Of a DNA stretch of 64,000 bases, positions 1 to 64,000 are shown one piece after another; within the stretch, counting starts at the first letter, position 1; every line of letters begins with the position of its first letter. Source of the stretch: Squalus acanthias (taxonomy: Eukaryota). The position numbers and the translations under genes were made by a program. The stretch covers positions 122,142,001-122,206,000 of the forward strand of contig CM059431.1 of assembly GCA_030390025.1 (NCBI GenBank). Direction: 5' to 3'. The notes below the pieces were generated by a model. It was not told where the DNA came from and did no database searches. It was given only the letters and a program-made list of their open reading frames with translations.

Positions 1-1
1 A

Positions 2-2829
2 AGGGCCTCCCCGAAGTTCTCGGATGAGGCGCTGGGTATCCTGGTTAAGGGGGCGAGAGCTAGCAGGGAGGTGCTCTTCCCCTCAACTGGGAGGAAGAGG
101 CCTCCCAAAGAAACCAAGGGCAGAATTTTCATTGACCCTTGGAGGCGGGTTTGGAGGCGTGTGGGGTGGGAAAATAGCAGATTCGGGGGTCCCGAACCCA
201 TCCCGCCCCCAACTCGCCTCCATGCCAGTTTCGCTGGAGGCGGGTACCCGACCTGTGCTGGGAGCCACCTCCCCGAGGCGGGAAGGGGATTAGTGACGAT
301 TAACTGCCTGTTAACAGGTAGTAAACAGGCAGTTTGTTGCCTAATCCCTATTTTTAGCCCTGAAGTGTGGGCTACCCGACGGCTCCAAACAACGCCGTTT
401 TAGCAAGGCGGACCGTGGGTCTGCAGGGGTTGGAGGGGTCGATATGTCCGGTGGGCAGGTGAGTGATGGGTGCATGTGTGCAGAGGTAAGTGTGCAAGGT
501 AAGTGTAAAGTGTGGAAAAAAGTTTTACTTACCTTAACTTCCTCCTGCAGGTGTCAGCCCTTCAGGACTCGGGAGTCAGAAATCTCACCGGCACAGAAAG
601 CAGAATGGCCGTGGAGCTGTCAAAAACTGTAGCCTCTGTTTTTTGTTCTGCAGAGATCTCTAAATCAGCCTGAGAGGAAGGAATTAACTTAGAGGACAGA
701 TTGTCAGTGTTTGACAGCTTCAAGGAGCTGTCAAACGCTGATATTTCATCTATCAAAAGCTCTTGACAGATGAAATGTCAATCTGTGAGGTCACCTGTTG
801 CCGGGTGGCCCTTAATTGGCCTGCTGAGCCCGCTGGGCAGGCTCAACAAGGTCAATCAAGGAAAAACCGAGTGGGTTGGCCACAACTCGATGGAGGTGGG
901 ACTACAACCCCAAAAGTGGGAGTCCCGCCTCCTGCTTGCCTCCATTGATAAAATCCAGCCCCAAGACTGTGTGGGTCCAGCTGGCAAGGGATATAACCTC
1001 CAGATCTGTGTGCAGCAGGATATGGCTGCAGTGCTGTAAAAGGTTCAATGACCTTGTAAGATCAGGCAATGTGAGTATATCTTCAGCTTGACCCTCCTTC
1101 TGCTCCCCTTCTCCTCTCATCACCAGCACTCTGCATTATCAACCTCCTCCTACACATCCCACTTTACCCTTACAACCCTTGCACCCTTCACCATCCCTCT
1201 CACTCTATGAACCCAATCACTTCACTATTCGACTATACTGCCCTCACAATCCCTTTCAAATTTATGCAATGATAAAATGATAACGCACAGGGAGGGCCCT
1301 TGGACATGGAACCTCACTCCATCTTTGTCTCCTTCTAAGCATCTATGCTCTGGACTCTCTACACTCACTCCATCATTCTCACTCCAACTCCACTTGTCTC
1401 CCTCACTGCAGGAAAAGAGAGCCCACAATAGAAGCAAATGGGTGAAGACAGGAGGAGGACCACCTTCCCTCACCCTTCTCACCCAGGCTGAAGTGGCGGC
1501 CCTGGACATCGCTGGCGCAGAGGTGGAGGTGAAAGTGGGGGACAGACAGATGGGCGATGCAGACCAAGCTGGTGACAGAATAGTTTTGCATCTCTCTCAT
1601 TTACACTGCTTGAGTGACTGAAATGGCTGCTGGTGTACATTATTAGAATGCCACTTGAGCATCTGCACTATTGCATCTGCATGCCACACTTCCGTCAAAT
1701 GTCTAACCCATGCCTTTACTCCCCCACAGGACCATGCACAGAGCACCCGCCTCCCACTGTCGACGAGGAAGAGGCTGAGCAGCAAGACTCCTCAGAGGAA
1801 ACTGCAACCTCTGAGGATGCAGTGTCAGCAGATGTAAGCGCACCCAGCACCAGCGCAGATACGCACACCTCGGTGGGACCATTGAGACAATGTTGTCACC
1901 GTGTGTATCACATCTCACAGGTGAGCATCAGCAGGTGGTGGAGACAGGGACAGCAGTGGAGAGTCCTCATCGGAGGTCGCAGGACTCTCCTAGCTCTGAT
2001 CCGCTGCATGTGGACCCTGTGCCTCTGGGTCAGAAAGAGAGCAGTGCTGGAACTCCAGGAGCAAGTGCAGGAGTCTCTGGCAGGTTTTGTCTCCAGGGTC
2101 ACTGTGAGTGTAGAGAGGATGGAGGAGTCCAGCTCTAACATGAGCAGTGCCTTTGTGGGGGCAATGGCGCATGAACGCACCACCACGGAAAGGATGGCAA
2201 CCTCCGTGGGAAGGATGGCAACCTCCGTGGTAACGATAGCTTCCTTTCTGGAAAGGGTGTTTACGGTAGAGGAGAGGATGGCTACAGCCATGGAGGACCT
2301 AAGTCGCCAGAGTCTGGAAAACATGGTGAATGTTCAGAATAGACTGACATCTCTGAAGGAGCGATGGGCAGCTATTGAGCAGAGAAACCAGAGCTTCATG
2401 GAAGTCCTTTTGAGGAGGACTGCCAGTGCAGATACGGGTCCCCATGGCCCCCCTGATGTGCAGCAAGGTGCTCTCAAGCCACTTGCAAATGCTGAGGTGG
2501 AGCTGACCCATGAGAGGGAAGTTGGTGGCAGAGAACAAGGAAGAGGGGGCTCCTCTCCAAGCGCTCACACTTCCATGCCTCTGCGTAGCCCTCGGTCAGA
2601 GCCCCACCTGAGTCTGCACCCAACTGAGATGGGCGTCTCAGCCCCTGCACTGCTGCAGGATGAGCAGACGTTTAGCGAGCCCTCACAGGCTCGGAAACCC
2701 AGAGGACGCCTGCCAAAGGTGTCGAAGCAGGAGCAGCATGAAAGTGAGCAAGTGGCCTCCACTTCTGCTGAAGCCACAGGGGGATCACCACGTAGGAGCT
2801 CGCGTAAGAAAAAAATAAAGTACAATTAG
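2..2829 (+). pseudogene. Harbinger Myb/SANT-like DNA-binding gene, 3 exons: 2-117+965-1070 (split by MITE), 1412-1571, 1730-2829
   Basis: Removing the MITE restores RASPKFSDEALGILVKG...RPPKETK/TVWVQLARDITSRSVCSRIWLQCCKRFNDLVRSGN. GTGAGT donor at 1071, CTGCAG acceptor ending 1411. Exon 2 is EKRAHNRSKWVKTGGGPP..., GT at 1572, CCACAG acceptor ending 1729, and phases join. Exon 3 has ERMATSV repeats and a basic tail (RRSSRKKKIK). Confidence 0.88.
118..961. mobile_element. Harbinger MITE, 844 bp
   Basis: TIRs GGGCAGAATTTT / AAAATCCAGCCC, CAA TSD (115-117, 962-964). Homologous along its length to 57137-57937. Confidence 0.93.
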
Positions 2830-3086
2830 TCACACGGGTAGGCACTTGGGTGATTGTTTCTGTTTATTGATGAAGTGCCATCCCTGTGTGAATGTATTAA
2901 AATGAGGTGATGGCAAACTGTGGGTGTGATGGCATCTGTTATTTTGGCTTAGGCCGCTCCACATTGCGGGCTCTGCGACAATTGCGTGGTCAGGTTGGTG
3001 GTCAGAGTGAAAGGAGGCCAGAGAGTCATGTCCATTGTCTATCATGTGTTAAGAAGGAGCCAAGCACATGTGCCATAATGGGCAAC

Positions 3087-4302
3087 CTATGAAAATCTGG
3101 CCAGGATTAATGCATTCCTTGCATCACGGGCAGCCATGTGCTCGCGTGCTGCCGCTGCTGCTGGTAGATGCGCCGCCGCTCGGTCCTCCTCCTCCTCCTC
3201 TTCCTCCTCATCTGAGGAGGCTATGTACTGAGTCACTTGCTCATCAGGAAGCTGCAAGCCACGACGCTGTGCGATGTTGTGCAGTGCACAGCAGACCACA
3301 ACCATTCTGGAGACCCTGGCTGCTGAGTGCTGCAAGGCTCCACCTGATCTGTCAAGGCATCGGAATCTCATCTTCAGCGAGCCAATGGTTTGTTCAATGA
3401 TGGACCTTGTCGAAATGTGGCTGGCGTTGTAGCGCTCCTCAGCCTCATTAGCTGGCCTCCTGATCGGCGTCATTAGCCACTTTTTAGGGGATAGTCCTTG
3501 TCTCCAAAGAGCCATCCGTTAAGTTGGTTTGGCGGATTGAAGAGCGGAGGAACACTAGACTGCCGCAGGATGAACGAGTCATGGCAACTACCACAGAACT
3601 TGGCGCAAACATGCAAAATCTCCTTCTTGTGGTTACACACCAGCTGTACCTTGAGGGGGTGGAAGCCCTTGCGGTTGACAAAGATAGCTGGGTTGTGATG
3701 GGGTGCCCTAAGGACCACATGTGTGCAGTCTTTGAAGCCCTGCACCATTGGCAAGCCTGCCATATTTGCAAAGCCAACCGAACGCACGGTTACACTTGCT
3801 TGATCCCTTGAGAAGTGGATGTAATTTTGCGCCTTTGCGAAAAGGGCATCGGTAACCTGCGTGATGCAACTGTGGGCGGCCAACTGGGAGATGCCGTTGA
3901 TGTCTGCTGATGATCCCTGGAAGGAGCCTGAGGCAAAAAAATTGAGTGCGGTGGTGACTTTGACAGCCACTGGTAAGAGGTGTCCACCCGCTCCTCTAGG
4001 CTCCAGGTGTTGGTGCAGCATTGCGCAGATGTCTCCGACAACCTCTCGCGAAACTCTCAGCCTCCTTTGGCACTGCTGCTCACTCATGTTGAAGTAGATC
4101 ATCCTCTGTCTGTAAACCCTGGAGGGGGGTCTCTCCTGCGGCGACGTGCTTCCATGCGCTGGCGCCTTCTGCCCTGTGCAGCATCAGGTGGGTGAGCAGG
4201 AGGTTGGCGCTCCTGCTGCTGAGCTGCCTGGTTCTGCTGCTGCTGTGGCTGTTCCTCATCCGAATCTGAGGTCCATGATGAAAGGAAATAAATGGTTCCC
4301 AT
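3087..4302 (-). pseudogene. Harbinger DDE transposase (HARBI1-like), two frameshifts
   Basis: Motifs across ORFs 4099-4374, 3473-4102 and 3087-3515: [60 protein letters not shown]...IIEQTIGSLKMRFRCLD, CCALHN, acidic tail. Frame breaks near 4130 and 3485. Confidence 0.93.
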
Positions 4303-4820
4303 GCTGCTGGCAGATACCTCCGTTGGGGAAGCGCTCAGTCCAAGCAGGGAGAGGGTTTTCCAAGGAGGTCCCACAGTTGAGAGATAGAAGCTGCAGCACC
4401 TCCGACTTTGGTAGGCCTGCTAAAAGTGCTGAAAGACCTTTGGAACAAAAGTTCTGCCACCTGCAACTGCTCCCTGATGAAAGCTCCATTTTAATGGTGG
4501 AGCTGCAGCTGTGAGGAGGCCACCCACTTGTCAACCCACCAGGATTTGCTGGCGTGGTTCAGGAGGGCCATGCAACAAGCTGAAAATGTGGTAAAATAAC
4601 AAAGGCCTGGCAAAATAGATGCCCTTAACCACTTTTTAAGGGTCTTAACTGCCTCTCCTGACTGATGGAGGTGGGACCGAATCGCACCCATGAAACCCGC
4701 CTCCGGCAAAATTGCGCGGAGGCGGGCTGGAGGCGGGTTCCGAACCCGCCCTCACTTTTTGCGATTTTCCCAACTGTCCCGCCTCCAAACCCGACTCCTC
4801 GGGGCTGGGAAATCGCCCCC

Positions 4821-5016
4821 TCAGTGTTTGCAGCACCTCAAATGACAAAAGAAAGTTGGCTATGGTCCCTTTAAGAAAACCTGCTGATAACGCATCATGA
4901 ATGACGTCACCAGACCCGCTTCCTCTAGTTGGACCGGGAAACCTGCTGGGCGGACTTAACAAGCCCCATCAACGTAATTCATTTTCCAGAGTGGGATGGT
5001 AATGAAAATCCCGGCC
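4821..5016. mobile_element. Right end of another Harbinger-type element (possible host of the 1-4820 element)
   Basis: Ends in TIR-like AAAATCCCGGCC at 5016, the same terminal pattern as other elements in the window. Confidence 0.55.
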
Positions 5017-6277
5017 AATGTTTCTTTGAAATCCAGTTTTCCTCTCTGCTCTTTTGTTTTATTACCTTTTTCACCGATGCAAGCCTTGATGCTTAGCTTG
5101 GCAACAGTCTCAGTGAAATTGGAAAAGTTAACATGCTGCATATTTTTGCAGTGAACTCAGTGAGGTGAGGGGTGGTGTTTTGTCCCTTCTAATTTTGTTG
5201 TTAGCTTGTTGACATCTAAGAAAAAGCTATCGGCATTGGGGAAATGTCAACATTTCTGGAAAACCATTTACACACGTGAGTTCTGACTATTTTAAAGAGT
5301 GACAACACATCAAAATAGGTTTCAAAAACTATTTTAAACCAAGAATGAGTGATAGTCACATCTAATGAGGGATACTTGGCAGATCTGATGTTATTTCCAG
5401 TAGCCTTTTCAGTTGGATTTGGGTAAGAGCCAACGGGCCCAATCTGGGCTATCCATGAATGCTTTTACTCGTTTATTGTTTTCCATAGGCCACACATCAC
5501 AGGTGTCTTATTATGTGAATATTATTGTACTCAAAATTTCTACCACATGCACGGACAAAAGGCAATATCTTGTTGCCAGAGGTTTCTTTTTCCGTTATGA
5601 CGATTTAGATGAACAATTGCACCACATGCCTACTAGACAAGTCAGATCTTTGTGGTTAATTTCACAGCTACACAAATCTGAAGACTTTTTTTTCTGCTTC
5701 TATGAATGGAACATGTCCTAAGCCCTGGAGATAATTCTGCTATCAGTTCTGACACCACACACCAAACTGCAGAAACGTATTTCCCCTACTGGTCCTGGCA
5801 TTTACATGTGAATTATGATGGTTCTATTTCCTGTATTGAGGATCAGCAGCTAAATTCCTGCTCTGCGGAATTACTGTATCATGTGCAATTTACTTAAACC
5901 CTGCACAATGCATTAAAGTAAATAAGAAGAAATTTGCTAATTAACGAGCATAAACCCCTTGGATGCCAGAGATCTGTTTCCAGATAGACCACTGGACATG
6001 GTAAGTGGATGCCCAGTAGCAGAGTAGGTACAGATGAGGACACTGTTTCTCAATGTGACACTATATTTGCATCCCCTGACTAATGACAGTTTTTTTAAAG
6101 ATACTCCAGATAGCAAGCAGTTCCAACCACTAGTGCAGCATTGAATATAAGGGAACCAGTGCAAAGTTATCTCATGACCCAGCAGAGGGAGAAAAAGAGG
6201 ACCAGTTCAATTCCAAGATGCTCGCATTGAGATCGAGCAGCCAGCCATCTCACTTACTCTCCTTCACTGGGAAGTAT

Positions 6278-7922
6278 TGTAAAATTCGCAATTATCGCGA
6301 TTCGAAATAACGAGATAAAGCAGATTCGTTTCATCAGTTTTATTTCAACAAAATGCTGTCATGATTAAACAGGACACAGAAGCCTGTAAAATGGCCGCCG
6401 CGCCTCGTGGCAGAAGCTTCCAGAATTTTCAGTGGGCAGACAAAATGGCGTTCGAATAAACATTTCAGTACAAGATTGGTTAATACGCAGCAAACACTGA
6501 TAAAGACAGGATGCAACCTGTCTGCATTCGACACAATAGCAAAGATATAAGTGCTGGAATCATTTTCCATGCACAAGTAAGGACCATTGTACTGGGAAAT
6601 CGAAGGCCCATCCAGATACATCAATACGCAAATTCCCCACGGCTCTAAAATGAGAGAGCCATTCTCGGGTGATTAAGTCAGTATTCGAGGAGGCCCCAAA
6701 ACCAGTCAGGGAGACTCCTAGCCGGTTCGACAATGGGGAAAGCATTAACGGGTAGTTGGCCAGTTTAAGGTGCTACCGAAACCCATTAAAGGAAAGAATC
6801 GCCCCATGCTGGGAGTTTTGTGCACCAGTATTTTACAAAGGACAAACATTAAGATTTGGGCGGGAGATAAGAAAATACAGCACTATAACTATAGTGAACA
6901 AATGTCCATCGCTCTCTTGACTCTTATCTTGCTGCTGGCTGCTGAACTCTCTTATTCCTCTGATCCTCCCGGGGCTGATTCATTTGAACTGACTCTTGAC
7001 GTGGGCTGAACTTTTATTCTCCTATGTTGGGTGGAGCTCAATTTGGAGCGAGCCGCCTCAACGAAGGCCAGTGACCGGGTGCACCATCCCGAGGGTCGGT
7101 AAACGGTGTTCTGGACCCGAAGGCCCGACGAGACGAGATGAGAAGAGAAGAAGAAGAATCCACGTGCCGCCGCGATCAGTAAACCCCGACCGCGCCCGTA
7201 AATATAAAGACAATTTTTCAACTCTATCAGGTTGCTGCCGAACAAGTGGAAGACTCTCTTTCGAATTCTATCGACAACCGGTGTCAATACAGAAAGACTT
7301 TTCTTTGAGTTCTACAGCCGGGCCCGAGCACTGTCGAGTTCTTCATGACAACGGGGAGCCCAGCCTGCTAGCCAGAGCAGAGAAGATAAACAAGTGGGGT
7401 ACAGATACCCCTTCCAACACGTGACAGTCAGGTGTTGCAGCAAAACAAGCCGAGTGCCTTACTTTAAAATTCTCCGAAGTATCACGAGTGGTGAGCATGT
7501 TTCCTCGATCCTACAAATCTAGATTAGTGTAGGTATTGATAGGGGAGGGTAGTTTTATTAGGATAAATATAATGTGTTCCCCTTTTTACGATGTGCCGTG
7601 CGTTCCTCATTACCCTAGACCAAGTTTTATGAATGTATGTATACTTGTACTGTCATTAATTTGTGCCTATGACATGTACTTCATGATTTTGGACACTATG
7701 CAATAAAGATTTCCATTTCGTACTATTCTACCGGGTCTATTTGAGTTTTTCTCTGCATTACTGCTCTCGCACCTAAGTCCAGTGTTAGAACCGTAAGGGC
7801 GAGTGGGTCGAACCACTCACAGGTGCTTATTGCAACAAGGCTGGCCGGAGACCAGAGCAAGCAATAGTATTAGGCAACGAAGGCCTGACCCCGCACAAGC
7901 ACCTACGACCGAACCCCTTACA
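6278..7922 (+). mobile_element. Solo LTR (Gypsy or ERV type), 1645 bp
   Basis: TGTAA...TTACA termini, GTAT TSD (6274-6277, 7923-7926), AATAAA at 7702, CpG-rich relative to flanks, no gag/pol. Confidence 0.85.
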
Positions 7923-8407
7923 GTATTGAAAAGAAGAACTAAATTAGTTCTAGGAGATGTACATCATACACTGTTACAAAGGGGAAGGACAAGGGTAAAT
8001 CACCCAACACCCTTACAATGAAAACTTGCAAGGGCTGATTCCCTCATTAGCTACCTTTGAGTGAGAAGGAGCACTCACAGGAAGTATTGGTTAAGAAATT
8101 GTGGACCTGCAGTCCCTAAATTTCTGTCCAGAAGGTTCACTTTATTTCCAATGTTTCCAGAGAGTTTGCTATGTGATGGTGCAGAATAATGTAGCAGCAG
8201 ATCAAATGATGGGCCTTCATGGTAGTTGAGGTAGAACAGAGGACAATGGGGAATAAATTCAGCTTGGCTCATAACGCAAAACTGGTGATAGCAAATCGGC
8301 AGCTCGTTTTGCACTCAGCCTGATTATCTTTTCCATTGATTTCAAGACAAATTTATACATACGTGCATGATTATTAGTTACATGGGACTTAGGTGAATGA
8401 GAAACTA

Positions 8408-9171
8408 GGGGGAAAAATTCGGTTGATTTGCGCCTCCCGTTACTAACGGGGGGGGCAAAGCAACTAGCGCCTGGGCGTGATGCTGCTAACGCCCCCTGCG
8501 AAATTCAGCGGGAGGTTAGCGGCGGCGGTAACCGTTGGCACCCCGGGGCGCTGCGCCGCCGGCGATGATGTCATCGTTGTGCGCAGCGCCCCGCTCACGC
8601 CCCAGCTGCGATCTTCGGTAGTGCCCCCTGACTTACCGCCAGACGCTATGTCCGACGGGGTCAGGGGGGCCTACCTGCGGCTGAGGCAGCGCAAATTAAA
8701 GGAAAGGTGCCGGGCGGCCATTTTGGTTGCTGGCCTCCTGCCAGCACCTGCCCCCGTTGCCGTCCCCGGCCTCCTGAGCAGCCCCTTCCCTCCCCCCACG
8801 GAGTGCCTGCTGCGCTCTGTGAGCCCGGCACTTCTCCTGAGTGCCGGGCTCTTTTGCCAGCACTCCGATCCCTGGTGGCCCAGCTGGGCCCGGTTTGCGC
8901 TGCGCAAGACCCCTCCCCTTTAATAAGGGGAAGAAGGCCTGCAGTACCGCGGCGTGGTGTGCCGCAGGGCGTGGCGCTGCGGCACGTAGCGCCGCGATAT
9001 TCACTCGCAGTGCCCCAAGAGGGAGGCAGGGTGCTTGCAGTAGCGCCCCGCCTCCTTCTTCGGGTGCTACCGGTGAATTTCGGGCGCGGAGTGCTAACTT
9101 TTTGGGGGCACTAAAAGTAGTGCCCCGGCGAAGTTAGCGCCCCAAAGCGGGCATGACCCAATTTTTCCCCC
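8408..9171. mobile_element. GC-rich Harbinger-type MITE (TAGCGCC-motif family)
   Basis: Perfect 12-bp TIR GGGGGAAAAATT / AATTTTTCCCCC. Flanks CTA/TAG leave the TSD register ambiguous. First ~300 bp are similar to 53341-54233. Confidence 0.88.
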
Positions 9172-9249
9172 TAGGCTCCAAAAGTGTTTCAATGGGTCAT
9201 TGTCAGTACCCTGCTCTGGCCTGTCCGTCTCCTCCTTGTCCAAGGTAGG

Positions 9250-9490
9250 CTTCTTTATATGATAAGATTGTGGAGCATGTAGTAGATGATGCTAATCTTG
9301 GATGCTCCAGTGCAAGTGTACAGCAAGTTGTTGTGATCTGTCCAAGCATCTGAAGTGTTTCTGAATGATGCAAAATGATATTTCTGTGGCAGATTTATAG
9401 GCCTCATTGTACCTGTGATCAGCCTCTGTCTGTGATTCTTTCAAGGAGTGATTATCCATAGCTGAAGAGGTCTTCTAGGAGCCATCCTAC
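9250..9490 (-). pseudogene. Old Harbinger transposase C-terminal relic
   Basis: Broken frames give GWLL..., EADHRYNEAY, HFRCLDRS and MLHNL. Confidence 0.6.
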
Positions 9491-9627
9491 AAATCTGCCT
9501 TGTCCTATAAATAAACCAAGTGCAGAGGATTGCCTTAAAATAAAAAAATCTTGATTTCTGCCTTGGAACTGGTTATTGACCTGCATGATCCTGTATTGCT
9601 GTCATTGAACATTAGTGGATTGTCCTT

Positions 9628-10540
9628 TTCTTTTTTTAAATTTGCTCATGGGATATGGACAACGCTGGCAAGGCCACATTTATTATATATCTCTAGTTGC
9701 CCTGAGAAGGTGTGATGGCCCTTCTTCTTGAGCCTCTGCAATCCTTGTGGTGATGATTCTTCAACAATACTGTTAGGTACGGAATTCCAGGATTTTGATC
9801 TCGAAATGATGGAAGAACAGAGATATATGTCAAAATCAGGATGGTCCGTGACTTCGAGGTGATGCTTTTCCCATGATATTGCTGCTGCTTTCCTTCTTGA
9901 TAGAGGTAGTGAGCTGGGAGGGGCTGTTGATGTAATCTTGTTGAGTTGCTGCAACGCATCCTATAGATTATACATACCACAGCTACAGTGTACTGGTGAT
10001 GGAGGGATTGGATTTTGAGTCCAGTGGCAGGATCAACAATCAAGCAGACTGCTTTGCCCTGGTTGTTGTTTAGCTTCTTGAGTGCTGTTACAGCTGCACC
10101 TATCGAGATGAGTGGTGAGTATTCCATCGCACTCCTGACTTGAGCCTTGTAGATAGTGGAGAGGCTTCGAGGGATTAGGAGGTGATCCACTCATTACAGG
10201 GTACCCAACTTCTGCCCTGTTCTTGAAGCCGCAGTGTTGATATAGCCGAACTTGTTAAGTCCCTGGTCAATGGTGGTCCCCAACATTTTGATAGTGGTTG
10301 ACTCAGCAATGGTGGTGCCATTGAAGGTCAGGGGAGAGGGTTGGACATTTTCTTGTAGGCAATAATTTCGCACTGCAGGGCATGAATGTTAATGCCACTT
10401 GTGAGCTCAAACCTGGAAGTTGTTTAAGTCCTGGTTTAGGCCTGGCATGAGCTGATCCATCAATGGAAATGTTCTGAATGGAGCTGAATGCTATGGAATC
10501 ATAAGCAAGCAGTCCCAATCCTGACCTTATGATTGAAGAA
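9628..10540 (-). mobile_element. LINE family A (CR1/L2-group RT), old 3' fragment
   Basis: LSTIYKAQVRSAMEYSPL and the same 3' tail as the 11003-12336 copy. Confidence 0.88.
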
Positions 10541-11002
10541 AATAAAGTATTTTCATGTGTTGTTTCCATTTCTGGATTTTTGAGAGTTGCAATTTCAGTT
10601 TTTGTTCCTCAGTCCAAAAATGCAAATTCCTCTGTGTGTTCCTCTCTCTTTGTTTTGGAAGATGAACAGGAGGATATGAGGAGGGAGGACGGAGGAAGGG
10701 CAGGTCCTTTTATGCCACAGGCAGCCATCCTTCATCAAATATCAGCATCTACTGACCTAGGCACTGCTACCTAGGTATGTCTGAGGAGATCTTCCTTCAC
10801 AGTTCAATTTTTGTTCCACACCCTAAACTTCACTCCCTTTCCATTGATACCATACCGCTCCCCAGCTATTCATTCAGACTGAATCAGGTCATGTGAAATC
10901 TTGACAACCTGTTTGACTCAGAGCTGAGCTTTAAAACCAACATTCTGTCCACCATCAAGTCTGTCTATTCCCACTTGCACAATATTAGCTGTCACTGTTT
11001 CT

Positions 11003-12336
11003 AAGAAGATGGTTGTGGTGGTTGGAGGCCGATCATCTCAGTCCCAGGACATCGCTGCAGGAGTACCTCAGGGCAGTGTCCTAGGCCCAACCAATTTCAG
11101 CTGCTTCATCAAATAACTTCCCTCCAGCATAAGTCAGAAGTGGGGATGTTCGCTGATGACTGCACAGTGTTCAGTGCCATTCGCAACTCCTCAGATAATG
11201 AAGCAGTCCATGCCCCCATGCAGCAAGACCTGGACGACATTCAGACTTGGGCTGATAAGTGGCAGGTAACATTCACGCCACACTCGTGCCAGGCAATGAC
11301 TATCTCCAACAAGCGAGTGTCTAACCATCACCCCTTGACATTCAATGGCATTACCATCACGGAGTCCCCCACCATCAATATCCTGGGGGTCACCATTGAC
11401 CAGAAACTTACCTGGACCAGCCACATAAATATTGTGTCTACAAGGGCAGGTCAGAGGCTGGGTATTCTGCGGCGAGTGTCTCACCTCCTGACTCCCCAAA
11501 GCCTTTCCACCATCTACAAGGCACAAGTCAGGAGTGTGATGGAATACTCTCCACTTGCCTGGATGAGTGTAGCTCCAACAACACTCAAGAAGCTCGACAC
11601 CATCCAAGTCAAAGCAGCCCACTTGATTGGCACCCCATCCACCACCTTAAACATTCACTCTCTCCACCACTGGCGCACCGTGACTGCAGTGTGTACTATC
11701 TACAAGATGCACTGCAGTAACTCGCCAAGGCTTCTTCGGCAGCACCTCCCAAACCCGCGACCTCTACCACTTACGAAGGACAAGGGCAGCAGGCGCATGG
11801 GAACGCCACCACCTCCAATTTCCCCTCCAAGTCACACACCATCCTGACTTGGAAGTATATCGCCATTCCTTCATCATTGCTGGGTCAAAATCCTGGAACT
11901 CTCTCCCTAACAGCACAGTGGGAGTACCTTCACCACACGGACTGCAGCGTTTCAAGAAGGCGGCTCACCACCACCTTCTCAAGGGCAACTAGGGATGGGC
12001 AATAAATGCTGGCCTTGCCAACAATGCCCACATCCCATAGAAACATAGAAACATAGAATCTAGGAGCAGGAGTAGGCCATTCGGCCCGTCGAGCCTGCTC
12101 CACCATTCAATACGATCATGGCTGATCATCCAAATCCAGTACCCTGTCCCTGCTTTAATCCCCACAGTACACATATCCCACCCTACCCCCGTAACCCCAC
12201 GTATTTAATTCCCCCTAACATATCCCATCCTATCCCCATAACCCCACATATTTAATCCCCCCCTAACACTAAGGGTCAATTTTTATCATAGCCAAATCAA
12301 CCTAACCTGCACATTTTTGAACGAATAAAAAAAAAA
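11003..12336 (+). mobile_element. LINE family A, 5'-truncated, RT C-terminal half
   Basis: [10 protein letters not shown] and MFADDCTVF (ORF 11140-11847), 3' UTR, A-tail at 12327-12336. Confidence 0.93.
12039..12317 (-). mobile_element. HE1-like SINE 3' part with CR1-derived tail, inserted in the LINE A tail
   Basis: Minus strand reads ATGTGCAGGTTAGGTTGA...GGCCGAATGGCCTACTCCTGCTCCT...(CTATGTTT)n. It interrupts the LINE tail CCCACATCCCAT/GAACGAATAAAA. Confidence 0.72.
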
Positions 12337-12974
12337 TCTCAGCTCCTCTATCACTGATACCCTTACCCATGATTTTGTCACCTCTATTATTTCAATGTTT
12401 TCCTTTCTGCCCTTCCATCCTCACCTTCCACAAACTTCAACTTGTCCAAAATTCAGGCTTCTGTATCTTGCACTAAGTCCCTTTTGCCCATCACCCAATC
12501 CTTGCTGATCTTCAATTGCTCCCATACCAATGTAGATTTGAACCTCTCATCTTCATCTTCACATCCTTCCACAATCTTACCCAATCATACCTCTGCCATC
12601 TCCTCCAGGCTTATATCATCCCACCAGCTTTTGCTTATCTGACTCTTGCTTTTTTGTGTGTATCCTCCCTTTGTCTCTCCATTAGTGGCAGACCCTCCAG
12701 ATGCCTTAGTCCCATTCTCTGCAATTGCTTATCTTAACCCTACCATTTTTCCACTTCCCTCTCCTTCTTTATAAGCTTTGTTAAAACCCATCTTTGTCAC
12801 TCGTCCCCCTCCTAATATTTCCCTCCATGACTTGATGCCGATTTCCCTGCCTATTTCCATTTTTGAACACCTTACAATGATAATACACCAAAGGTGCTAT
12901 ATAAATGCAAGTTATTGTGACAGTAGGATGGTAGTGCTCATCTCTCATAACATTAAAGAGTCAAAAAGAGTTTA

Positions 12975-13200
12975 AGTCACATACCATCCTGACCTGGAAA
13001 TATATCGCTGTTCCTTCATTGTCGCTGGGTCAAAATCCTGGAACTCCCTCCCAAACAGCACTGTGGGAGTACCTTCACCACACGGACTGCAGCGGTTGAA
13101 GAAGGCGGCTCACCACCACCTTCTCAATGGCAATTAAGGATGGGCAATAAATGCTGGCCTTGCCAGCGATTCCCACATCCCAGGAACAAATAAAATAAAT
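12975..13200 (+). mobile_element. LINE family A short 3' end
   Basis: Closely matches 11830-12036. Confidence 0.9.
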
Positions 13201-14739
13201 TGGGATCCCAGGAGATCTAATCAATTGCCTGGACACTTTCAAAATGTGTTTTTTTACGAGCTCAAGTTATATTACATCTGGTGCAAAGCCCAAGTGAGCA
13301 AGATTACCGATCAGAGATGGCCTCATACCTTGCTTTAACATGTTTAGGAATCAAATAGCTCACCTGACTCCCAAGTTGCATTGCCACTTTCTCATTGATC
13401 TGGACCTGAAAGCACTTCACATTAATGTGGAAGTGGTAATATAATGGTACCCTTACCTTAGTCAACAGTGTAGGAGGTGTTAAATTCTCCTTCAAATGCA
13501 CTTTCGATCACACAAAAATACGGGAAATGACAACTTGGCTTATTTTAACAATTTCTGCCTTTAATTCATCATCTGATTGGCACTCTAATAATTCTGCACT
13601 AATGCATTAAGGTTAGCTTTAAATCTGTATTAAAATTGGCAGCCGAAAAGGGGTGATTTGGTAAAGCAGTGCCCCCAATTAGCAGCAGTGCTTTCAAAGA
13701 GTGTATCTCATTCAATTGTGGCCCACAGCCTGTGAGTTCATGATTATTCATTTTAATAGATGAAAATTCAATGGTTTTATGGCCACTATTTTCTGAGATA
13801 TTCCTTCTATGAAGGCTGCCCCCCACTGAGAGTCCTGGATTGTAGAATCATTGCTGAAGTCACGACATAACAAATGTAGATCAGGCAGTAACATTAGCAA
13901 CAGGGAAAGCCCCAGTCAGTTTGACAGTATATTTCCTAAAAACAACATTACTAATGCAGCTGATACACAATTCAGTTGAATTTTCTTACGGTCAAATCAA
14001 CTTTTTCAAAAATGATATTTTTATAGAGAATTCACCCTTCCACTGGGTTTCATTTCTTATGCATGCTCCTTTTAGTACACCCGCACAGCATTTGCATAAA
14101 TTCCTGCCTGCACAGACTTATCACAGACATCAATGATTTATCTTAAGCTGGTCCTTTAAAAAAATGCAGGCCGGAATTCATGTAAGTGCTTCAGCAGGTG
14201 CGCTGAACGTAGTGAACAGAGGGAATTAAAACCACTAGTATTATTAATAAATGTATGTGGTGGCTTAGAGCAATACTGCTCTTGAATCTTATGCTTTCCA
14301 TCTGTACTGTCTGGGAATAAAGCATCACCTGGGTAGTGTGCAGAATGGAAAATCAGGCAGGAAGAATCACACACCCATAACAGATCCTGCCTGATGATTT
14401 CCCATCCATTTAAAGTAATAGAAGGAAAATCAAGCGGGCTCTGTTACTGACATGCAATTGTCACTGCCTGATTTTTCTCCCCACATCCTACCCTGGCAAT
14501 AATTCAAACTCAGGTGGTACAGGCAAAAATCTACCCCACTACGATTATTTAAATAAGGAAAACCAGCCAAAGCAATCTTCATCAGAAATTGAGACACACC
14601 TTCAACAATACCTGTTGCTTAAATTAGCAGCTTTTATTTTTTTTTGGGGGGGGGGGAGGTGGTGGGTGCGGGGGTACATTGGCACATAATGGAGTACCAG
14701 CATACTGTGCCACAGTAGTAGAATGTCGACTTGATTCCG

Positions 14740-15305
14740 TACATAGATTTACATAGAATTTACAGCACAGAAACAGGCCATTCGGTCCAACAGGTCTATG
14801 TCGGTGTTTATGCTCCACATGAGCCTCCTCCCACCCTACTTCATCCAACCCTATCAGCATATCCTACTGTTCCTTTCTCCCTCATGTAATTATCTAGCTT
14901 CCCCTTAAATGCATCTATGCTATTCACCTCAGCTACTCCTTGTGGGAGCAAGTTTCAAATTCTAACCACTCTCTGCGTAAAGAAGTTTCTCCTGTATTCC
15001 TTATTGGATTTATTAGTGACTATCTTATATTTGTGGCCCCTAGTGTTGGACAGCCTCAGAAGTAGAAATATCTTCTCTACATCTGCCCTATCAAACCCCT
15101 TCATAATTTTAAAGACCTCGATTTGATCACCCCTCAGCCTTCGCTTTTCTAGAGAATAGAGCCCCAGCCTGTTCAGTCTTTCCTGATAGTTATAACCTTT
15201 CAGTTCTGGTATCCTTGTAAATCTTTTTTGCACCTTCTCCAGTGCCTCCATATCCTTTTTGTAATATGGAGACCAGAACTGTACACAGTACTCTAAGTGT
15301 TGGGT
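14740..15305 (-). mobile_element. CR1 LINE 3' fragment
   Basis: HLEYCVQFWSPY, LEKRRLRGD, TRGHKYK and a short tandem-repeat tail. Confidence 0.9.
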
Positions 15306-15844
15306 ACCCACCTTCACTTGTGTCATTGTGAAAATATGTTGAGCAGAGATCAGAACTTCCACTTAGAAAGACATCTCAGTGACACAGTTGTTCTCTTGTG
15401 TGGCACTTGTTGTGAGCCTTTAGAGATTCATGTACTATAATACCCAGGTCCCTTTACTGCTCAAAGGATTTTAGTTCAGAACCATGCATTGTATGCACAT
15501 GCTTGGCATTAGCACTACCATGCAGATTAACACAATTACAACTTTAGTGTCAATTTTACATTGCATTAATGGTAATTAAGCATAGACCATTGGAGTAAAG
15601 GCTAATGCCAAGCAGCCATTTAAAACCTCAGCCGTGTCCTGGGAGTACATCTGAATCTGCCTTCAGGAAATCTATGCCGTCCTTTATTGACCTCTGACTC
15701 CTATCATAATCAAAAAATGATTTTGCTGTTTCTACCGGCGTTATCCACTACTTTCTTTTCCAATGACTTTTTGGCTGCTCTGACAGCAGCTTTCATTGCC
15801 TTTAGTTGTGCTCAGTACCTATCCCTTTTCTCTTGAGAGTTATT

Positions 15845-18001
15845 GGGGGTGAAAGTCGATAAGGCCCAAAAACAGGCACGGGCACCTGCGATGCGAGATA
15901 TGCCCGCACCCATTTAGAAAGCGCAGGCAGCATATTAATTTGGTACTGCCTGCTACTTTACATGGTAGAAGCACACAGCCTAGTGACTATCACACTGCTG
16001 ACAGGCTGTGCGCTCAGCAGGGGGCCCAAGTTAGCATCGCTGTCTTTCCTTAAAGCTAGGCTGTTTGTTTTCAAGGCAGTCTCCAGTCTTTAAAGCTGAA
16101 CAGCCTTCTGAAAAAAAAAAATGAGAACTAGGCAGTCTGCAGCTCTGAAAGCTGAACTGCCTTCTGAAAGAAAATTTAAAATCCTTCAGGACTAGGCAGT
16201 CTGCACCTCTTAAAGCTGAACTGCCTTCTGCACATAAAAATGCTTCAGCACTAACACAAATGGCTCAACAGGCCAGGAAATGGGCACCCAGGGTCTCAAA
16301 TGCAGCACTTGAGCTTTGTGCAAGGGTCAACACTGGAAGAGAGGTCCTCTAACCACAGGGGGCCAGGAGACCCTCCAGAAAGAAGGATGTGGGACCAGAT
16401 CGCCGAGGCCATCACTTCCAACAGTGTCATCCCCAGGACCTGGCTCCAGTGCCCAAAGAAGTTTCATGACCTCAACGAGTGGTCAAGGTCAGTGAATGCA
16501 TCTTCAAAAGCCCTCTCCTAGCAACTACACCACTAGCCTCACACATTGCTCAATGAATAATCCCACCCCACCCCCATCACTCACCTACCAACAATGTCTA
16601 CCAAACACGAGGCACACCTCACCCCCTTGGAGGAGACGGTGCTGGCCATTCTTGGCAGGGGCATGGCTGAGCCCGTGGCCAGGGGTGGGGCTGAAAGAGT
16701 ACAAGATGCTGGTATCCTCATACGTTATCCTTCTTCTCACATCCCATTTGCCCCTCATCCCACAATATCTGCTGATGTACAAGCTGCTCATGGTGTAAGC
16801 ATGCACCTCTTGCTTTATCGACTCCCCTCACCACAACCCTACACTTGAGCCTTCCTCATTTCAGACATCCAAGAAATGCAGCCTGCCCAGGCAATGATTG
16901 ACCAAGAGGAGGGATTTGACATTCCCAGCCACCAGCTCCTTGAGATCGTCCTGCAAGGCCATCTGCAGTGTCCCCCACTGAAAGCCAGCAGCCTTCCACC
17001 AAATATGTTGCAGCCACTGAGGTAGCACTGCATGACATCACTTGGATAGGCAAAGGCAGATGCAAGACAGCTACTAAGGGAATGCACAATGGTGATTAGT
17101 TGATTTCTTGATGTCATATTGGATGCATATATGAATAAAGTTGTATTGGAAAGTTTGCTTTATGGTGGCTTTTATTTCAGCATTGAGGCCAAGAGGACGC
17201 TGTGATGGACAGTAACAGAGGGAAGGTAAGTTGTGGGACAAATGTTGAAAGGGGAATTGGGGTTGTGGTCACTGGTACCACAGGCAGATCATTTGATCCC
17301 GGCCATCCCGGCCAGAAATGGACTGCCTGGGTTGCCTCCTTCCTTCCACTTCTTCCTCTTCTGCTTTTCCCTCTTCTGCTTTTTCCTCTTCTGCTTCCTC
17401 CTCTTCCCTCTGCGAGCAGTTTGTCCCCTTTGCTGACTCTGCTTGATCTCCATGTGATGTTGCAAACCAAGGGAAAATGCAACTGGAGCCCCCAGAACTG
17501 TGAGCAAGTGGTGCTCTTAGAGGCTTTCCTTTAACTTCCAAGGCCTTGCAAGCCTTGCAGCACTCCCTGCACTCCTTGCACACTTTAACAACTTCTTAAG
17601 TGTATTGCACCAGCCACTACTCCAATAAAATGTAAAAGAAAATATCAAAAGCCAAAATCTAAACCTACCTGAAAGATGTGTGTGTCCTTTAAGAAGCACT
17701 GGCAGCGTTTGTCGTACTGTTGCACGCATGTTTTTCCATGCGTGGTTTGGAGAGGGCGGTATCCAGAACAGCGATGTCCAAGATCACAATTGTGCATCAA
17801 TTCAGGCGTTACATGCCGATTGATGTCACGATCTGTATAATTACATGTGGGCGGCGAGCGCAGGCAACGCCAGTGCTACCGACATTCCCAAAATGGCGGC
17901 TGCTGTGTTCTGCACCGGAAGTGGGCGGAAGCGAGGTGGCCACCATTTTTTCAGCAAAACCAGTGTTCACGGCCGGCGCTAGACATCCAGATTTGGCTCC
18001 C
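15845..18001 (+). mobile_element. Internally deleted Harbinger element (Myb gene remnants kept, transposase core lost)
   Basis: Degenerate TIRs GGGGGTGAAAGT / ATTTGGCTCCC, flanks ATT/AGT. Myb exon 1 relic RRMWDQIAEAITSNSVIPRTWLQCPKKFHDL, exon 2 relic LTPLEETVLAILG. Homologous to 33655-35684 in reverse orientation. Confidence 0.85.
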
Positions 18002-18529
18002 AGTTTCTTTCAGTGTGCCAAAGTATTTTTGCTGAACTCTGATTTTTCCTTGCACATCACCAGTTAACCACTTGTTTTCCTATATACCCTTTTTTGACTC
18101 TAGGGACATGCATGGCTTCCTTTTGCGTCAGAATGATCTAAAGGTATTCCAACTTTCTCCCGTGTTGGTAATTTCCCTGTTTAGTAGGGTTTCCCAATTG
18201 TCCCAATTCAAATCCCCTGCCATTTTTTTTTACAAATATAGCCCTCTTGAAATCTGGAACTAGCATTACATTTGCAACAACTTTGGTTTGACTGATCAAG
18301 TTGAATCCAATTATATTGTTGCCCAGGTGTTTCCCCACATAGTGGCAGATAGCATATGGCCTGAATGACCAAGGTAACTCGGCAGAAAATAGAGGTATTT
18401 CAAAGCCATACATTAAAAATTCTAACCTTTTATGAATATAGTTAATAGTTTGTAGTTTTAATGTGTTACTGTGGTCACACTGGGAGATGGGAGAGTCACT
18501 GATAGGTGAAACCTTTTAAAAACATATGC

Positions 18530-18880
18530 TGAACTTGGCATGGTAATGGGTTATAGAGTCACAGAAGGCTTCAGGGTCAATCTCTGAGCTGTGCTGAGTT
18601 AGCCATTCCCTACGGGGGGAGGTAGTGGGGTGCAATAATTCACCTCAGTGTCTTTGGGCTGGGGATGAAAAAGCAGTCACCCCAGGGCTTTCACTCCTGA
18701 CAGATCTTTAGTGAACCTGTTGGAAAGCGATTGTACTTAACTGTGATAGCCCCTCCCCAGTCAGCAGGCACTATCTAGACTACTGGGTGAGGCACAGAAG
18801 GACTGTTAGTACCTGTGGAGCTGTACACCCACAAGGCCATCGCCTTCAGGGGAGGAGGGGATTCATTGGGAGAAGCTTGG
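18530..18880 (+). repeat. Degenerate SINE-like repeat
   Basis: Resembles from recall an old shark SINE (CTGTGCTGAGTTAGC...CCTCAGTG...CACTCCTGA). Not verifiable within the window. Confidence 0.35.
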
Positions 18881-19609
18881 AAAACATATAGGGTACCTTT
18901 TCATTTTTGCAACCCTTCGCACTGAACTTCATACCCTGGAAGTGCATGTTGAGAATTTGGCTCACACCCAATTCATGGGCCCACAATTTTCCTTAATTTT
19001 AATGGAAAATCAATCAGGAGCACAAGAATTGGGCACATGTCAGAATTCCTCAACCGCACTCCCAATGTGTGAAGCTCTGTGCCAGGAGCATCAAAGATGG
19101 AAATTTACCCAATAATTTTAACATCGATCTTTAGACTAAGTACTGTCTATGTGAAGACAATTCCTAAAATTATAAAATGAGTAAGTGGAATCCTCTATTT
19201 TTGAAATGTAATGCAATCAGAATTTAGTCAAACTGATGATATATAGATTTGAGAAGCATTTGACGAGCTGTTTATCGATTATTACAGAAGCCATGTTTCA
19301 TCCTTAGCAATGTAGGTAGTTAGATCCCATAGGTGGGTGGAATAGCAAGTAGGAAAGGCTTACTTGGTATCAATGGTTAACTTCTTACTATTAAACGTTT
19401 CCTTAACTTCTAGATATTTGAAGCCCCTGCTGTTTTTTTTCTGATTTCCACAATTTACGGATTTGTGATGAGCATACCTGCAAGATACACATTTTGCTAA
19501 TGTAGTCTAAGATACAACTTTTAATTAAGTAGATCTTGGTGTTTATTGCTGACAAAGTGATACTGCTGTGTGCAGCATGCACTATTGAATCTATCTACTT
19601 GTAAAACAG

Positions 19610-19748
19610 TTTGGATTACCATGAATCTATCAACTGGTATCATGTTTCCCAATTTGGCATACTGTTTAATCACGATTTGGAAAAAACAAGTTATGAAACT
19701 TTCTGTTACTTAACTGGAATTAGAAAAGCATATCAGGATGTATTTTCT
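19610..19748 (+). other. Candidate internal exon of an unidentified host gene
   Basis: ACAG acceptor at 19606-19609, GTGAGT donor at 19749, one open frame (LDYHESINWYHVSQFGILFNHDLEKTSYETFCYLTGIRKAYQDVFS) in non-repeat DNA. Weak pyrimidine tract, protein not recognised. Confidence 0.3.
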
Positions 19749-19920
19749 GTGAGTGATGCTCCCTGCTTTGAACAAAGGAGTGTAGTATTGGCCCTAAAAT
19801 GCGTACAAGGTTCCAATAGTTCCTGAAAAATATGTAAGAGGCCTCTCTATAATCTCAGCAGCACTCCACTCACCCAGTATTAGTTTAATGGCTGCTGATA
19901 GGGAGACCCTAATAAACAAA

Positions 19921-20108
19921 ATCTTAGACATTCATCTTGGGCGGTGGCACACCACAGGCGGTATTGGATCGGTCGCCTATTATACGCAGTGCTTGATATT
20001 CAGTTCCATTGCAGTCAATGGAACTAAGATTCAGGCGTTGCACATAAAGGGCAGCCGATCCAATAATGCCCATATTGTGCCACTGCCTGAGATGAATTTC
20101 TTGCCCCC
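19921..20108. mobile_element. Short palindromic MITE
   Basis: Fold-back centred on AGTTCCATTGCAGTCAATGGAACT, arms ATTGGATCGG / CCGATCCAAT, right end AATTTCTTGCCCCC. Confidence 0.75.
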
Positions 20109-20278
20109 ATGTCTATTTCTCTCCCTGGCTATCTTCCTCCTTACCTTCCACTCCTCCTCCTCCCTATTCCCTGTCACTGGATGCTGGCACCTGCAGTTCA
20201 GGTCAGACTTCCCAGCAGCACAACTTGAGGGAGATGCCTGGAGTGCCAAAAAATAGTCAGATGAATTCATCTTGCATT

Positions 20279-23200
20279 ACTGGATAGCGTCAGTTCATTA
20301 GCTCGGAAATAAATTAAAAAGCAGGACCTCAAATGTGGTAATCTCAGGATTACTCCCAGTGCCACGTGCTAGCGAGAGCAGAAATAGGAGAATAGACCAG
20401 ATGAATGCATGGCTGGAGAGATGGTGTAGGAGGGAGGGATTTAAATTCCTGAGGCATTGGGACCGATTTTGGGAAAGGTGGGACCTGTACAAGCTGGACG
20501 GATTACACCTCTGCAGAACCGGGACCAATATCCTCGCAGGGGGGTTTGCTAGTGCTGTTGGGAAGGATTTAAACTAGTTTGTTAGGGGGCTGGGAACCTA
20601 AGTGTGGGCCCAGAATGGAGAGAAACAAAGCTGAAAGTGCAAGTTAGAAAAGTAGTCAGCAAAGCTAGAAGGGAGCAGAAACAAAGGCCAACAGTAAAGA
20701 GGGTCAAAGTGCAGAAAAATACTAAACAGGCAAAGTTGAAGGCACTTTATCTAAATGCACGTAGCATTCGCGATATGGTGGATGAATTAATAGCACTAAT
20801 AGAAGTAAATGGGTATGATGTAATTACCATTACAGAGACATGGTTGCAGGGTAACCAAAGCTGGGAACTGAATGTTCCAGGGTACTCAACATTCAGGAAG
20901 GACAGACAAAAAGGAAAAGGAGGTGGCGTAGCGCTGTTAATAAGGGATGAGATCGGTATGGTAGAGATAAAAGATCTTGGCTCGGCAGATCGTGATCTAG
21001 AACTGGAATCAGTTTGGGTGGAGCTAAGAAAGAGAAAAGGGCGGAAAACATTGGTGGGAGTTGTGTATAGACCACCAAACAGTGGTGGTAATGTAGGGCA
21101 CAGTATCAATCAAGAAATTAGAAGTGCATGTAACAAGGGCAATACGGTAATCATGGGGGACTTTAATCTACATATTGACTGGGCAAATCAAATTACCACT
21201 AATGGTGTGGAGGACGAATTTTTGGAATGCATGCGAGATGGTTTCCTGGATCAGTATGTGGAGGAACCAGCCAGGGAACAGGCTATTCTGGATCTGGTAC
21301 TGTGTAATGAGAAAGGGCTAATCAATAATCTTGTGGTAAAGGGACCTTTAGGGACAAGTGACCATAATATGATTGAATTTTACATTATGTTTGAGAGTGA
21401 TGTAGTCCAATCTGAAACTAAGGTCTTCAATCTAAACAGAGGAAACTACAAGGGTATGAGGGACTAGTTGGCCATGGTAGATTGGGAGGCTACACTAAAA
21501 GGTATGAAGGTGGACATAAAATGGCTAACATTCAAGGAAATAATGCATAATTTGCAACAAACATATATTCCTCTAGGGCATAAAAACCCAAAAGGAAAAG
21601 TGATCCAACCATGGCTAACAAAAGAAATTAAAGCTCGTATTAAGTCAAAGGAGGAAGCTCATAAAGTTGCCAGAAAAAGCGGCCAGTCTGAGGATTGGGA
21701 TCTTTTTAGAAATCAGCAAAGGGGAACCAAGAAATTGATAAAGAAAGGGAAAATGGATTATGAGCACAAACTAGCGAAAAATATAAAAACAGATTGTAAA
21801 AGCTTCTATAGGTATGTGAAAAGAAAAAGACTGGTGAAGTTAAATGTAGGTCCTTTACAGTCAGAGATGGGAGAATTTATAATGGGGAATGAGGAAATGG
21901 CTGAGAAATTAAATAAATACTTTGTTTCTGTCTTCACGGAGGAAGACACAAAAAAACTCCCAGAAATACGAGAAAACCAAGGGTGTGGCAAGAATGAGGA
22001 ACTTAAAGAAATTATTATTAGTAAAAAAACAGTACTAGCAAAATTAATGGGACTAAAAGTCGGTAAATCCCGGGTATGGACCAGATGACCTACATCCTCG
22101 GGTTTTGAAAGAGGTGGCCATTGGGATAGTGGACGCATTGGTTGTCAACTTCCAAAATTCTATAGATTCTGGAACGGTTCCTGCAGATTGGAGGATAGCA
22201 AATGTAACCCCACTATTTAAGAAAGGAGGGAGAGAGAAAACGGGGAACTGCAGACCTGTTAGCCTCACATCAGTAGATGGGAAAATGCTGGAATCTATTA
22301 TAAAGGATGCAATAACTGGGCACTTAGAAACTAATAGTAAGATTGGACAGAGTTAGCATGGATTTATGAAAGGGAAATCCTGTTTAACAAACCTATTGAA
22401 GTTATTTAAGGACGTAACTAGTGGAGTAGACAAAGGGGAACTGGTAGATGTGGCGTATTTGGATTTTCAGAAGGCCTTCGATAAGGTCGCACACAAGAGG
22501 TTGGTGAACAAAATTAGGGCACATGGAATTGGGGTAATATACTAGCATGGATTGAGAATTGGTTAACAGACAGAAAACAAAGAGTAGGGATAAATGGGTC
22601 TTTTTCAGGATGGCAGGCTGTGACTAGTGGGGTACCGCAAGGATCAGTGCTTGGGCCCCAGCTATTCACAATCTATATCAATGATTTGGATGAGGTGACT
22701 AAATGTAACATTTCCAAATTTGCTGATGATACAAAGCTAGGTGGCAGTGTTAGTTGTGAAGAGGATGTGAAGAGGCATCAAGGGGACTCGTCAGGCTCAG
22801 TGAGTGGGCGAGAACATGGCAGATGGAATATAATGTGGATAAATGCAAAGTTATCCACTTTGGTAGAAAAAACAGAAAGGCAGAGTATTTCCTAAATGGT
22901 GAAAGATTGAGGAATGCAGATGCTCAAAGGGACCTGGGTGTCCTTGTACATGAGTCACTGAGAGTGAATGTGCAGGTGCAGCAAGCCATTAGGAAGGCAC
23001 ATGGTATGCTTGCCTTCATTACAAGAGGATTTGAGTACAGGAGTAAAGAAGTCTTACTCCAATTATATAGGGCCTTGGTGAGACCACACCTGGAGTACTG
23101 TGTACAATTTTGTTGTCCTTACCTAAGGAAGGATATACTTGCCATAAAGAGAGTGCAACGAAGGTTTACGAGATTGATTCCTGGGATGGCAGGACTGTCG

Positions 23201-23655
23201 TATGAGAAGAGTTTGAATAAACTAGGCATGTGCTCTCTTTGAATTCAGAATAATGAGAGGGGATCTCATTGAAGCACACAAAATTATTATAGGGCTTGAT
23301 AGGGTGGATGCTAGGAGAATGTTTCCCTTGGCTGGGGAGTCCAGAACCAGGGGCCACAGTCTCAGGATAAAAGTTAGGCCATGCAGGACTGAGATGAGAA
23401 GAAATTTCTTACACAGAGGGTGGTGAATCTTTGGAATTCTCTACCCCAGAGGACTGTGGAGGCTCAGTCATTGGGTATATTCAAAACAGAAGTTGATAGA
23501 TTTCTGACTAGTAAGGGCATCAAGGGATATGGCGAGAGGGCCGGTGAATGGAGTTGAGGCAGAAGATCAGCCATGATCTCATTGAATGGCGGAGCAGGCT
23601 CGAAGGGCCGAATGGCCTACTCCTGCTCCTATTTTTTACGTTCTTATGTTCTTAT
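20279..23655 (+). mobile_element. CR1 LINE: end of ORF1 (SGNH esterase-like) plus full-length disrupted ORF2 (APE + RT)
   Basis: ORF1 tail DGLHL. APE motifs YLNARSI, ITETW, VYRPP, GDFN, SDH. RT motifs [10 protein letters not shown] and KFADDTKL. (TTCTTATG)n tail. Probable TSD TCTTGCATT (20270-20278, 23656-23664). Confidence 0.95.
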
Positions 23656-24504
23656 TCTTGCATTGGCACCTGAACAGTGCTGGCCCCAATGATATGACCA
23701 GTCCTATATGTTTTCCTTAAGACTGAACACGTTAAGGGCATAAGAAAAGTAAAGAATGAGAAGTAATTTGATTCATCAAGACCACACCTTCTAATTTTAC
23801 TTAATGCCATATCATGTCAACAGAACAAGACCAATTATGTTCCAAAGGACATTTGATCATTTGCCAGTACACTGAACCTGACAAATTTCAATAATTTTAT
23901 AATCAAATATTCATTCAACACTTTTTAGAATAAATTGTTTCTCTCATTAATTTTTCTCTAACAATTTTCTATTCTCCCCTCCCCTCCCCTCATTACCTGA
24001 GGCCACTGCCGTACAGCTCCACCACTGCCAAGTACGGTCTTGTTTTGGGATTCTTTGACCATTTATTTGTGAAAATGACTTGGGCATGATTTATGTCAGA
24101 ATGTGTTATTTTAGCAAAAGCTTGCCAAAAGGAGGTTAGCTTTCCAAGACAACTCCATGCTGTGTTTTGGACCCATAAGCAGACAAATGGTAATTTAAAA
24201 GCAAGATGGGAAATTGTTTCTCAGACACCTGAGCAGTGAATAATTGTAGTTGTTAGTCAGAGAGACATCCAACGCTTTGTTATTGGAACCCGATTTTAAT
24301 GTCTGTGGGGCTGTGAGAGATACTTTTAAAAATCAGGTTGTTGCCACCAAGACCAATCAAGCAGCAGAAGGCCGCAAAAGGAACAACTACTATGCTGGGC
24401 CATGTTGCAGGATGCAAAGAGATTTTGCTTTTAAGTTGAGTTCCATGACCTGCAAGAATGGATAAGCATTCACACCTTCTTTATTTTTGTAACAGTATAG
24501 CTCT

Positions 24505-26135
24505 TCAACAAGATTGAAGCATTTGCATACATCTTCAGCCAGAAGCCAGTCTTCAGCCAATTCAATTCACTCCATGTGATATCAAGAAACAGCTGAGCGC
24601 ACTGGATACAGCAAAGGCTATAGGCCTCGACAGCATCCTGGCTATCGAGCTGAAGACATGAGCTCCAGAACTAGCCGCGCCTCTAGCCAAGCTGTTCCAG
24701 TACAGCTACAACACTGGCATCTACCCGACAATGTGGAAAACTGCCCAGGTATGTCCTGTTCACAAAAAGCAGGGCAAATCCAATCCGGCCAATTACCGAC
24801 CCATCAGTCTACTCTCAATCATCAGCAAAATGATGGAAGGTGTCGTCGACAGTGCTAACAAGCGGCAGTTACTCAGCAATAACCTGCTCACCGATGCTCA
24901 GTTTGAGTTCTGCTAGGACCACTCAGCTCCAGCCCTCATTACAGCCTTGTTCAAAAGATCTGAATTCCAGAGGTGAGGTGAGAGTGACTGCCCTTGACAT
25001 CAAGGCAGCATTTGACCAAGTGTGGCATCAAGGAGCCCTAGTAAAATTGAAATCAATGGGAATGGGGGAAAACGCTCCACTGAGGGGGAGAGTCATACCT
25101 AGCACAAAGGAAGATGGTTGTGGTTGTTGGAGGTAAATCACCTCAGCCCCATGACATCACTGCAGGAGCTCCTCAGCGCAGTGTCCTAGGCCCAACCATC
25201 TTCAGCTGCTCCATCAATGACCTTCCCTCCATCATAAGGTCAGAAGTTGGGATGTTCGCTGATGATTGCAAACTCATTCACAGCTCCTCAGATAATGAAG
25301 CAGTCCATGCCTGCATGCAACAAGATTTGGACAACATTCAGACTTGGGCTGATAAGTGGAAAGTAACATTTGCGCCAAGCAAGTGCCAGGCAATGACTAT
25401 CTCCAACAAGCAAGAGTCTAACCACCGCCCCTTGACATTCAACGGCATTACCCACCATCAACATCCTAGGGATAACCATTGATCAGAAACTTAACTGGAC
25501 TAGCCACAAAAACACTGTGGCCACAAGAGTAGGTCAGACGCTGGGTATTCTGCAGAGTGTGCCTCACCTCCTGACTCTCCAAAGCCTTTCCACCATCTAC
25601 AAGGTAGAAGTAAGGAGTGTGATGGAATACTCTCCACTTGCCTGGATGAGTGCAACTGCAACAACACTCCAGAAGCTCAACACCATTCAGACAAAGTAGC
25701 CCACTTGATTGGCACCCCATCCACCACCTTAAACATTCATTCCTTCCACCACTGGTGACTGTAGCTGCAGTGTGTACTATCTACAAGATGCACTGCTGCA
25801 ACTCGCTGAGGCTTATTCGATAGCACCTCCCAACCCTGCGACGTCTACCACTTAGAAGGACAAGGGCAGCAGGCGTATGGGAACACCATCACCTGCAAAT
25901 TCCCCTCCAAGTCACACACCATCCTAACTTGGAAATATATCGGCATTCCTTCATTGTCGCTGGGTCAAAATCCTGGAACTCCCTCCCTAACAGCACTATG
26001 GGAGTACCTTCACCACGCGGACTGCAGCGGTTCAAGAAGGCGGCTCACCACCACCTTCTCAAGGGCAATTAAGGATGGGAATAAATGGTGGCCTTGCCAG
26101 CAATGTCCACATCCCTGGAATGAATTAAAAACAAA
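24505..26135 (+). mobile_element. LINE family A, 5'-truncated, disrupted RT
   Basis: NYRPISLLS, ALDIKAAFDQVWH, MFADD and the family 3' UTR. Confidence 0.93.
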
Positions 26136-26217
26136 CTGGGATCAGGTTACTCAATGCAGACTGGGTGGGGATCCAACCTGGTATATTCCTGGTGTGGGGG
26201 TGGGTGGTGGAAGGCAG

Positions 26218-26387
26218 GGCTGTAATTTTAAATTTCGGAGATGGAGTAAAATGCACAATATCAAGTTAGTTGTCCATTATGCTCCATGCGTGAAGTCAAT
26301 GGAAGGGGAAATCAGGCGGGTTGTAAATTGGGCACTCACTTCAATATCATCCATGTTACACCTTCTCCCAAAGTTAAGATTACCTCC
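26218..26387. mobile_element. Short palindromic MITE (degenerate)
   Basis: GGGCTGTAATTTTAA...TTAAGATTACCTCC ends with an AGTCAATGG centre. Confidence 0.6.
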
Positions 26388-26624
26388 TGCTCTCTGGCTT
26401 AGCTACTCACTGGTTGAACTTACTGATCCATTGATGGAGTTACTACTCCCTTATGAATTCATTTATCACCATATTACTTAGTCAGCTTTCCCAGCTTTCA
26501 AGGAAGTTCCATATTTAGTGGGAACAAATCTAGGCATGGGTAATGATATAAAACTCACCAAAAAAAAAGAGAGAACAGGATTTGACAAGAAGAGAGAATA
26601 GGAACATGGAAATGCAGGTGAGCA

Positions 26625-26765
26625 GAATTTAAGAACATAAGATATAGGAGCAGGATTAGGCCATATGCCCCTCGAGCCTGCTCCGCCATTCAATAAGATC
26701 ATGGCTGATCTACCTCAACACTTTCCCGCCTTATCACTGTATCCCTTGATTCCTTTAGTGACCTA
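26625..26765 (-). mobile_element. CR1 3' tail fragment
   Basis: Reverse complement of the tail at 23520-23655. Confidence 0.85.
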
Positions 26766-27375
26766 AAACAGAAATGTTTTGATTCAGTACTTTTTATTGG
26801 TATATTTGTTTTGAAGTTGCATGGGGCTAATATTCCATTAATTAAGCTATTCTTGCTGTTTGCGTAGATTTATTTCTCTAATATTAGGTTTGTTTTGATG
26901 CCACTGTTTCTGAGCTGAAAATGTTCCTCTAGGTAACGGTGACTTGATTTCAAAAAGTAATCCATTTGTTATGAAGTGATTTGGAATGTGATATGATGCT
27001 ATATAAGTGCACAATCTTATCTTTCTGTAAAAAATGGCCAGCTCAGGGAGACAAAATTCCCTGAAAATGACAGTAGTCAAAAGATGCCATTACACTAACA
27101 CTTTGTGTCAATGCAAAGTGATTTCACCTCTGTAGTATAGCAAAATTACATTATAGGTCAACTTTTCTGAATGTGTCCTCCTGGCGTGTAACCTCACCCA
27201 TCAAGAGTGTGTATTGGGAAATCATGCACACATGATTTTCTGTCAATCAATTACAGTGAGTTGAAAATTATGGGGAGTATGTGCATTAATCCTGATATGT
27301 AGTCACAGCAGACAAGGCTCTGCACCAGGAAAGCACATTTATGAAATTTACCCTTATAGGGAAATAGGAGCTCAC

Positions 27376-27832
27376 CAATGGCTCAGTTAGTAGCACTCTC
27401 GCCTCTGAGTCAGAAAGTTGTGGGTTCAAGTCCCACTCCAGAGATTTGAGCACAAAATCCAGGCTGACACTCCAGTGCAGGACTGAGGGAGTGCTGCATT
27501 GTCGGAGGTGCCGTCTTTCAGCTGAGACGTTAAACCGAGGCCCCATCTGCCCTCTCAAGTGGACATAAAGCATACCATGCCACTATTCCAAAGAAGAGCA
27601 GGGGAGTTCTCCCTGGTGTTGTAGCCAATATTTATCTCTCAAACAATGTCACTAAAAAACAGCTTTTCTGGTCATTATCACATTGCTGTTTGTGCGACCT
27701 TACTGTGCGCAAATTGGCTGCTGTGTTTCCTACAGTGATAGCACTTCAAAAGTACTTAATTTGCTGTAATGAACTTTGGGACGTCCTGAGGTCATGAAAG
27801 GTGCTAAATAAATGCAAGTCTTTCTTTCTTTA
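27376..27832 (+). mobile_element. tRNA-headed SINE, near full length (SacSINE1/Deu-SINE-like) with L2-type tail
   Basis: A box TGGCTCAGTTAG, B box GGTTCAAGTCC. Tail GAAAGGTGCTAAATAAATGCAAG(TCTT)n resembles the L2 tails at 12890 and 29730. Other copies at 45060 and 50695. Confidence 0.85.
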
Positions 27833-28156
27833 TAGCTCTGGAGTCAGGTTCATGTCAGGCTTTGCACGTAGCACCGTGAGACCTCTCGGGAGGCAGTCTC
27901 ACACAACTTGCAGAGAGCCGGCACAGGCTCGATGGGCTGAATGGTCTTCTTCCGTGCTGTAACCATTGTATAACTTGTCATCGATGACGACGAACACCTT
28001 GCTAAGGCCATCCCCACGCCTCCACTACTCGCCTTCAAGCAGCCGCCTAACCTCAAAAGTACCATCGTCCGCAGCAAATTACCCAGCTGTCAGGAGAACA
28101 GCGACCACGACACCACACAACCCTGCCACGGCAACCTCTGCAAGACATGCCAGACC

Positions 28157-28546
28157 ATGAACACAGATACTGTCATCACACGTGAGGACACTACCCACCA
28201 GGTACATGTAACATACTCATGTGACTCGGCCAACGTTGTCTACCTGATACGTTGCAGGAAAGGATGCCCCAGAGCATGGTACATCGGCGAGACCATGAAG
28301 ACACTGAGACAACGTATGAACGGACACCGCGCAACAATCGCCAGGCAGGATAGTTGCCTTCCAGTCGGGGAACACTTCAGCAGTCAAGGGCATTCAGCCT
28401 CGGATCTGCGGGTTAGCGTTCTCCAAGGCGGCCTTCGAGACACACGACAACGCAAAATCATCGAGCAGAAACTGATAGCCAAGTTCCGCACTCATGAGGA
28501 CGGCCTCAATAGGGATATCAGGTTCATGTCACGCTACAGAACGTGA
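28157..28546 (+). pseudogene. Penelope GIY-YIG endonuclease domain
   Basis: CDSANVVYLIRC...WYIGET...LRQRMNGHR...PVGEHF...EQKLI...GLN. Confidence 0.92.
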
Positions 28547-28814
28547 CTTGACATCGTTGTCTGTCTTTCCAGTTTTTAAAAAACAAACACAAAAAAACAA
28601 ACCTAAAAAACAAACCCCAAAAAGACAGAGAGAGTGGAAGGGATATGGAGAGAGGTCTGCTGCAGACAGCAGGATTTGACACGTTGGACCCCCTGGGACA
28701 CATCTCATTGTCTTGGCTGTGCTCTTGGTGTGTCTTTGATGTAAGGAAAGATTGTATCTCTGCAGTATCTGTGTTTATATTCTGTGAACTTTTGTAGATT
28801 CACTCATTGTAACT

Positions 28815-28854
28815 TTACCTGAAGAAGGGGCAGGATAGCTCTGAAAGCTTGTAA
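28815..28854 (+). ncRNA. Minimal type I hammerhead ribozyme (Penelope-associated)
   Basis: TTAC-CTGAAGA-A-GGGGC(AGGATA)GCTCT-GAAA-GCTT-GTAA: core boxes, stem II with G-U pairs, stem I TTAC/GTAA, palindromic AAGCTT in place of stem III. Confidence 0.72.
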
Positions 28855-29439
28855 TTTTAAATAAATCTGTTGGACTATAACCTGGTGTTGTGCGACTTCT
28901 CATCATTAAATGGTGGAGCAGGCTCGAGGTGCCAAATGGCCTGCTCCTGCACCTATTTCTTATGTTCTTATGAACAATTGTCAATAGACCCCACAAAAAT
29001 GTGTGTAAGGGTGAGGAGCACAATTCTCTTCACCTTGCTCCTGATACCAACAAATCTGTTCTTCATTTACAATCATGTACGAGGGACTTGGGTGATTGTT
29101 TTCATTTGGTTGGTGACCTCCATTCATTAACTTTTACTTGAAGATGGCCTTTAGCCACAAATAGGACCTCTCTTCTTTGGTGCCCATCCCACAGCAGGAG
29201 CTCTAAATCTTTAGCATCAGATGGAGTAATATTGGCTATATGTCTCTGCTATGCCATTGTCAATGATAACAGTCCATGCTGCTGGCAGGGAACTTCATCT
29301 GCCAACAGTGCAAGTAGGAAATTTTGTTATGTGCTGCCCACACTTTTCCAACCAATATTTTAATATAGACTATTAGTGGGCCAGGGCCTCACCAGCTATA
29401 TATACTCTTTAAAACTGCCTTTAATTAGTATGCTTTCCT

Positions 29440-29760
29440 GCCATACCCTTTGAGATATCTGCACGCCTCCAATTCTGGCATCTTGCGCATCCCCAATTTT
29501 AATTACTCCACCATTGGCGGCCGTGCCTTCAGCTGCCAAGACCTTAAGATCTGTAATTCCCTCCCTAAAAATCTCTATGTCTCTCTCATCCTTTAAGACA
29601 CTCCTTAAAACCTACCTCTTTGACCAAGCTTTTTGTAATCTGCCCTAATATCTCCTTATGATTCTTGGTGTCAAATTTTGTTTGCTAACTATCCTGTGAA
29701 GTTCCTTAGGACGTTTTACTACATTGAAGGCACTACATAAATACAAGTTATTGTTGTTTT
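29440..29760 (+). mobile_element. L2-like LINE 3' end
   Basis: TIGGRAFS...NSLP...FKTLLKTYLF and tail ATAAATACAAGTTATTGTTG. Confidence 0.8.
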
Positions 29761-30322
29761 TGTATCTCATAACTTCTCCTTTAATGGTGAGCTTCAGCCC
29801 TTTTAGAGCTGCTGCCCTGTTGAAGTTTTTGTTTAAAAATTCGGGTGTTTTACTCCACACATTAGCGCCATGAAATGGCGAAAAAACGGCGGCCAGCACT
29901 CTTCCACCAGCTGATGGCAGATCCTGCAGCGGCCACCATTTTGCGAGGGCCGGTAGTGCTGCCGATAAACACGATCGCTGGAGGAATTGAAATTAAACAG
30001 ATCATGACGTCAGTGAGTGTGCAATGCTCACTTGACACCTAATCTGCAGCATTGGATTCCGCCGTTCAAATTACCGTCATGTCTAAACAATGACAGGGAG
30101 GGCAAGCGTTCAACAGCAGGAAGGAGGCTCCAGCAGTTGTATTTAAAGGGATCATCAGCAATCAGTTGCACCTGACATATTTCTGCATTTTGACTGGGTC
30201 TGTGCTACTTTCTGCATCTCCACCAGCTTTATTAACATCTTTGAAGGTTCTAAGGTAACAGGGAGTGTTGTTGCAAGTGCAGAATGCCTTCATTATTTTT
30301 TAAAGGCTTCTTGCTCACAGTC

Positions 30323-31460
30323 ATGGGGGCTCTACTGGTAGTTGACCTCACACTCCAGGATCTGTAGCAGAGGGGATGGAGGCAGTGAGGAAGATGGAAA
30401 CATGCGCATAGAGGGAGGAGGAGCAGGGCCATGAGAGCTCGCAACAGGATGCCTTACCCACCGAGGGTCTTCCGACAGCACTTCTCCTACTTCCACTTAA
30501 GTGAGGAGCAGTGTATTAGGAGACTCCGCTTCACCAAGGAGGTGGTCACAGAACTGTGCCACCTCCTGCAACCAGACCGGCAGCCTGAGAGCAGGGTGAC
30601 CACAGCTCTCCCAGTGCCAATCAAGGTCACCGTGGCCCTTAACTTCTTCACCAGCGGATCCTTCCAGTCTGCAACAGGAGATATAGCTAACATCTCAGTT
30701 CACCATCCATTGCTACTTCTGGGAGGTCACTGAGGCTCTCTACACCAGGGGAGGGGCTTCTCTCTCAGCAGAGTGCTCATGTGGCTTTGCCAGGATAGTG
30801 GGCTTCCCCATGGTGCAGGGCGCCATCAACTGCACCCACGTGGCTTTACGGGCACCGCATAACAATCCTGAGACCTTCCGTAACCTCAATGGCTACCACT
30901 CACTTAATGTGCAGTTGGTGTGTGACTACGCACAGCGATTCCTCAATGTCAATGCCAGCTATCCTGGCAGCAGCCATAATGCCTTCATCTTGCATCAGTC
31001 CGGTGTGCCAGCAATCTTCCAGCCACCACAGCAAACTTGAGAATGGCTGCTTGGAGACAAGGGCAATCTGATCTCCACCTGGCTCATGATTCCCATCTGC
31101 AACCCCAACACTCATGCCCAGCATTCATATAATGAGAACCATGCTTCCACCAGGAACATCATCGTGCAGACCATCGGACTACTGAAGCAACAGTTCTGCT
31201 GCCTTGACCACGCGGAAGGAGCCCTCCAGTACTCGGCAGAGCGGGTGTGCCATTTTGTGATAGTCTGCTGAATGCTTCATAACTTGGCCAATATGAGGGC
31301 GCAGCCCTTGCCAACAGGGATTGTGGCACCACCTGAGGAGGAGGAAGAGGACGAGGAGGATGATGCAAATGAGGGAGGGAGGAGGCAGGCAGCCAATCAT
31401 CCTTCTGGCTGGTGGAAGGCTGCTCAGTTTCCATGCGGGAGACTTCAGATGGCCTTGCAG
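30323..31460 (+). pseudogene. Harbinger DDE transposase, frameshifted
   Basis: YPPRVFRQ, LSEEQCIRRLRF, LPVPIKVTVALNFFTSGSFQ, GAINCTHV, GSSHNAFIL, WLLGDKG, YNENHASTRNII, MLHNL, acidic tail. Confidence 0.92.
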
Positions 31461-31499
31461 GATGATTTTGAGCAGCTCTGGCCCATAAAGACCCAGCTG

Positions 31500-33296
31500 T
31501 CAACGGCACCACCTCGGTATGGGTGGCAGCAGTCTGGACTGGCTGACTGAGAGACAGTGGCAAGGGCAATGGTGAAGTAGGAACAGGAATACTGTCATCT
31601 TGAGATGGGGCAGCAGGGTCCTGCTCCACTGACCCATTGCTACTCCTCCGGGGCAGTTCCTCAGCATTCCTAGCAATTTGTTGGATCACAGATTACTGGC
31701 CTGCTGCGACACCCTGAAAGTCCCAGTCGATGGTGGTAAACTCAACCACGATGGCAACAGTCGGAGCTTGGGTGGCATCACACCGAGGCTGCATGAGAGC
31801 AGTCTGAGTTTCGATGGCACCAAGCAGAGACTGCATGAGAGCAGTCTGAGCATCCGCTGTAGCACTAAGACATTGGGTCGCTTCGGTCTGTGCTGTAAAG
31901 GATGCTGCAACATCGCCCATCATGCGCACCATCACATCTGGATCACCGCAGTCTCTCAGGGAGTGTACCATCATTTCCAAGCTGGAAATCCTGGGCTCCA
32001 TGCTCTGCACAGAGCCTCATGCAATGTTGGAGGCAGACTCCTCCACACACCTTGACATTGCCGAGAGGCTCTCTGGCAGTCTTGCCATTGCACCCATCAA
32101 TTCGCTGTGCATGCCCATCACCCTTCTTCTGAAGGCCTCCCCAACAAGGTCCTCATCTGAGTCCTGTGCAGCAGAACTCATGCATGAACTCACCCTCCAG
32201 GGAGCTGACCCCCGAGATACCCTTTCCCCCTGGCCTTGCTGAAGCCCACTCGTGCCCAGTGCCTCATCCTTTGTAGATCCCGCTTCTACACTAACCTCTA
32301 AAGTTTGTGTAGTGCTAGTTTCTGAGCTGGTGTCTGCGAGTGACAGATGCAGTGATGCGGTGTTTTCTTCCTCATCTTCTTCCTCATCTTCTTCTCCCCC
32401 CTTCACTCTCTGCGATTACCTCAGGGACACGCTGCTCAAGTGCTTGTTGATTATCTGAAAGCAGAAAGGCACAAGAGTCTGGTTAAGGTGAGGGGAGGGG
32501 AGGGTGCAGAAGCCAAAAATGCATGCATAGAGCATGAGTAGCTTGAAAGTGAGAAAAGATTGTGGGCTGAGGGGAAGTGGGATGTGAGAAGATGGATTAG
32601 GAATGAACATACCATTGTTGTCCCCAAGGGATTGAACCTCGCTGGTTGCCAAGGCGTCGACCACGAGCCGCATAATGATCTCCAGTACTCGCTCCTCCAG
32701 CTGGCTGAAGTCCTGCGTGTCCACCTGGCCCCCACCTGTCTGCTGCTGCTCCTGCCGATTATGTGGCACCTTGGCCTGCAAGAGAAAGGAAAGTGTGTGA
32801 GTGAGTTTAGTGCAATGTGTTGGGTGATGTGCTTGCCCTAGTTGAATAACTGTCAGTATGTGCAAGGTGTGAGATGTGAATGTTGCAGCAGTGGCAAGGT
32901 TGTGAGGGTGAAGTGAAGCTCTGATTGTGAGGTGTGAGTGGTGAAAGGTAGAGATTGTTGGTAGGTGAGTGCTGGGGGTGTGGTGCATTGAGCAGTGTGT
33001 GAGGCTTGTGGTGCAGATGGTGGTATGTGGCATTTGCTGAAGCTTTCACTCACCTTGACCACCTGAGTGAGGTCATTAAACTTCTTCCTGCACTGGATGG
33101 CGATCCTGGGGACCGCAGTACTGGCCGTCACATGGTCTGTAATCTCTTGCCACATCATTTGGGACCTATACGGTGAGGGCTTCCTGCCAGTTTGTGGGGA
33201 TAGGTCAGCCCACCTCCTCTCCACAATGACTACGAGTGCCTCCAGAGCTTCATCGGAGAACCTCCTGGCTCTCTCCGTGGTACAACAATCTGCCAT
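31500..33296 (-). pseudogene. Harbinger Myb/SANT-like gene, 3 exons: 33296-33054, 32775-32613, 32454-about 31500
   Basis: RARRFSDEALEALV...WQEITDHV...RIAIQCRKKFNDLTQVVK then GTGAGT. Exon 2 is AKVPHNRQEQQQTGGG...GTATG. TTTCAG acceptor for exon 3. Intron positions and phases match the gene at 2-2829. Confidence 0.87.
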
Positions 33297-33654
33297 GTGT
33301 ACAGAATTCTTGCTTGCCCTTGAGCTTCTCCTTCGGGTTGATGGGGCAGCTGCAAACCCAACTGCCCTGACAATGAGGTGCTGTAGCATCAATGCACCTC
33401 CCCTTTAAGTAGTGGAAAAAGCCTGTGGCAAACATAACTGTGAATTAGCCCTGATTTTGGTCCACCTGTTGAATGTTAAGCAAATGAGCATCAGTTATCG
33501 TGCTGTCTCTGGGCAAATATTCCATGTAGCCTATTCAAAATAGGGAAGGGACTCCCACTTGACAGTTCAGCACAACCTGGCCCCTGAGCTGCTGGCACAG
33601 ATAAACTTACAGCATAGGGCAGCTCTGCCCCATTTTTTTATTATCAGAAAATCC

Positions 33655-35684
33655 GGGCTAAAAATTCGGGTGCTTTGCGTCATCCGTTACCGTCAAAATG
33701 TAGCGAAAAGATGATGGCCGCCGCTCTTTCGGAAGTCCGGCCGTGTTGCCGATAAGAGTGATGGCCCTGCAAATTTAAATTTGGGAGAGTTAACGTCATT
33801 CAGCATGCAACACCGACTTAATATCACCTCAGCTAACTTGGACAGACAATATCCGTGAAGAGAGAAACAGAGTTGCTGTCTCAGGTTGAGGTGCTGTCTG
33901 ACCTGTTGAGTATTTCCAGCATTTTAAGCTTTTATTTCAGATTTACAGCATTCACTTGCAGAGGGAAGAGGAAGACACAGAAGAGAAGGAAACAGAAGAG
34001 GAGGAAGCAGAAGAGGAAGAAGCAGAAGAGAAGGAACCAGAAGAGGAAGACACTGAAGAGGTGGAAGGAGATGAAGAGGAAGCAGAAGGAAGGATGCAAC
34101 CCAGACAGCCCCTTTCTGGCATATTCGGGATGGAATCATTCGCCTGTGGTACCAGTGACCACAACCCTAATTCCACTTTCAACATTAGTCCCACACCTTA
34201 CCTTCCCTCTGTTACTGACCATCACAGCATTCTCTTGGCCACATTGCTGAAATAAAAGCCGCCACAAAGCAAACTGTCCAATCCAACTTTATACATCTAT
34301 TCATCCAATATGACATAAAAAAATCAACTCATCACCCGTATGCATTCCCTTCGTGACTGTCTTGTGTGTGTTTTGCCTATCCTACTAATGTCAAGCAGTG
34401 CTACCCTAGTGGCTGCAGCATGGCTGGAGGAAGGGTGCTGACTTTCAGTGGGGGACACTGCAGATAGCCTTGCTGGTTGAGCTTGATGAGCTGGTGGCTG
34501 GGAGTGTCAAATCAAGTGACAGTGTTAGTTGCTTCTTCTTCTTCTTCTTCTTCTTCTTCTTCTTCTTCACTTTCCTCTCCCTCTCTTTGATCACCCACTG
34601 GCTGAGCAGGCTGCATTTCTTGGGTGTGTGAAATGAGGAAGGCATAAGGGTGGAGTTATGGAGAGGGGAGGGCGGGAAAACAGGAGGTACATGTGAGAAG
34701 GAGGATAATGTACAGGGATACCAGCATCTTGTATCCTTTCAGCCCTGCCGCTGGCCAAGGGCTCAGCATTGCCCCTGCTAAGAATGGCCAGCACCATCTC
34801 CTCCAAGGGGTTGAGGTGAATCTAGGAATGGGAGGTGTGCCTCGTATTTGGTACAGATTGTTGGTTGGTGAGTGATTGGCGGGGGTAGGAGTCATGCATT
34901 GAGAAGTGTGTGAGGCTAGTAATGCAGTTGGTAGGAGATGGCTTTTGAAGATGCATTCACTGACCTTGACCACTGGTTAGAGGTCATGAAGCTTCTTGGG
35001 GCACTGGAGCCTGGTGGTGGGGCGACACTGCTGGCAGTGACGGCCTCAGTGATGTGGTCCCACATTGTTCTTTCTGGAGAGCCACCAGGCCCCTGTGTGT
35101 AGAGGACCTCTCTTGCAGTGTTGACCCCCTGCACAAAGCTGGAGTGCTGCATGCGAGACCCTAGGTGCCCCTTCCCTGGCTTGCTGAGTCGTTTGTGTTT
35201 GTGTGGAAGCACTTTTCCCATTTTTTGACTTGCAGAAGGGAATTCAGCTTTAAGAGCTGAAGACTCCCATTTGGTAATGTATTTTCAAATGTTATTTTTT
35301 TTTGTAAAAGGCAGTACAGCTGTAAGGGCTGATAACTGCAATTTTTTGCTTCATTTTTATTTTGATAAGTTCAGAAAGCATTGCCCTTTTAAGCAAACGA
35401 CAATGCATTGCCCTTCTAATATCCCACAGTGCCTGGTGAACTCATAGCCTCGCTTCCAGAGGCTGTTGGAAGATGCAACGCCGCTTCTGGACACCACATT
35501 TGGCACTGATGCCAGGAGTAACGCCACCAGGAGGGCGTTACACGGTGAGTTTAGCACTGGGCTAAAAATATTTAGTCCCCAGCGCAAATTTTTCTCTCCT
35601 ACCAGCGCGACCATTTTCAGCGGCCGTTAACCCGAGGCCGCGGTGACATCGGCAACTTTTGTGTTGCAGTCCAATTTCTAGGCC
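33655..35684 (-). mobile_element. Internally deleted Harbinger element, same family as 15845-18001
   Basis: Ends GGGCTAAAAATTCGG / CCAATTTCTAGGCC. 33958-35220 aligns in reverse with about 16260-17415. Contains (TTC)n near 34532-34568. Confidence 0.82.
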
Positions 35685-35792
35685 TCAGACTTTAGTATCA
35701 TGCCTAACATACTATCACCCCATCTCCAATCTCCTTTTTCACTCCAGAGTCCTTGAACATATTGTTGTCTGCATCCATCCGTCACTCCCACA

Positions 35793-36043
35793 ATCTGTCT
35801 GTCTCTCTGTCTCTCTCTGTGTCTCTCTCTCTTTCTCTGTCTCTCTCTCTGTCGCTGTCTCTCTCTGTCTCTCTATCGCTGTCTCTCTCTGTCTCTCTGC
35901 CTCTCTGTCTCTCTCCCTCTCTGTCTCTGTCTGTCTCTGTCTCTGCCTCTGTCTCTCCATCTCTATGTCTCTCTGTATCTCTCTGTCTCTCTCTCTGTCT
36001 CTGTCTCTCTCTCTCTGTCTCTCTCTCTCTCTCTGGCTCTCAC

Positions 36044-36082
<39 letters not shown>

Positions 36083-36439
36083 TTCCCTCTCTGGTTCTCT
36101 CTCTCTCTCTCTGGCTCTCTCTCTCTCTCTGGCTCTCTCTATCTCTCTCTATATAGCTCTCTGTCTCTGTCTCTCTCTCTCTCTGTTTCTCTGTCTCTCT
36201 CCCTGCCTCTCTCTCTCTTTCTCTGTCTCTCTATCTTTCTGTCCCTCTCTCTCTGTCTCTCTCTCTCTGTCTCTCTCTCTCACACTCTCTCTCTCAAACT
36301 CTCTCTCTCACACTCTCTTTCTCACACTCTCTCTCTCTCTCTCTCTCATACTCTCTCTCTCTCTCACACTCTCTCTCTCTCACACTCTCTCTCTCCGTCT
36401 CTCTCTGTCTCTCACTGTCTCTCTCTCTGTCTTGCTCTC

Positions 36440-36470
<31 letters not shown>
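35793..36470. repeat. Long imperfect (CT)n/(CTGTCT)n microsatellite, about 680 bp
   Basis: Direct inspection. Confidence 0.97.
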
Positions 36471-36471
<1 letters not shown>

Positions 36472-37649
36472 AACCATGGCTAACAAAATAATTCAAATCT
36501 AGTATTAAGTCAAAGGAGGAAGCTTATAAAGTTGCCAGAAAAAGCAGCCAGCCTGAGGATTGGGATATTTTTAGAAATCAGCAAAGGGGGACCAAGAAAT
36601 TGATAAAGAAAGGGAAAATGGAATATGAGCACAAACTAGCGAAAAATATAAAAACGGATTGTAAAAGCTCCTATAGGTATGTGAAAAGGAAAAGACTGGT
36701 GAAGGTAAATGCAGGTCCTTTACAGTCAGAGACGGGAAAATTTATAATGCGGAATGAGGAAATGGCTGGGAGAAATTAAATAAATACTTTGTTTCTGTCT
36801 TCACGGATGAAGACACAAAAAAACTCCCAGAAATATGAGAAAACCAAGGGTGTGGAGAGAATGAGGAACTTAAAGAAATTATTATTAGTAAAAAAACAGT
36901 ACTAGCAAAATTAATGGGACTAAAAGTCGATAAATCCCAAGGACCGGATGACCTGCATCCTAGGGTTTTGAAAGAGGTGGCCATTGAGATAGTGGATGCG
37001 TTGGTTGTCATCTTCCAAAATTCTATAGATTCTGGAATGGTTCCTGCAGATTGGAGGATAGAAAATGTAACCCCACTATTTAAGAAAGGAGGGAGAGAGA
37101 AAACGGGGATCGATAGACCTGTTAGCCTCAAATCAGTTGTTGGGAAAATGCTGGAATCTATTATAAAGGATGCAATAACTGGGCATTAGAAACTAATAGT
37201 AAGATTGGGCAGAGTCAACATGGATTTATGAAAGGAAAATCCTGTTTAACAAACCTATTGGAGTTCTTTGAGGATGTAACTAGTGGAGTAGACAAAGGGG
37301 AACCGGTAGATGTGGTGTATTTGGATTTTCAGAAGGCCTTCGATAAGGTCCCATGCAAGAGGTTGGTGAACAAAATTAGGGCACATGGAATTGGGGGTAA
37401 TATACTAGCATGGATTGAGAATTGGTTAACAGACAGAAAACAAAGAGTAGGGATAAACGAGTCTTTTTCAGGATGGCAGGCTGTGACTAGTATATTCAAA
37501 ACAGAAGTCGATAGATTTCTGACTAGTAAGGGCATCAAGGGATATGGCGATAGGGCCGGTGAATGGAATTGAGGCAGAAGATCATCCATGATCTCATTGA
37601 ATGGCGGAGCAGGCTCAAAGGGCCGAATGGCCTACTCCTGTTCCTATTT
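36471..37649 (+). mobile_element. CR1 fragment, close relative of 20279-23655, with internal deletion
   Basis: Matches 21606-22628, then jumps to 23476-23655 at GTGACTAGT/ATATTCAAAAC. Confidence 0.93.
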
Positions 37650-38139
37650 CTTATGTTCTTATGTTCTTAATTCCCACAGCACTGAAATGGCCCAAAACAA
37701 AAGCCATGAACAACATTCCCTGTGACTATGATCATTGTGCATTATCTAGCCTTGTCTTTTTGAACCTCTCTGTATACTTTGACATGCTTAAATCCTTCTA
37801 CCTCTCCATTTCCCTCTCCTCCTGAAAGACCATCATTTGACCAAACATTTGGTCACCCCTATTAATATTTATTTATTTGCTTGTTGTCCATATTGGCACT
37901 AAGTTTAATACAATGGTAGCATACTCCTGTTAAACCGTTTTAAATTAAACAACTGCCTTATGGTGCAGATCAGAATTTAATGTAAGTATGTGAAGCAGTG
38001 CATTAAAAATAGACAATTAAACAGTAAACCTGTGCAATTTGTATCTGTGACCAAACATTAAGCATTGGGGAATCTGACCCCAATAGTTTCATGTGCAAGT
38101 CATTGGAATTTTCCTTTCACACAAACAGAGCTTGCTGCT

Positions 38140-38790
38140 TTAAACAAAAGAAGAACCTGAGCAGACTCCTGGCTCACCAGTTTTGCAAATGATATGCTAA
38201 ATTCCAAGCTATGGCTATAGAACTGCCCGAAGGGAAACTCTCTGCTGGCACTGAAGTGATCAATGACTATTTTGTCAATTTTTATAGTAAATTATACAAA
38301 TCTGTGTGCTCCCAGTCCCACAGGCATTACATTTATTTCTACAGAAATGTAATTTTTACTCTTTACCCAGGCCTATCACTCCTGGGGAGATTGTTAAAAT
38401 GGTTAGATAGATCCCTGGGCTTAAAGCTCTAGGAACCAATTGCTTCTCATCTAATTTAAAAAGAAAAGCTATAGAATGCAGAGGAGACCCATCTCTCTTA
38501 ATTACAGCGAACAAGATATGGGCAAAAGTATTTGCAGGTGATGCAGAGAGTATTCTTTACTTTTATAACAAGATGGATGTTATACCTTCTCAGAAAGCTT
38601 AGGCAGAATTTTAGAAATGAGTGCAGCATACAGGTCTCTTATGTGTCAGGAGTACTGTACCCATGTCCCTTGGTGCTAAAAGACAAAACTATTGATAGAA
38701 TGAGTGGCCCTATCTTTTCCACATAATGAGAATCTTTGGCTTGCAAGATATTATCACAAATTGGATTCAGTTAAACATACTTCAGGCACT
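38140..38790 (+). mobile_element. Degenerate L1-clade LINE ORF2 relic
   Basis: RLLAHQ, EVINDYFVNFYSKLYKS, KALG, RPISL, EWPYLFHIMRIFG...NWIQL in broken frames. Confidence 0.72.
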
Positions 38791-39099
38791 GACGGGCAGG
38801 ATACTGACAGGTTATTTCTGGCTGAATTTTCTGCCACTCTGCCCAATTTGGTGGCGTTCATCTGATGGGCAGCAGCAAGAAATTGGATTGAGATCCCTAA
38901 TGCCAGACATTTGCCCAATTTAGTGGCTGGCCCATTTGCAGCTGCCATGTCCGGCAGTTGGCAGAAGCACTTGCTGATCATTATCATTCCTGACTTCCTT
39001 TGTGATGATTTATAATCACACTTGTATAAAACAGGCGTCCATGATATCTGGGTAAAATGGAGAAGGTGGAAGAGAATTCCAAATGCCTAGATTGAATGT

Positions 39100-39277
39100 G
39101 GATAAAATTCAATTTTGGCAGAGCTGTATCATGGGCGGTATTGGATCGGCCACCCGTTATTCTTCATGCCTGATTTTTCTTTCCACAACAGAAAGGAAAA
39201 TCATGTGGGGTGTACAACAGATGGCCAATCCATGACCGTCTGTTTTGTGTCCGCTCCAAAGTTTAATTTTACCTCCA
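39100..39277. mobile_element. Short palindromic MITE
   Basis: GGATAAAATTCAATTTTGG...CCAAAGTTTAATTTTACCTCC ends. Shares GGCGGTATTGGATCGG with 19921-20108. Confidence 0.68.
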
Positions 39278-39429
39278 GTGTTTGTAGGTTCCGTTACTAG
39301 CTTAACGCGCTCTCATTTTTGCTGTTTCTTGGGAAGCTTTTTACTATTGCCAACCATTTTGAATGGCTGTAATTCCCTCCTTCCAATTGGATGCCCAACT
39401 ACTGGGGTTGTAGCAGTGGCACTTGGCTA

Positions 39430-40000
39430 AAACGAGGTGTTAGGCCACTCAAATATGTAAATTAGGGGTACTGAGACCAGAGTATAAGAATGATGTGTCG
39501 ATCTGAAAGCCCTTGACAATGCTGGCCCCAGAGCCAAGGTTGCAGCAGTCTGAGCTTCCATGGAAATTGTCAGAGCTGTAGCCAGAGGCACCATCATGAG
39601 GGGCCCCACTATCGTGTTCCTGGAGCTGACCACTCGCTCCATGTTTGACAGTATGTTCTCCATGCTTTGCGCGAAGCTGTGACAAAAGTCGGAGCTGGAC
39701 TCCTCCATGCTCTCAGCCATTGCGCACAAGCTCCCTCCATTGCGCACAAGCTCCCTGGTTACCTGGTGCACCAACATTTCCTGGTGTATGCCAATCAATC
39801 TTATTTGGTAGCCTGGGCCGTCGAAGTCTGCATCTGAGTCCTCTGCAGCAGTGCTAGTCTGTGATGTCATCCTCCGGTGAGCTGACACAAGTGGCTCCCT
39901 ATTCCCTTGTCCTAGCTCCTGCACACGTGTGCCCGGTGATCCAACACATGAAGACTCTTCCTCTAACCGCTGTACTGAAGATGCTTCATACAAGTCCCCA
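39430..40000 (-). pseudogene. Relic of Harbinger Myb-gene exon 3
   Basis: STAAEDSDADFDG...IGIHQEML...SLCAMAESMEESSS aligns with SSAAQDSDEDLVG...MGMHSELM...SLSAMSRCVEESAS at 32017-32200. Confidence 0.78.
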
Positions 40001-40344
40001 GGAAAGTTTGGGCCTTTCCCCAAACCTACGTATTGCATATTGAACTGTACCTAGTTGGAATGCAGTGGAGCACAGTGATTAAAACAGCACTTTAATCTAC
40101 CTGCAATCTTCTGCATTGAATTCCTTTGTAGTCCGTACATGCTATAAGCCACAAGTGAGCAGCAGAAGAGGAAATAGGTGGCAGGTGGAACACAAGTAGG
40201 AAGAGAGATTATCCTTTCCAAAGTATTTACAGACCAAGTACCTGGCATTGACAGATTGACAAGCTTTGTGTTCAATGCTAGCGGGCATGTTCTGACAGAT
40301 TTCTGACATTTTTAAATAGTGCTGACCTGGAATCATTCTCATTA

Positions 40345-40800
40345 ATATCCACCTGTAGCTGTAAACGTAACTGCAGTTATCAATTTCTTCACCACAGGTT
40401 CCTTCCAGGCACTAGGAAATGATTACACTGTCATCTTGCCATCTATGTCTAACTCTATCCAGGAGGTCACAGATAAGCTTTAAATGAAAGCTTCAGACTT
40501 GCTCATTTATCTAAACTCTGAGGACTGGTAGGAAGCTGCACAGCTTTGTTTTTGTGTCAGTACTGGAGGGATGGCCTATACTCACATTGGTATATATCTT
40601 CAAGAGAGGCCACTAATTCCATGCTTGCTTAATGACTATAGCTGTAGGCAAAAATCTTAGCTCATAATGCCTGCATAGTATTATTATAAATGAGGCACTC
40701 AAAGTCACAATTCTTTGAGAGTCTGGACTCACGGGCCACACATCTCACCACAATCAGCTACTAGGCCAGAAAGACAGAAGTGCTAGCATAGGATATCCCA
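40345..40800 (+). pseudogene. Old Harbinger transposase relic
   Basis: PVAVNVTAVINFFTTGSFQ...SIQEVTDKL. Downstream part is heavily decayed. Confidence 0.7.
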
Positions 40801-41999
40801 CCTTCAACACTACCCCCTCCTATTTTTCTAACTTTGTAAGGGCTTCTTCGCTTACAAGGCCCATGGAAACCCTGATGGAATGCCACAACCCATTATATTA
40901 GTGTCCCAGCTTCATTTCCAATCATTTGGTGCATTCTCGTCAGAGTTACAATAGGTATGGATAGAAATTCAGCTCCCTGCTATTTGGGACAAATCAGGAA
41001 GTAGCCGGCAAAATCCTTCACAAAATGCTTGTAGATCTACTTGATATGTTATGCGTTAATGTCTCAATCATGTGTTGATTAATACTGTTAGAGAAACCAG
41101 CTTGGAGTTGTTGTTTCTATGCAAGGAATTATGGTTCTAAGTACAGTGTCTTGGGGGTAATTTTGACTTTGAACAATAGTGTAAAATGGGTGATTTTGGA
41201 TCAGCTGCCGTTATACATATTGCCTGATAACCCCTTAATTTTACAAATTACAGATACTCACAGATAATACACACCACAATGCGAAGGTTGCTGGAGACCT
41301 CACATTACAGTTGCTGAGGTCAGTCTGCAAGTGTACCCTATTTGTTAGATTTTTTTCCTTACCCTTCAGCTCGAAAAACTTTTGTGCTGGACGTGCAAGG
41401 TCAATGCCACCAACAGTCTATCTCCTTAACCAATGAGATTTAAGGATTGAGAAAGAAACAACGGAGAAGGAGGGTAAATTAGAGCCAAATCGGGAAGAGA
41501 AATAGAAATAAAGTGAGGGAAAGAAAGAGACAGAAAGGAAAAGTAAGAAAAACATTTTAAAAATTAAAATTTAAAAAGCTTCTAGGAACAATTTACTACC
41601 TGCAGGAGTGAGACTCCACAGTTTCAATTGTTCCCTTTCTGGGCTGGAGAGGTTGAGTGGTATTGCAGGAACATAAATCTCGTCATTAAGTTTAATTAGT
41701 TTTAACAACGCAAATGCAGCAATTTCTTGAAATCCATGGGAAGGTTGAGGGCAAGCTCTGGTTTTCGTGAGGCTAACAGCAGAGTGACACAAATTGGCCA
41801 GCAATTTGTGGCAATTTGTAACTCACGGTGCATCTCTTCCTTGACACAAATTGTTGGGTTATTTACACACTAATAACAGCGTGCGCATAAAACTCGCCAT
41901 TATTTTCCCAGCAAATTCTGGGCCATAGTTTCTATCTCTAAGACCTAACATAATTTACTTTCGCCCATCAACAGTTCCATTCAGAATTAAATATCCATT

Positions 42000-42599
42000 G
42001 GCCCCAAAAATCAACGGGCCACTATCCAAGTGGCAATGCGAGAATCGCGCCTGCTAGTGCCCTCCAATGTGGGGTCAGCAAGAAGACACCTAATTTACAT
42101 GAGGCTGGCAGGTACTATGCCACTACAGATGCATCTCTGGCACCCACCTGTCCCATGCACCTGGAAAGTCAGGATTATTGGGGGATGGCGCTACCAAGGG
42201 CCCTCCCAGACCCCATAGTGCCCCCTCAAACCACTGTGAAAGGGAACTGATGCAATTTGAAAAAAAAATGCCCTTTCTTGGGAGGTTCAAGCCGCACCCC
42301 TCACCTGGTGCCCACCTGGAGTCTAGTACACCTCATCTCATTCGGCCCTCCAGCCTCAGTAATACTGAGTCGAGGAAGCAGGAGCTCCCTCCCACCCTGG
42401 CTCATCTCCTGGGGCCATCCCCGATGTCATTGGCCTTGTAAGGGGTGGACAGTGGTTACTATCCTCACAAGGTTGACGGGGAAAGTCTGGAATCGAAAAC
42501 AAACCGGCACAATTGGATCCCTATCATGTTCTGGTAGGTTCTACCTACTCCACTGAAGTTACGGCAGGACTCTGACTGAACCCAAGGAAATTTGGGGCT
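42000..42599. mobile_element. Harbinger-type MITE, degenerate
   Basis: GGCCCCAAAAAT...AAATTTGGGGCT ends around a GC-rich island. Confidence 0.55.
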
Positions 42600-43050
42600 T
42601 TAATGAAATAGTTTCAATGCTGTCTCTAGATTATACCCAGTGACTGATCATTTTATAATTTAGTGCACACTTTCTCAGATCATTTTATTTTGAATTTAAA
42701 ACCATATACTACTTATCCATATGCAAGCAATCTTTCCCCTTTAATAATCCTGCTCTGACTTTAGCTGCTCTTCATGAACCCACTATAGTTTCTTTGTATG
42801 GACCCTCGAGTTATCAGACTATTGCTGAAACAATAAGCACTTTAACTATCATAAAGTTAAAGTTAATGTAACTCTGCAGACAATGAATAACACTCCTGTA
42901 AACTAGATGTAGCAATATTTGTCTTATGCAGCTATTTGTGTTCCCTCAGAGAGGCCCAGAACAAAGTTAAGCTTACCTTGTTTTATTTACTGTGTATCTG
43001 TGCGAGGCTAACTGTATTTACTGATTGAGTACCGATAGTAATTAATGTGA

Positions 43051-43238
43051 TGATGTGGAGATGCCGGTGTTGGACTGGGGTGGACAAAAGTGAGAAGTCG
43101 CACAACACCAGGTTATAGTCCAACAGCTTTATTTGAAATCACAAGCTTTCGGAGCGCTGCTCCTTCGTCAGCGCTCCGAAAGCTTGTGATTTCAAATAAA
43201 GCTGTTGCACTATAACCTGGTGTTGTGCGACTTCTCAC
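43051..43238 (-). mobile_element. 188-bp fold-back Penelope terminal-repeat insertion containing a hammerhead core
   Basis: 12-bp TSD TAATTAATGTGA (43039-43050, 43239-43250). 70-bp inverted arms 43090-43159 / 43169-43238 with one mismatch. Arm homologous to 28838-28902. Confidence 0.92.
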
Positions 43239-45059
43239 TAATTAATGTGAGGTAATCCTGCTATGACATAGGATGTGGTCTTTACTAACAAGTTAAAACA
43301 TAAGGGTGTATTAAGCAGGTAGATGTTACATATAAATTGATCCCGTTAGAAACTGCAATTTCTCAACCAGATTAAAATTAGATGGTTGTAATAGTCAGTG
43401 ATTGATTTATACAGTGACTCTTTAACATTGACTTCACAGTAAGTAAATTCTGCAGACAAGGATAAATAGTTGCTGTCGTAACAAGGCATTGTCTCTTGAT
43501 GATTATGAAACTTTGTGGAGTTACATCAAAAAAAAGCAGCCATTCTTTTTCATATTCTCTATGCAACTGAGGCCAGATGATCGTAATATACATACTTGTT
43601 ATTTATTTGCTTGAGTTACAGAGTAGAATTAATGCTCTTGAAGAAATCACATCAGGACAAGAAAGGAGATGCTTTTGTAATAATGTTTTTTTTATTCATT
43701 TGCAATATGCATATCTAGTTTGGGGGGAAAAAAATTAATGTAATGCTGGTTTCTATAAACTAGACCAGTAGATTGCATTTGCAAGTTTAACATTATTGCT
43801 CCACAGGCTATTTGTTTAAAATACATGCACTGGTAATGAAAGATATCATGATAGTAAAATTGAACATTTCTTGGAGTGAACTTTAACTATTGATTTCAGG
43901 AGGTATAGGTAGAGTAGGCTTCCTAAGTACGGTTGTTGAAATGTGACCCTTTGCAATCATGTTCAATTCATCTGCTACAATAATAAAAGATCGTTAATCA
44001 TTTTCAGTAGCTGTCATGGAGGTCTTGAATTTAATGGCAAATGTATCATTTACCCAGGCATATTTATAGCAGGTGGGATTAACTCTATACAGTACCCTCG
44101 GTTTAAATATAACGTGCGTGGCGAACAGATTGGCCAAATGTCACTTTAAATACATGCCACTGTCAATGTGCATTATTTGAACATCACTCCATTTCTTTTC
44201 TTCTGTTGGCAAGTAGAAAAGTGCTTCTTGCAAACATGGCAAATTACCAACATTGCCCGCAGGGTGAATACATTTGTCATGTTGCAAATGACATTGTCTT
44301 ACACAAAACAATTTTTGGAATGTTTTACAAAACCAACACTCCTTTGAGGTACTGGGAGCAATAAAGAGGCTTCTGGAGTGTAAACCTGTTAAGCAGCAAT
44401 ATGCCTTCAGTAAGTGACAGGCATTATGACCAGTAAAGGTCGTATTCCGCAAAATTTGTGATTACATTGCTAAAATATACACCAAATGGAAATAGCGGGA
44501 CCTTCAATCTTTGTGGCATGATGCTAAATTTAGATACATAAAAATATAACTGAAATTGGCTTGCTGTTTTGAACTGAAATTGAATTTTTTTTTTGTCCAT
44601 TTAAAAGCTTCTCGTTTAATAGTTGCTAGGTTACATGCAAGTTTGAACACAACACACAAGGTCAAGTTATGTTACATCTGTATGGGCCTTGAAACAACAG
44701 AAGCTGACTGCCTCAAAGCACATTTGAAATATGACATGCCAATAGTAATTTAGAGCCTATGGAGCACAACAGATGTCCCACTTACTCATTTTAGTTAACA
44801 AATGCAGTTATAACAGCAGAAGACTGTTGTGTTTTTGATGGGTTCAGAATACTGCTGCTCTTCACTCCTTATGCTGGATAGATTTAAGCTGCCGTACCCG
44901 CTAGTAAAAATAGTCTTTATGCCAATTACAGAAGCTTTTTTATAAGTTATTATTCATGGATACCTCTACACACAGCATAAGATTTTCTAGTAATTAACTG
45001 TAAGTGATTTCTAGATAAAATTATGTTAATAACATCGTAACCTTCAATCTTTTGGGCAG

Positions 45060-45420
45060 TACCTAGGGAGTGCTGCATTGTTGGAGGCGCTGTCTTTTGG
45101 ATGAGATGTTAAATCAAGCCCCTGTTTGCCCTCTCAGGTGCCCGCCAAAGATCCCATACACAATTTTTGAAGAAGTGCAGGGGGGTTTTGCCCAGTGTCC
45201 TGGCCAATATTTATCCTTAATCACTATCACTAAAACAGATTGTCTGGTCATTATCACATTGCTGTGTGTGGGACCTTGCTGTGCGCAAATTGGCTGCCGT
45301 GTTTCCTACATTACAACAGCGGCTACACTTCAAAAGTATTTCATTGGCTGTGAAGAGCTTTGGGGTATTGTGAGGTCGTGGACGACGCTATATAAATGCC
45401 AGTCTTGCTTTTTATTTTGA
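45060..45420 (+). mobile_element. 5'-truncated copy of the SacSINE1-like SINE
   Basis: Aligns with 27485-27830. Confidence 0.85.
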
Positions 45421-46249
45421 TCAACAGTGTTCAACAACATTGTGTGCACTGGGTGTCAGCATCCGTACCAACATCCACAATCCAGACAACAATGGACCTA
45501 AACTGAATAAAATTACACTCAGAAACATTACATTAGATATTATTAAACATTAATGACCAACCTGGAATGATTTCAAGGACATTATCTAATCAGAGGATTC
45601 AGATAATGGATATAAAGCACTCAAACCTTGCTCTTGTGGTTTATGATGTCACCACAACTTTCAAATAGATTACTGCCCAGTAATTGCCCCGAACTTCTAA
45701 TTCCTTTTTCCTTTTTTCTTTATTATATTTTATTCAGGATTACTCCTGTCTTTAACGATGTTCCAGTCTGATACAACAATATGATGTTGCAGGTTAGAGA
45801 AAAGCTTTTATATAATTCCAATTTCATACTTCTATTCAGCTCAGGCACACCCTACCTCAGGCTTGCAAGGATAAATGAGAACGGTATAAACATTTCGATG
45901 CAATCTATTCCATACTGTTACAGCTGATGAAGATCTGTAGATTAGAATGCCCTAAACATAATCAACAGCAATATCGAATACAGCAATAACTCTTAAATTG
46001 CAAAAAGCATTCAGTACACAAAGAAACATACAATGGGTGTGACATCAGGAGCTGTCACTTCACTGCAAGAATATTTTGAATCATCGAGTGGTAATTGTTG
46101 CACCATGTGATTAAATGTGACTTTTTTGAGACTTAAAAAAAAATAATGGAAATTAATTCAATTATAAAACATTGACCAAAATAAGAAAGTTTGATTTTTG
46201 TTCTCGTGCTATTTCACAAATTATTCATAGTATAATTTATCATACAAAA

Positions 46250-46415
46250 ATTAAAACACTGCAGATGCTGGAAATCTAAAAAAAAACAGAAAATGCTGGA
46301 AGTATTCAGCAGGTCAGACAGCATCCTTGGAGTGAGGAAGGTAGGGTAAACTATTCTGATGAATGGTCATTGACCTGAAACGTTAATCCTACCTTCCTGT
46401 CTCCACAGATGCCGC
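46250..46415 (+). mobile_element. Second fold-back repeat family with hammerhead core (probably Penelope-derived)
   Basis: CTGATGA-AT-GGTCA-T-TGACC-T-GAAA-CGTT at 46356-46384 between inverted arms AGGAAGGTAGG / CCTACCTTCCT. Related fragments at 33855-33955 and 58960-59075. Confidence 0.7.
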
Positions 46416-48469
46416 ATAAATTACTATACATTCTACAAGATGCTAAGATTGACTGTCAGTAACAGAAGAACTGAAATAGCTAAACTGCTACCTGGACTGT
46501 AGGCCCACACACGTCCAAAGCTTCTGTTATTCACATATTGTGATAATGCAATCAAAAGTATCACGACCAATTCTTTTCATACAAATATGATATCTCATGA
46601 ACAAAATACAACTCAAATCTTTTAGCTGTCACACAAATAGGTAGCAATAGGTTCTTGTTTGATACGACATTTAGAAAACTGACAGACTTGACCAGACATA
46701 ACACACAAGATAATTAGATTAATAATTACAAAAAAATGACATGACAAGACATTTTGCGTAATTGCTTTAGTAAGGCTTTAACAATCAAAGCATGCAGCTA
46801 TCTCACAATTACCTACTTCAATGAAGCTTAGGGACTATATAGTTTCTCCGAAACCCCAACCTGACTCAGGCCGTGCTACAATCCTAGTGAGTGCTTGAGT
46901 TGTTTCATTGTACATGCAAACTAAACAATGTCTGTCAATCGCGGACAGGTTGAAGCCACCATACAGCAGGTCAGTGACTGATCATTAGTTTAAAAAAACA
47001 CAACAGATATTTTCCCCCCTGAGATTACTGTTTTTTACAAAGGCAACATGACAGCTTTGAGGTTTACAAGAGAAAATGTATGCCTTCAATGTATGGTGTG
47101 CCTCAAAATATCTCCAATAAAGCACAGCTGCTGGCAAGGGGAGTGCGTCGGGTCACTCAACCTGTGCTCCTGTGGAAGGTGGCTTATTGCTTGGAGATTT
47201 TACTGTCATAAAATGTTGATTCTCCTGAGTAGGCAGGCATGACATGTGCCAAGTTCGTTGTCAGCAGAAAAGAACAGGTAGAACTGTAGAAGTAATACCA
47301 CACTGTAGCTTCTAGCTAGAAGGATCCAATGAATCCTTTTTTCTTGCAGTTGACAGCTCATCCTGAGGCTTGTTGCTAAACTACCAAAACAAGCTGGGAC
47401 TCATGCATTCCAAGTTAAGTGCTAATCTGGTCTGCACCACAGGCCAACCTGTCTGACTCCGTGATGTAAGTGGCTTCACGTGGGCTATCAGCAATAGGTT
47501 TAAAGGCAACAATGCCAGCATGATATCATTATATTCCAGCATTTTATATTATCACTGCAGGTAACAACAACCTGTTCAGCGAAGGATGACAGCTGCGCTG
47601 CATAGCTGATATCAAGCTCCACTTATTCACAAATGGGGTTAGATTATGGTGAGTTCATGTTGCAAACAGGTCCAAGCTGTTTCCGCCCTAGAACTGGACA
47701 GAAAAATTAAAAGTAAGTAATTCCTTATAATTTTCCTATCATCAATCCTGGTGATGATTATTATGATTCTGTTATTGTTGAGGAGGGATTGTTTCATTCT
47801 TGGCGACCTCACGTTTTCTCTATTAATATGCTCCTTTCCAATTTTCACTGTTGCAGCACACGAAAGCAGGATATGAAACAAAGAGCATGGAAGGAAGAGA
47901 CAGCTGGGTTGAAAATGGACAAAACCTCTCCTAGCTAACAGTTAACCTATGACAAATGAGGTTGAGTATCAGATACAATGAACAGAGTGTAAGGCAACTA
48001 CAAAGATGCAAACTGCCCAGAATAAGTTGTGGCAACATGGGTTGTTTAATTCTTTTTGACCCATACATATAATTTCCTATATACGGAATTTGGGCTGAAT
48101 TTCCCTCTTCTGAACAAACTTCGGGCAGCTAGCTGGCAGAATGCACAGCCGGCTGCGCTGGTAGTGCTGGTGGGAGGCGCGGTCCATTTTGAGGGCCAAG
48201 CCTCATTAGCATCATGCCAGCAGGCTACTGTTGGAGATCGAATGCCCCAGGGCAGTCCACCAGTTCTGGGCTGTCGCAATATCGGGTGGCCCAGCCGGCT
48301 TCTGAACCGGAAGAAGGTAGGCCTCGATGTCTGGAGGGGTGGGCCAGCCGGAGAGGCAAAACCCAGGCTGGATTTGTGGAGCCTGCATGAACGCTCCAGC
48401 TCCTCCTGGCCCCACAAAAGTGAGGAGGCACTCATTTTCGGGACTTTCTTCAGCCGGGCTGCCTACTTT

Positions 48470-49937
48470 TTTTTTAATTTGTTTATGGGATGTGGGCATC
48501 GCTGACAAGGCCAGCATTTATTGCCCATTCCTAATTGCCCTTGAGAAGGTGGTGGTGAGCCGCCTTCTTGAACCGCTGCAGTCTGTGCGGTGAAGGTACT
48601 CCCACAGTGTTGTTAGGTAGGGAGTTCCAGGATTTTGACCCAGCAACGATGAAGGATCGGCGAAATACTTCTAAGTCAGGATAGTTTGTGACTTGGAGGG
48701 GAACTTGGAGGTGGTGGTGTTCCCATGCGTCTGCTGCCCTTGTCCTTCTAGGTGGAAGAGGACGCGGGTTTGGGAGAACATAACATAAGAACATAAGAAA
48801 TAGGAGCAGGAGTAGACCATACGGCTCCTCAATAAGATCATGGCTGATCATCGACATTAACTCCACTTTCCCGCCTCATCTCCATATAACTTGATTCCCC
48901 ATGAGTCCAAAAATCTATCTATCTCGGCCTTGAATGTACGCAAAGACTCAGCATTCACAACCCTCTGGGGCAGAGATTTCCAGAAATTCACAACCATCTG
49001 AGTGAAGAAATTTCTCCTCATCTTAAATGGCCAAACCCTTATCCTGAGACTATGCCCCCTAAATCTAGACACTCCAGCTATGGGAAACAACCTCTCAGCA
49101 TCTACTCTGTCAATCCCCTTCAGAATCTTGTATATTTCAATGAGATCACCTCGCATTCTTCTAAAGTTTCAGCTGTGGCTCAGTTAGTAGCACACTACCA
49201 AAGAAGGTGCTGCCGAAGGAGCCTTGGCGAGTTGCTGCTCTGCATCTTGTAGATGGTACACACTGCAGCCACGGTACACCGATGGTGGAGGGAGTGAATG
49301 TTTAAGGTGGTGGATGGGGTGCCAATCAAGCGGGCTGCTTTGTCCTGGATGGTGTCGAGCTTCTTGAGTGTTGTTGGAGCTGCACTCATCCATGCAAGTG
49401 GAGAGTATTCCATCACACTCCTTACTTGTGCCTTGTAGATGGTGGAAAGGCTTTGGGGAGTCAGGAGGTGAGACACTCGCCACAGAATACCTAGCCTCTG
49501 ACCTGCTGTTGTTGCCACAGTATTTATGTGGCTGGCCCAGTTAAGTTTCTGGTCAATGGTGACCCCCCAGGATATTGATGGTGGGGGATTCGGCGATGGT
49601 AATGCCGTTGAATTTCAAGGGGAGGTGGTTAGACTCTCGCTTGTTGGAGATAGTCATTGCCTGGCACTTCTGTGGCACGAATGTTACCTGCCACTTATCA
49701 GCCCAAGCCTGAACATCGTCCAGGTCTTGTTGCATGTGGGCATGGACTGCTTCATTATCTGAGGAGTTGTGAATGGCACTGAACACTGTACAGTCATCAG
49801 CGAACATCCCCATTTCTGACCTTATGTTGGAGGGAAGGTAATTGATGAAGCAGCTGAAGATGGTTGGGCCTAGGACACTGCCCTGAGGAACTCCTGCAGT
49901 GATGTCCTGGGGCTGTCATGATTGACCTTCAACCACT
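48470..49937 (-). mobile_element. LINE family A, 5'-truncated, interrupted by a CR1 fragment
   Basis: MGMFADDCTVF (49553-49813), LSTIYKAQVRS, 3' UTR and T-run near 48466-48476. Confidence 0.92.
48778..49165 (-). mobile_element. CR1 3' fragment nested in LINE A
   Basis: MRGDLIEIYKILKG...RGHSLRI and (AAGAACAT)n tail. Confidence 0.9.
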
Positions 49938-50694
49938 GGTACTCGTCTGAGTGTGCACAGCACATGTTCAGTCCACAATTGGCAATTGGGTTCCTATGTA
50001 TGTCATAGGTCCTCAATTAGCATTTTAAATGGGCTTACTGTCTGAGTCAGGGAGCCGCTCCAGTCGCCGAGTGATAGGCCTGGAGAAACAGGGGCGGTGG
50101 CTCATTGTCCATTATTTTTTTGGTGCTATCGCTCTGTTTCTGCCAGGCAGAAAGTCTTAAAATTCACTCCTTTGGGCATAGTTTCAGTGCTTGCACTAAC
50201 TTCCATTTGTTCCAGTCTTTGCTTCCCAACTGCTACCTGTTCCAAATGACATTCATTGCCCATAGTAACATCTAGACCTCAATCTACAAGATATGGGCTG
50301 GAATTTCCTTGGTGTTGCTCCTGCTCTGCAGCCGTAATTTGCCAGAAGTTTACATAGCCAGTTTCCATTATACATGTGGACATAGGAACTGATAATGGAC
50401 AAAGTTGACAGGAAATAGATGTAAGATTTTTAATATATTACATAATTGGATATTGCAAAATACGCAATAGCTCGAGTTGACATTCAAACGTCAGTGAATT
50501 TTGTGCTGCACAGTACTCTTTGATCTAAAGATGAATTTGATATGTTAATAAGGCTCCAAAGTTCTTTTGTATGAACAGCATGTGGATTGGATCTTCAAAT
50601 GAATAGGTCTTAAAATGAACATCATACAGAAAATTGCAAAAGTAAATGTACAGTCACATTGAAGAGATGCATGCTCAAGATTGAGGTGCAAGGA

Positions 50695-51135
50695 AAGAAA
50701 GAAAAAGAAACAATTAACTTACATTTTATAGTCTTTCAAATCCTCAGGATGTCCCAAAGAGCTTCACAAATAAGTAATTATTTTGATGTGTAGTTCCTGC
50801 TGCAGTGGAGAAAAATGTGGCAGCTAATTTGCACACAGAAAGTCCCACAAACAGCAATGAGATAAATGACCAGATAATCTGTTTTTAGTGGTGGTGGTTG
50901 AGGAATAAATGTTGATCAGGACTCCAGGGGAATCCTCCTGCTCATCTTTGAATAGTGACATAGGATGTTTAACATTCACCTTGAGAAGCCCATTTCATGT
51001 TTTCCAAAAGATAACACCTCCAACAATGTAGCACTCCTTCAATAATGCATTAAAATGTCAGCCTAGATTATGTGCTCAGGTCTCTAGAGTAGGGTTTGAA
51101 CCCACAAAGTTAAGAGTGCACCATATAGCCAAGAC
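50695..51135 (-). mobile_element. Old copy of the SacSINE1-like SINE
   Basis: Reverse complement of 27376-27832, including B-box remnant TTTGAACCCACAA. Confidence 0.8.
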
Positions 51136-51555
51136 TGACAGAGGTGAGAGTAGGATGCACAAAGAGACCTTAATGTTTACATAATTACACGGTGAGGAGA
51201 CTGTCCAACTAATAGTATAGCTTGTATTCAGTCCCAAGTATAACATTTCCATTTGTTGCAGATATCAATGTGGGGATACATTTTTGGAGATTCTGAGGGG
51301 AGGGTGAACAGCCAGAGGCCGTGGTCCATATCGGTATCAACAACACAGTTAGAAATAAGGATGAGGTCCTGCAGGCAGATTTTGGGAGCTAGGAAAGAGA
51401 TTAAAAAACAGGACCTCAAAGGTAGTAATCTCCGGATTACTCCTGGTGCCACGAGCTAGTGAGTTTAGAAATAGAAGGATAGAGCAGATGACTGCGTGGC
51501 TGGAAAGATGGTGCAGGAGGTAGGGCTTTAGATTCCTGGGACATTGGGACCGGTT

Positions 51556-51724
51556 AAGAACATAAGAACATAAGAAATAAGAGCAGGAGGAGGTCATACG
51601 GCCCCTCGAGCCTGCTCTGCCATTCAATAAGATCATGGCTGATCATCGACCTCAACTCCACTCTCCCGCCCGATCTCCATATCCCTTGATTCCCCTAGAG
51701 TCCAATAATCTATCTCAGTCTTGA
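51556..51724 (-). mobile_element. Short CR1 3' end inserted in ORF1 of the host CR1
   Basis: GGTT duplication (51552-51555, 51725-51728) and (AAGAACAT)n tail. Confidence 0.88.
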
Positions 51725-52421
51725 GGTTCTGGGGGAGGTGGAACCTGTACAGGCCGGACGGTTTTCACCTCAACAGAGCTGGGACCAATGTCCTCGTGGG
51801 CGGGGCGGGGGGGGGGTGTTGCTAGTGCTGTTGGGGAGGGTTTAAATTAATTTGGCAGGGGGGTGGGCACCAGGATGTAGCATTAGAAAGGAGAAACAAG
51901 GTGCACAAAGGATTGGGAGAGACAGATAGCACTAGAGTAAGAAATAGTACGGTATTAGGTAGGGTCAGACTAAGAGAGAATACAAGAAGGACTAAGATAG
52001 GTTTACAGTGCATGTGTGTGAATGCACAAAAGGTGGTAAATAAGGTTGGTGAGCTGCAGGCGCAAATAGCCACATGGCAATATGATGTCATGGCGATATG
52101 GAGACCTGACTCAATAAAGGGCAGGATTGGGTACTAAATATTCTTGGAGATAAGGTGTTAAGGAAAGCTAGGGCAGGAAAGAAAGGAGCTGGGGTGACAG
52201 TATTGATTAAGGAGAATATTAGTGCTGGACAGAGGGGATGTCCTGGAGGGGTCAAGGACAGAATCTATTTGGTTAGAGTTGAGCAACAATAGAGGTGCCA
52301 TTACACTACTAGGTATATTCTATAGGCTGCCAACTAGTGTGAAGGATATAGAGGAGCAAACTTGCAGGGAAATTACAGAGAGGTGCTAGAACGATAGAGT
52401 AGTGATAATGTGGGACTTCAA

Positions 52422-55215
52422 CAATAGAAACATTGAAACATTGGGGCAGGAGTAGGCCATTCGGACCTTCATGGCTGATCCTCTATCTCAATACCAAATT
52501 CCCGCTCTCTCCCCATACAACCTTGATGCCTTTTTTGTCTAGAAATCTATCTATCTCCTTCTTAAATATATTCAGTGACTTGGCCTCCATAGCCTTCTGT
52601 GGTAGAGAATTCCACAGGTTCACCACCCTCTGAGTGAAGAAATGTCACCTCATCTCAGTCCTAAATGTCCTACCCCATATCCTGAGACTGTGACCTCTCG
52701 TTCTAGACCCCCCCAGCCAGGGGAAACATCCTCCCTGCATCCAGGCTGTCTAGCCCTGTCAGTATTTTATACGTTTCAATGAGATCCCCTCTCATTCTTC
52801 TAAACTCGAGTGAATACAGGCCTAGTCGACCAATCCCTCCTCGTACAACAGTCCTGCCATCCCAGGAATCAGTCTGGTGAACCTTTGCTGCACTCCCTCT
52901 ATGGCAAGTATAACCTTTCTTAGGTAAGGAGACCAAAACTGCACACAGTACTCCAGGTGTGGTCTCACCAAGGTCCTGTACAACTGTAGTAAGACATCCT
53001 TGCTCCTGTACTCAAATCCTCTTGCAATGAAGGCCAACATACCATTTGCCTTCCTAACTGCTTGCTGCACCTGCATGTTTGCTTTCAGTGACTGGTGTAC
53101 AAGGACACCCAGGTCCCTCTGTACATTAACATTTCCCAATCTAGCACCATTTAAATAATACTCTACCTTTCTGTTTTTCCTAAGGAAGTGGATAACTTCA
53201 CATTTATCCACGTTATACTGCATCTGCCACATATTTGCCCACTCACTCAACTTGTCTAAATCGCCTTGAAGCCACTTTGCATTCACCTCACAACTCACAA
53301 TCCCACCTAGTTTCGTGTCGTCAGCAAACTTGGAAATATTGGGGGGAAAATTCAGTTGGTTGCGCCTCCCGTTAGCGCCTTAAGAGGGCGCTAATGGGGT
53401 GCAAAGCAGCTAGCGCCCGGGCGCGGCGAAGTTTGCGCCGCTCGCGAAATTAACTAGACATTTTGCGGCGGCACTAAACACTACCGCCACGATCTCCTGC
53501 GCCGGCAGATCGTGATGTCAGACGAGTGTGCTACGCCCCGGTATCGCCCCAGAGCGGATATTGAGTGGCGCCCCCTGCCTTACCGCCTGACGCTAGCAAC
53601 GACAGGTTGATAGGAGCGTTCTTCTGTCATGAAGGAAAAGGTGGAGCGCTATTTAAAGGTGACCGCTTCCTGCCTTTTATTGTTGGTGCCATTTTTGAAC
53701 TACGCATTCTGAGAGAGAGTGAGAGAGACTTCTGGAGAGATTCAACGTTGTGTGAAGGAGTTTTGGGTACTGAGCAGCACTTTGCAGGTTCATTTTGATT
53801 TGCCATTCCTTGTATCGATTTAGAAGAGACTGTGGGGGCTGCACTCTGAGCTCTTTCCCTGGTACTCTCCATTGTTCTTTCCAGCAGATTTGATGTGCAG
53901 GTCTCTCCAGGCCGAGATTCAAGGCTGCAATGAGCAGGATGTGGATGGAAAGCAAGATCAACCATCCCCTTTAAGAACTGGCCCGTGCCATTGTGTGTGT
54001 GTTCCATTGCTGACTGACATTACATGAGCTTCGCCAGCGCTCTGAGTTAGCGCCTCACTCCTCGGCCTTTGCGCCCTAAGACAGGTGTGCAGCGCCTGAT
54101 TTAGAGCTCCAATCACCTCCCGGGGCGTTAAAAGTGAAGTTTCCAGTCAGCGGCGATAATTAGCGCCAGGCGCTAATCTTTGCGCCCGGACGATATTTGC
54201 GCCCCAAATGGGGCGCGACTGAATTTTTCCCCCATTATATTTGGTTCCCTCATCCAAATCATTGATATATAATGTGAATAGCTGGGGCCCAAGCATTGAT
54301 CCCTGCGGTACCCCACTAGTCACCGCCTGCCACCCTGAAAAAGACCCATTTATTCATATTCTCTGTTTCCTGTCTGTTAAGCAATTTTCAATCCATGCCA
54401 GTATATTACCCCCAATCCCATGTGCTTTAATTTTGCACACTAACCTCTTATGTGGGACTTTATCAAAGGCCTTCTGAAAATTCAAATACACCACATCCAC
54501 TGGTTCTCCCTTATCTATTTTACCTGTTACATCCTCAAAAAACTCCAGTAGGTTTGTCAAACACGATTTCCCTTTCATAAATCCATGTTGACTTTGTCTA
54601 ATCCCGTTGATATTTTCTAAGTGTCCTGTTATCACATCCTTTATAAAGACTCGAGCATTTTCCCTACTACTGATGTTAGGCCAACCGGTCTGTAGTTCCC
54701 TGTTTTCTCTCTCCCTCATTTTTTAAATAGTGGGGTTACATTTGCCACCCTCCAATCTGCAGGAACTATTCCATAATCTATAGAATTTTGGAAGATGACA
54801 ACCAATGCATCCATTAGTTCCATGGCTACCTCTTTTAGTACTCTGGGATGCAGATTATCAGGCCCTGGGAATTTATCAGCTTTCAGTCCCATTAATTACT
54901 CCAGCACTATTTTTTTACTAATGCTAATTTCTTTTAATTCCTCCTTCTCACTAGACCCTTGGTTCCCTAGCATTTCTGGGATGTTATTTGTGTCCTCTTC
55001 CGTGAAGATAGAACCAAAGTATTTGTTTAATTGCTCAGCTATTTCCTTGTTCCCCATTATAAATTCTCCCGTTTCTGACTGTAAGGGACCTACATTTGTC
55101 TTCACTAATCTTTTTCTTTTTACATACTTGTAGAAGCTTTTACAATCCGCTTTTATGTTCCTTGCAAGTTTACTCTCATACTCTATTTTTCCCCTCTTAA
55201 TCAATCTCTTGGTCC
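52422..55215 (-). mobile_element. CR1 LINE (RT region) inserted antisense in the host CR1
   Basis: ORFs 54896-55204, 54354-54719 and 52822-53298 are CR1 ORF2 pieces. Tail at 52422-52470. Confidence 0.92.
53341..54233. mobile_element. Harbinger-type MITE (TAGCGCC family), 893 bp
   Basis: GGGGGGAAAATT / AATTTTTCCCCC TIRs, ATT TSD (53338-53340, 54234-54236). Inserted just before the FADD codons of the minus-strand CR1. Confidence 0.93.
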
Positions 55216-57136
55216 TATATCCTAATATAGACTGGGATAGTAATAGTGTAAAGGGCAGAGAGGGAGAAGAATTTCTGAAGTGTGTTCAGGAGAACTATCT
55301 TGATCAGTACGTTTCCAGCTCAATGAGGAAGGAGGCATTGCTGGATCTGGTTCTGGGGAATGAGGTGGGTCAAGTAGAGCAAGAGTCAGTCGGTAACCTT
55401 TAGGGAACAGTGATCACAGTGTCATAAGGTGTAGAGTAGCTATGGAAAAGGACAGGGAAAATCTAGAGTAAAAATACTTAAGTGGAGGAAAGCCAATTTC
55501 AGTAGGTTGAGAATGGATCTGGCCCGGGTAAATTGGAATCAAAGCTTGGCAAGCAAAGCTGTAATCGAACAATGGGCTGCCTTTAAAGAGGAGGTGGTTC
55601 AGGTACAGTCGAGCTACATTCCCACGAAGGGGAAAGGTAGGGCAACCAAAGCCAGAGCTCCCTGGATGACGAAAGAGATAGAGAGTAAGATGAAGCAGAA
55701 AAGGGGGGCTTATGACAGATGTCAGGTTGAGAATACAAGTGAGAACCAGGCTGAATATAAAAAGTTCAGAGGGGAAGTGAAAAAGGAAATAAGAGGGGCA
55801 AAGAGAGAGTATAAGAATAGATTGGCAGCTAGCATAAAAGGGAATTTAAAAGTCTTCTATAGGCATATAAATAGTAAACGGGTAGTAAGAGGAGGGGTGG
55901 GGCCGATTAGGGACCAAAATGGAGACCTACGCATGGAGGCAGAGGGCATGGCTGAGGTACTAAATGAATACTTTGCATCTGTCTTTACCAAGGAAGAAGA
56001 TGCTGCCAAAGTCATAGTGAAAGCGGAGGTAGTTGGGATACTAGATGGAATAAAAATTGATAAGGAGGAGGTACTAGGAAGGCTGGCTGTACTTAAAGTA
56101 GATAAGTTACCAGGACCGGGTGGGATGCATCATCGGATGCTGAGGGAAGTAAAAGTGGAAATTGCGGAGGAACTGGCCATAATCTTCCAATTCTCCTTAG
56201 ATATGGGGGTGGTGCCAGAGGACTGGAGAATTGCAAATGTTACACCCTTGTTCAAAACAGGGTGTAAAGGTAAACCCAGCAACTAGAGACCAGTCAGTTT
56301 AACCATGGTAGTGGGGAAGCTTTAGAAACGATAATCTGGGACAAAATTAACAGTGAATTGGACAAGTGTGGATTAATTAAGGAAAGCCAGCATGGATTTG
56401 TTAAAGGTAAATTGTGTTTAACTAGCTTGATTGAGTTTTTTGATGAGGTGACATAGAGGGTTGATGAGGGCAATGCGGTTGATGTGGTGTCACATGGACT
56501 TCCAAAAGACGTTTGATGAAGTGCCACATATTAGGCTTGCCAGCAAAGTTGAAGCCCATGGAATAAAAGGGACAGTGGCAGCATGGATACAAAATTGGCT
56601 AAGTGACAGGAAACAGAGAGTAGTGGTGAACAGTTGTTTTTCAGACTGGAAGAAGGTATATAGTGGTGTTCACCCGGGGTTGGTACTAGGACCACTGTTT
56701 TTCTTGATGTATATTAATGACTCAGACTTGGGTGTACAGGGTACAATTTCAAAATTTGCAGATGACACAAAACTTGGAAGTATAGTGAACAGTGAGGAGG
56801 ATAGTGATAGACTTCAAGAAGACATAGACAGGCTGGTGGAATGGGCGGACACGTGGCAGATGAAATTTAATGCAGAAAAGTGCGAAGTGTTACATTTTGT
56901 TAGGAAGAACGAGGAGAGGCAATATAAACTAAAGGGTACAATTCTAAAGGGGGTGCATGAACAGAGAACCGGCACGGACTCAATGGGCCAAATGGCCTCC
57001 TTCTGTGGCGTTATGACTTTATGACTCTATGAGAGACCTGGGGGTATATGTGCACAAATCGTTGAAGGTGTCAGGGCAGTTTGAGAAAGTGGTTAAAAAA
57101 GCATATGGGATCCTGGGCTTCATAAATAGAGGCATA

Positions 57137-57937
57137 GGGTGCGATCTTGCCAGCCCTGGGGAGGTGGGTATGGAGGCGGGTCTGCCGGGAAAATGGCAGA
57201 ATTTGGGGGCGGGTGCCCAACCCGCCCCCAACCCGCCTCCATGCCGTCTTGCCAGGAGGCGGGTAGCCGTCCCGTGCCGGGTCCCGTCTCCTTGGAGGCG
57301 GGAAGGGATTACAGCCACTTAACTGCCTGTTAACAGGCAGAAAATAGGCTTATCACCATTTTGCCCTCACAAGTGTGGGCTTCCCGAAGGCTCCGAACCT
57401 CGCCAGGGTCACCGAGGCAAGTAGTGGGTCTGTGGGGGTCAGAGGGGTGCAAAAGTGCGCTGTGAAGGTAAGTGATGGGTGCAAGTGTGGAGAGGTGAGT
57501 AACTGAGGTAAGTGGAAAGTGTTAGAAAAAGTGTACTTACCTTTGTTTCTTCCTGCAGGCTTCAGTCGGTGTGTATGCGGAGAGTCTCACACCTCCGTGG
57601 TAGAGATGACAGATGGCCGTTGCATTCTCCAATGCAAAAGAAAGAGGTTTGATGAGGTCTTGAATTCAAGAACTCATCAAACTACAGAGAATGTCACTGT
57701 TTGACAGCTTCACAGAGCTGTCAAACGATGACAATTCATCTGTCAAACATTTTTGACAGATGAAACGTCATGCGTTGACGTTCTCTGCAACCGGCTTTCC
57801 CTTAATTGGCCTGTGGGCTTAACAAGGTCAATCAAGGGAAAATAGAGTGGGTTGGCCAGAAGTTGATGGAAGCGGTTCTGAAACCCGACAAGTGGGAGTC
57901 CCACCTTCAAAAGCTCCCCATTGGCAAAATCACCCCC
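57137..57937. mobile_element. Harbinger MITE, same family as 118-961
   Basis: GGGTGCGATCTT / AAAATCACCCCC ends, ATA/TTA flanks. Removal restores CR1 AATAGAGGCATAGAGTACAAAAGC. Confidence 0.92.
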
Positions 57938-59489
57938 TTAGAGTACAAAAGCAAGGAAATTATGATGAACCTGTATAAAACACTAGTTCAGCCTCAACTG
58001 GAGTATTGTGTCCAATTCTGGGCACCGCACTTTAGGAAGAATGTAAAGGTCTTAGCGAGGGTGCAGAAAAGATTTACGAGAATAATTCCAGGGATGAAGG
58101 ACTTCAGTTACGTGGATAGACTGGAGAAGCTGGGGTTGTTCTCCTTAGAGCAGAGAAGGTTGAGAGGAGATTTGATAGAGGTGTTCAAAATCATGAGGGG
58201 TCTAGACAGAGTAGATAGAGGGAAACTGTTCCCATTGGCAGAAGAGTCGAGAACTAGAGGACACAGATTTAAGGTGATTGGCAGAAGAATCAAAGGTGAC
58301 ATGAGGAAAACTTTTTTACGCAGTGAGTGGTTAGGATCTGGAATGCACTGCCTGAAAGGGTGATGGAGGCAGATTCAATAGTAGCTTTCAAAAGGGAATT
58401 GGATACGCACCTGAAGGAAAATAAATTGCAGGGTTACGGGAAAGGGTGGGGGAGTGGCACTAGCTGAAGTGCTCTTGCAGAGAGCCAGCACAGGCTCGAT
58501 GGGCTGAATGGCCTCCTTCTGTGCTGTAACCAATCTGTGATTCTATGATTCTATGATTTTGGCCTGGATATCACTTGATGAAACTGTAAATTGAAGAATT
58601 AAGCATAAAGGTTAACATGTCCAATTCACAACATTCCCAATTATCTGCTCATTTGGTGCTGCAAATTGGACACTTTGATCTCTATGCCCAATTCTCTGAT
58701 TCACACTCCCACCCAGTAAGTATCCATGCCAGAAGTGGAGCCTTTGAAGATTTACCCCGAGGTAGTTAGCTGTTGAATATATGTACTGTGGCAGAGACTT
58801 GCTTTTTGAACATTTTACTATAAGATATATATAATGCTGGTTATCTTGGAGACCTCACCCATTTGTTATAAAATCACTTTGTTCCTGACTCCGACTTTTT
58901 CTTACTGATCTATAAATCCTTATATGAAAAATCTCTTCTATCTAAGGTGGAAAGAAAAAGCTACAAATGCTGGAAATCTGAAATAAAAATAGAAAATGCT
59001 AGAAGCATATAGCACAACTATCAGCATCTGCAAAGAGGAAAGACAGGTTTACGCATGGAGTAGAGACCCTGTGACAAAAATAGAAATTTCTGTCTTCGGT
59101 TTTGTATGTTTAATTAGTGGGATATCAAATGGAGGCTACTCCTTCACTAAAGGCAAGTCCGTGGACCACAGATCCTTTGTTTGCCACAGCAAGACAGGGT
59201 TGTTGATCATGAATGAGCCAGTAAAGGCTTCCATTTGATAGTGGGGGTCGGGGGGGAAGGGGGGTGGGGGGGGTGAGTTGTCGGGGGGCAACATAATTAA
59301 AATGAGATGGTCTGTAGCAATCAGCAAACTGAAACTTTTTTTTTCAATCTTGGTCCTGTTGAATGAGATTTGTTTCTTCACTTAGGTTTCACAGCAAAGT
59401 AAATTATTTCAATTTTATTTTGATTGTCACACAGCTCCAGATATTTTCACCAGAGTCTCTTATGTTTAAATAACTTGTTTGTGCTGATT

Positions 59490-60315
59490 TAAAAAAAAAA
59501 TTGTTCTTGAGATGTTGTGAATGATGGTGGCAAGGCCTTATTTTATCGTCCGTATCTAGTAGTGGAGGGCCTTCTCCTTGACCTGCAGTTCTTGACTTCT
59601 GGCACTTTTAAAAAATTCATTCTGGGGATATACGCTTTGTAAGCAAGGCCAGCATTTATTGCCCATCCCTAGGTGTCCTGAGAAGGTTGTGGTGAGCCTT
59701 CTTCTTGAACCGCTCCAGTCCATGTGGTGAAGGTACTTCCATTTTGCTGTTAGGTAGGGAGTTCCAGGATTTTGACCCAGCGATGATGAAACAATGGCGA
59801 GAAGCTTTTGAAGAAGCCTTGGTGCGTTGCTGCAGTGTATCCTGTAGATAGGACACACGGCAGCCATGGAGTGCCGGTGGTGGAGGGAGTAGATGTTTAT
59901 GGTGGAGGGTGGGCTGCCAATCAAGTGGACTGCTTTGTCCTGGATGGTGTTGAGCTTTTGAGTGTTGTTGCAGCTGCACCCATCCAGGCAAGTGAAGAGT
60001 ATTCCATCACACTCTAGACTTGTGCCCTGTAGGCCATGGAGAGGCTTTGGGGAGTCAGTATATGAGCCACTCTTAACAGAATACCTAGCCTCTGGCCTAC
60101 TCTAGTAATCACGGCATTTATGTGGCTGGTCCAGTTGAACTTCTGGGTGTTGATGGTCAGGGAAGGTGGTCTGACTTTCTCTTGTTGGAGATGGTCATTG
60201 CCTGGCACTTGTGTGGATGAATGTCACATGCCACTTATCATCCCAAGTCTGGATGTTGTCCAGCTCTTGCTGCACACAGGCATGGACTGCTTCATAATCT
60301 GAGGAATTGTGAATG
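59490..60315 (-). mobile_element. LINE family A 3' fragments with internal deletions
   Basis: QRLGILLRVAHILTPQSLS. Family tail at 59608-59700 and a second decayed tail at 59490-59590. Confidence 0.85.
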
Positions 60316-60319
60316 TAAT

Positions 60320-60474
60320 TGTGGTGTAATTGCAGATCAGGCACCTGTTATAGAAACTGCCCAATTTTCATTTGCATTGAATTAATGGGAATGAAAATTA
60401 GACGGTTTCTATAACGGGTGGCCAATCAACACTGCCAGTTTTACACCCGGGTGGTAAGCTGATTATCTACCCCA
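60320..60474. mobile_element. Short palindromic MITE
   Basis: GTTATAGAAAC / GTTTCTATAAC arms around CATTGAATTAATG. Right end TATCTACCCC. Confidence 0.68.
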
Positions 60475-61739
60475 ATGTATTAAATGTCCTTTACTTGTTT
60501 CATACTTTAAAAAAAAATCATATTTGATAGTTTTGGAAACTACTAGCACTCAATGTGCTCAATGTTTGCTAAGGAGTAAATTTAGGAGCTTGTATTGAAG
60601 TATAGACATACAGTCCAAAAATTGCTCCTGGATGCAAAATCTTGTAAACACAATTATGTACAGACTGTGTTTTTAATTTTATGAGGTTAATGCAGACTCT
60701 CTTGTTTTGATGATGATAAATGATATTATGAAGTAGAATGAATTTTAAATGATACTGCCATTATTTTTAACTCCTTGAGGACATTCTATGGGGGCTGAAT
60801 CATATTTTCTTCTTGTGACTGAACCTAGAAGGAATACCCAGTGATTCGTGAATTCATCAATCAAGGAAAAAAATTAAGGGAAAAGACATCATTAAAAAAG
60901 CACATTTATTTTCTTGAAGCGAATGAAGAAACATAGCGAAAAAACATCTTTTGATGTGCTTCATCAGACATCACTTCTCCAAAATTGGGATCTCCAGACT
61001 TTAAACTTAGTTCAAAAGTAGAAAATCTATATTTTGTGTTAAAATTTTTAAAGCATTTTGAGAGGAGTAGAAGAAACAGAAGAGGTTTAACTTTTGATTC
61101 CCAAGATTAAAATTACCTGTCTTATACTTAGAGGTGTTTTGTACCATGCAAAAAATTCTTGAAAATTCCCAATCGCTGATGACGTTGGCTGGTAGAGTAA
61201 CAGCTTATTTACCATGCTGATTGCACATGCTTTCAGTGCAATTCTATCTTCCTTTTTCCTCTGTTTTTTTTTTACTTGATTCTACTCAGAGATATTTTCA
61301 GAAGAGTCCAGCTGAAACGCTCACAATGGAGAAAATCCAGTAAATAATTTCCGAGACGGAATATTGGCTCCATATTGATTCCTGTCATTAAAGAACAGTG
61401 AAATATAATGAATGAGTAATTCCTATTTCTGTTTTTCCATAAATAGATTAAAGTCTTCTGAGAGTTTGTGCTCAATGTTTGTTCAGGAGTAAGTTTGTGT
61501 TGAAGTGCATAAATAACATCAGCACATGGTCGAAAAATTCCTCCTGGAAGTAAAATCATGTAAGCACAATAATATACAGTCTGTGTGTTAATACTGTTTC
61601 TCCACATCACTAGCTTATTAAGTAGCAGTTAAAGGAAGCGTACAAATTTCCTACAGTGTTCAGATGGTCAGCAGAGCTACATATGGGTTATTGGCAACAG
61701 GAGACTTTAAACAGCATCAAGTGGATCGGCATCAAGATA

Positions 61740-62640
61740 TTTTTCTGGACATGTTAGAGGAAGAGGAGCAGAAACAGCAGGTCCTAAGACATAGAAAATA
61801 AGCTTCCAAGATGCGATATTACCCATAGCACTTAGAGTACCAGCAACAGTGAATTCAGTGAAGAACAGTGCTTGTGAGGCTGGTACCTGAGCAAAGATAT
61901 AGGGCCCAAACTTTTGCCCAGGCCCTGGGATCATCTCCAATGTCACTACTGGGGTGGGGTGGAGGATCAGAAAATGGGGCCAAATCTGGCTCTGCCAGGA
62001 TTCTGCCCTGTGGATAGAAGGCCAGGAAATTCTGGAGGGGGGCAGAGTGAAGATGTTCCATCTGCCTCCGCTATGTCAGAGGTTGCCTAGAGTTCTAGGG
62101 CCTCCTCAGGAAATTCCGTCCAGTACGCCATCTGAGAGCAGACATAGATTCCGCTATGGGCCTTCCAAAGATCCCCAAATTCAACCCCCAAAACATGCTA
62201 ATGACTCCATCCTTGCAATTTGGTATCGGATCAGTGTCCCTTGGAGTTGATGGATGAGGCCCTGCTCTCCCACACTTTTACCAACTGAGTGGGGTCATCA
62301 GACTTTCAGCCTCATGATCTCTTACCTCTGCTAGGTCCTTCAATAATGTGCATGGAATTAAGGATTTCACAAACACTAAATAGGGAAAGCAGCTTGTAAA
62401 GTTGGCTCCTGGGTAACGTGACTGGTGACTTGCAGCAGTATCCCTTTAAGGCTGAGGAATGCAGGATGAAGGGCACATTCTAGAGGAAGGAATATAATGA
62501 ATTCTACCTTTAAACTATTAAAGCAATGTGTCAGATATTTAGAACCACTCTGGCTCTGTGGGATGAACCAGAATGAGATGGAATAATAATACGTTACATG
62601 CTGCAGGTATTGCAATTAAAAGAAGCGTGCACGTACTTGG
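61740..62640 (+). pseudogene. Very old Harbinger transposase relic, interrupted
   Basis: SEEQCL near 61857 and WLLG, YPF, YNE, TIK remnants at 62400-62520. Confidence 0.4.
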
Positions 62641-63615
62641 CAAATATGAGCATCAGTAGCAATTCAGGTCCTAGGAACAGGCTGACAGTGAAATTGATTC
62701 TCTTGCTGAGAACCAGGTGGAAGCAACACAGATGTGATGAGATCTTTGCGATGAATTCTGCAGTCTCCAACATATCATACAGGGTGCCGAGAACATTCTC
62801 ACAGGATTGAATGTAGCATTTCTGCTCATTAATGAGCTCTTCTCCACAGGCCGCTCCAGTAAGGTAAGAATCTTTGGACCGTACAGCAGAGAAACAGTAA
62901 CCCGATATTAACAGGGAAGTGGGGAGAGTGCAGGGGAGTGTGGTCGCGTGGGGAAAGCGCAACAAGGGCAGGGACGTGGAGGCCCTGCCGATCTTAACGG
63001 TCGGGCCTCATTTAAATAATATGTTACAGTCTCCTGCCCGACAGCCGGTCAATTTGACAGCCTGGCTGGTGGGCAGGAGTGCAAACAAGTTCACCTTGTT
63101 GCTGCCACTCTGCTGTCACCTCAGTTTGTTCCTTCGGGGCTGTGCATTTCACCAATGTTCCCTTGTGACCCTCACTACCTGATTGCTTCGAGGTTGATGT
63201 ATTTTATCTGGTGCCTGTGCGGTCAGGAGTGGTTGATGGCTGTTTTTTGGGATAGATCAACTGCTGGGTCATATCAGCTGGGGGGCGACATCAACTCGGC
63301 ACGGCCTTTCGCAAAGAGCAAAGGAACAAATGTTACTGTGCTGTATGCTTGAAATGGTTCGACCGTAGTATGAAGTACATTGAGTGCCATGCTGTGGCTG
63401 GGCACATGTAGCTGCATGTTACTGAGGGAGGGAGTTTCAAAGGTAAGAAATAAGAAGTGGAAGAGAAAACTTTTATTGTTATTTTGGCATCAAGTGACCA
63501 AGCGCTCCTTGGCCCACATCCTCTCTGGCCTCCTCACCCACAATTTTAAGAACAGCCTCCTCATGGCAGCTCAAACAGCATAGGTTGGCAAGGCTTCCAG
63601 CTATCCAGTTTCTCT

Positions 63616-64000
63616 GGCCGGAATTTTCTCAAGGGAGGCGGATTGGGGCTGGGGTCCCTCCGAGGCAGGCGAGAAACCCAGGAGGCTTGGATTCCCAAAG
63701 GCCTTGCCGACTTTAACGGTAGGGCCTGATTTGAATGCGTGGCCTCGGATTACCGCCCACAGCCAGCCAGATTGAGAGGCTGGCTGGCTGCGTACGGGTA
63801 CGCCTCAGAAGAATGGGGTGGTCCAGGCGAGGGATCGTGGCGGGGTGGGGGTCAGCAATTGGCCGGGGTCGGGGATCGGGGTGGAGGGGGAGAGAGAATT
63901 GGCCGGGGTCGGGGATCGCGGTGGGGGGGAGAGAGAGAATTGGCCGGGGTCGGGGATCTGGGCTGGGGAGAGGATCGTCAGGGGTCATGATCGGGGCGGG
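63616..64000. mobile_element. Left part of a GC-rich Harbinger-type MITE with internal tandem repeats
   Basis: Starts GGCCGGAATTTT. Three copies of AATTGGCCGGGGTCGGGGATC at about 63857-63958. Confidence 0.7.

What the first reader, a model, noticed from the sequence alone, without database searches (positions are those of the whole stretch)
456..550. MITE family carrying a conserved cassette of three 5' splice sites, a U1-like antisense motif and an acceptor
Seen: copy 1 has CAGGTGAGT (456), GAGGTAAGT (483), AAGGTAAGT (496), ACTTACCTT (527) and TTCCTCCTGCAG (ends 550). The visibly diverged copy 2 has AAGGTAAGT (57465), GAGGTGAGT (57492), GAGGTAAGT (57505), TACTTACCTT (57534) and TTTCTTCCTGCAG (ends 57558). 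The motifs persist while the spacers differ. Known: AG/GTRAGT is the U1-pairing consensus, and ACUUACCU is the pairing sequence at the U1 snRNA 5' end. Inference: this non-coding DNA transposon appears to retain U1 sites on both strands. Possible roles are a 52-92 nt mini-intron, suppression of premature polyadenylation in host introns, or a hairpin that masks its own donors.
Basis: partly seen in the sequence, partly recalled or inferred. Interest (0 to 1): 0.8.

Follow-up and report, generated by a model that had tools for sequence, protein, structure and literature searches.

The report
Harbinger-type MITE carrying a mini-intron
An abundant, non-coding "cut-and-paste" transposon family in this vertebrate-like genome carries a small, complete intron-like signal set whose key bases stayed intact as the family diversified, but the data at hand show no splicing of it.

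Summary
All ten motifs sit at the stated coordinates, and 8 of the window's 13 AGGTRAGT matches lie in the two copies (4.4 expected by chance). The carrier is an ~845-bp non-autonomous PIF/Harbinger-type element with GGGC…GCCC inverted ends and 3-bp A/T-rich target duplications. An 18-mer from it occurs 14,378 times in the genome, and there are at least six subfamilies.

The cassette reads as a complete U2-type mini-intron. It has three tandem consensus donors, and the "U1-like" TACTTAC lies 19-20 nt before the acceptor, where a branch point belongs. A pyrimidine tract and CAG|G follow, then a Kozak-like ATG.

I analysed 52 sampled copies. Splice-constrained positions changed on lineage branches at 5 of 31 sites. 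The degenerate -3/+3/n positions changed at 7 of 9 sites (p=0.001), and other non-CpG columns at 164 of 321 (p=2e-4).

Three results weaken a functional reading:
- An adjacent non-splice spacer is just as invariant.
- One subfamily lost donor 3 and still amplified.
- Sequencing-run contigs show only the unspliced form.

Two related autonomous Harbinger families lack the cassette, so its origin is unresolved. The best reading is a retained 5'-UTR-type mini-intron, possibly still kept splice-competent. A U1 or telescripting role remains untested.

The parts
115..117 (.). Target-site duplication CAA of copy 1. The second copy is at 962-964.
   Evidence: Identical 3-nt flanks occur in 21 of the 28 young-subfamily copies that could be scored.
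118..961 (+). Copy 1 of the non-autonomous PIF/Harbinger-type element (young subfamily 'sf1', 844 bp). Ends are GGGCAGAATTTTC...GATAAAATCCAGCCC.
   Evidence: One search finds genome copies 95-97% identical. One search gives the ends and TSDs. One search shows the sf1 consensus matching window 118-961 at 97.6%.
118..450 (+). 5' subterminal region with GGAGGCGGG repeats and the palindrome TTAACTGCCTGTTAACAGG. It is homologous to the transposase-side end of autonomous Harbingers.
   Evidence: the sf2 consensus positions 1-128 match window 4820-4695 at 81%; collinear blocks with the L061 autonomous element.
456..464 (+). Donor 1, CAG|GTGAGT. The intron to position 550 would be 92 nt.
   Evidence: AGGTRAGT is intact in 48 of 52 sampled copies.
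483..491 (+). Donor 2, GAG|GTAAGT. The intron to position 550 would be 65 nt.
   Evidence: Intact in 45 of 52 sampled copies.
496..504 (+). Donor 3, AAG|GTAAGT. The intron to position 550 would be 52 nt. It also forms the 5' arm of a hairpin with 527-535.
   Evidence: Intact in 41 of 52 sampled copies and lost in the 'sf5' subfamily.
526..535 (+). TACTTACCTT. It matches a branch-point consensus (CTTAC, with the A at 531, 19 nt before the AG). It is also the reverse complement of donor 3, which makes it a consensus donor on the minus strand.
   Evidence: Read directly from the sequence. The hairpin appears in the minimum-free-energy folds of both copies. A yTnAy match is kept in 46 of 52 copies.
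536..550 (+). Pyrimidine tract and acceptor, AACTTCCTCCTGCAG|G.
   Evidence: The AG is kept in 50 of 52 copies and CAG in 49 of 52.
605..607 (+). ATG in the context AGAATGGCC, conserved as AGAATGGCY across subfamilies. It opens only a short ORF that is not conserved.
57137..57937 (+). Copy 2 (older subfamily 'sf2', 801 bp), with TSD ATA/TTA. It is inserted in the tail of a LINE reverse-transcriptase ORF and carries its cassette at 57465-57558.
1..114 (+). Part of the first coding exon of a Myb/SANT-like gene belonging to an autonomous-type Harbinger ('H-win') into which copy 1 inserted. The exon continues at 965-1073 and ends at AAT|GTGAGT.
   Evidence: translation ...PKFSDEALGILVKGAR...CKRFNDLVRSGN. 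I recognised the Myb-like nature by eye and did not scan it against Pfam.
3087..4183 (-). Frameshifted DDE_Tnp_4 transposase of H-win, split into two ORFs (3473-4183 and 3087-3518).
   Evidence: PF13359 with E=1.8e-14 and 9e-14.
4695..4820 (-). Transposase-side terminus of H-win. It is the closest autonomous relative of the MITE's 5' end found here, and no cassette follows it.
   Evidence: Three further family members also lack the cassette.

Best explanation
The cassette is a complete U2-type mini-intron embedded in a ~845-bp non-autonomous PIF/Harbinger-type transposon. Reading the plus strand, the parts come in this order. A GC-rich subterminal region is shared with the transposase-side ends of autonomous Harbingers. 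An 'exon 1' follows, then three tandem consensus 5' splice sites (AG|GTRAGT). A branch-point match (TACTTAC) lies 19-20 nt before the acceptor, followed by a pyrimidine tract and CAG|G. A Kozak-like ATG lies 53 nt further on. The most likely origin is the 5'-UTR exon/intron junction of a transposon gene, or of a captured gene, carried along when the short element arose. If the element is transcribed in sense, U1 would pair with donor 1, with donors 2 and 3 as close alternatives. U2 would pair with TACTTAC, and 92 (or 65) nt would be removed. The 52-nt version is probably too short to splice. What is shown: the anatomy, the family membership, and a lineage-level conservation pattern that matches the 5' splice-site consensus. 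What is inferred: the origin as a parental intron, and any actual splicing.
For: Anatomy and order of signals. Family: inverted ends and 3-bp TSDs, 14,378 exact genome matches of a 3' 18-mer and 15,437 of a 5' 19-mer with 0 control matches for either, and no coding remnant. Kinship to two-gene Harbingers: the MITE 5' end is 81% identical over 128 nt to the terminus of a DDE_Tnp_4 + Myb-like element in the window. It is about 73% identical to a second family, L061. L061 has a GTGAGT donor about 370 nt from its terminus. A deletion derivative of that family, L118, keeps this donor and shares about 200 nt of MITE-like 3' end. This shows how such donors end up in short elements. Conservation was measured on 52 analysable copies out of 60 sampled blind to the cassette. 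Internal-branch changes hit 5 of 31 consensus-critical positions. They hit 7 of 9 degenerate -3/+3/n positions (Fisher p=0.0011), 21 of 45 cassette spacer columns (p=0.007) and 164 of 321 other non-CpG columns (p=2e-4). Decay after insertion is ordinary: 0.77 against 1.07 terminal-branch changes per site (p=0.13).
Against: No junction from 458, 485 or 498 to 551 appears among the 15 joints listed for the four runs laid (31 more joints were not shown). Contigs cross the cassette unspliced: X1 record 6 covers 467-565 and X2 record 20 covers 439-605. The nature of these runs (RNA?) is only a guess. Neither sampled autonomous family contains the cassette, and shuffle tests find no similarity there. 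Among 45 paired 5'/3' landmarks, none spans the 3-6 kb expected of an autonomous element. The parent is therefore hypothetical. The D1-D2 spacer is as conserved as the motifs, with 3 of 18 sites variable and an invariant run AGTGATGGGTGCA. The constraint may therefore belong to a block rather than to splice signals. Taken as whole 9-mers, donors 1 and 2 fall only in the lowest 15% of windows, donor 3 at 46% and the antisense motif at 30%. One subfamily lost donor 3 and still amplified. The tree included the cassette columns, and the sample comes from a single contig.
Confidence: 0.5

Rival explanations
1. The cassette is a neutral fossil. It is a dead remnant of a parental or captured intron with no present role, and the apparent constraint comes from rate heterogeneity (a CpG-free, GT-rich block), limited divergence time and a small sample.
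For: The non-splice D1-D2 spacer is equally conserved, with 3 of 18 sites variable. Donor 3 was lost in one subfamily that still amplified. No spliced form was seen. Post-insertion decay of motif positions is not significantly slower than background. The cassette as a whole is only about 80% identical between the sf1 and sf2 consensuses, against 73% overall and 85-95% for other blocks.
Against: Within the same 9-mers, the degenerate positions vary (7 of 9) while the critical ones rarely do (5 of 31, p=0.0011). Block-wide slow mutation does not explain this contrast. The contrast with other non-CpG columns holds as well (p=2e-4).
Confidence: 0.25
2. The clustered U1 sites are kept because U1 binding itself helps the element or its host genes. 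Proposed routes are suppression of premature polyadenylation in host introns, transcript retention, or masking through the donor 3/antisense hairpin.
For: The conservation pattern matches the U1-pairing consensus at three tandem sites. The hairpin between donor 3 and the antisense motif forms in the predicted folds of both copies.
Against: No RNA, orientation or polyadenylation data could be obtained. The plus-strand folds are no more stable than shuffles (z = -0.93 and -0.61). By eye I saw no AATAAA-type signal in the element that would need suppressing. The presence of a matched branch point, pyrimidine tract and acceptor is explained more simply by an intron.
Confidence: 0.1
3. The splice likeness is incidental. 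AGGTRAGTG would be a repeated word (three direct copies and one inverted) that serves as a protein-binding or hairpin module in an element built largely of local palindromes.
For: The element contains many conserved palindromes, for example TGTTTGACAGCT...AGCTGTCAAACG and CATCTGTCAAAA...TTTTGACAGATG. These contain two of the three longest invariant runs. One palindrome, ATGGCTGCTGCAT/ATGCAGCAGCCAT, shows a change on both arms between subfamilies (by eye). Donor 3 and the antisense motif are exact complements.
Against: Donors 1 and 2 have no dedicated complementary partner. The positions free to vary are exactly those that are free in the splice consensus. Fold stability is not unusual on the plus strand. 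The word is absent from the subterminal regions, where Harbinger proteins are expected to bind (expectation recalled from knowledge; sequences).
Confidence: 0.15

Closest known systems
Tourist-like MITEs and other non-autonomous PIF/Harbinger (PHIS superfamily) elements
   Same: Short, non-coding and high in copy number. They have terminal inverted repeats and 3-bp A/T-rich target duplications, and their ends resemble those of two-gene (DDE_Tnp_4 transposase + Myb-like) autonomous elements. PMC4482050 (passages read) gives TWA as the PIF/Harbinger TSD and 3 bp as typical for the superfamily. PMC2836001 (abstract seen in the search listing only) states that two element-encoded proteins mobilise Tourist MITEs.
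   Different: At 801-845 bp this element is at or above the usual MITE size. Its TSDs are A/T-only but not strictly TWA (ATA/TAT are commonest), often in a C|NNN|G context. It also carries a conserved internal intron-like cassette.
Introners (transposons that create introns on insertion)
   Same: They are DNA-transposon-like repeats that bring splice signals with them. PMC9860276 and PMC12130899 were seen as abstracts in the search listing only.
   Different: As I recall, introners are spliced out whole, with splice sites at or next to their ends. Here the intron-like part is 92 of about 845 nt and lies internally, so splicing would not remove the element. Whether any copies lie in exons was not examined.
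Internal-deletion derivatives of autonomous DNA transposons that keep parental UTR or intron pieces
   Same: L118 in this genome is such a derivative of the L061 Harbinger family. It keeps exon 1 and its GTAAGT donor.
   Different: For the family studied here no parent with the cassette was found. The cassette has also stayed consensus-like through at least six subfamilies.

Membership tests
PIF/Harbinger (PHIS) non-autonomous element / MITE | Terminal inverted repeats | tested here: met
   Ends are GGGCAGAATTTTCATTGA...TCAATGGAGGCG-type, with GGGC...GCCC present across the 60 aligned copies.
PIF/Harbinger (PHIS) non-autonomous element / MITE | 3-bp target-site duplication, classically TWA | tested here: inconclusive
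   The 3-bp length is met: flanks are identical in 21 of 28 sf1 copies. The composition is A/T-only but mostly ATA/TAT/ATT/AAA rather than TWA. PMC4482050 (passages read) describes other 3-bp groups within the superfamily.
PIF/Harbinger (PHIS) non-autonomous element / MITE | Ends related to an autonomous element encoding a DDE_Tnp_4 transposase and a Myb-like protein | tested here: met
   81% identity over 128 nt to the terminus of the window's own Harbinger, which carries PF13359 with E=1.8e-14. About 73% identity to L061. The 3' end of about 200 nt is shared with L118.
PIF/Harbinger (PHIS) non-autonomous element / MITE | No coding capacity, small size, high copy number | tested here: met
   tblastn with the Myb-like exon 1 and the transposase N-terminus finds nothing. 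There are 14,378 and 15,437 exact landmark matches. The size of 801-845 bp is at the upper edge of what is usually called a MITE (size limit recalled).
U2-type spliceosomal intron | GT...AG with a consensus 5' splice site, a branch point 18-40 nt before the 3' splice site, and a pyrimidine tract | tested here: met
   Read directly from the sequence. Consensus definitions are recalled; no splice-site scoring program was available.
U2-type spliceosomal intron | Removal from RNA | tested here: inconclusive
   No donor-to-551 joint appears among the 15 listed joints in four runs, and unspliced contigs are present. The runs are only guessed to be RNA, and contigs drop rare forms.
Introner | Splice sites at the element's ends, so that the whole insertion is spliced out | tested here: not met
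   The donors lie 339-382 nt and the acceptor 433 nt inside an 844-nt element.
U1 snRNA gene or pseudogene | Match to the U1 covariance model | tested here: not met
   A permissive Rfam scan of window 100-980 returned only five weak miRNA-like matches far below their gathering scores, and no snRNA.

The most novel reading that the evidence does not exclude
Source copies of a non-autonomous DNA transposon are under selection to remain recognisable by the spliceosome, through a cluster of three consensus U1 sites plus a branch point and acceptor. Spliceosome engagement would then be a cis-acting advantage for a MITE's spread or survival, for example by making intronic insertions harmless or by keeping the locus in a permissive state. 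It would not be a mere fossil of a parental gene.
Probability: 0.2. Interest if true: 0.75.

Novelty: new variant of a known kind. Interest (0 to 1): 0.42.

Why it matters
Internal sequence of a non-autonomous transposon is normally free to drift, because only the parts needed for mobilisation are kept. Here an abundant vertebrate-type Harbinger MITE family shows a conservation pattern that tracks the 5' splice-site consensus base by base. This would give a testable case of a transposon family that carries and keeps spliceosome signals. With roughly 15,000 copies, such signals could also seed cryptic splice sites, alternative first exons or U1-dependent effects in many host genes. If RNA data show no use of these sites, the case becomes a clean example of how a parental intron fossil can mimic function.

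Tried and rejected
All family statistics therefore rest on sampled copies and pattern counts.

2. RNA evidence. The look-up of sequencing runs listed no holder on record as RNA. Four runs were laid: X1, X2 and X5 (guessed RNA) and X10 (probably DNA). No donor-to-acceptor joint was among the 15 shown, and 31 were not shown.

3. Search for the autonomous parent:
- One L061-type element was fetched from the top PF13359 hits.
- The window's own Harbinger (H-win) and three more members of its family were examined.
- A longer copy, L122, proved to be a MITE with a nested insertion of about 760 bp.
- Pairing of 100 5' landmarks with 73 3' landmarks on contig C1 gave 45 pairs. Of these, 36 lay at the normal 526-553 nt, 5 were shorter (136-500 nt) and 4 were longer (869, 1395, 1452 and 2719 nt). 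None fell in the 3-6 kb range.
- No element with the cassette upstream of a transposase was found.

4. Homology of the cassette to L061 or H-win was not significant in shuffle tests.

5. Local BLAST of the cassette against all fetched DNA found only family members plus one 25-nt match in L055.

6. Rfam returned nothing relevant.

7. Fold stability on the plus strand is not different from shuffles.

8. A putatively more distant copy, L123, turned out to be an sf5-like member.

9. The earlier-findings index returned nothing.

10. Three literature searches listed no description of a MITE with a conserved internal intron, or of this family. This is only what those term sets returned.

11. My first guesses were wrong and were dropped: a Tc1/mariner 'TA' TSD, and a minus-strand reading of the Myb-like flank.
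Full report
OBSERVATION. The 8-mer AGGTRAGT occurs 13 times in the 64-kb window on both strands. Shuffles give a mean of 4.36, and 0 of 100 shuffles reach 13. Eight of the 13 matches lie in the two copies. Between the two window copies, 43 of 48 motif positions are identical against 34 of 49 spacer positions (p=0.022). The whole elements are 70% identical. It does not hold for the 18-nt spacer between donors 1 and 2, which is 16/18 identical.

WHAT THE CARRIER IS. Copy 1 is window 118-961 and copy 2 is 57137-57937.
- A genome search with copy 1 returned 40 scored copies at 95-97% identity, out of at least 7,476 first-look candidates.
- A search with copy 2 returned 40 scored places. Near-full-length copies were 83-89% identical, out of at least 8,789 candidates.
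- The aligned copies share ends GGGC...GCCC, with inverted terminal repeats and GGAGGCGGG subterminal repeats on both sides.
- They are flanked by 3-bp duplications. Flanks are identical in 21 of the 28 young copies that could be scored. They are A/T-only (ATA/TAT commonest), and 15 of 28 lie in a C|NNN|G context.
- An 18-mer from the 3' part occurs 14,378 times in the genome and a 19-mer from the 5' part 15,437 times. Control matches are 0 for both.
- No coding remnant was detected.

The genome is very rich in two-gene Harbingers. PF13359 gave 63,885 first-look candidates.

One such element lies in the window itself. Copy 1 has inserted into the first coding exon of its Myb-like gene, at window 1-114 and 965-1073. 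A frameshifted DDE_Tnp_4 transposase lies at 3087-4183 on the minus strand. Its terminus at 4820 is 81% identical over 128 nt to the MITE's 5' end.

A second family, L061, matches the MITE's 5' end at about 73%. A deletion derivative of that family, L118, shares about 200 nt of the MITE's 3' end.

The element is thus a non-autonomous member of the PIF/Harbinger (PHIS) superfamily. Its 5' end corresponds to the transposase side and its 3' end to the Myb-like side. The classical TWA duplication is not strictly met. PMC4482050 (passages read) describes other 3-bp groups in the superfamily.

WHAT THE CASSETTE IS. On the plus strand the signals come in the order and spacing of an ordinary U2-type intron. 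The consensus definitions here are recalled, and no scoring program was available.
- There are three tandem AG|GTRAGT donors.
- TACTTAC follows, with its A 19-20 nt upstream of the acceptor, which is a yUnAy branch-point match.
- A pyrimidine tract and CAG|G come next.
- A conserved AGAATGGCY lies 53 nt downstream.

The intron would be 92, 65 or 52 nt, and the shortest is probably below the workable minimum. The 'U1-like antisense motif' therefore needs no special explanation. It is what a branch point followed by a pyrimidine tract looks like. It is also the exact complement of donor 3, with which it pairs in the predicted folds of both copies. Those plus-strand folds are no more stable than shuffles (z = -0.93 and -0.61). 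Rfam finds no snRNA or other family.

CONSERVATION ACROSS SUBFAMILIES. I took the first 60 genome places of the 3' 18-mer on contig C1. This choice is blind to the state of the cassette.

Eight copies were dropped because the cassette region was deleted, truncated, interrupted or from another family: L063, L064, L085, L086, L088, L090, L103 and L118. The remaining 52 fall into at least six subfamilies on a ladder-like tree.

I counted parsimony changes on internal branches, which reflect changes in source lineages:

| Class of position | Sites with at least one internal-branch change | Test against critical positions |
|---|---|---|
| Consensus-critical (-2, -1, +1, +2, +4 to +6 of the four 9-mers, plus CAG) | 5 of 31 | n/a |
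| Degenerate -3/+3/n positions | 7 of 9 | Fisher p=0.0011 |
| Spacer columns inside the cassette | 21 of 45 | p=0.007 |
| Other non-CpG columns | 164 of 321 | p=2e-4 |

Terminal-branch changes, which reflect decay after insertion, are ordinary: 0.77 against 1.07 per site (p=0.13). Individual copies are therefore not protected.

Results that cut against a splice-specific reading:
- The D1-D2 spacer is as conserved as the motifs, with 3 of 18 sites variable. The longest invariant run in the cassette, AGTGATGGGTGCA, spans it.
- Taken as whole 9-mers, donors 1 and 2 are only in the lowest 15% of windows, donor 3 at 46% and the antisense motif at 30%.
- Other blocks, all palindromes, are conserved better.
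- One subfamily replaced donor 3 by TTGGTGTGT and still amplified (the loose ends show the same).
- Among the 52 copies, the counts of intact signals are donor 1 48, donor 2 45, donor 3 41, antisense motif 41 and AG 50. All are intact together in 26.

Caveats: one contig was sampled, an exact-match anchor was required, the cassette columns were included in the tree, and parsimony was run on a FastTree topology.

RNA. No run is on record as RNA. I laid three small runs guessed to be RNA and one large run that is probably DNA. The 15 listed joints include no junction from any donor to 551, and 31 joints were not shown. Contigs cross the cassette unspliced: X1 covers 467-565 at depth about 1,090, and X2 covers 439-605 at depth about 658. 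This is weak evidence against efficient splicing and is not decisive.

ORIGIN. I looked for a parent carrying the cassette and did not find one.
- L061 has a GTGAGT donor about 370 nt from its terminus, and its derivative L118 keeps it. This shows that Harbinger deletion derivatives in this genome do inherit first-exon donors.
- The cassette itself has no significant similarity to L061 or to the window's Harbinger.
- Three further members of the latter family lack it.
- Of 45 paired 5'/3' landmarks on 34 Mb of C1, 36 are at the MITE spacing and none is at 3-6 kb.

The subfamilies are collinear through the variable middle. The short element therefore arose once and diversified as a short element.

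VERDICT. The family is a Harbinger-type MITE-like element. The cassette is best read as a retained, complete mini-intron of the 5'-UTR type, whose consensus-critical bases have been kept through the family's diversification.

Whether this reflects present use is open. It could be use by the spliceosome, by U1 alone, or as part of a larger conserved block. My estimates are:
- about 0.5 that it is an intron relic kept splice-competent;
- about 0.25 that it is a neutral fossil;
- about 0.15 that it is a non-splicing module;

I found no description of such a MITE in three literature searches. Introners (abstracts seen in the listing only) differ because, as I recall, they are spliced out whole. 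Interest is moderate. The conservation pattern is unusual for the interior of a non-autonomous transposon and is directly testable with RNA data from this species.

Noticed in passing
window 1-4820, continuing about 300 nt upstream of the window (L001:1101-1500): An autonomous-type two-gene Harbinger. Its Myb-like gene is on the plus strand, starts at ATGGCCAGC upstream of the window, and is interrupted by MITE copy 1. Its DDE_Tnp_4 transposase is on the minus strand and is split by a frameshift. The family gave 100,766 first-look candidates in the genome, some with open frames of 440-480 aa.
   Followed up: partly
window 57134-57136; loci L002, L003, L004, L014, L016, L028: The MITE has inserted repeatedly, in both orientations, at the same GGCATA|GAGTAC site in the tail of a LINE reverse-transcriptase ORF. 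This is seen in 6 of the 30 sf1 loci plus window copy 2, and points to a strong target preference (C|ATA|G).
   Followed up: partly
window 4838-5012: A solitary 3' end of a Harbinger-type element, 78% identical to L118 positions 350-485. It abuts the terminus of the window's autonomous Harbinger in inverted orientation.
   Followed up: no
window 604-790 and the aligned copies: The element's interior is a chain of local palindromes. Examples are ATGGCTGCTGCAT/ATGCAGCAGCCAT, TGTTTGACAGCT/AGCTGTCAAACG, CATCTGTCAAAA/TTTTGACAGATG and GAGCCCGC/GCGGGCTC. The last three are among the best-conserved parts. The first shows a change on both arms between subfamilies, judged by eye. Their role is unknown; protein binding is one possibility.
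   Followed up: no
L118 (G000:C1:28694579-28695086): A short deletion derivative of the L061 Harbinger family. It joins exon 1, its donor and about 50 nt of intron directly to the 3' region, and it ends in a MITE-like 3' terminus that includes the 18-mer landmark.
   Followed up: partly
L122:7698-9290: A MITE copy carrying a nested insertion of about 760 bp. Parts of the insert resemble L061 3290-3384.
   Followed up: partly
window 35701-36300 and 33950-34088: A long array of repeats with an 8-14-nt period, in 58 overlapping registers. There is also a 15-nt GAAGAG-rich tandem repeat with seven copies. If it is coding, it would encode an acidic Glu-rich stretch.
   Followed up: no
runs X1-X15: Parts of the element are held by runs labelled with six coded organisms (A-F). 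The family, or close relatives of it, may therefore occur in several related species. This was not examined further.
   Followed up: no

What the first reader, a model, noticed from the sequence alone, without database searches (positions are those of the whole stretch)
43039..43250. Young 188-bp hairpin insertion with a hammerhead core at its apex and a 12-bp TSD
Seen: 70-bp arms with one mismatch, a 9-nt loop and an exact TSD. The minus strand reads CUGACGA-A-GGAGC(AGC)GCUCC-GAAA-GCUU-GUGA. The inversion point falls at the 5' edge of the CUGA box through a CAG microhomology, replacing the 5' strand of stem I. Known: Penelope insertions often have an inverted 5' segment. Inference: reverse transcription folds back at the ribozyme, producing miRNA-like hairpins or a non-autonomous mini-element.
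Basis: partly seen in the sequence, partly recalled or inferred. Interest (0 to 1): 0.7.

Follow-up and report, generated by a model that had tools for sequence, protein, structure and literature searches.

The report
Double-primed Penelope retrotransposon hairpin stub
This 188-base hairpin is a real but ordinary stub of a very common Penelope-type jumping gene, likely made afresh when two short DNA copies of the front end of the element's RNA were joined back to back, so it is probably not a self-copying ribozyme element, although such stubs together may record how Penelope elements insert.

Summary
The hairpin, 12-bp target duplication (TSD), hammerhead core and CAG microhomology are all there. 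It is a head-to-head insertion of a Penelope-like element (PLE) end, a known layout with a one-sided 38-bp tail. The family has at least 16,002 copies; 64 of 90 unselected copies are inverted in the same way, with many different apices.

The exact apex occurs 65 times. In 59 examined, the hammerhead core lies on the tailed arm in 22 and on the tail-less arm in 36, so it re-formed independently and is not one replicating mini-element. Those 36 cannot come from simple fold-back.

Breakpoints are not random, but the main stop is not the CUGA edge (4% depart there). It lies 7 nt upstream (22% depart, 14% with an extra C), at an initiator-like site 30 nt after a TATA box.

Best reading: both cut strands prime cDNAs that run off the capped RNA start and are joined by microhomology. 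The cap and dual-priming steps are inferred, and subfamily B lacks this stop. Small RNAs were not testable. This scan has noted such hairpins on other DNA many times.

The parts
43039..43050 (.). Left target-site duplication (12 bp)
   Evidence: Exact repeat of 43239-43250; 53 of 64 inverted family copies have TSDs of 9 bp or more, mode 12
43051..43088 (-). Unpaired 38-bp PLE 'tail'; in full-length copies the ORF start codon follows it directly
   Evidence: the 30-40 bp one-sided tail is described in PMC8557442, PMC3846280, PMC11167929
43089..43171 (-). Tailed arm: pLTR/5'UTR sequence reaching 121 nt from the tail end, 7 nt short of the inferred transcription start
43139..43171 (-). Minimal type I hammerhead core without the 5' strand of stem I; predicted cut would lie between 43143 and 43142; predicted inactive in this copy
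   Evidence: features from PMC4209133 passages; no Rfam hammerhead hit
43169..43171 (.). 3-nt microhomology (CAG) where the two arms are joined
43169..43238 (+). Tail-less arm: second, inverted copy of the same pLTR end, reaching position 109
43239..43250 (.). Right target-site duplication (12 bp)

Best explanation
This is a head-to-head insertion of two short copies of the pLTR/5' end of an endonuclease-bearing Penelope-like retrotransposon, likely made in one event in which both strands of a staggered cut primed separate cDNAs that were then joined through a 3-nt microhomology. SHOWN: family identity, layout, TSD, tail, independent recurrence of the apex, and a sharp arm-end peak 7 nt upstream of CUGA. 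INFERRED steps: (1) the GIY-YIG enzyme cuts the two strands about 12 nt apart. (2) One strand starts reverse transcription just before the ORF's ATG (tailed arm) and the other about 38 nt further 5' (tail-less arm), as the two start sites shown in vitro for the Anolis element. (3) On RNA that begins at the pLTR promoter, each cDNA runs off the capped 5' end after at most 128 or 90 nt and often gains a C opposite the cap. (4) The two 3' ends are trimmed to a microhomology and joined, giving hairpins of up to about 220 bp. The ribozyme is a passenger that lies just inside the RNA start, and the template was uncleaved. The stub is most likely a dead by-product.
For: Family: 16,002 exact tail matches. 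The ORF starts right after the tail in full-length copies (126 matches), with RT (PF00078) and GIY-YIG-type motifs read by eye. Layout: 64 of 90 copies inverted by script, 53 of 64 with TSD of 9 bp or more; about 1,750 short-loop hairpins with many apices. Two cDNAs: the tail-less arm reaches further in 16 of 45 subfamily-A inverted copies and in 36 of 59 exact-apex copies. Some copies carry two different haplotypes on their arms (L047 with three linked differences, L077, L211), and the stem-II loop indel is discordant in 11 of 78. Run-off at a capped start: 17 of 95 arms end exactly at position 128 against 3 at the CUGA edge. Genome-wide departure is 11% at position 127, 22% at 128 and 4% at 129. 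The next base is C in 3,121 of 5,033, and in 13 of 17 in the sample (p 0.007 against 44%). Of 41 arms from 40 'C' loci, the C is untemplated in 12 and templated without a T overlap in 11; L211 is a blunt join of two such ends. The stop matches an initiator 30 nt after TATATAT (sequence). Insert lengths peak at 201-221, against a predicted ceiling near 218-220. Literature: the Anolis PLE nicks and extends both strands, starts at two sites flanking the tail and uses unprocessed RNA (PMC11167929).
Against: Subfamily B shows no stop at its matching TATA/initiator site (87 of 6,295 = 1.4%). 78% of subfamily-A arms that reach position 128 continue past it genome-wide, so many templates start elsewhere (for example the 3' pLTR). 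10 of 41 'C' junctions are equally explained by a T overlap with the partner arm, and 8 have no partner arm. Part of the A/T class is a sequence variant, not a stop, so 22% overstates the stop; 14% (C only) is the safer figure. Arms usually share subfamily variants (6 of 97 discordant against 56 expected at random), which fold-back also predicts. For the window's own copy the tailed arm is the longer one, so fold-back is not excluded for it alone. No RNA 5'-end data were seen.
Confidence: 0.7

Rival explanations
1. Self-priming fold-back: one cDNA stops at or near the hammerhead, folds on a short microhomology and copies itself back.
For: Arms are mostly concordant at variant sites. The apex is a CTG/CAG mini-hairpin. 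The tailed arm is the longer one in 27 of 45 copies and in this copy.
Against: It cannot produce copies whose tail-less arm is longer (16 of 45; 36 of 59) or arms with two haplotypes (L047, L077, L211). The CUGA edge is a minor stop (4%).
Confidence: 0.15
2. A non-autonomous mini-element: the 188-nt hairpin is itself transcribed and copied as a unit.
For: 65 copies share the exact apex. 46 of 53 scorable ones have TSDs of 9 bp or more, 45 of them distinct.
Against: The same apex occurs in both mirror configurations (22, 36 and 1 with both tails of 59) and on several variant backgrounds mirrored in both arms. It is 0.4% of tail copies among very many apices. The hairpin lacks the TATA/initiator, and the window's arm mismatch is private among the 30 aligned.
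Confidence: 0.05
3. Arms end because the RNA was cut by its ribozyme, or because RT stalls at the folded ribozyme.
For: A weak step at the predicted cut: 1.7% one base before, 3.0% at the cut (about half true ends, 16 of 30 loci) and 0.8% one base after. Hazard is raised over the whole 116-130 stretch.
Against: This copy and nearly all others span the cut site intact. Five of the 16 ends at the cut are explained by a TCAC overlap with the partner arm. A stall does not explain the extra C or the sharp drop after position 128.
Confidence: 0.1

Closest known systems
Inverted-pLTR insertions of EN+ Penelope-like elements with a one-sided 30-40 bp tail (PMC8557442 Fig. 2 legend and text; Adineta Pen2a in PMC3846280)
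   Same: Head-to-head inverted 5'-truncated copy, tail on one side only, TSD, hammerhead in the pLTR, TATA and TCACT initiator-like motif in the pLTR
   Different: No ORF between the arms; both arms are very short, and TSDs are about 12 bp (8-10 bp in the Adineta examples). Those papers propose self-priming or leave the mechanism open.
PAc (Poseidon of Anolis carolinensis) in vitro, PMC11167929
   Same: Two RT start sites flanking the tail, about 111-118 nt past the start of hammerhead stem II (113 nt here); both strands nicked and extended; uncleaved RNA used
   Different: Here the ATG follows the tail, whereas in PAc it lies at stem II. The protein here has a CX4CxxC linker (Neptune/Nematis type), which Poseidon lacks. 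The parts I read do not describe the joining of two cDNAs into a hairpin.
Minimal hammerheads of metazoan PLEs (PMC4209133)
   Same: CUGANGA and GAAA boxes, extra base before stem II, G10.1-C11.1 pair, palindromic 15.2-16.2 with no stem III
   Different: Stem I has lost its 5' strand in this copy, and the long hairpin is predicted to bury the core.
L1 twin priming (recalled, not from a call)
   Same: Both target strands prime cDNA, with a microhomology join and an inversion
   Different: L1 gives non-overlapping inverted segments of one RNA. Here both arms copy the same region, giving a palindrome.
Retrozymes (PMC7229834, search listing only)
   Same: Short non-coding repeats carrying type I hammerheads
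   Different: Retrozymes are tandem direct repeats that replicate as their own RNA. This is an inverted by-product with a broken ribozyme.

Membership tests
EN+ Penelope-like element | pLTR linked to one ORF with RT and C-terminal GIY-YIG | tested here: met
   Same pLTR followed by the ORF start and preceded by the EN end (L056); RT PF00078; GIY-YIG-type motif with two internal cysteines read by eye; Pfam gave no EN hit
EN+ Penelope-like element | Inverted 5'-truncated copy with a one-sided 30-40 bp tail | tested here: met
   38-bp tail here; 64 of 90 copies inverted; 58 of 59 exact-apex copies have one tail
EN+ Penelope-like element | Target-site duplication | tested here: met
   12 bp here; 53 of 64 have 9 bp or more. 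Empty site not shown
Neptune/Nematis clade | CX2-5CxxC linker before the EN | tested here: met
   CX4CxxC in L064 and in window 27977-28546; criterion from PMC8557442
Neptune/Nematis clade | Placement on an RT tree | not tested
   No tree was built
Minimal PLE hammerhead | Core boxes, stem II, palindromic 15.2-16.2 | tested here: met
   Sequence 43171-43139
Minimal PLE hammerhead | Stem I | tested here: not met
   Present in parent copies (4 bp); 5' strand replaced in this copy; long hairpin dominates the fold
Minimal PLE hammerhead | Self-cleavage | not testable with these tools
   Only a weak genomic step at the predicted cut
Non-autonomous mini-element / retrozyme | One fixed unit copied from a single origin | tested here: not met
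   Same apex in mirror configurations, 22 vs 36 of 59; a continuum of apices
miRNA / hairpin siRNA precursor | Expressed, processed small RNAs | not testable with these tools
   Only sub-threshold generic hairpin hit MIR8643, 40.8 bits against a cut-off of 135

The most novel reading that the evidence does not exclude
Penelope-like elements integrate by two-ended priming with two RNA molecules. Each cut strand copies its own RNA from one of two start sites, the cDNAs run off the cap, and host end-joining fuses them. The thousands of hairpin stubs are then a base-resolution fossil map of the element's RNA start, cap and occasional ribozyme cut, and they answer how PLE inverted ends and tails form.
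Probability: 0.5. Interest if true: 0.6.

Novelty: new member of a known kind. Interest (0 to 1): 0.38.

Why it matters
The locus itself is one ordinary stub among thousands. The family pattern matters more. How PLEs make inverted ends and tails is stated as open in PMC8557442 and PMC11167929, and the earlier proposal was self-priming. Mirror-image apices, two-haplotype arms and a cap-like extra base give genomic tests that favour dual priming and can be checked directly in the existing in vitro system.

Tried and rejected
Rfam: no hammerhead family hit; the MIR8643 match is a generic hairpin below threshold and was rejected.

The first DNA search returned 40 near-identical hairpins, which looked like a mini-element. 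That was ranking bias, shown by unselected sampling.

RNA: no RNA holder listed; this is no evidence on expression.

Empty site: not shown. Run X5 (same organism, other sample) carries the insertion. Organism E diverges at 43029 into other sequence. One organism-B contig runs 166 letters past 43050, but its letters were not shown.

A transcription-start stop in subfamily B was tested and not found. A stop at the ribozyme cut gave only a weak step. Pfam found no GIY-YIG model hit and PDB had no match.

Paper searches for a shark or elasmobranch description, for twin priming in Penelope and for cap run-off listed nothing that describes this by title or abstract. The library lacks most subscription papers, and supplements were not read.

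Rows left out: of the 100 listed tail matches I fetched the first 90, and 6 of 65 exact-apex loci were not fetched. Duplicated or nested loci (L028, L045, L065, L054, L072, L092) were dropped before the counts, and all but L028 (not in that set). One search missed a few short non-inverted subfamily-A copies.

Full report
Observation. The window has inverted arms at 43089-43159 and 43169-43239 with one mismatch and a 9-nt loop, and an exact 12-nt direct repeat at 43039-43050 and 43239-43250. The fold is far beyond shuffles (z -20.6, 0 of 200). Its stem I lacks the 5' strand UCAC seen in parent copies, so it is predicted inactive. Rfam gave no hammerhead hit. The stretch 43051-43088 is unpaired.

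Identity. The window lies on contig C7 of a 3.7-Gb genome; that the repeat resembles shark repeats is my recall and was not tested. A 27-nt pattern from the unpaired end has 16,002 exact matches. In 126 places that end runs straight into an ATG, and among 30 such loci several continue as a long ORF into an RT domain. Other copies carry the ORF's 3' end upstream of the same repeat (L056, L064), with PF00078, a CX4CxxC linker and a GIY-YIG-type motif read by eye (Pfam gave no EN hit). By the criteria in PMC8557442 (passages) this is an EN+ Penelope-like element of Neptune/Nematis type; no tree was built. The unpaired end is the 30-40 bp tail, and the inverted copy is the known PLE layout (PMC8557442 and PMC3846280, passages).

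How common. Of the first 90 tail matches on contig C1, 64 were inverted by script and four more short ones by eye. 53 of the 64 have TSDs of 9 bp or more, with a mode of 12. The outer ends are fixed and the apex varies; lengths run 135-3378 with a peak at 201-221. A short-loop pattern gave 1,755 and 1,758 matches on the two strands, about 1,750 hairpins, with many apices among the 100 rows listed.

Mini-element test. The exact apex occurs 65 times, and I examined 59. But the hammerhead core is on the tailed arm in 22 and on the tail-less arm in 36, and one copy has both tails. Variants such as C/T/G/A at one site are usually mirrored in both arms. One copied unit cannot have both mirror forms, so this apex re-formed independently through the CAG overlap.

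Fold-back test. A cDNA that folds back can copy only what it already holds. If the tailed arm came first, the other cannot be longer; if the tail-less arm came first, it cannot supply the tail. The tail-less arm reaches further in 16 of 45 subfamily-A inverted copies (13 by 5 nt or more) and in 36 of 59 exact-apex copies. Arms mostly share variants (6 of 97 discordant against 56 expected at random; background 1.6%), which fits either model. However, the stem-II loop indel is discordant in 11 of 78, and L047, L077 and L211 carry linked differences between arms that exist elsewhere as haplotypes. This points to two templates in at least some events. For the window's copy alone fold-back is not excluded.

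Where arms end. In 50 subfamily-A copies (95 arms), 52 of 78 arms at risk end at positions 116-130 from the tail end. 17 end exactly at 128 and 3 at 121, the CUGA edge. Genome-wide, the share that leaves the parent sequence is 4.0% at the CUGA edge (1,214 of 30,289), 11.3% at 127 (2,860 of 25,413), 22.3% at 128 (5,033 of 22,553) and 4.1% at 129 (722 of 17,520). These counts include substitutions, and part of the A/T class at 128 is a sequence variant; C alone is 13.8%.

What position 128 is. It is the A of TCACTTC, 30 nt after the start of TATATAT (sequence). That this is a textbook polymerase II TATA-initiator spacing, and that RTs copy the cap as an extra C, is established knowledge, recalled. 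PMC3846280 notes the same TATA and TCACT pair in a rotifer pLTR. Of 41 arms from 40 loci ending at 128 with C, the C was untemplated in 12, templated without a T overlap in 11, explained by a T overlap in 10, and 8 had no partner arm. L211 is a blunt join of two such ends. Two arms running to 128 predict a ceiling near 218-220 bp, and the observed peak ends at 219-221. Against this reading, subfamily B shows no stop at its matching site (87 of 6,295), and most A arms that reach 128 go past it.

Ribozyme cut. Following a lead from earlier scan notes, I tested the predicted cut. Departures were 1.7% one base before, 3.0% at the site and 0.8% one base after. 14 of 30 loci at the site were substitutions, and five of the 16 true ends share a TCAC overlap with the partner arm. 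This is at most a weak hint of cleaved templates. This copy spans the site intact, in line with PMC11167929, where unprocessed RNA was the main substrate.

Mechanism. PMC11167929 (parts 1-2 of 4 read) showed that an Anolis PLE protein nicks and extends both strands, starts RT at two internal sites that flank the tail, and is predicted to be a dimer. Joined with the data above, the likely path is: a staggered cut of about 12 nt; two cDNAs from the two start sites; run-off at the capped start 7 nt above the hammerhead; trimming to a microhomology; and joining. Here the tailed arm has 121 nt, the tail-less arm 70 nt and the overlap 3 nt, giving 188. The cutting, dual priming, cap copying and joining are inferred; the layout and end distribution are shown.

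Age and allele. The copy is 99% identical to its two closest relatives, and its single arm mismatch is typical of the family. A second sample of the same organism carries it. The empty site was not shown.

Novelty. The layout is known. I found no paper stating dual priming with cap run-off for PLEs in the searches, but the library lacks most subscription papers and I read no supplements, which may bear on this (Fig. S2 of PMC11167929 in particular). PMC4209133 and PMC6155905 were seen as passages and PMC7229834 as a listing. The scan holds 608 findings with these words in at least 41 genomes, several with the same reading; I had reached mine before that call. Verdict: a real, ordinary member of a known kind, whose family offers a useful test of an open mechanistic question.

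Noticed in passing
window 27977-28903 (+): A second, non-inverted copy of the same PLE superfamily: endonuclease end of the ORF (189 aa open), 3'UTR, hammerhead and a tail-less end; subfamily-B-like.
   Followed up: partly
L004, L006, L008, L009, L034, L055 and L161-L190: Tail ends often extend 3-15 nt, sometimes more than 100 nt, into the ORF start, so the tailed RT start is slightly ragged. Several inverted copies contain only the 5' end of the ORF, which fits templates that begin at the 5' pLTR.
   Followed up: partly
stem II loop, element position about 105 (L038, L044, L047, L059, L101, L139, L145, L147): A one-base insertion at the stem-loop border is often on one arm only. It may be an RT error hot spot or a sign of mixed templates.
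   Followed up: partly
subfamilies A, B, C (L082, L064, L039): All keep a TATA-like box 28-31 nt before a TCAC initiator-like site although the sequence between differs, yet only A was shown to stop there; B does not and C was not tested.
   Followed up: partly
L022; L053/L054; L072: One exact-apex copy has tails on both arms; two loci show a PLE stub inserted into or beside another PLE copy.
   Followed up: no
window 1618-2829 (+) and 3473-4183 (-): Two converging ORFs that look like a PIF/Harbinger transposon pair (nuclease and partner); label recalled, not searched.
   Followed up: no
window 9700-12050, 20300-23700, 36500-37700, 48500-49900, 51400-56700: Many LINE fragments (endonuclease and RT ORFs, CR1/L2-like by recall) at 70-97% identity to each other.
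   Followed up: no
window 33950-34088 and 35700-36500: A 15-bp purine-rich tandem repeat and a long (CT)n-type microsatellite.
   Followed up: no
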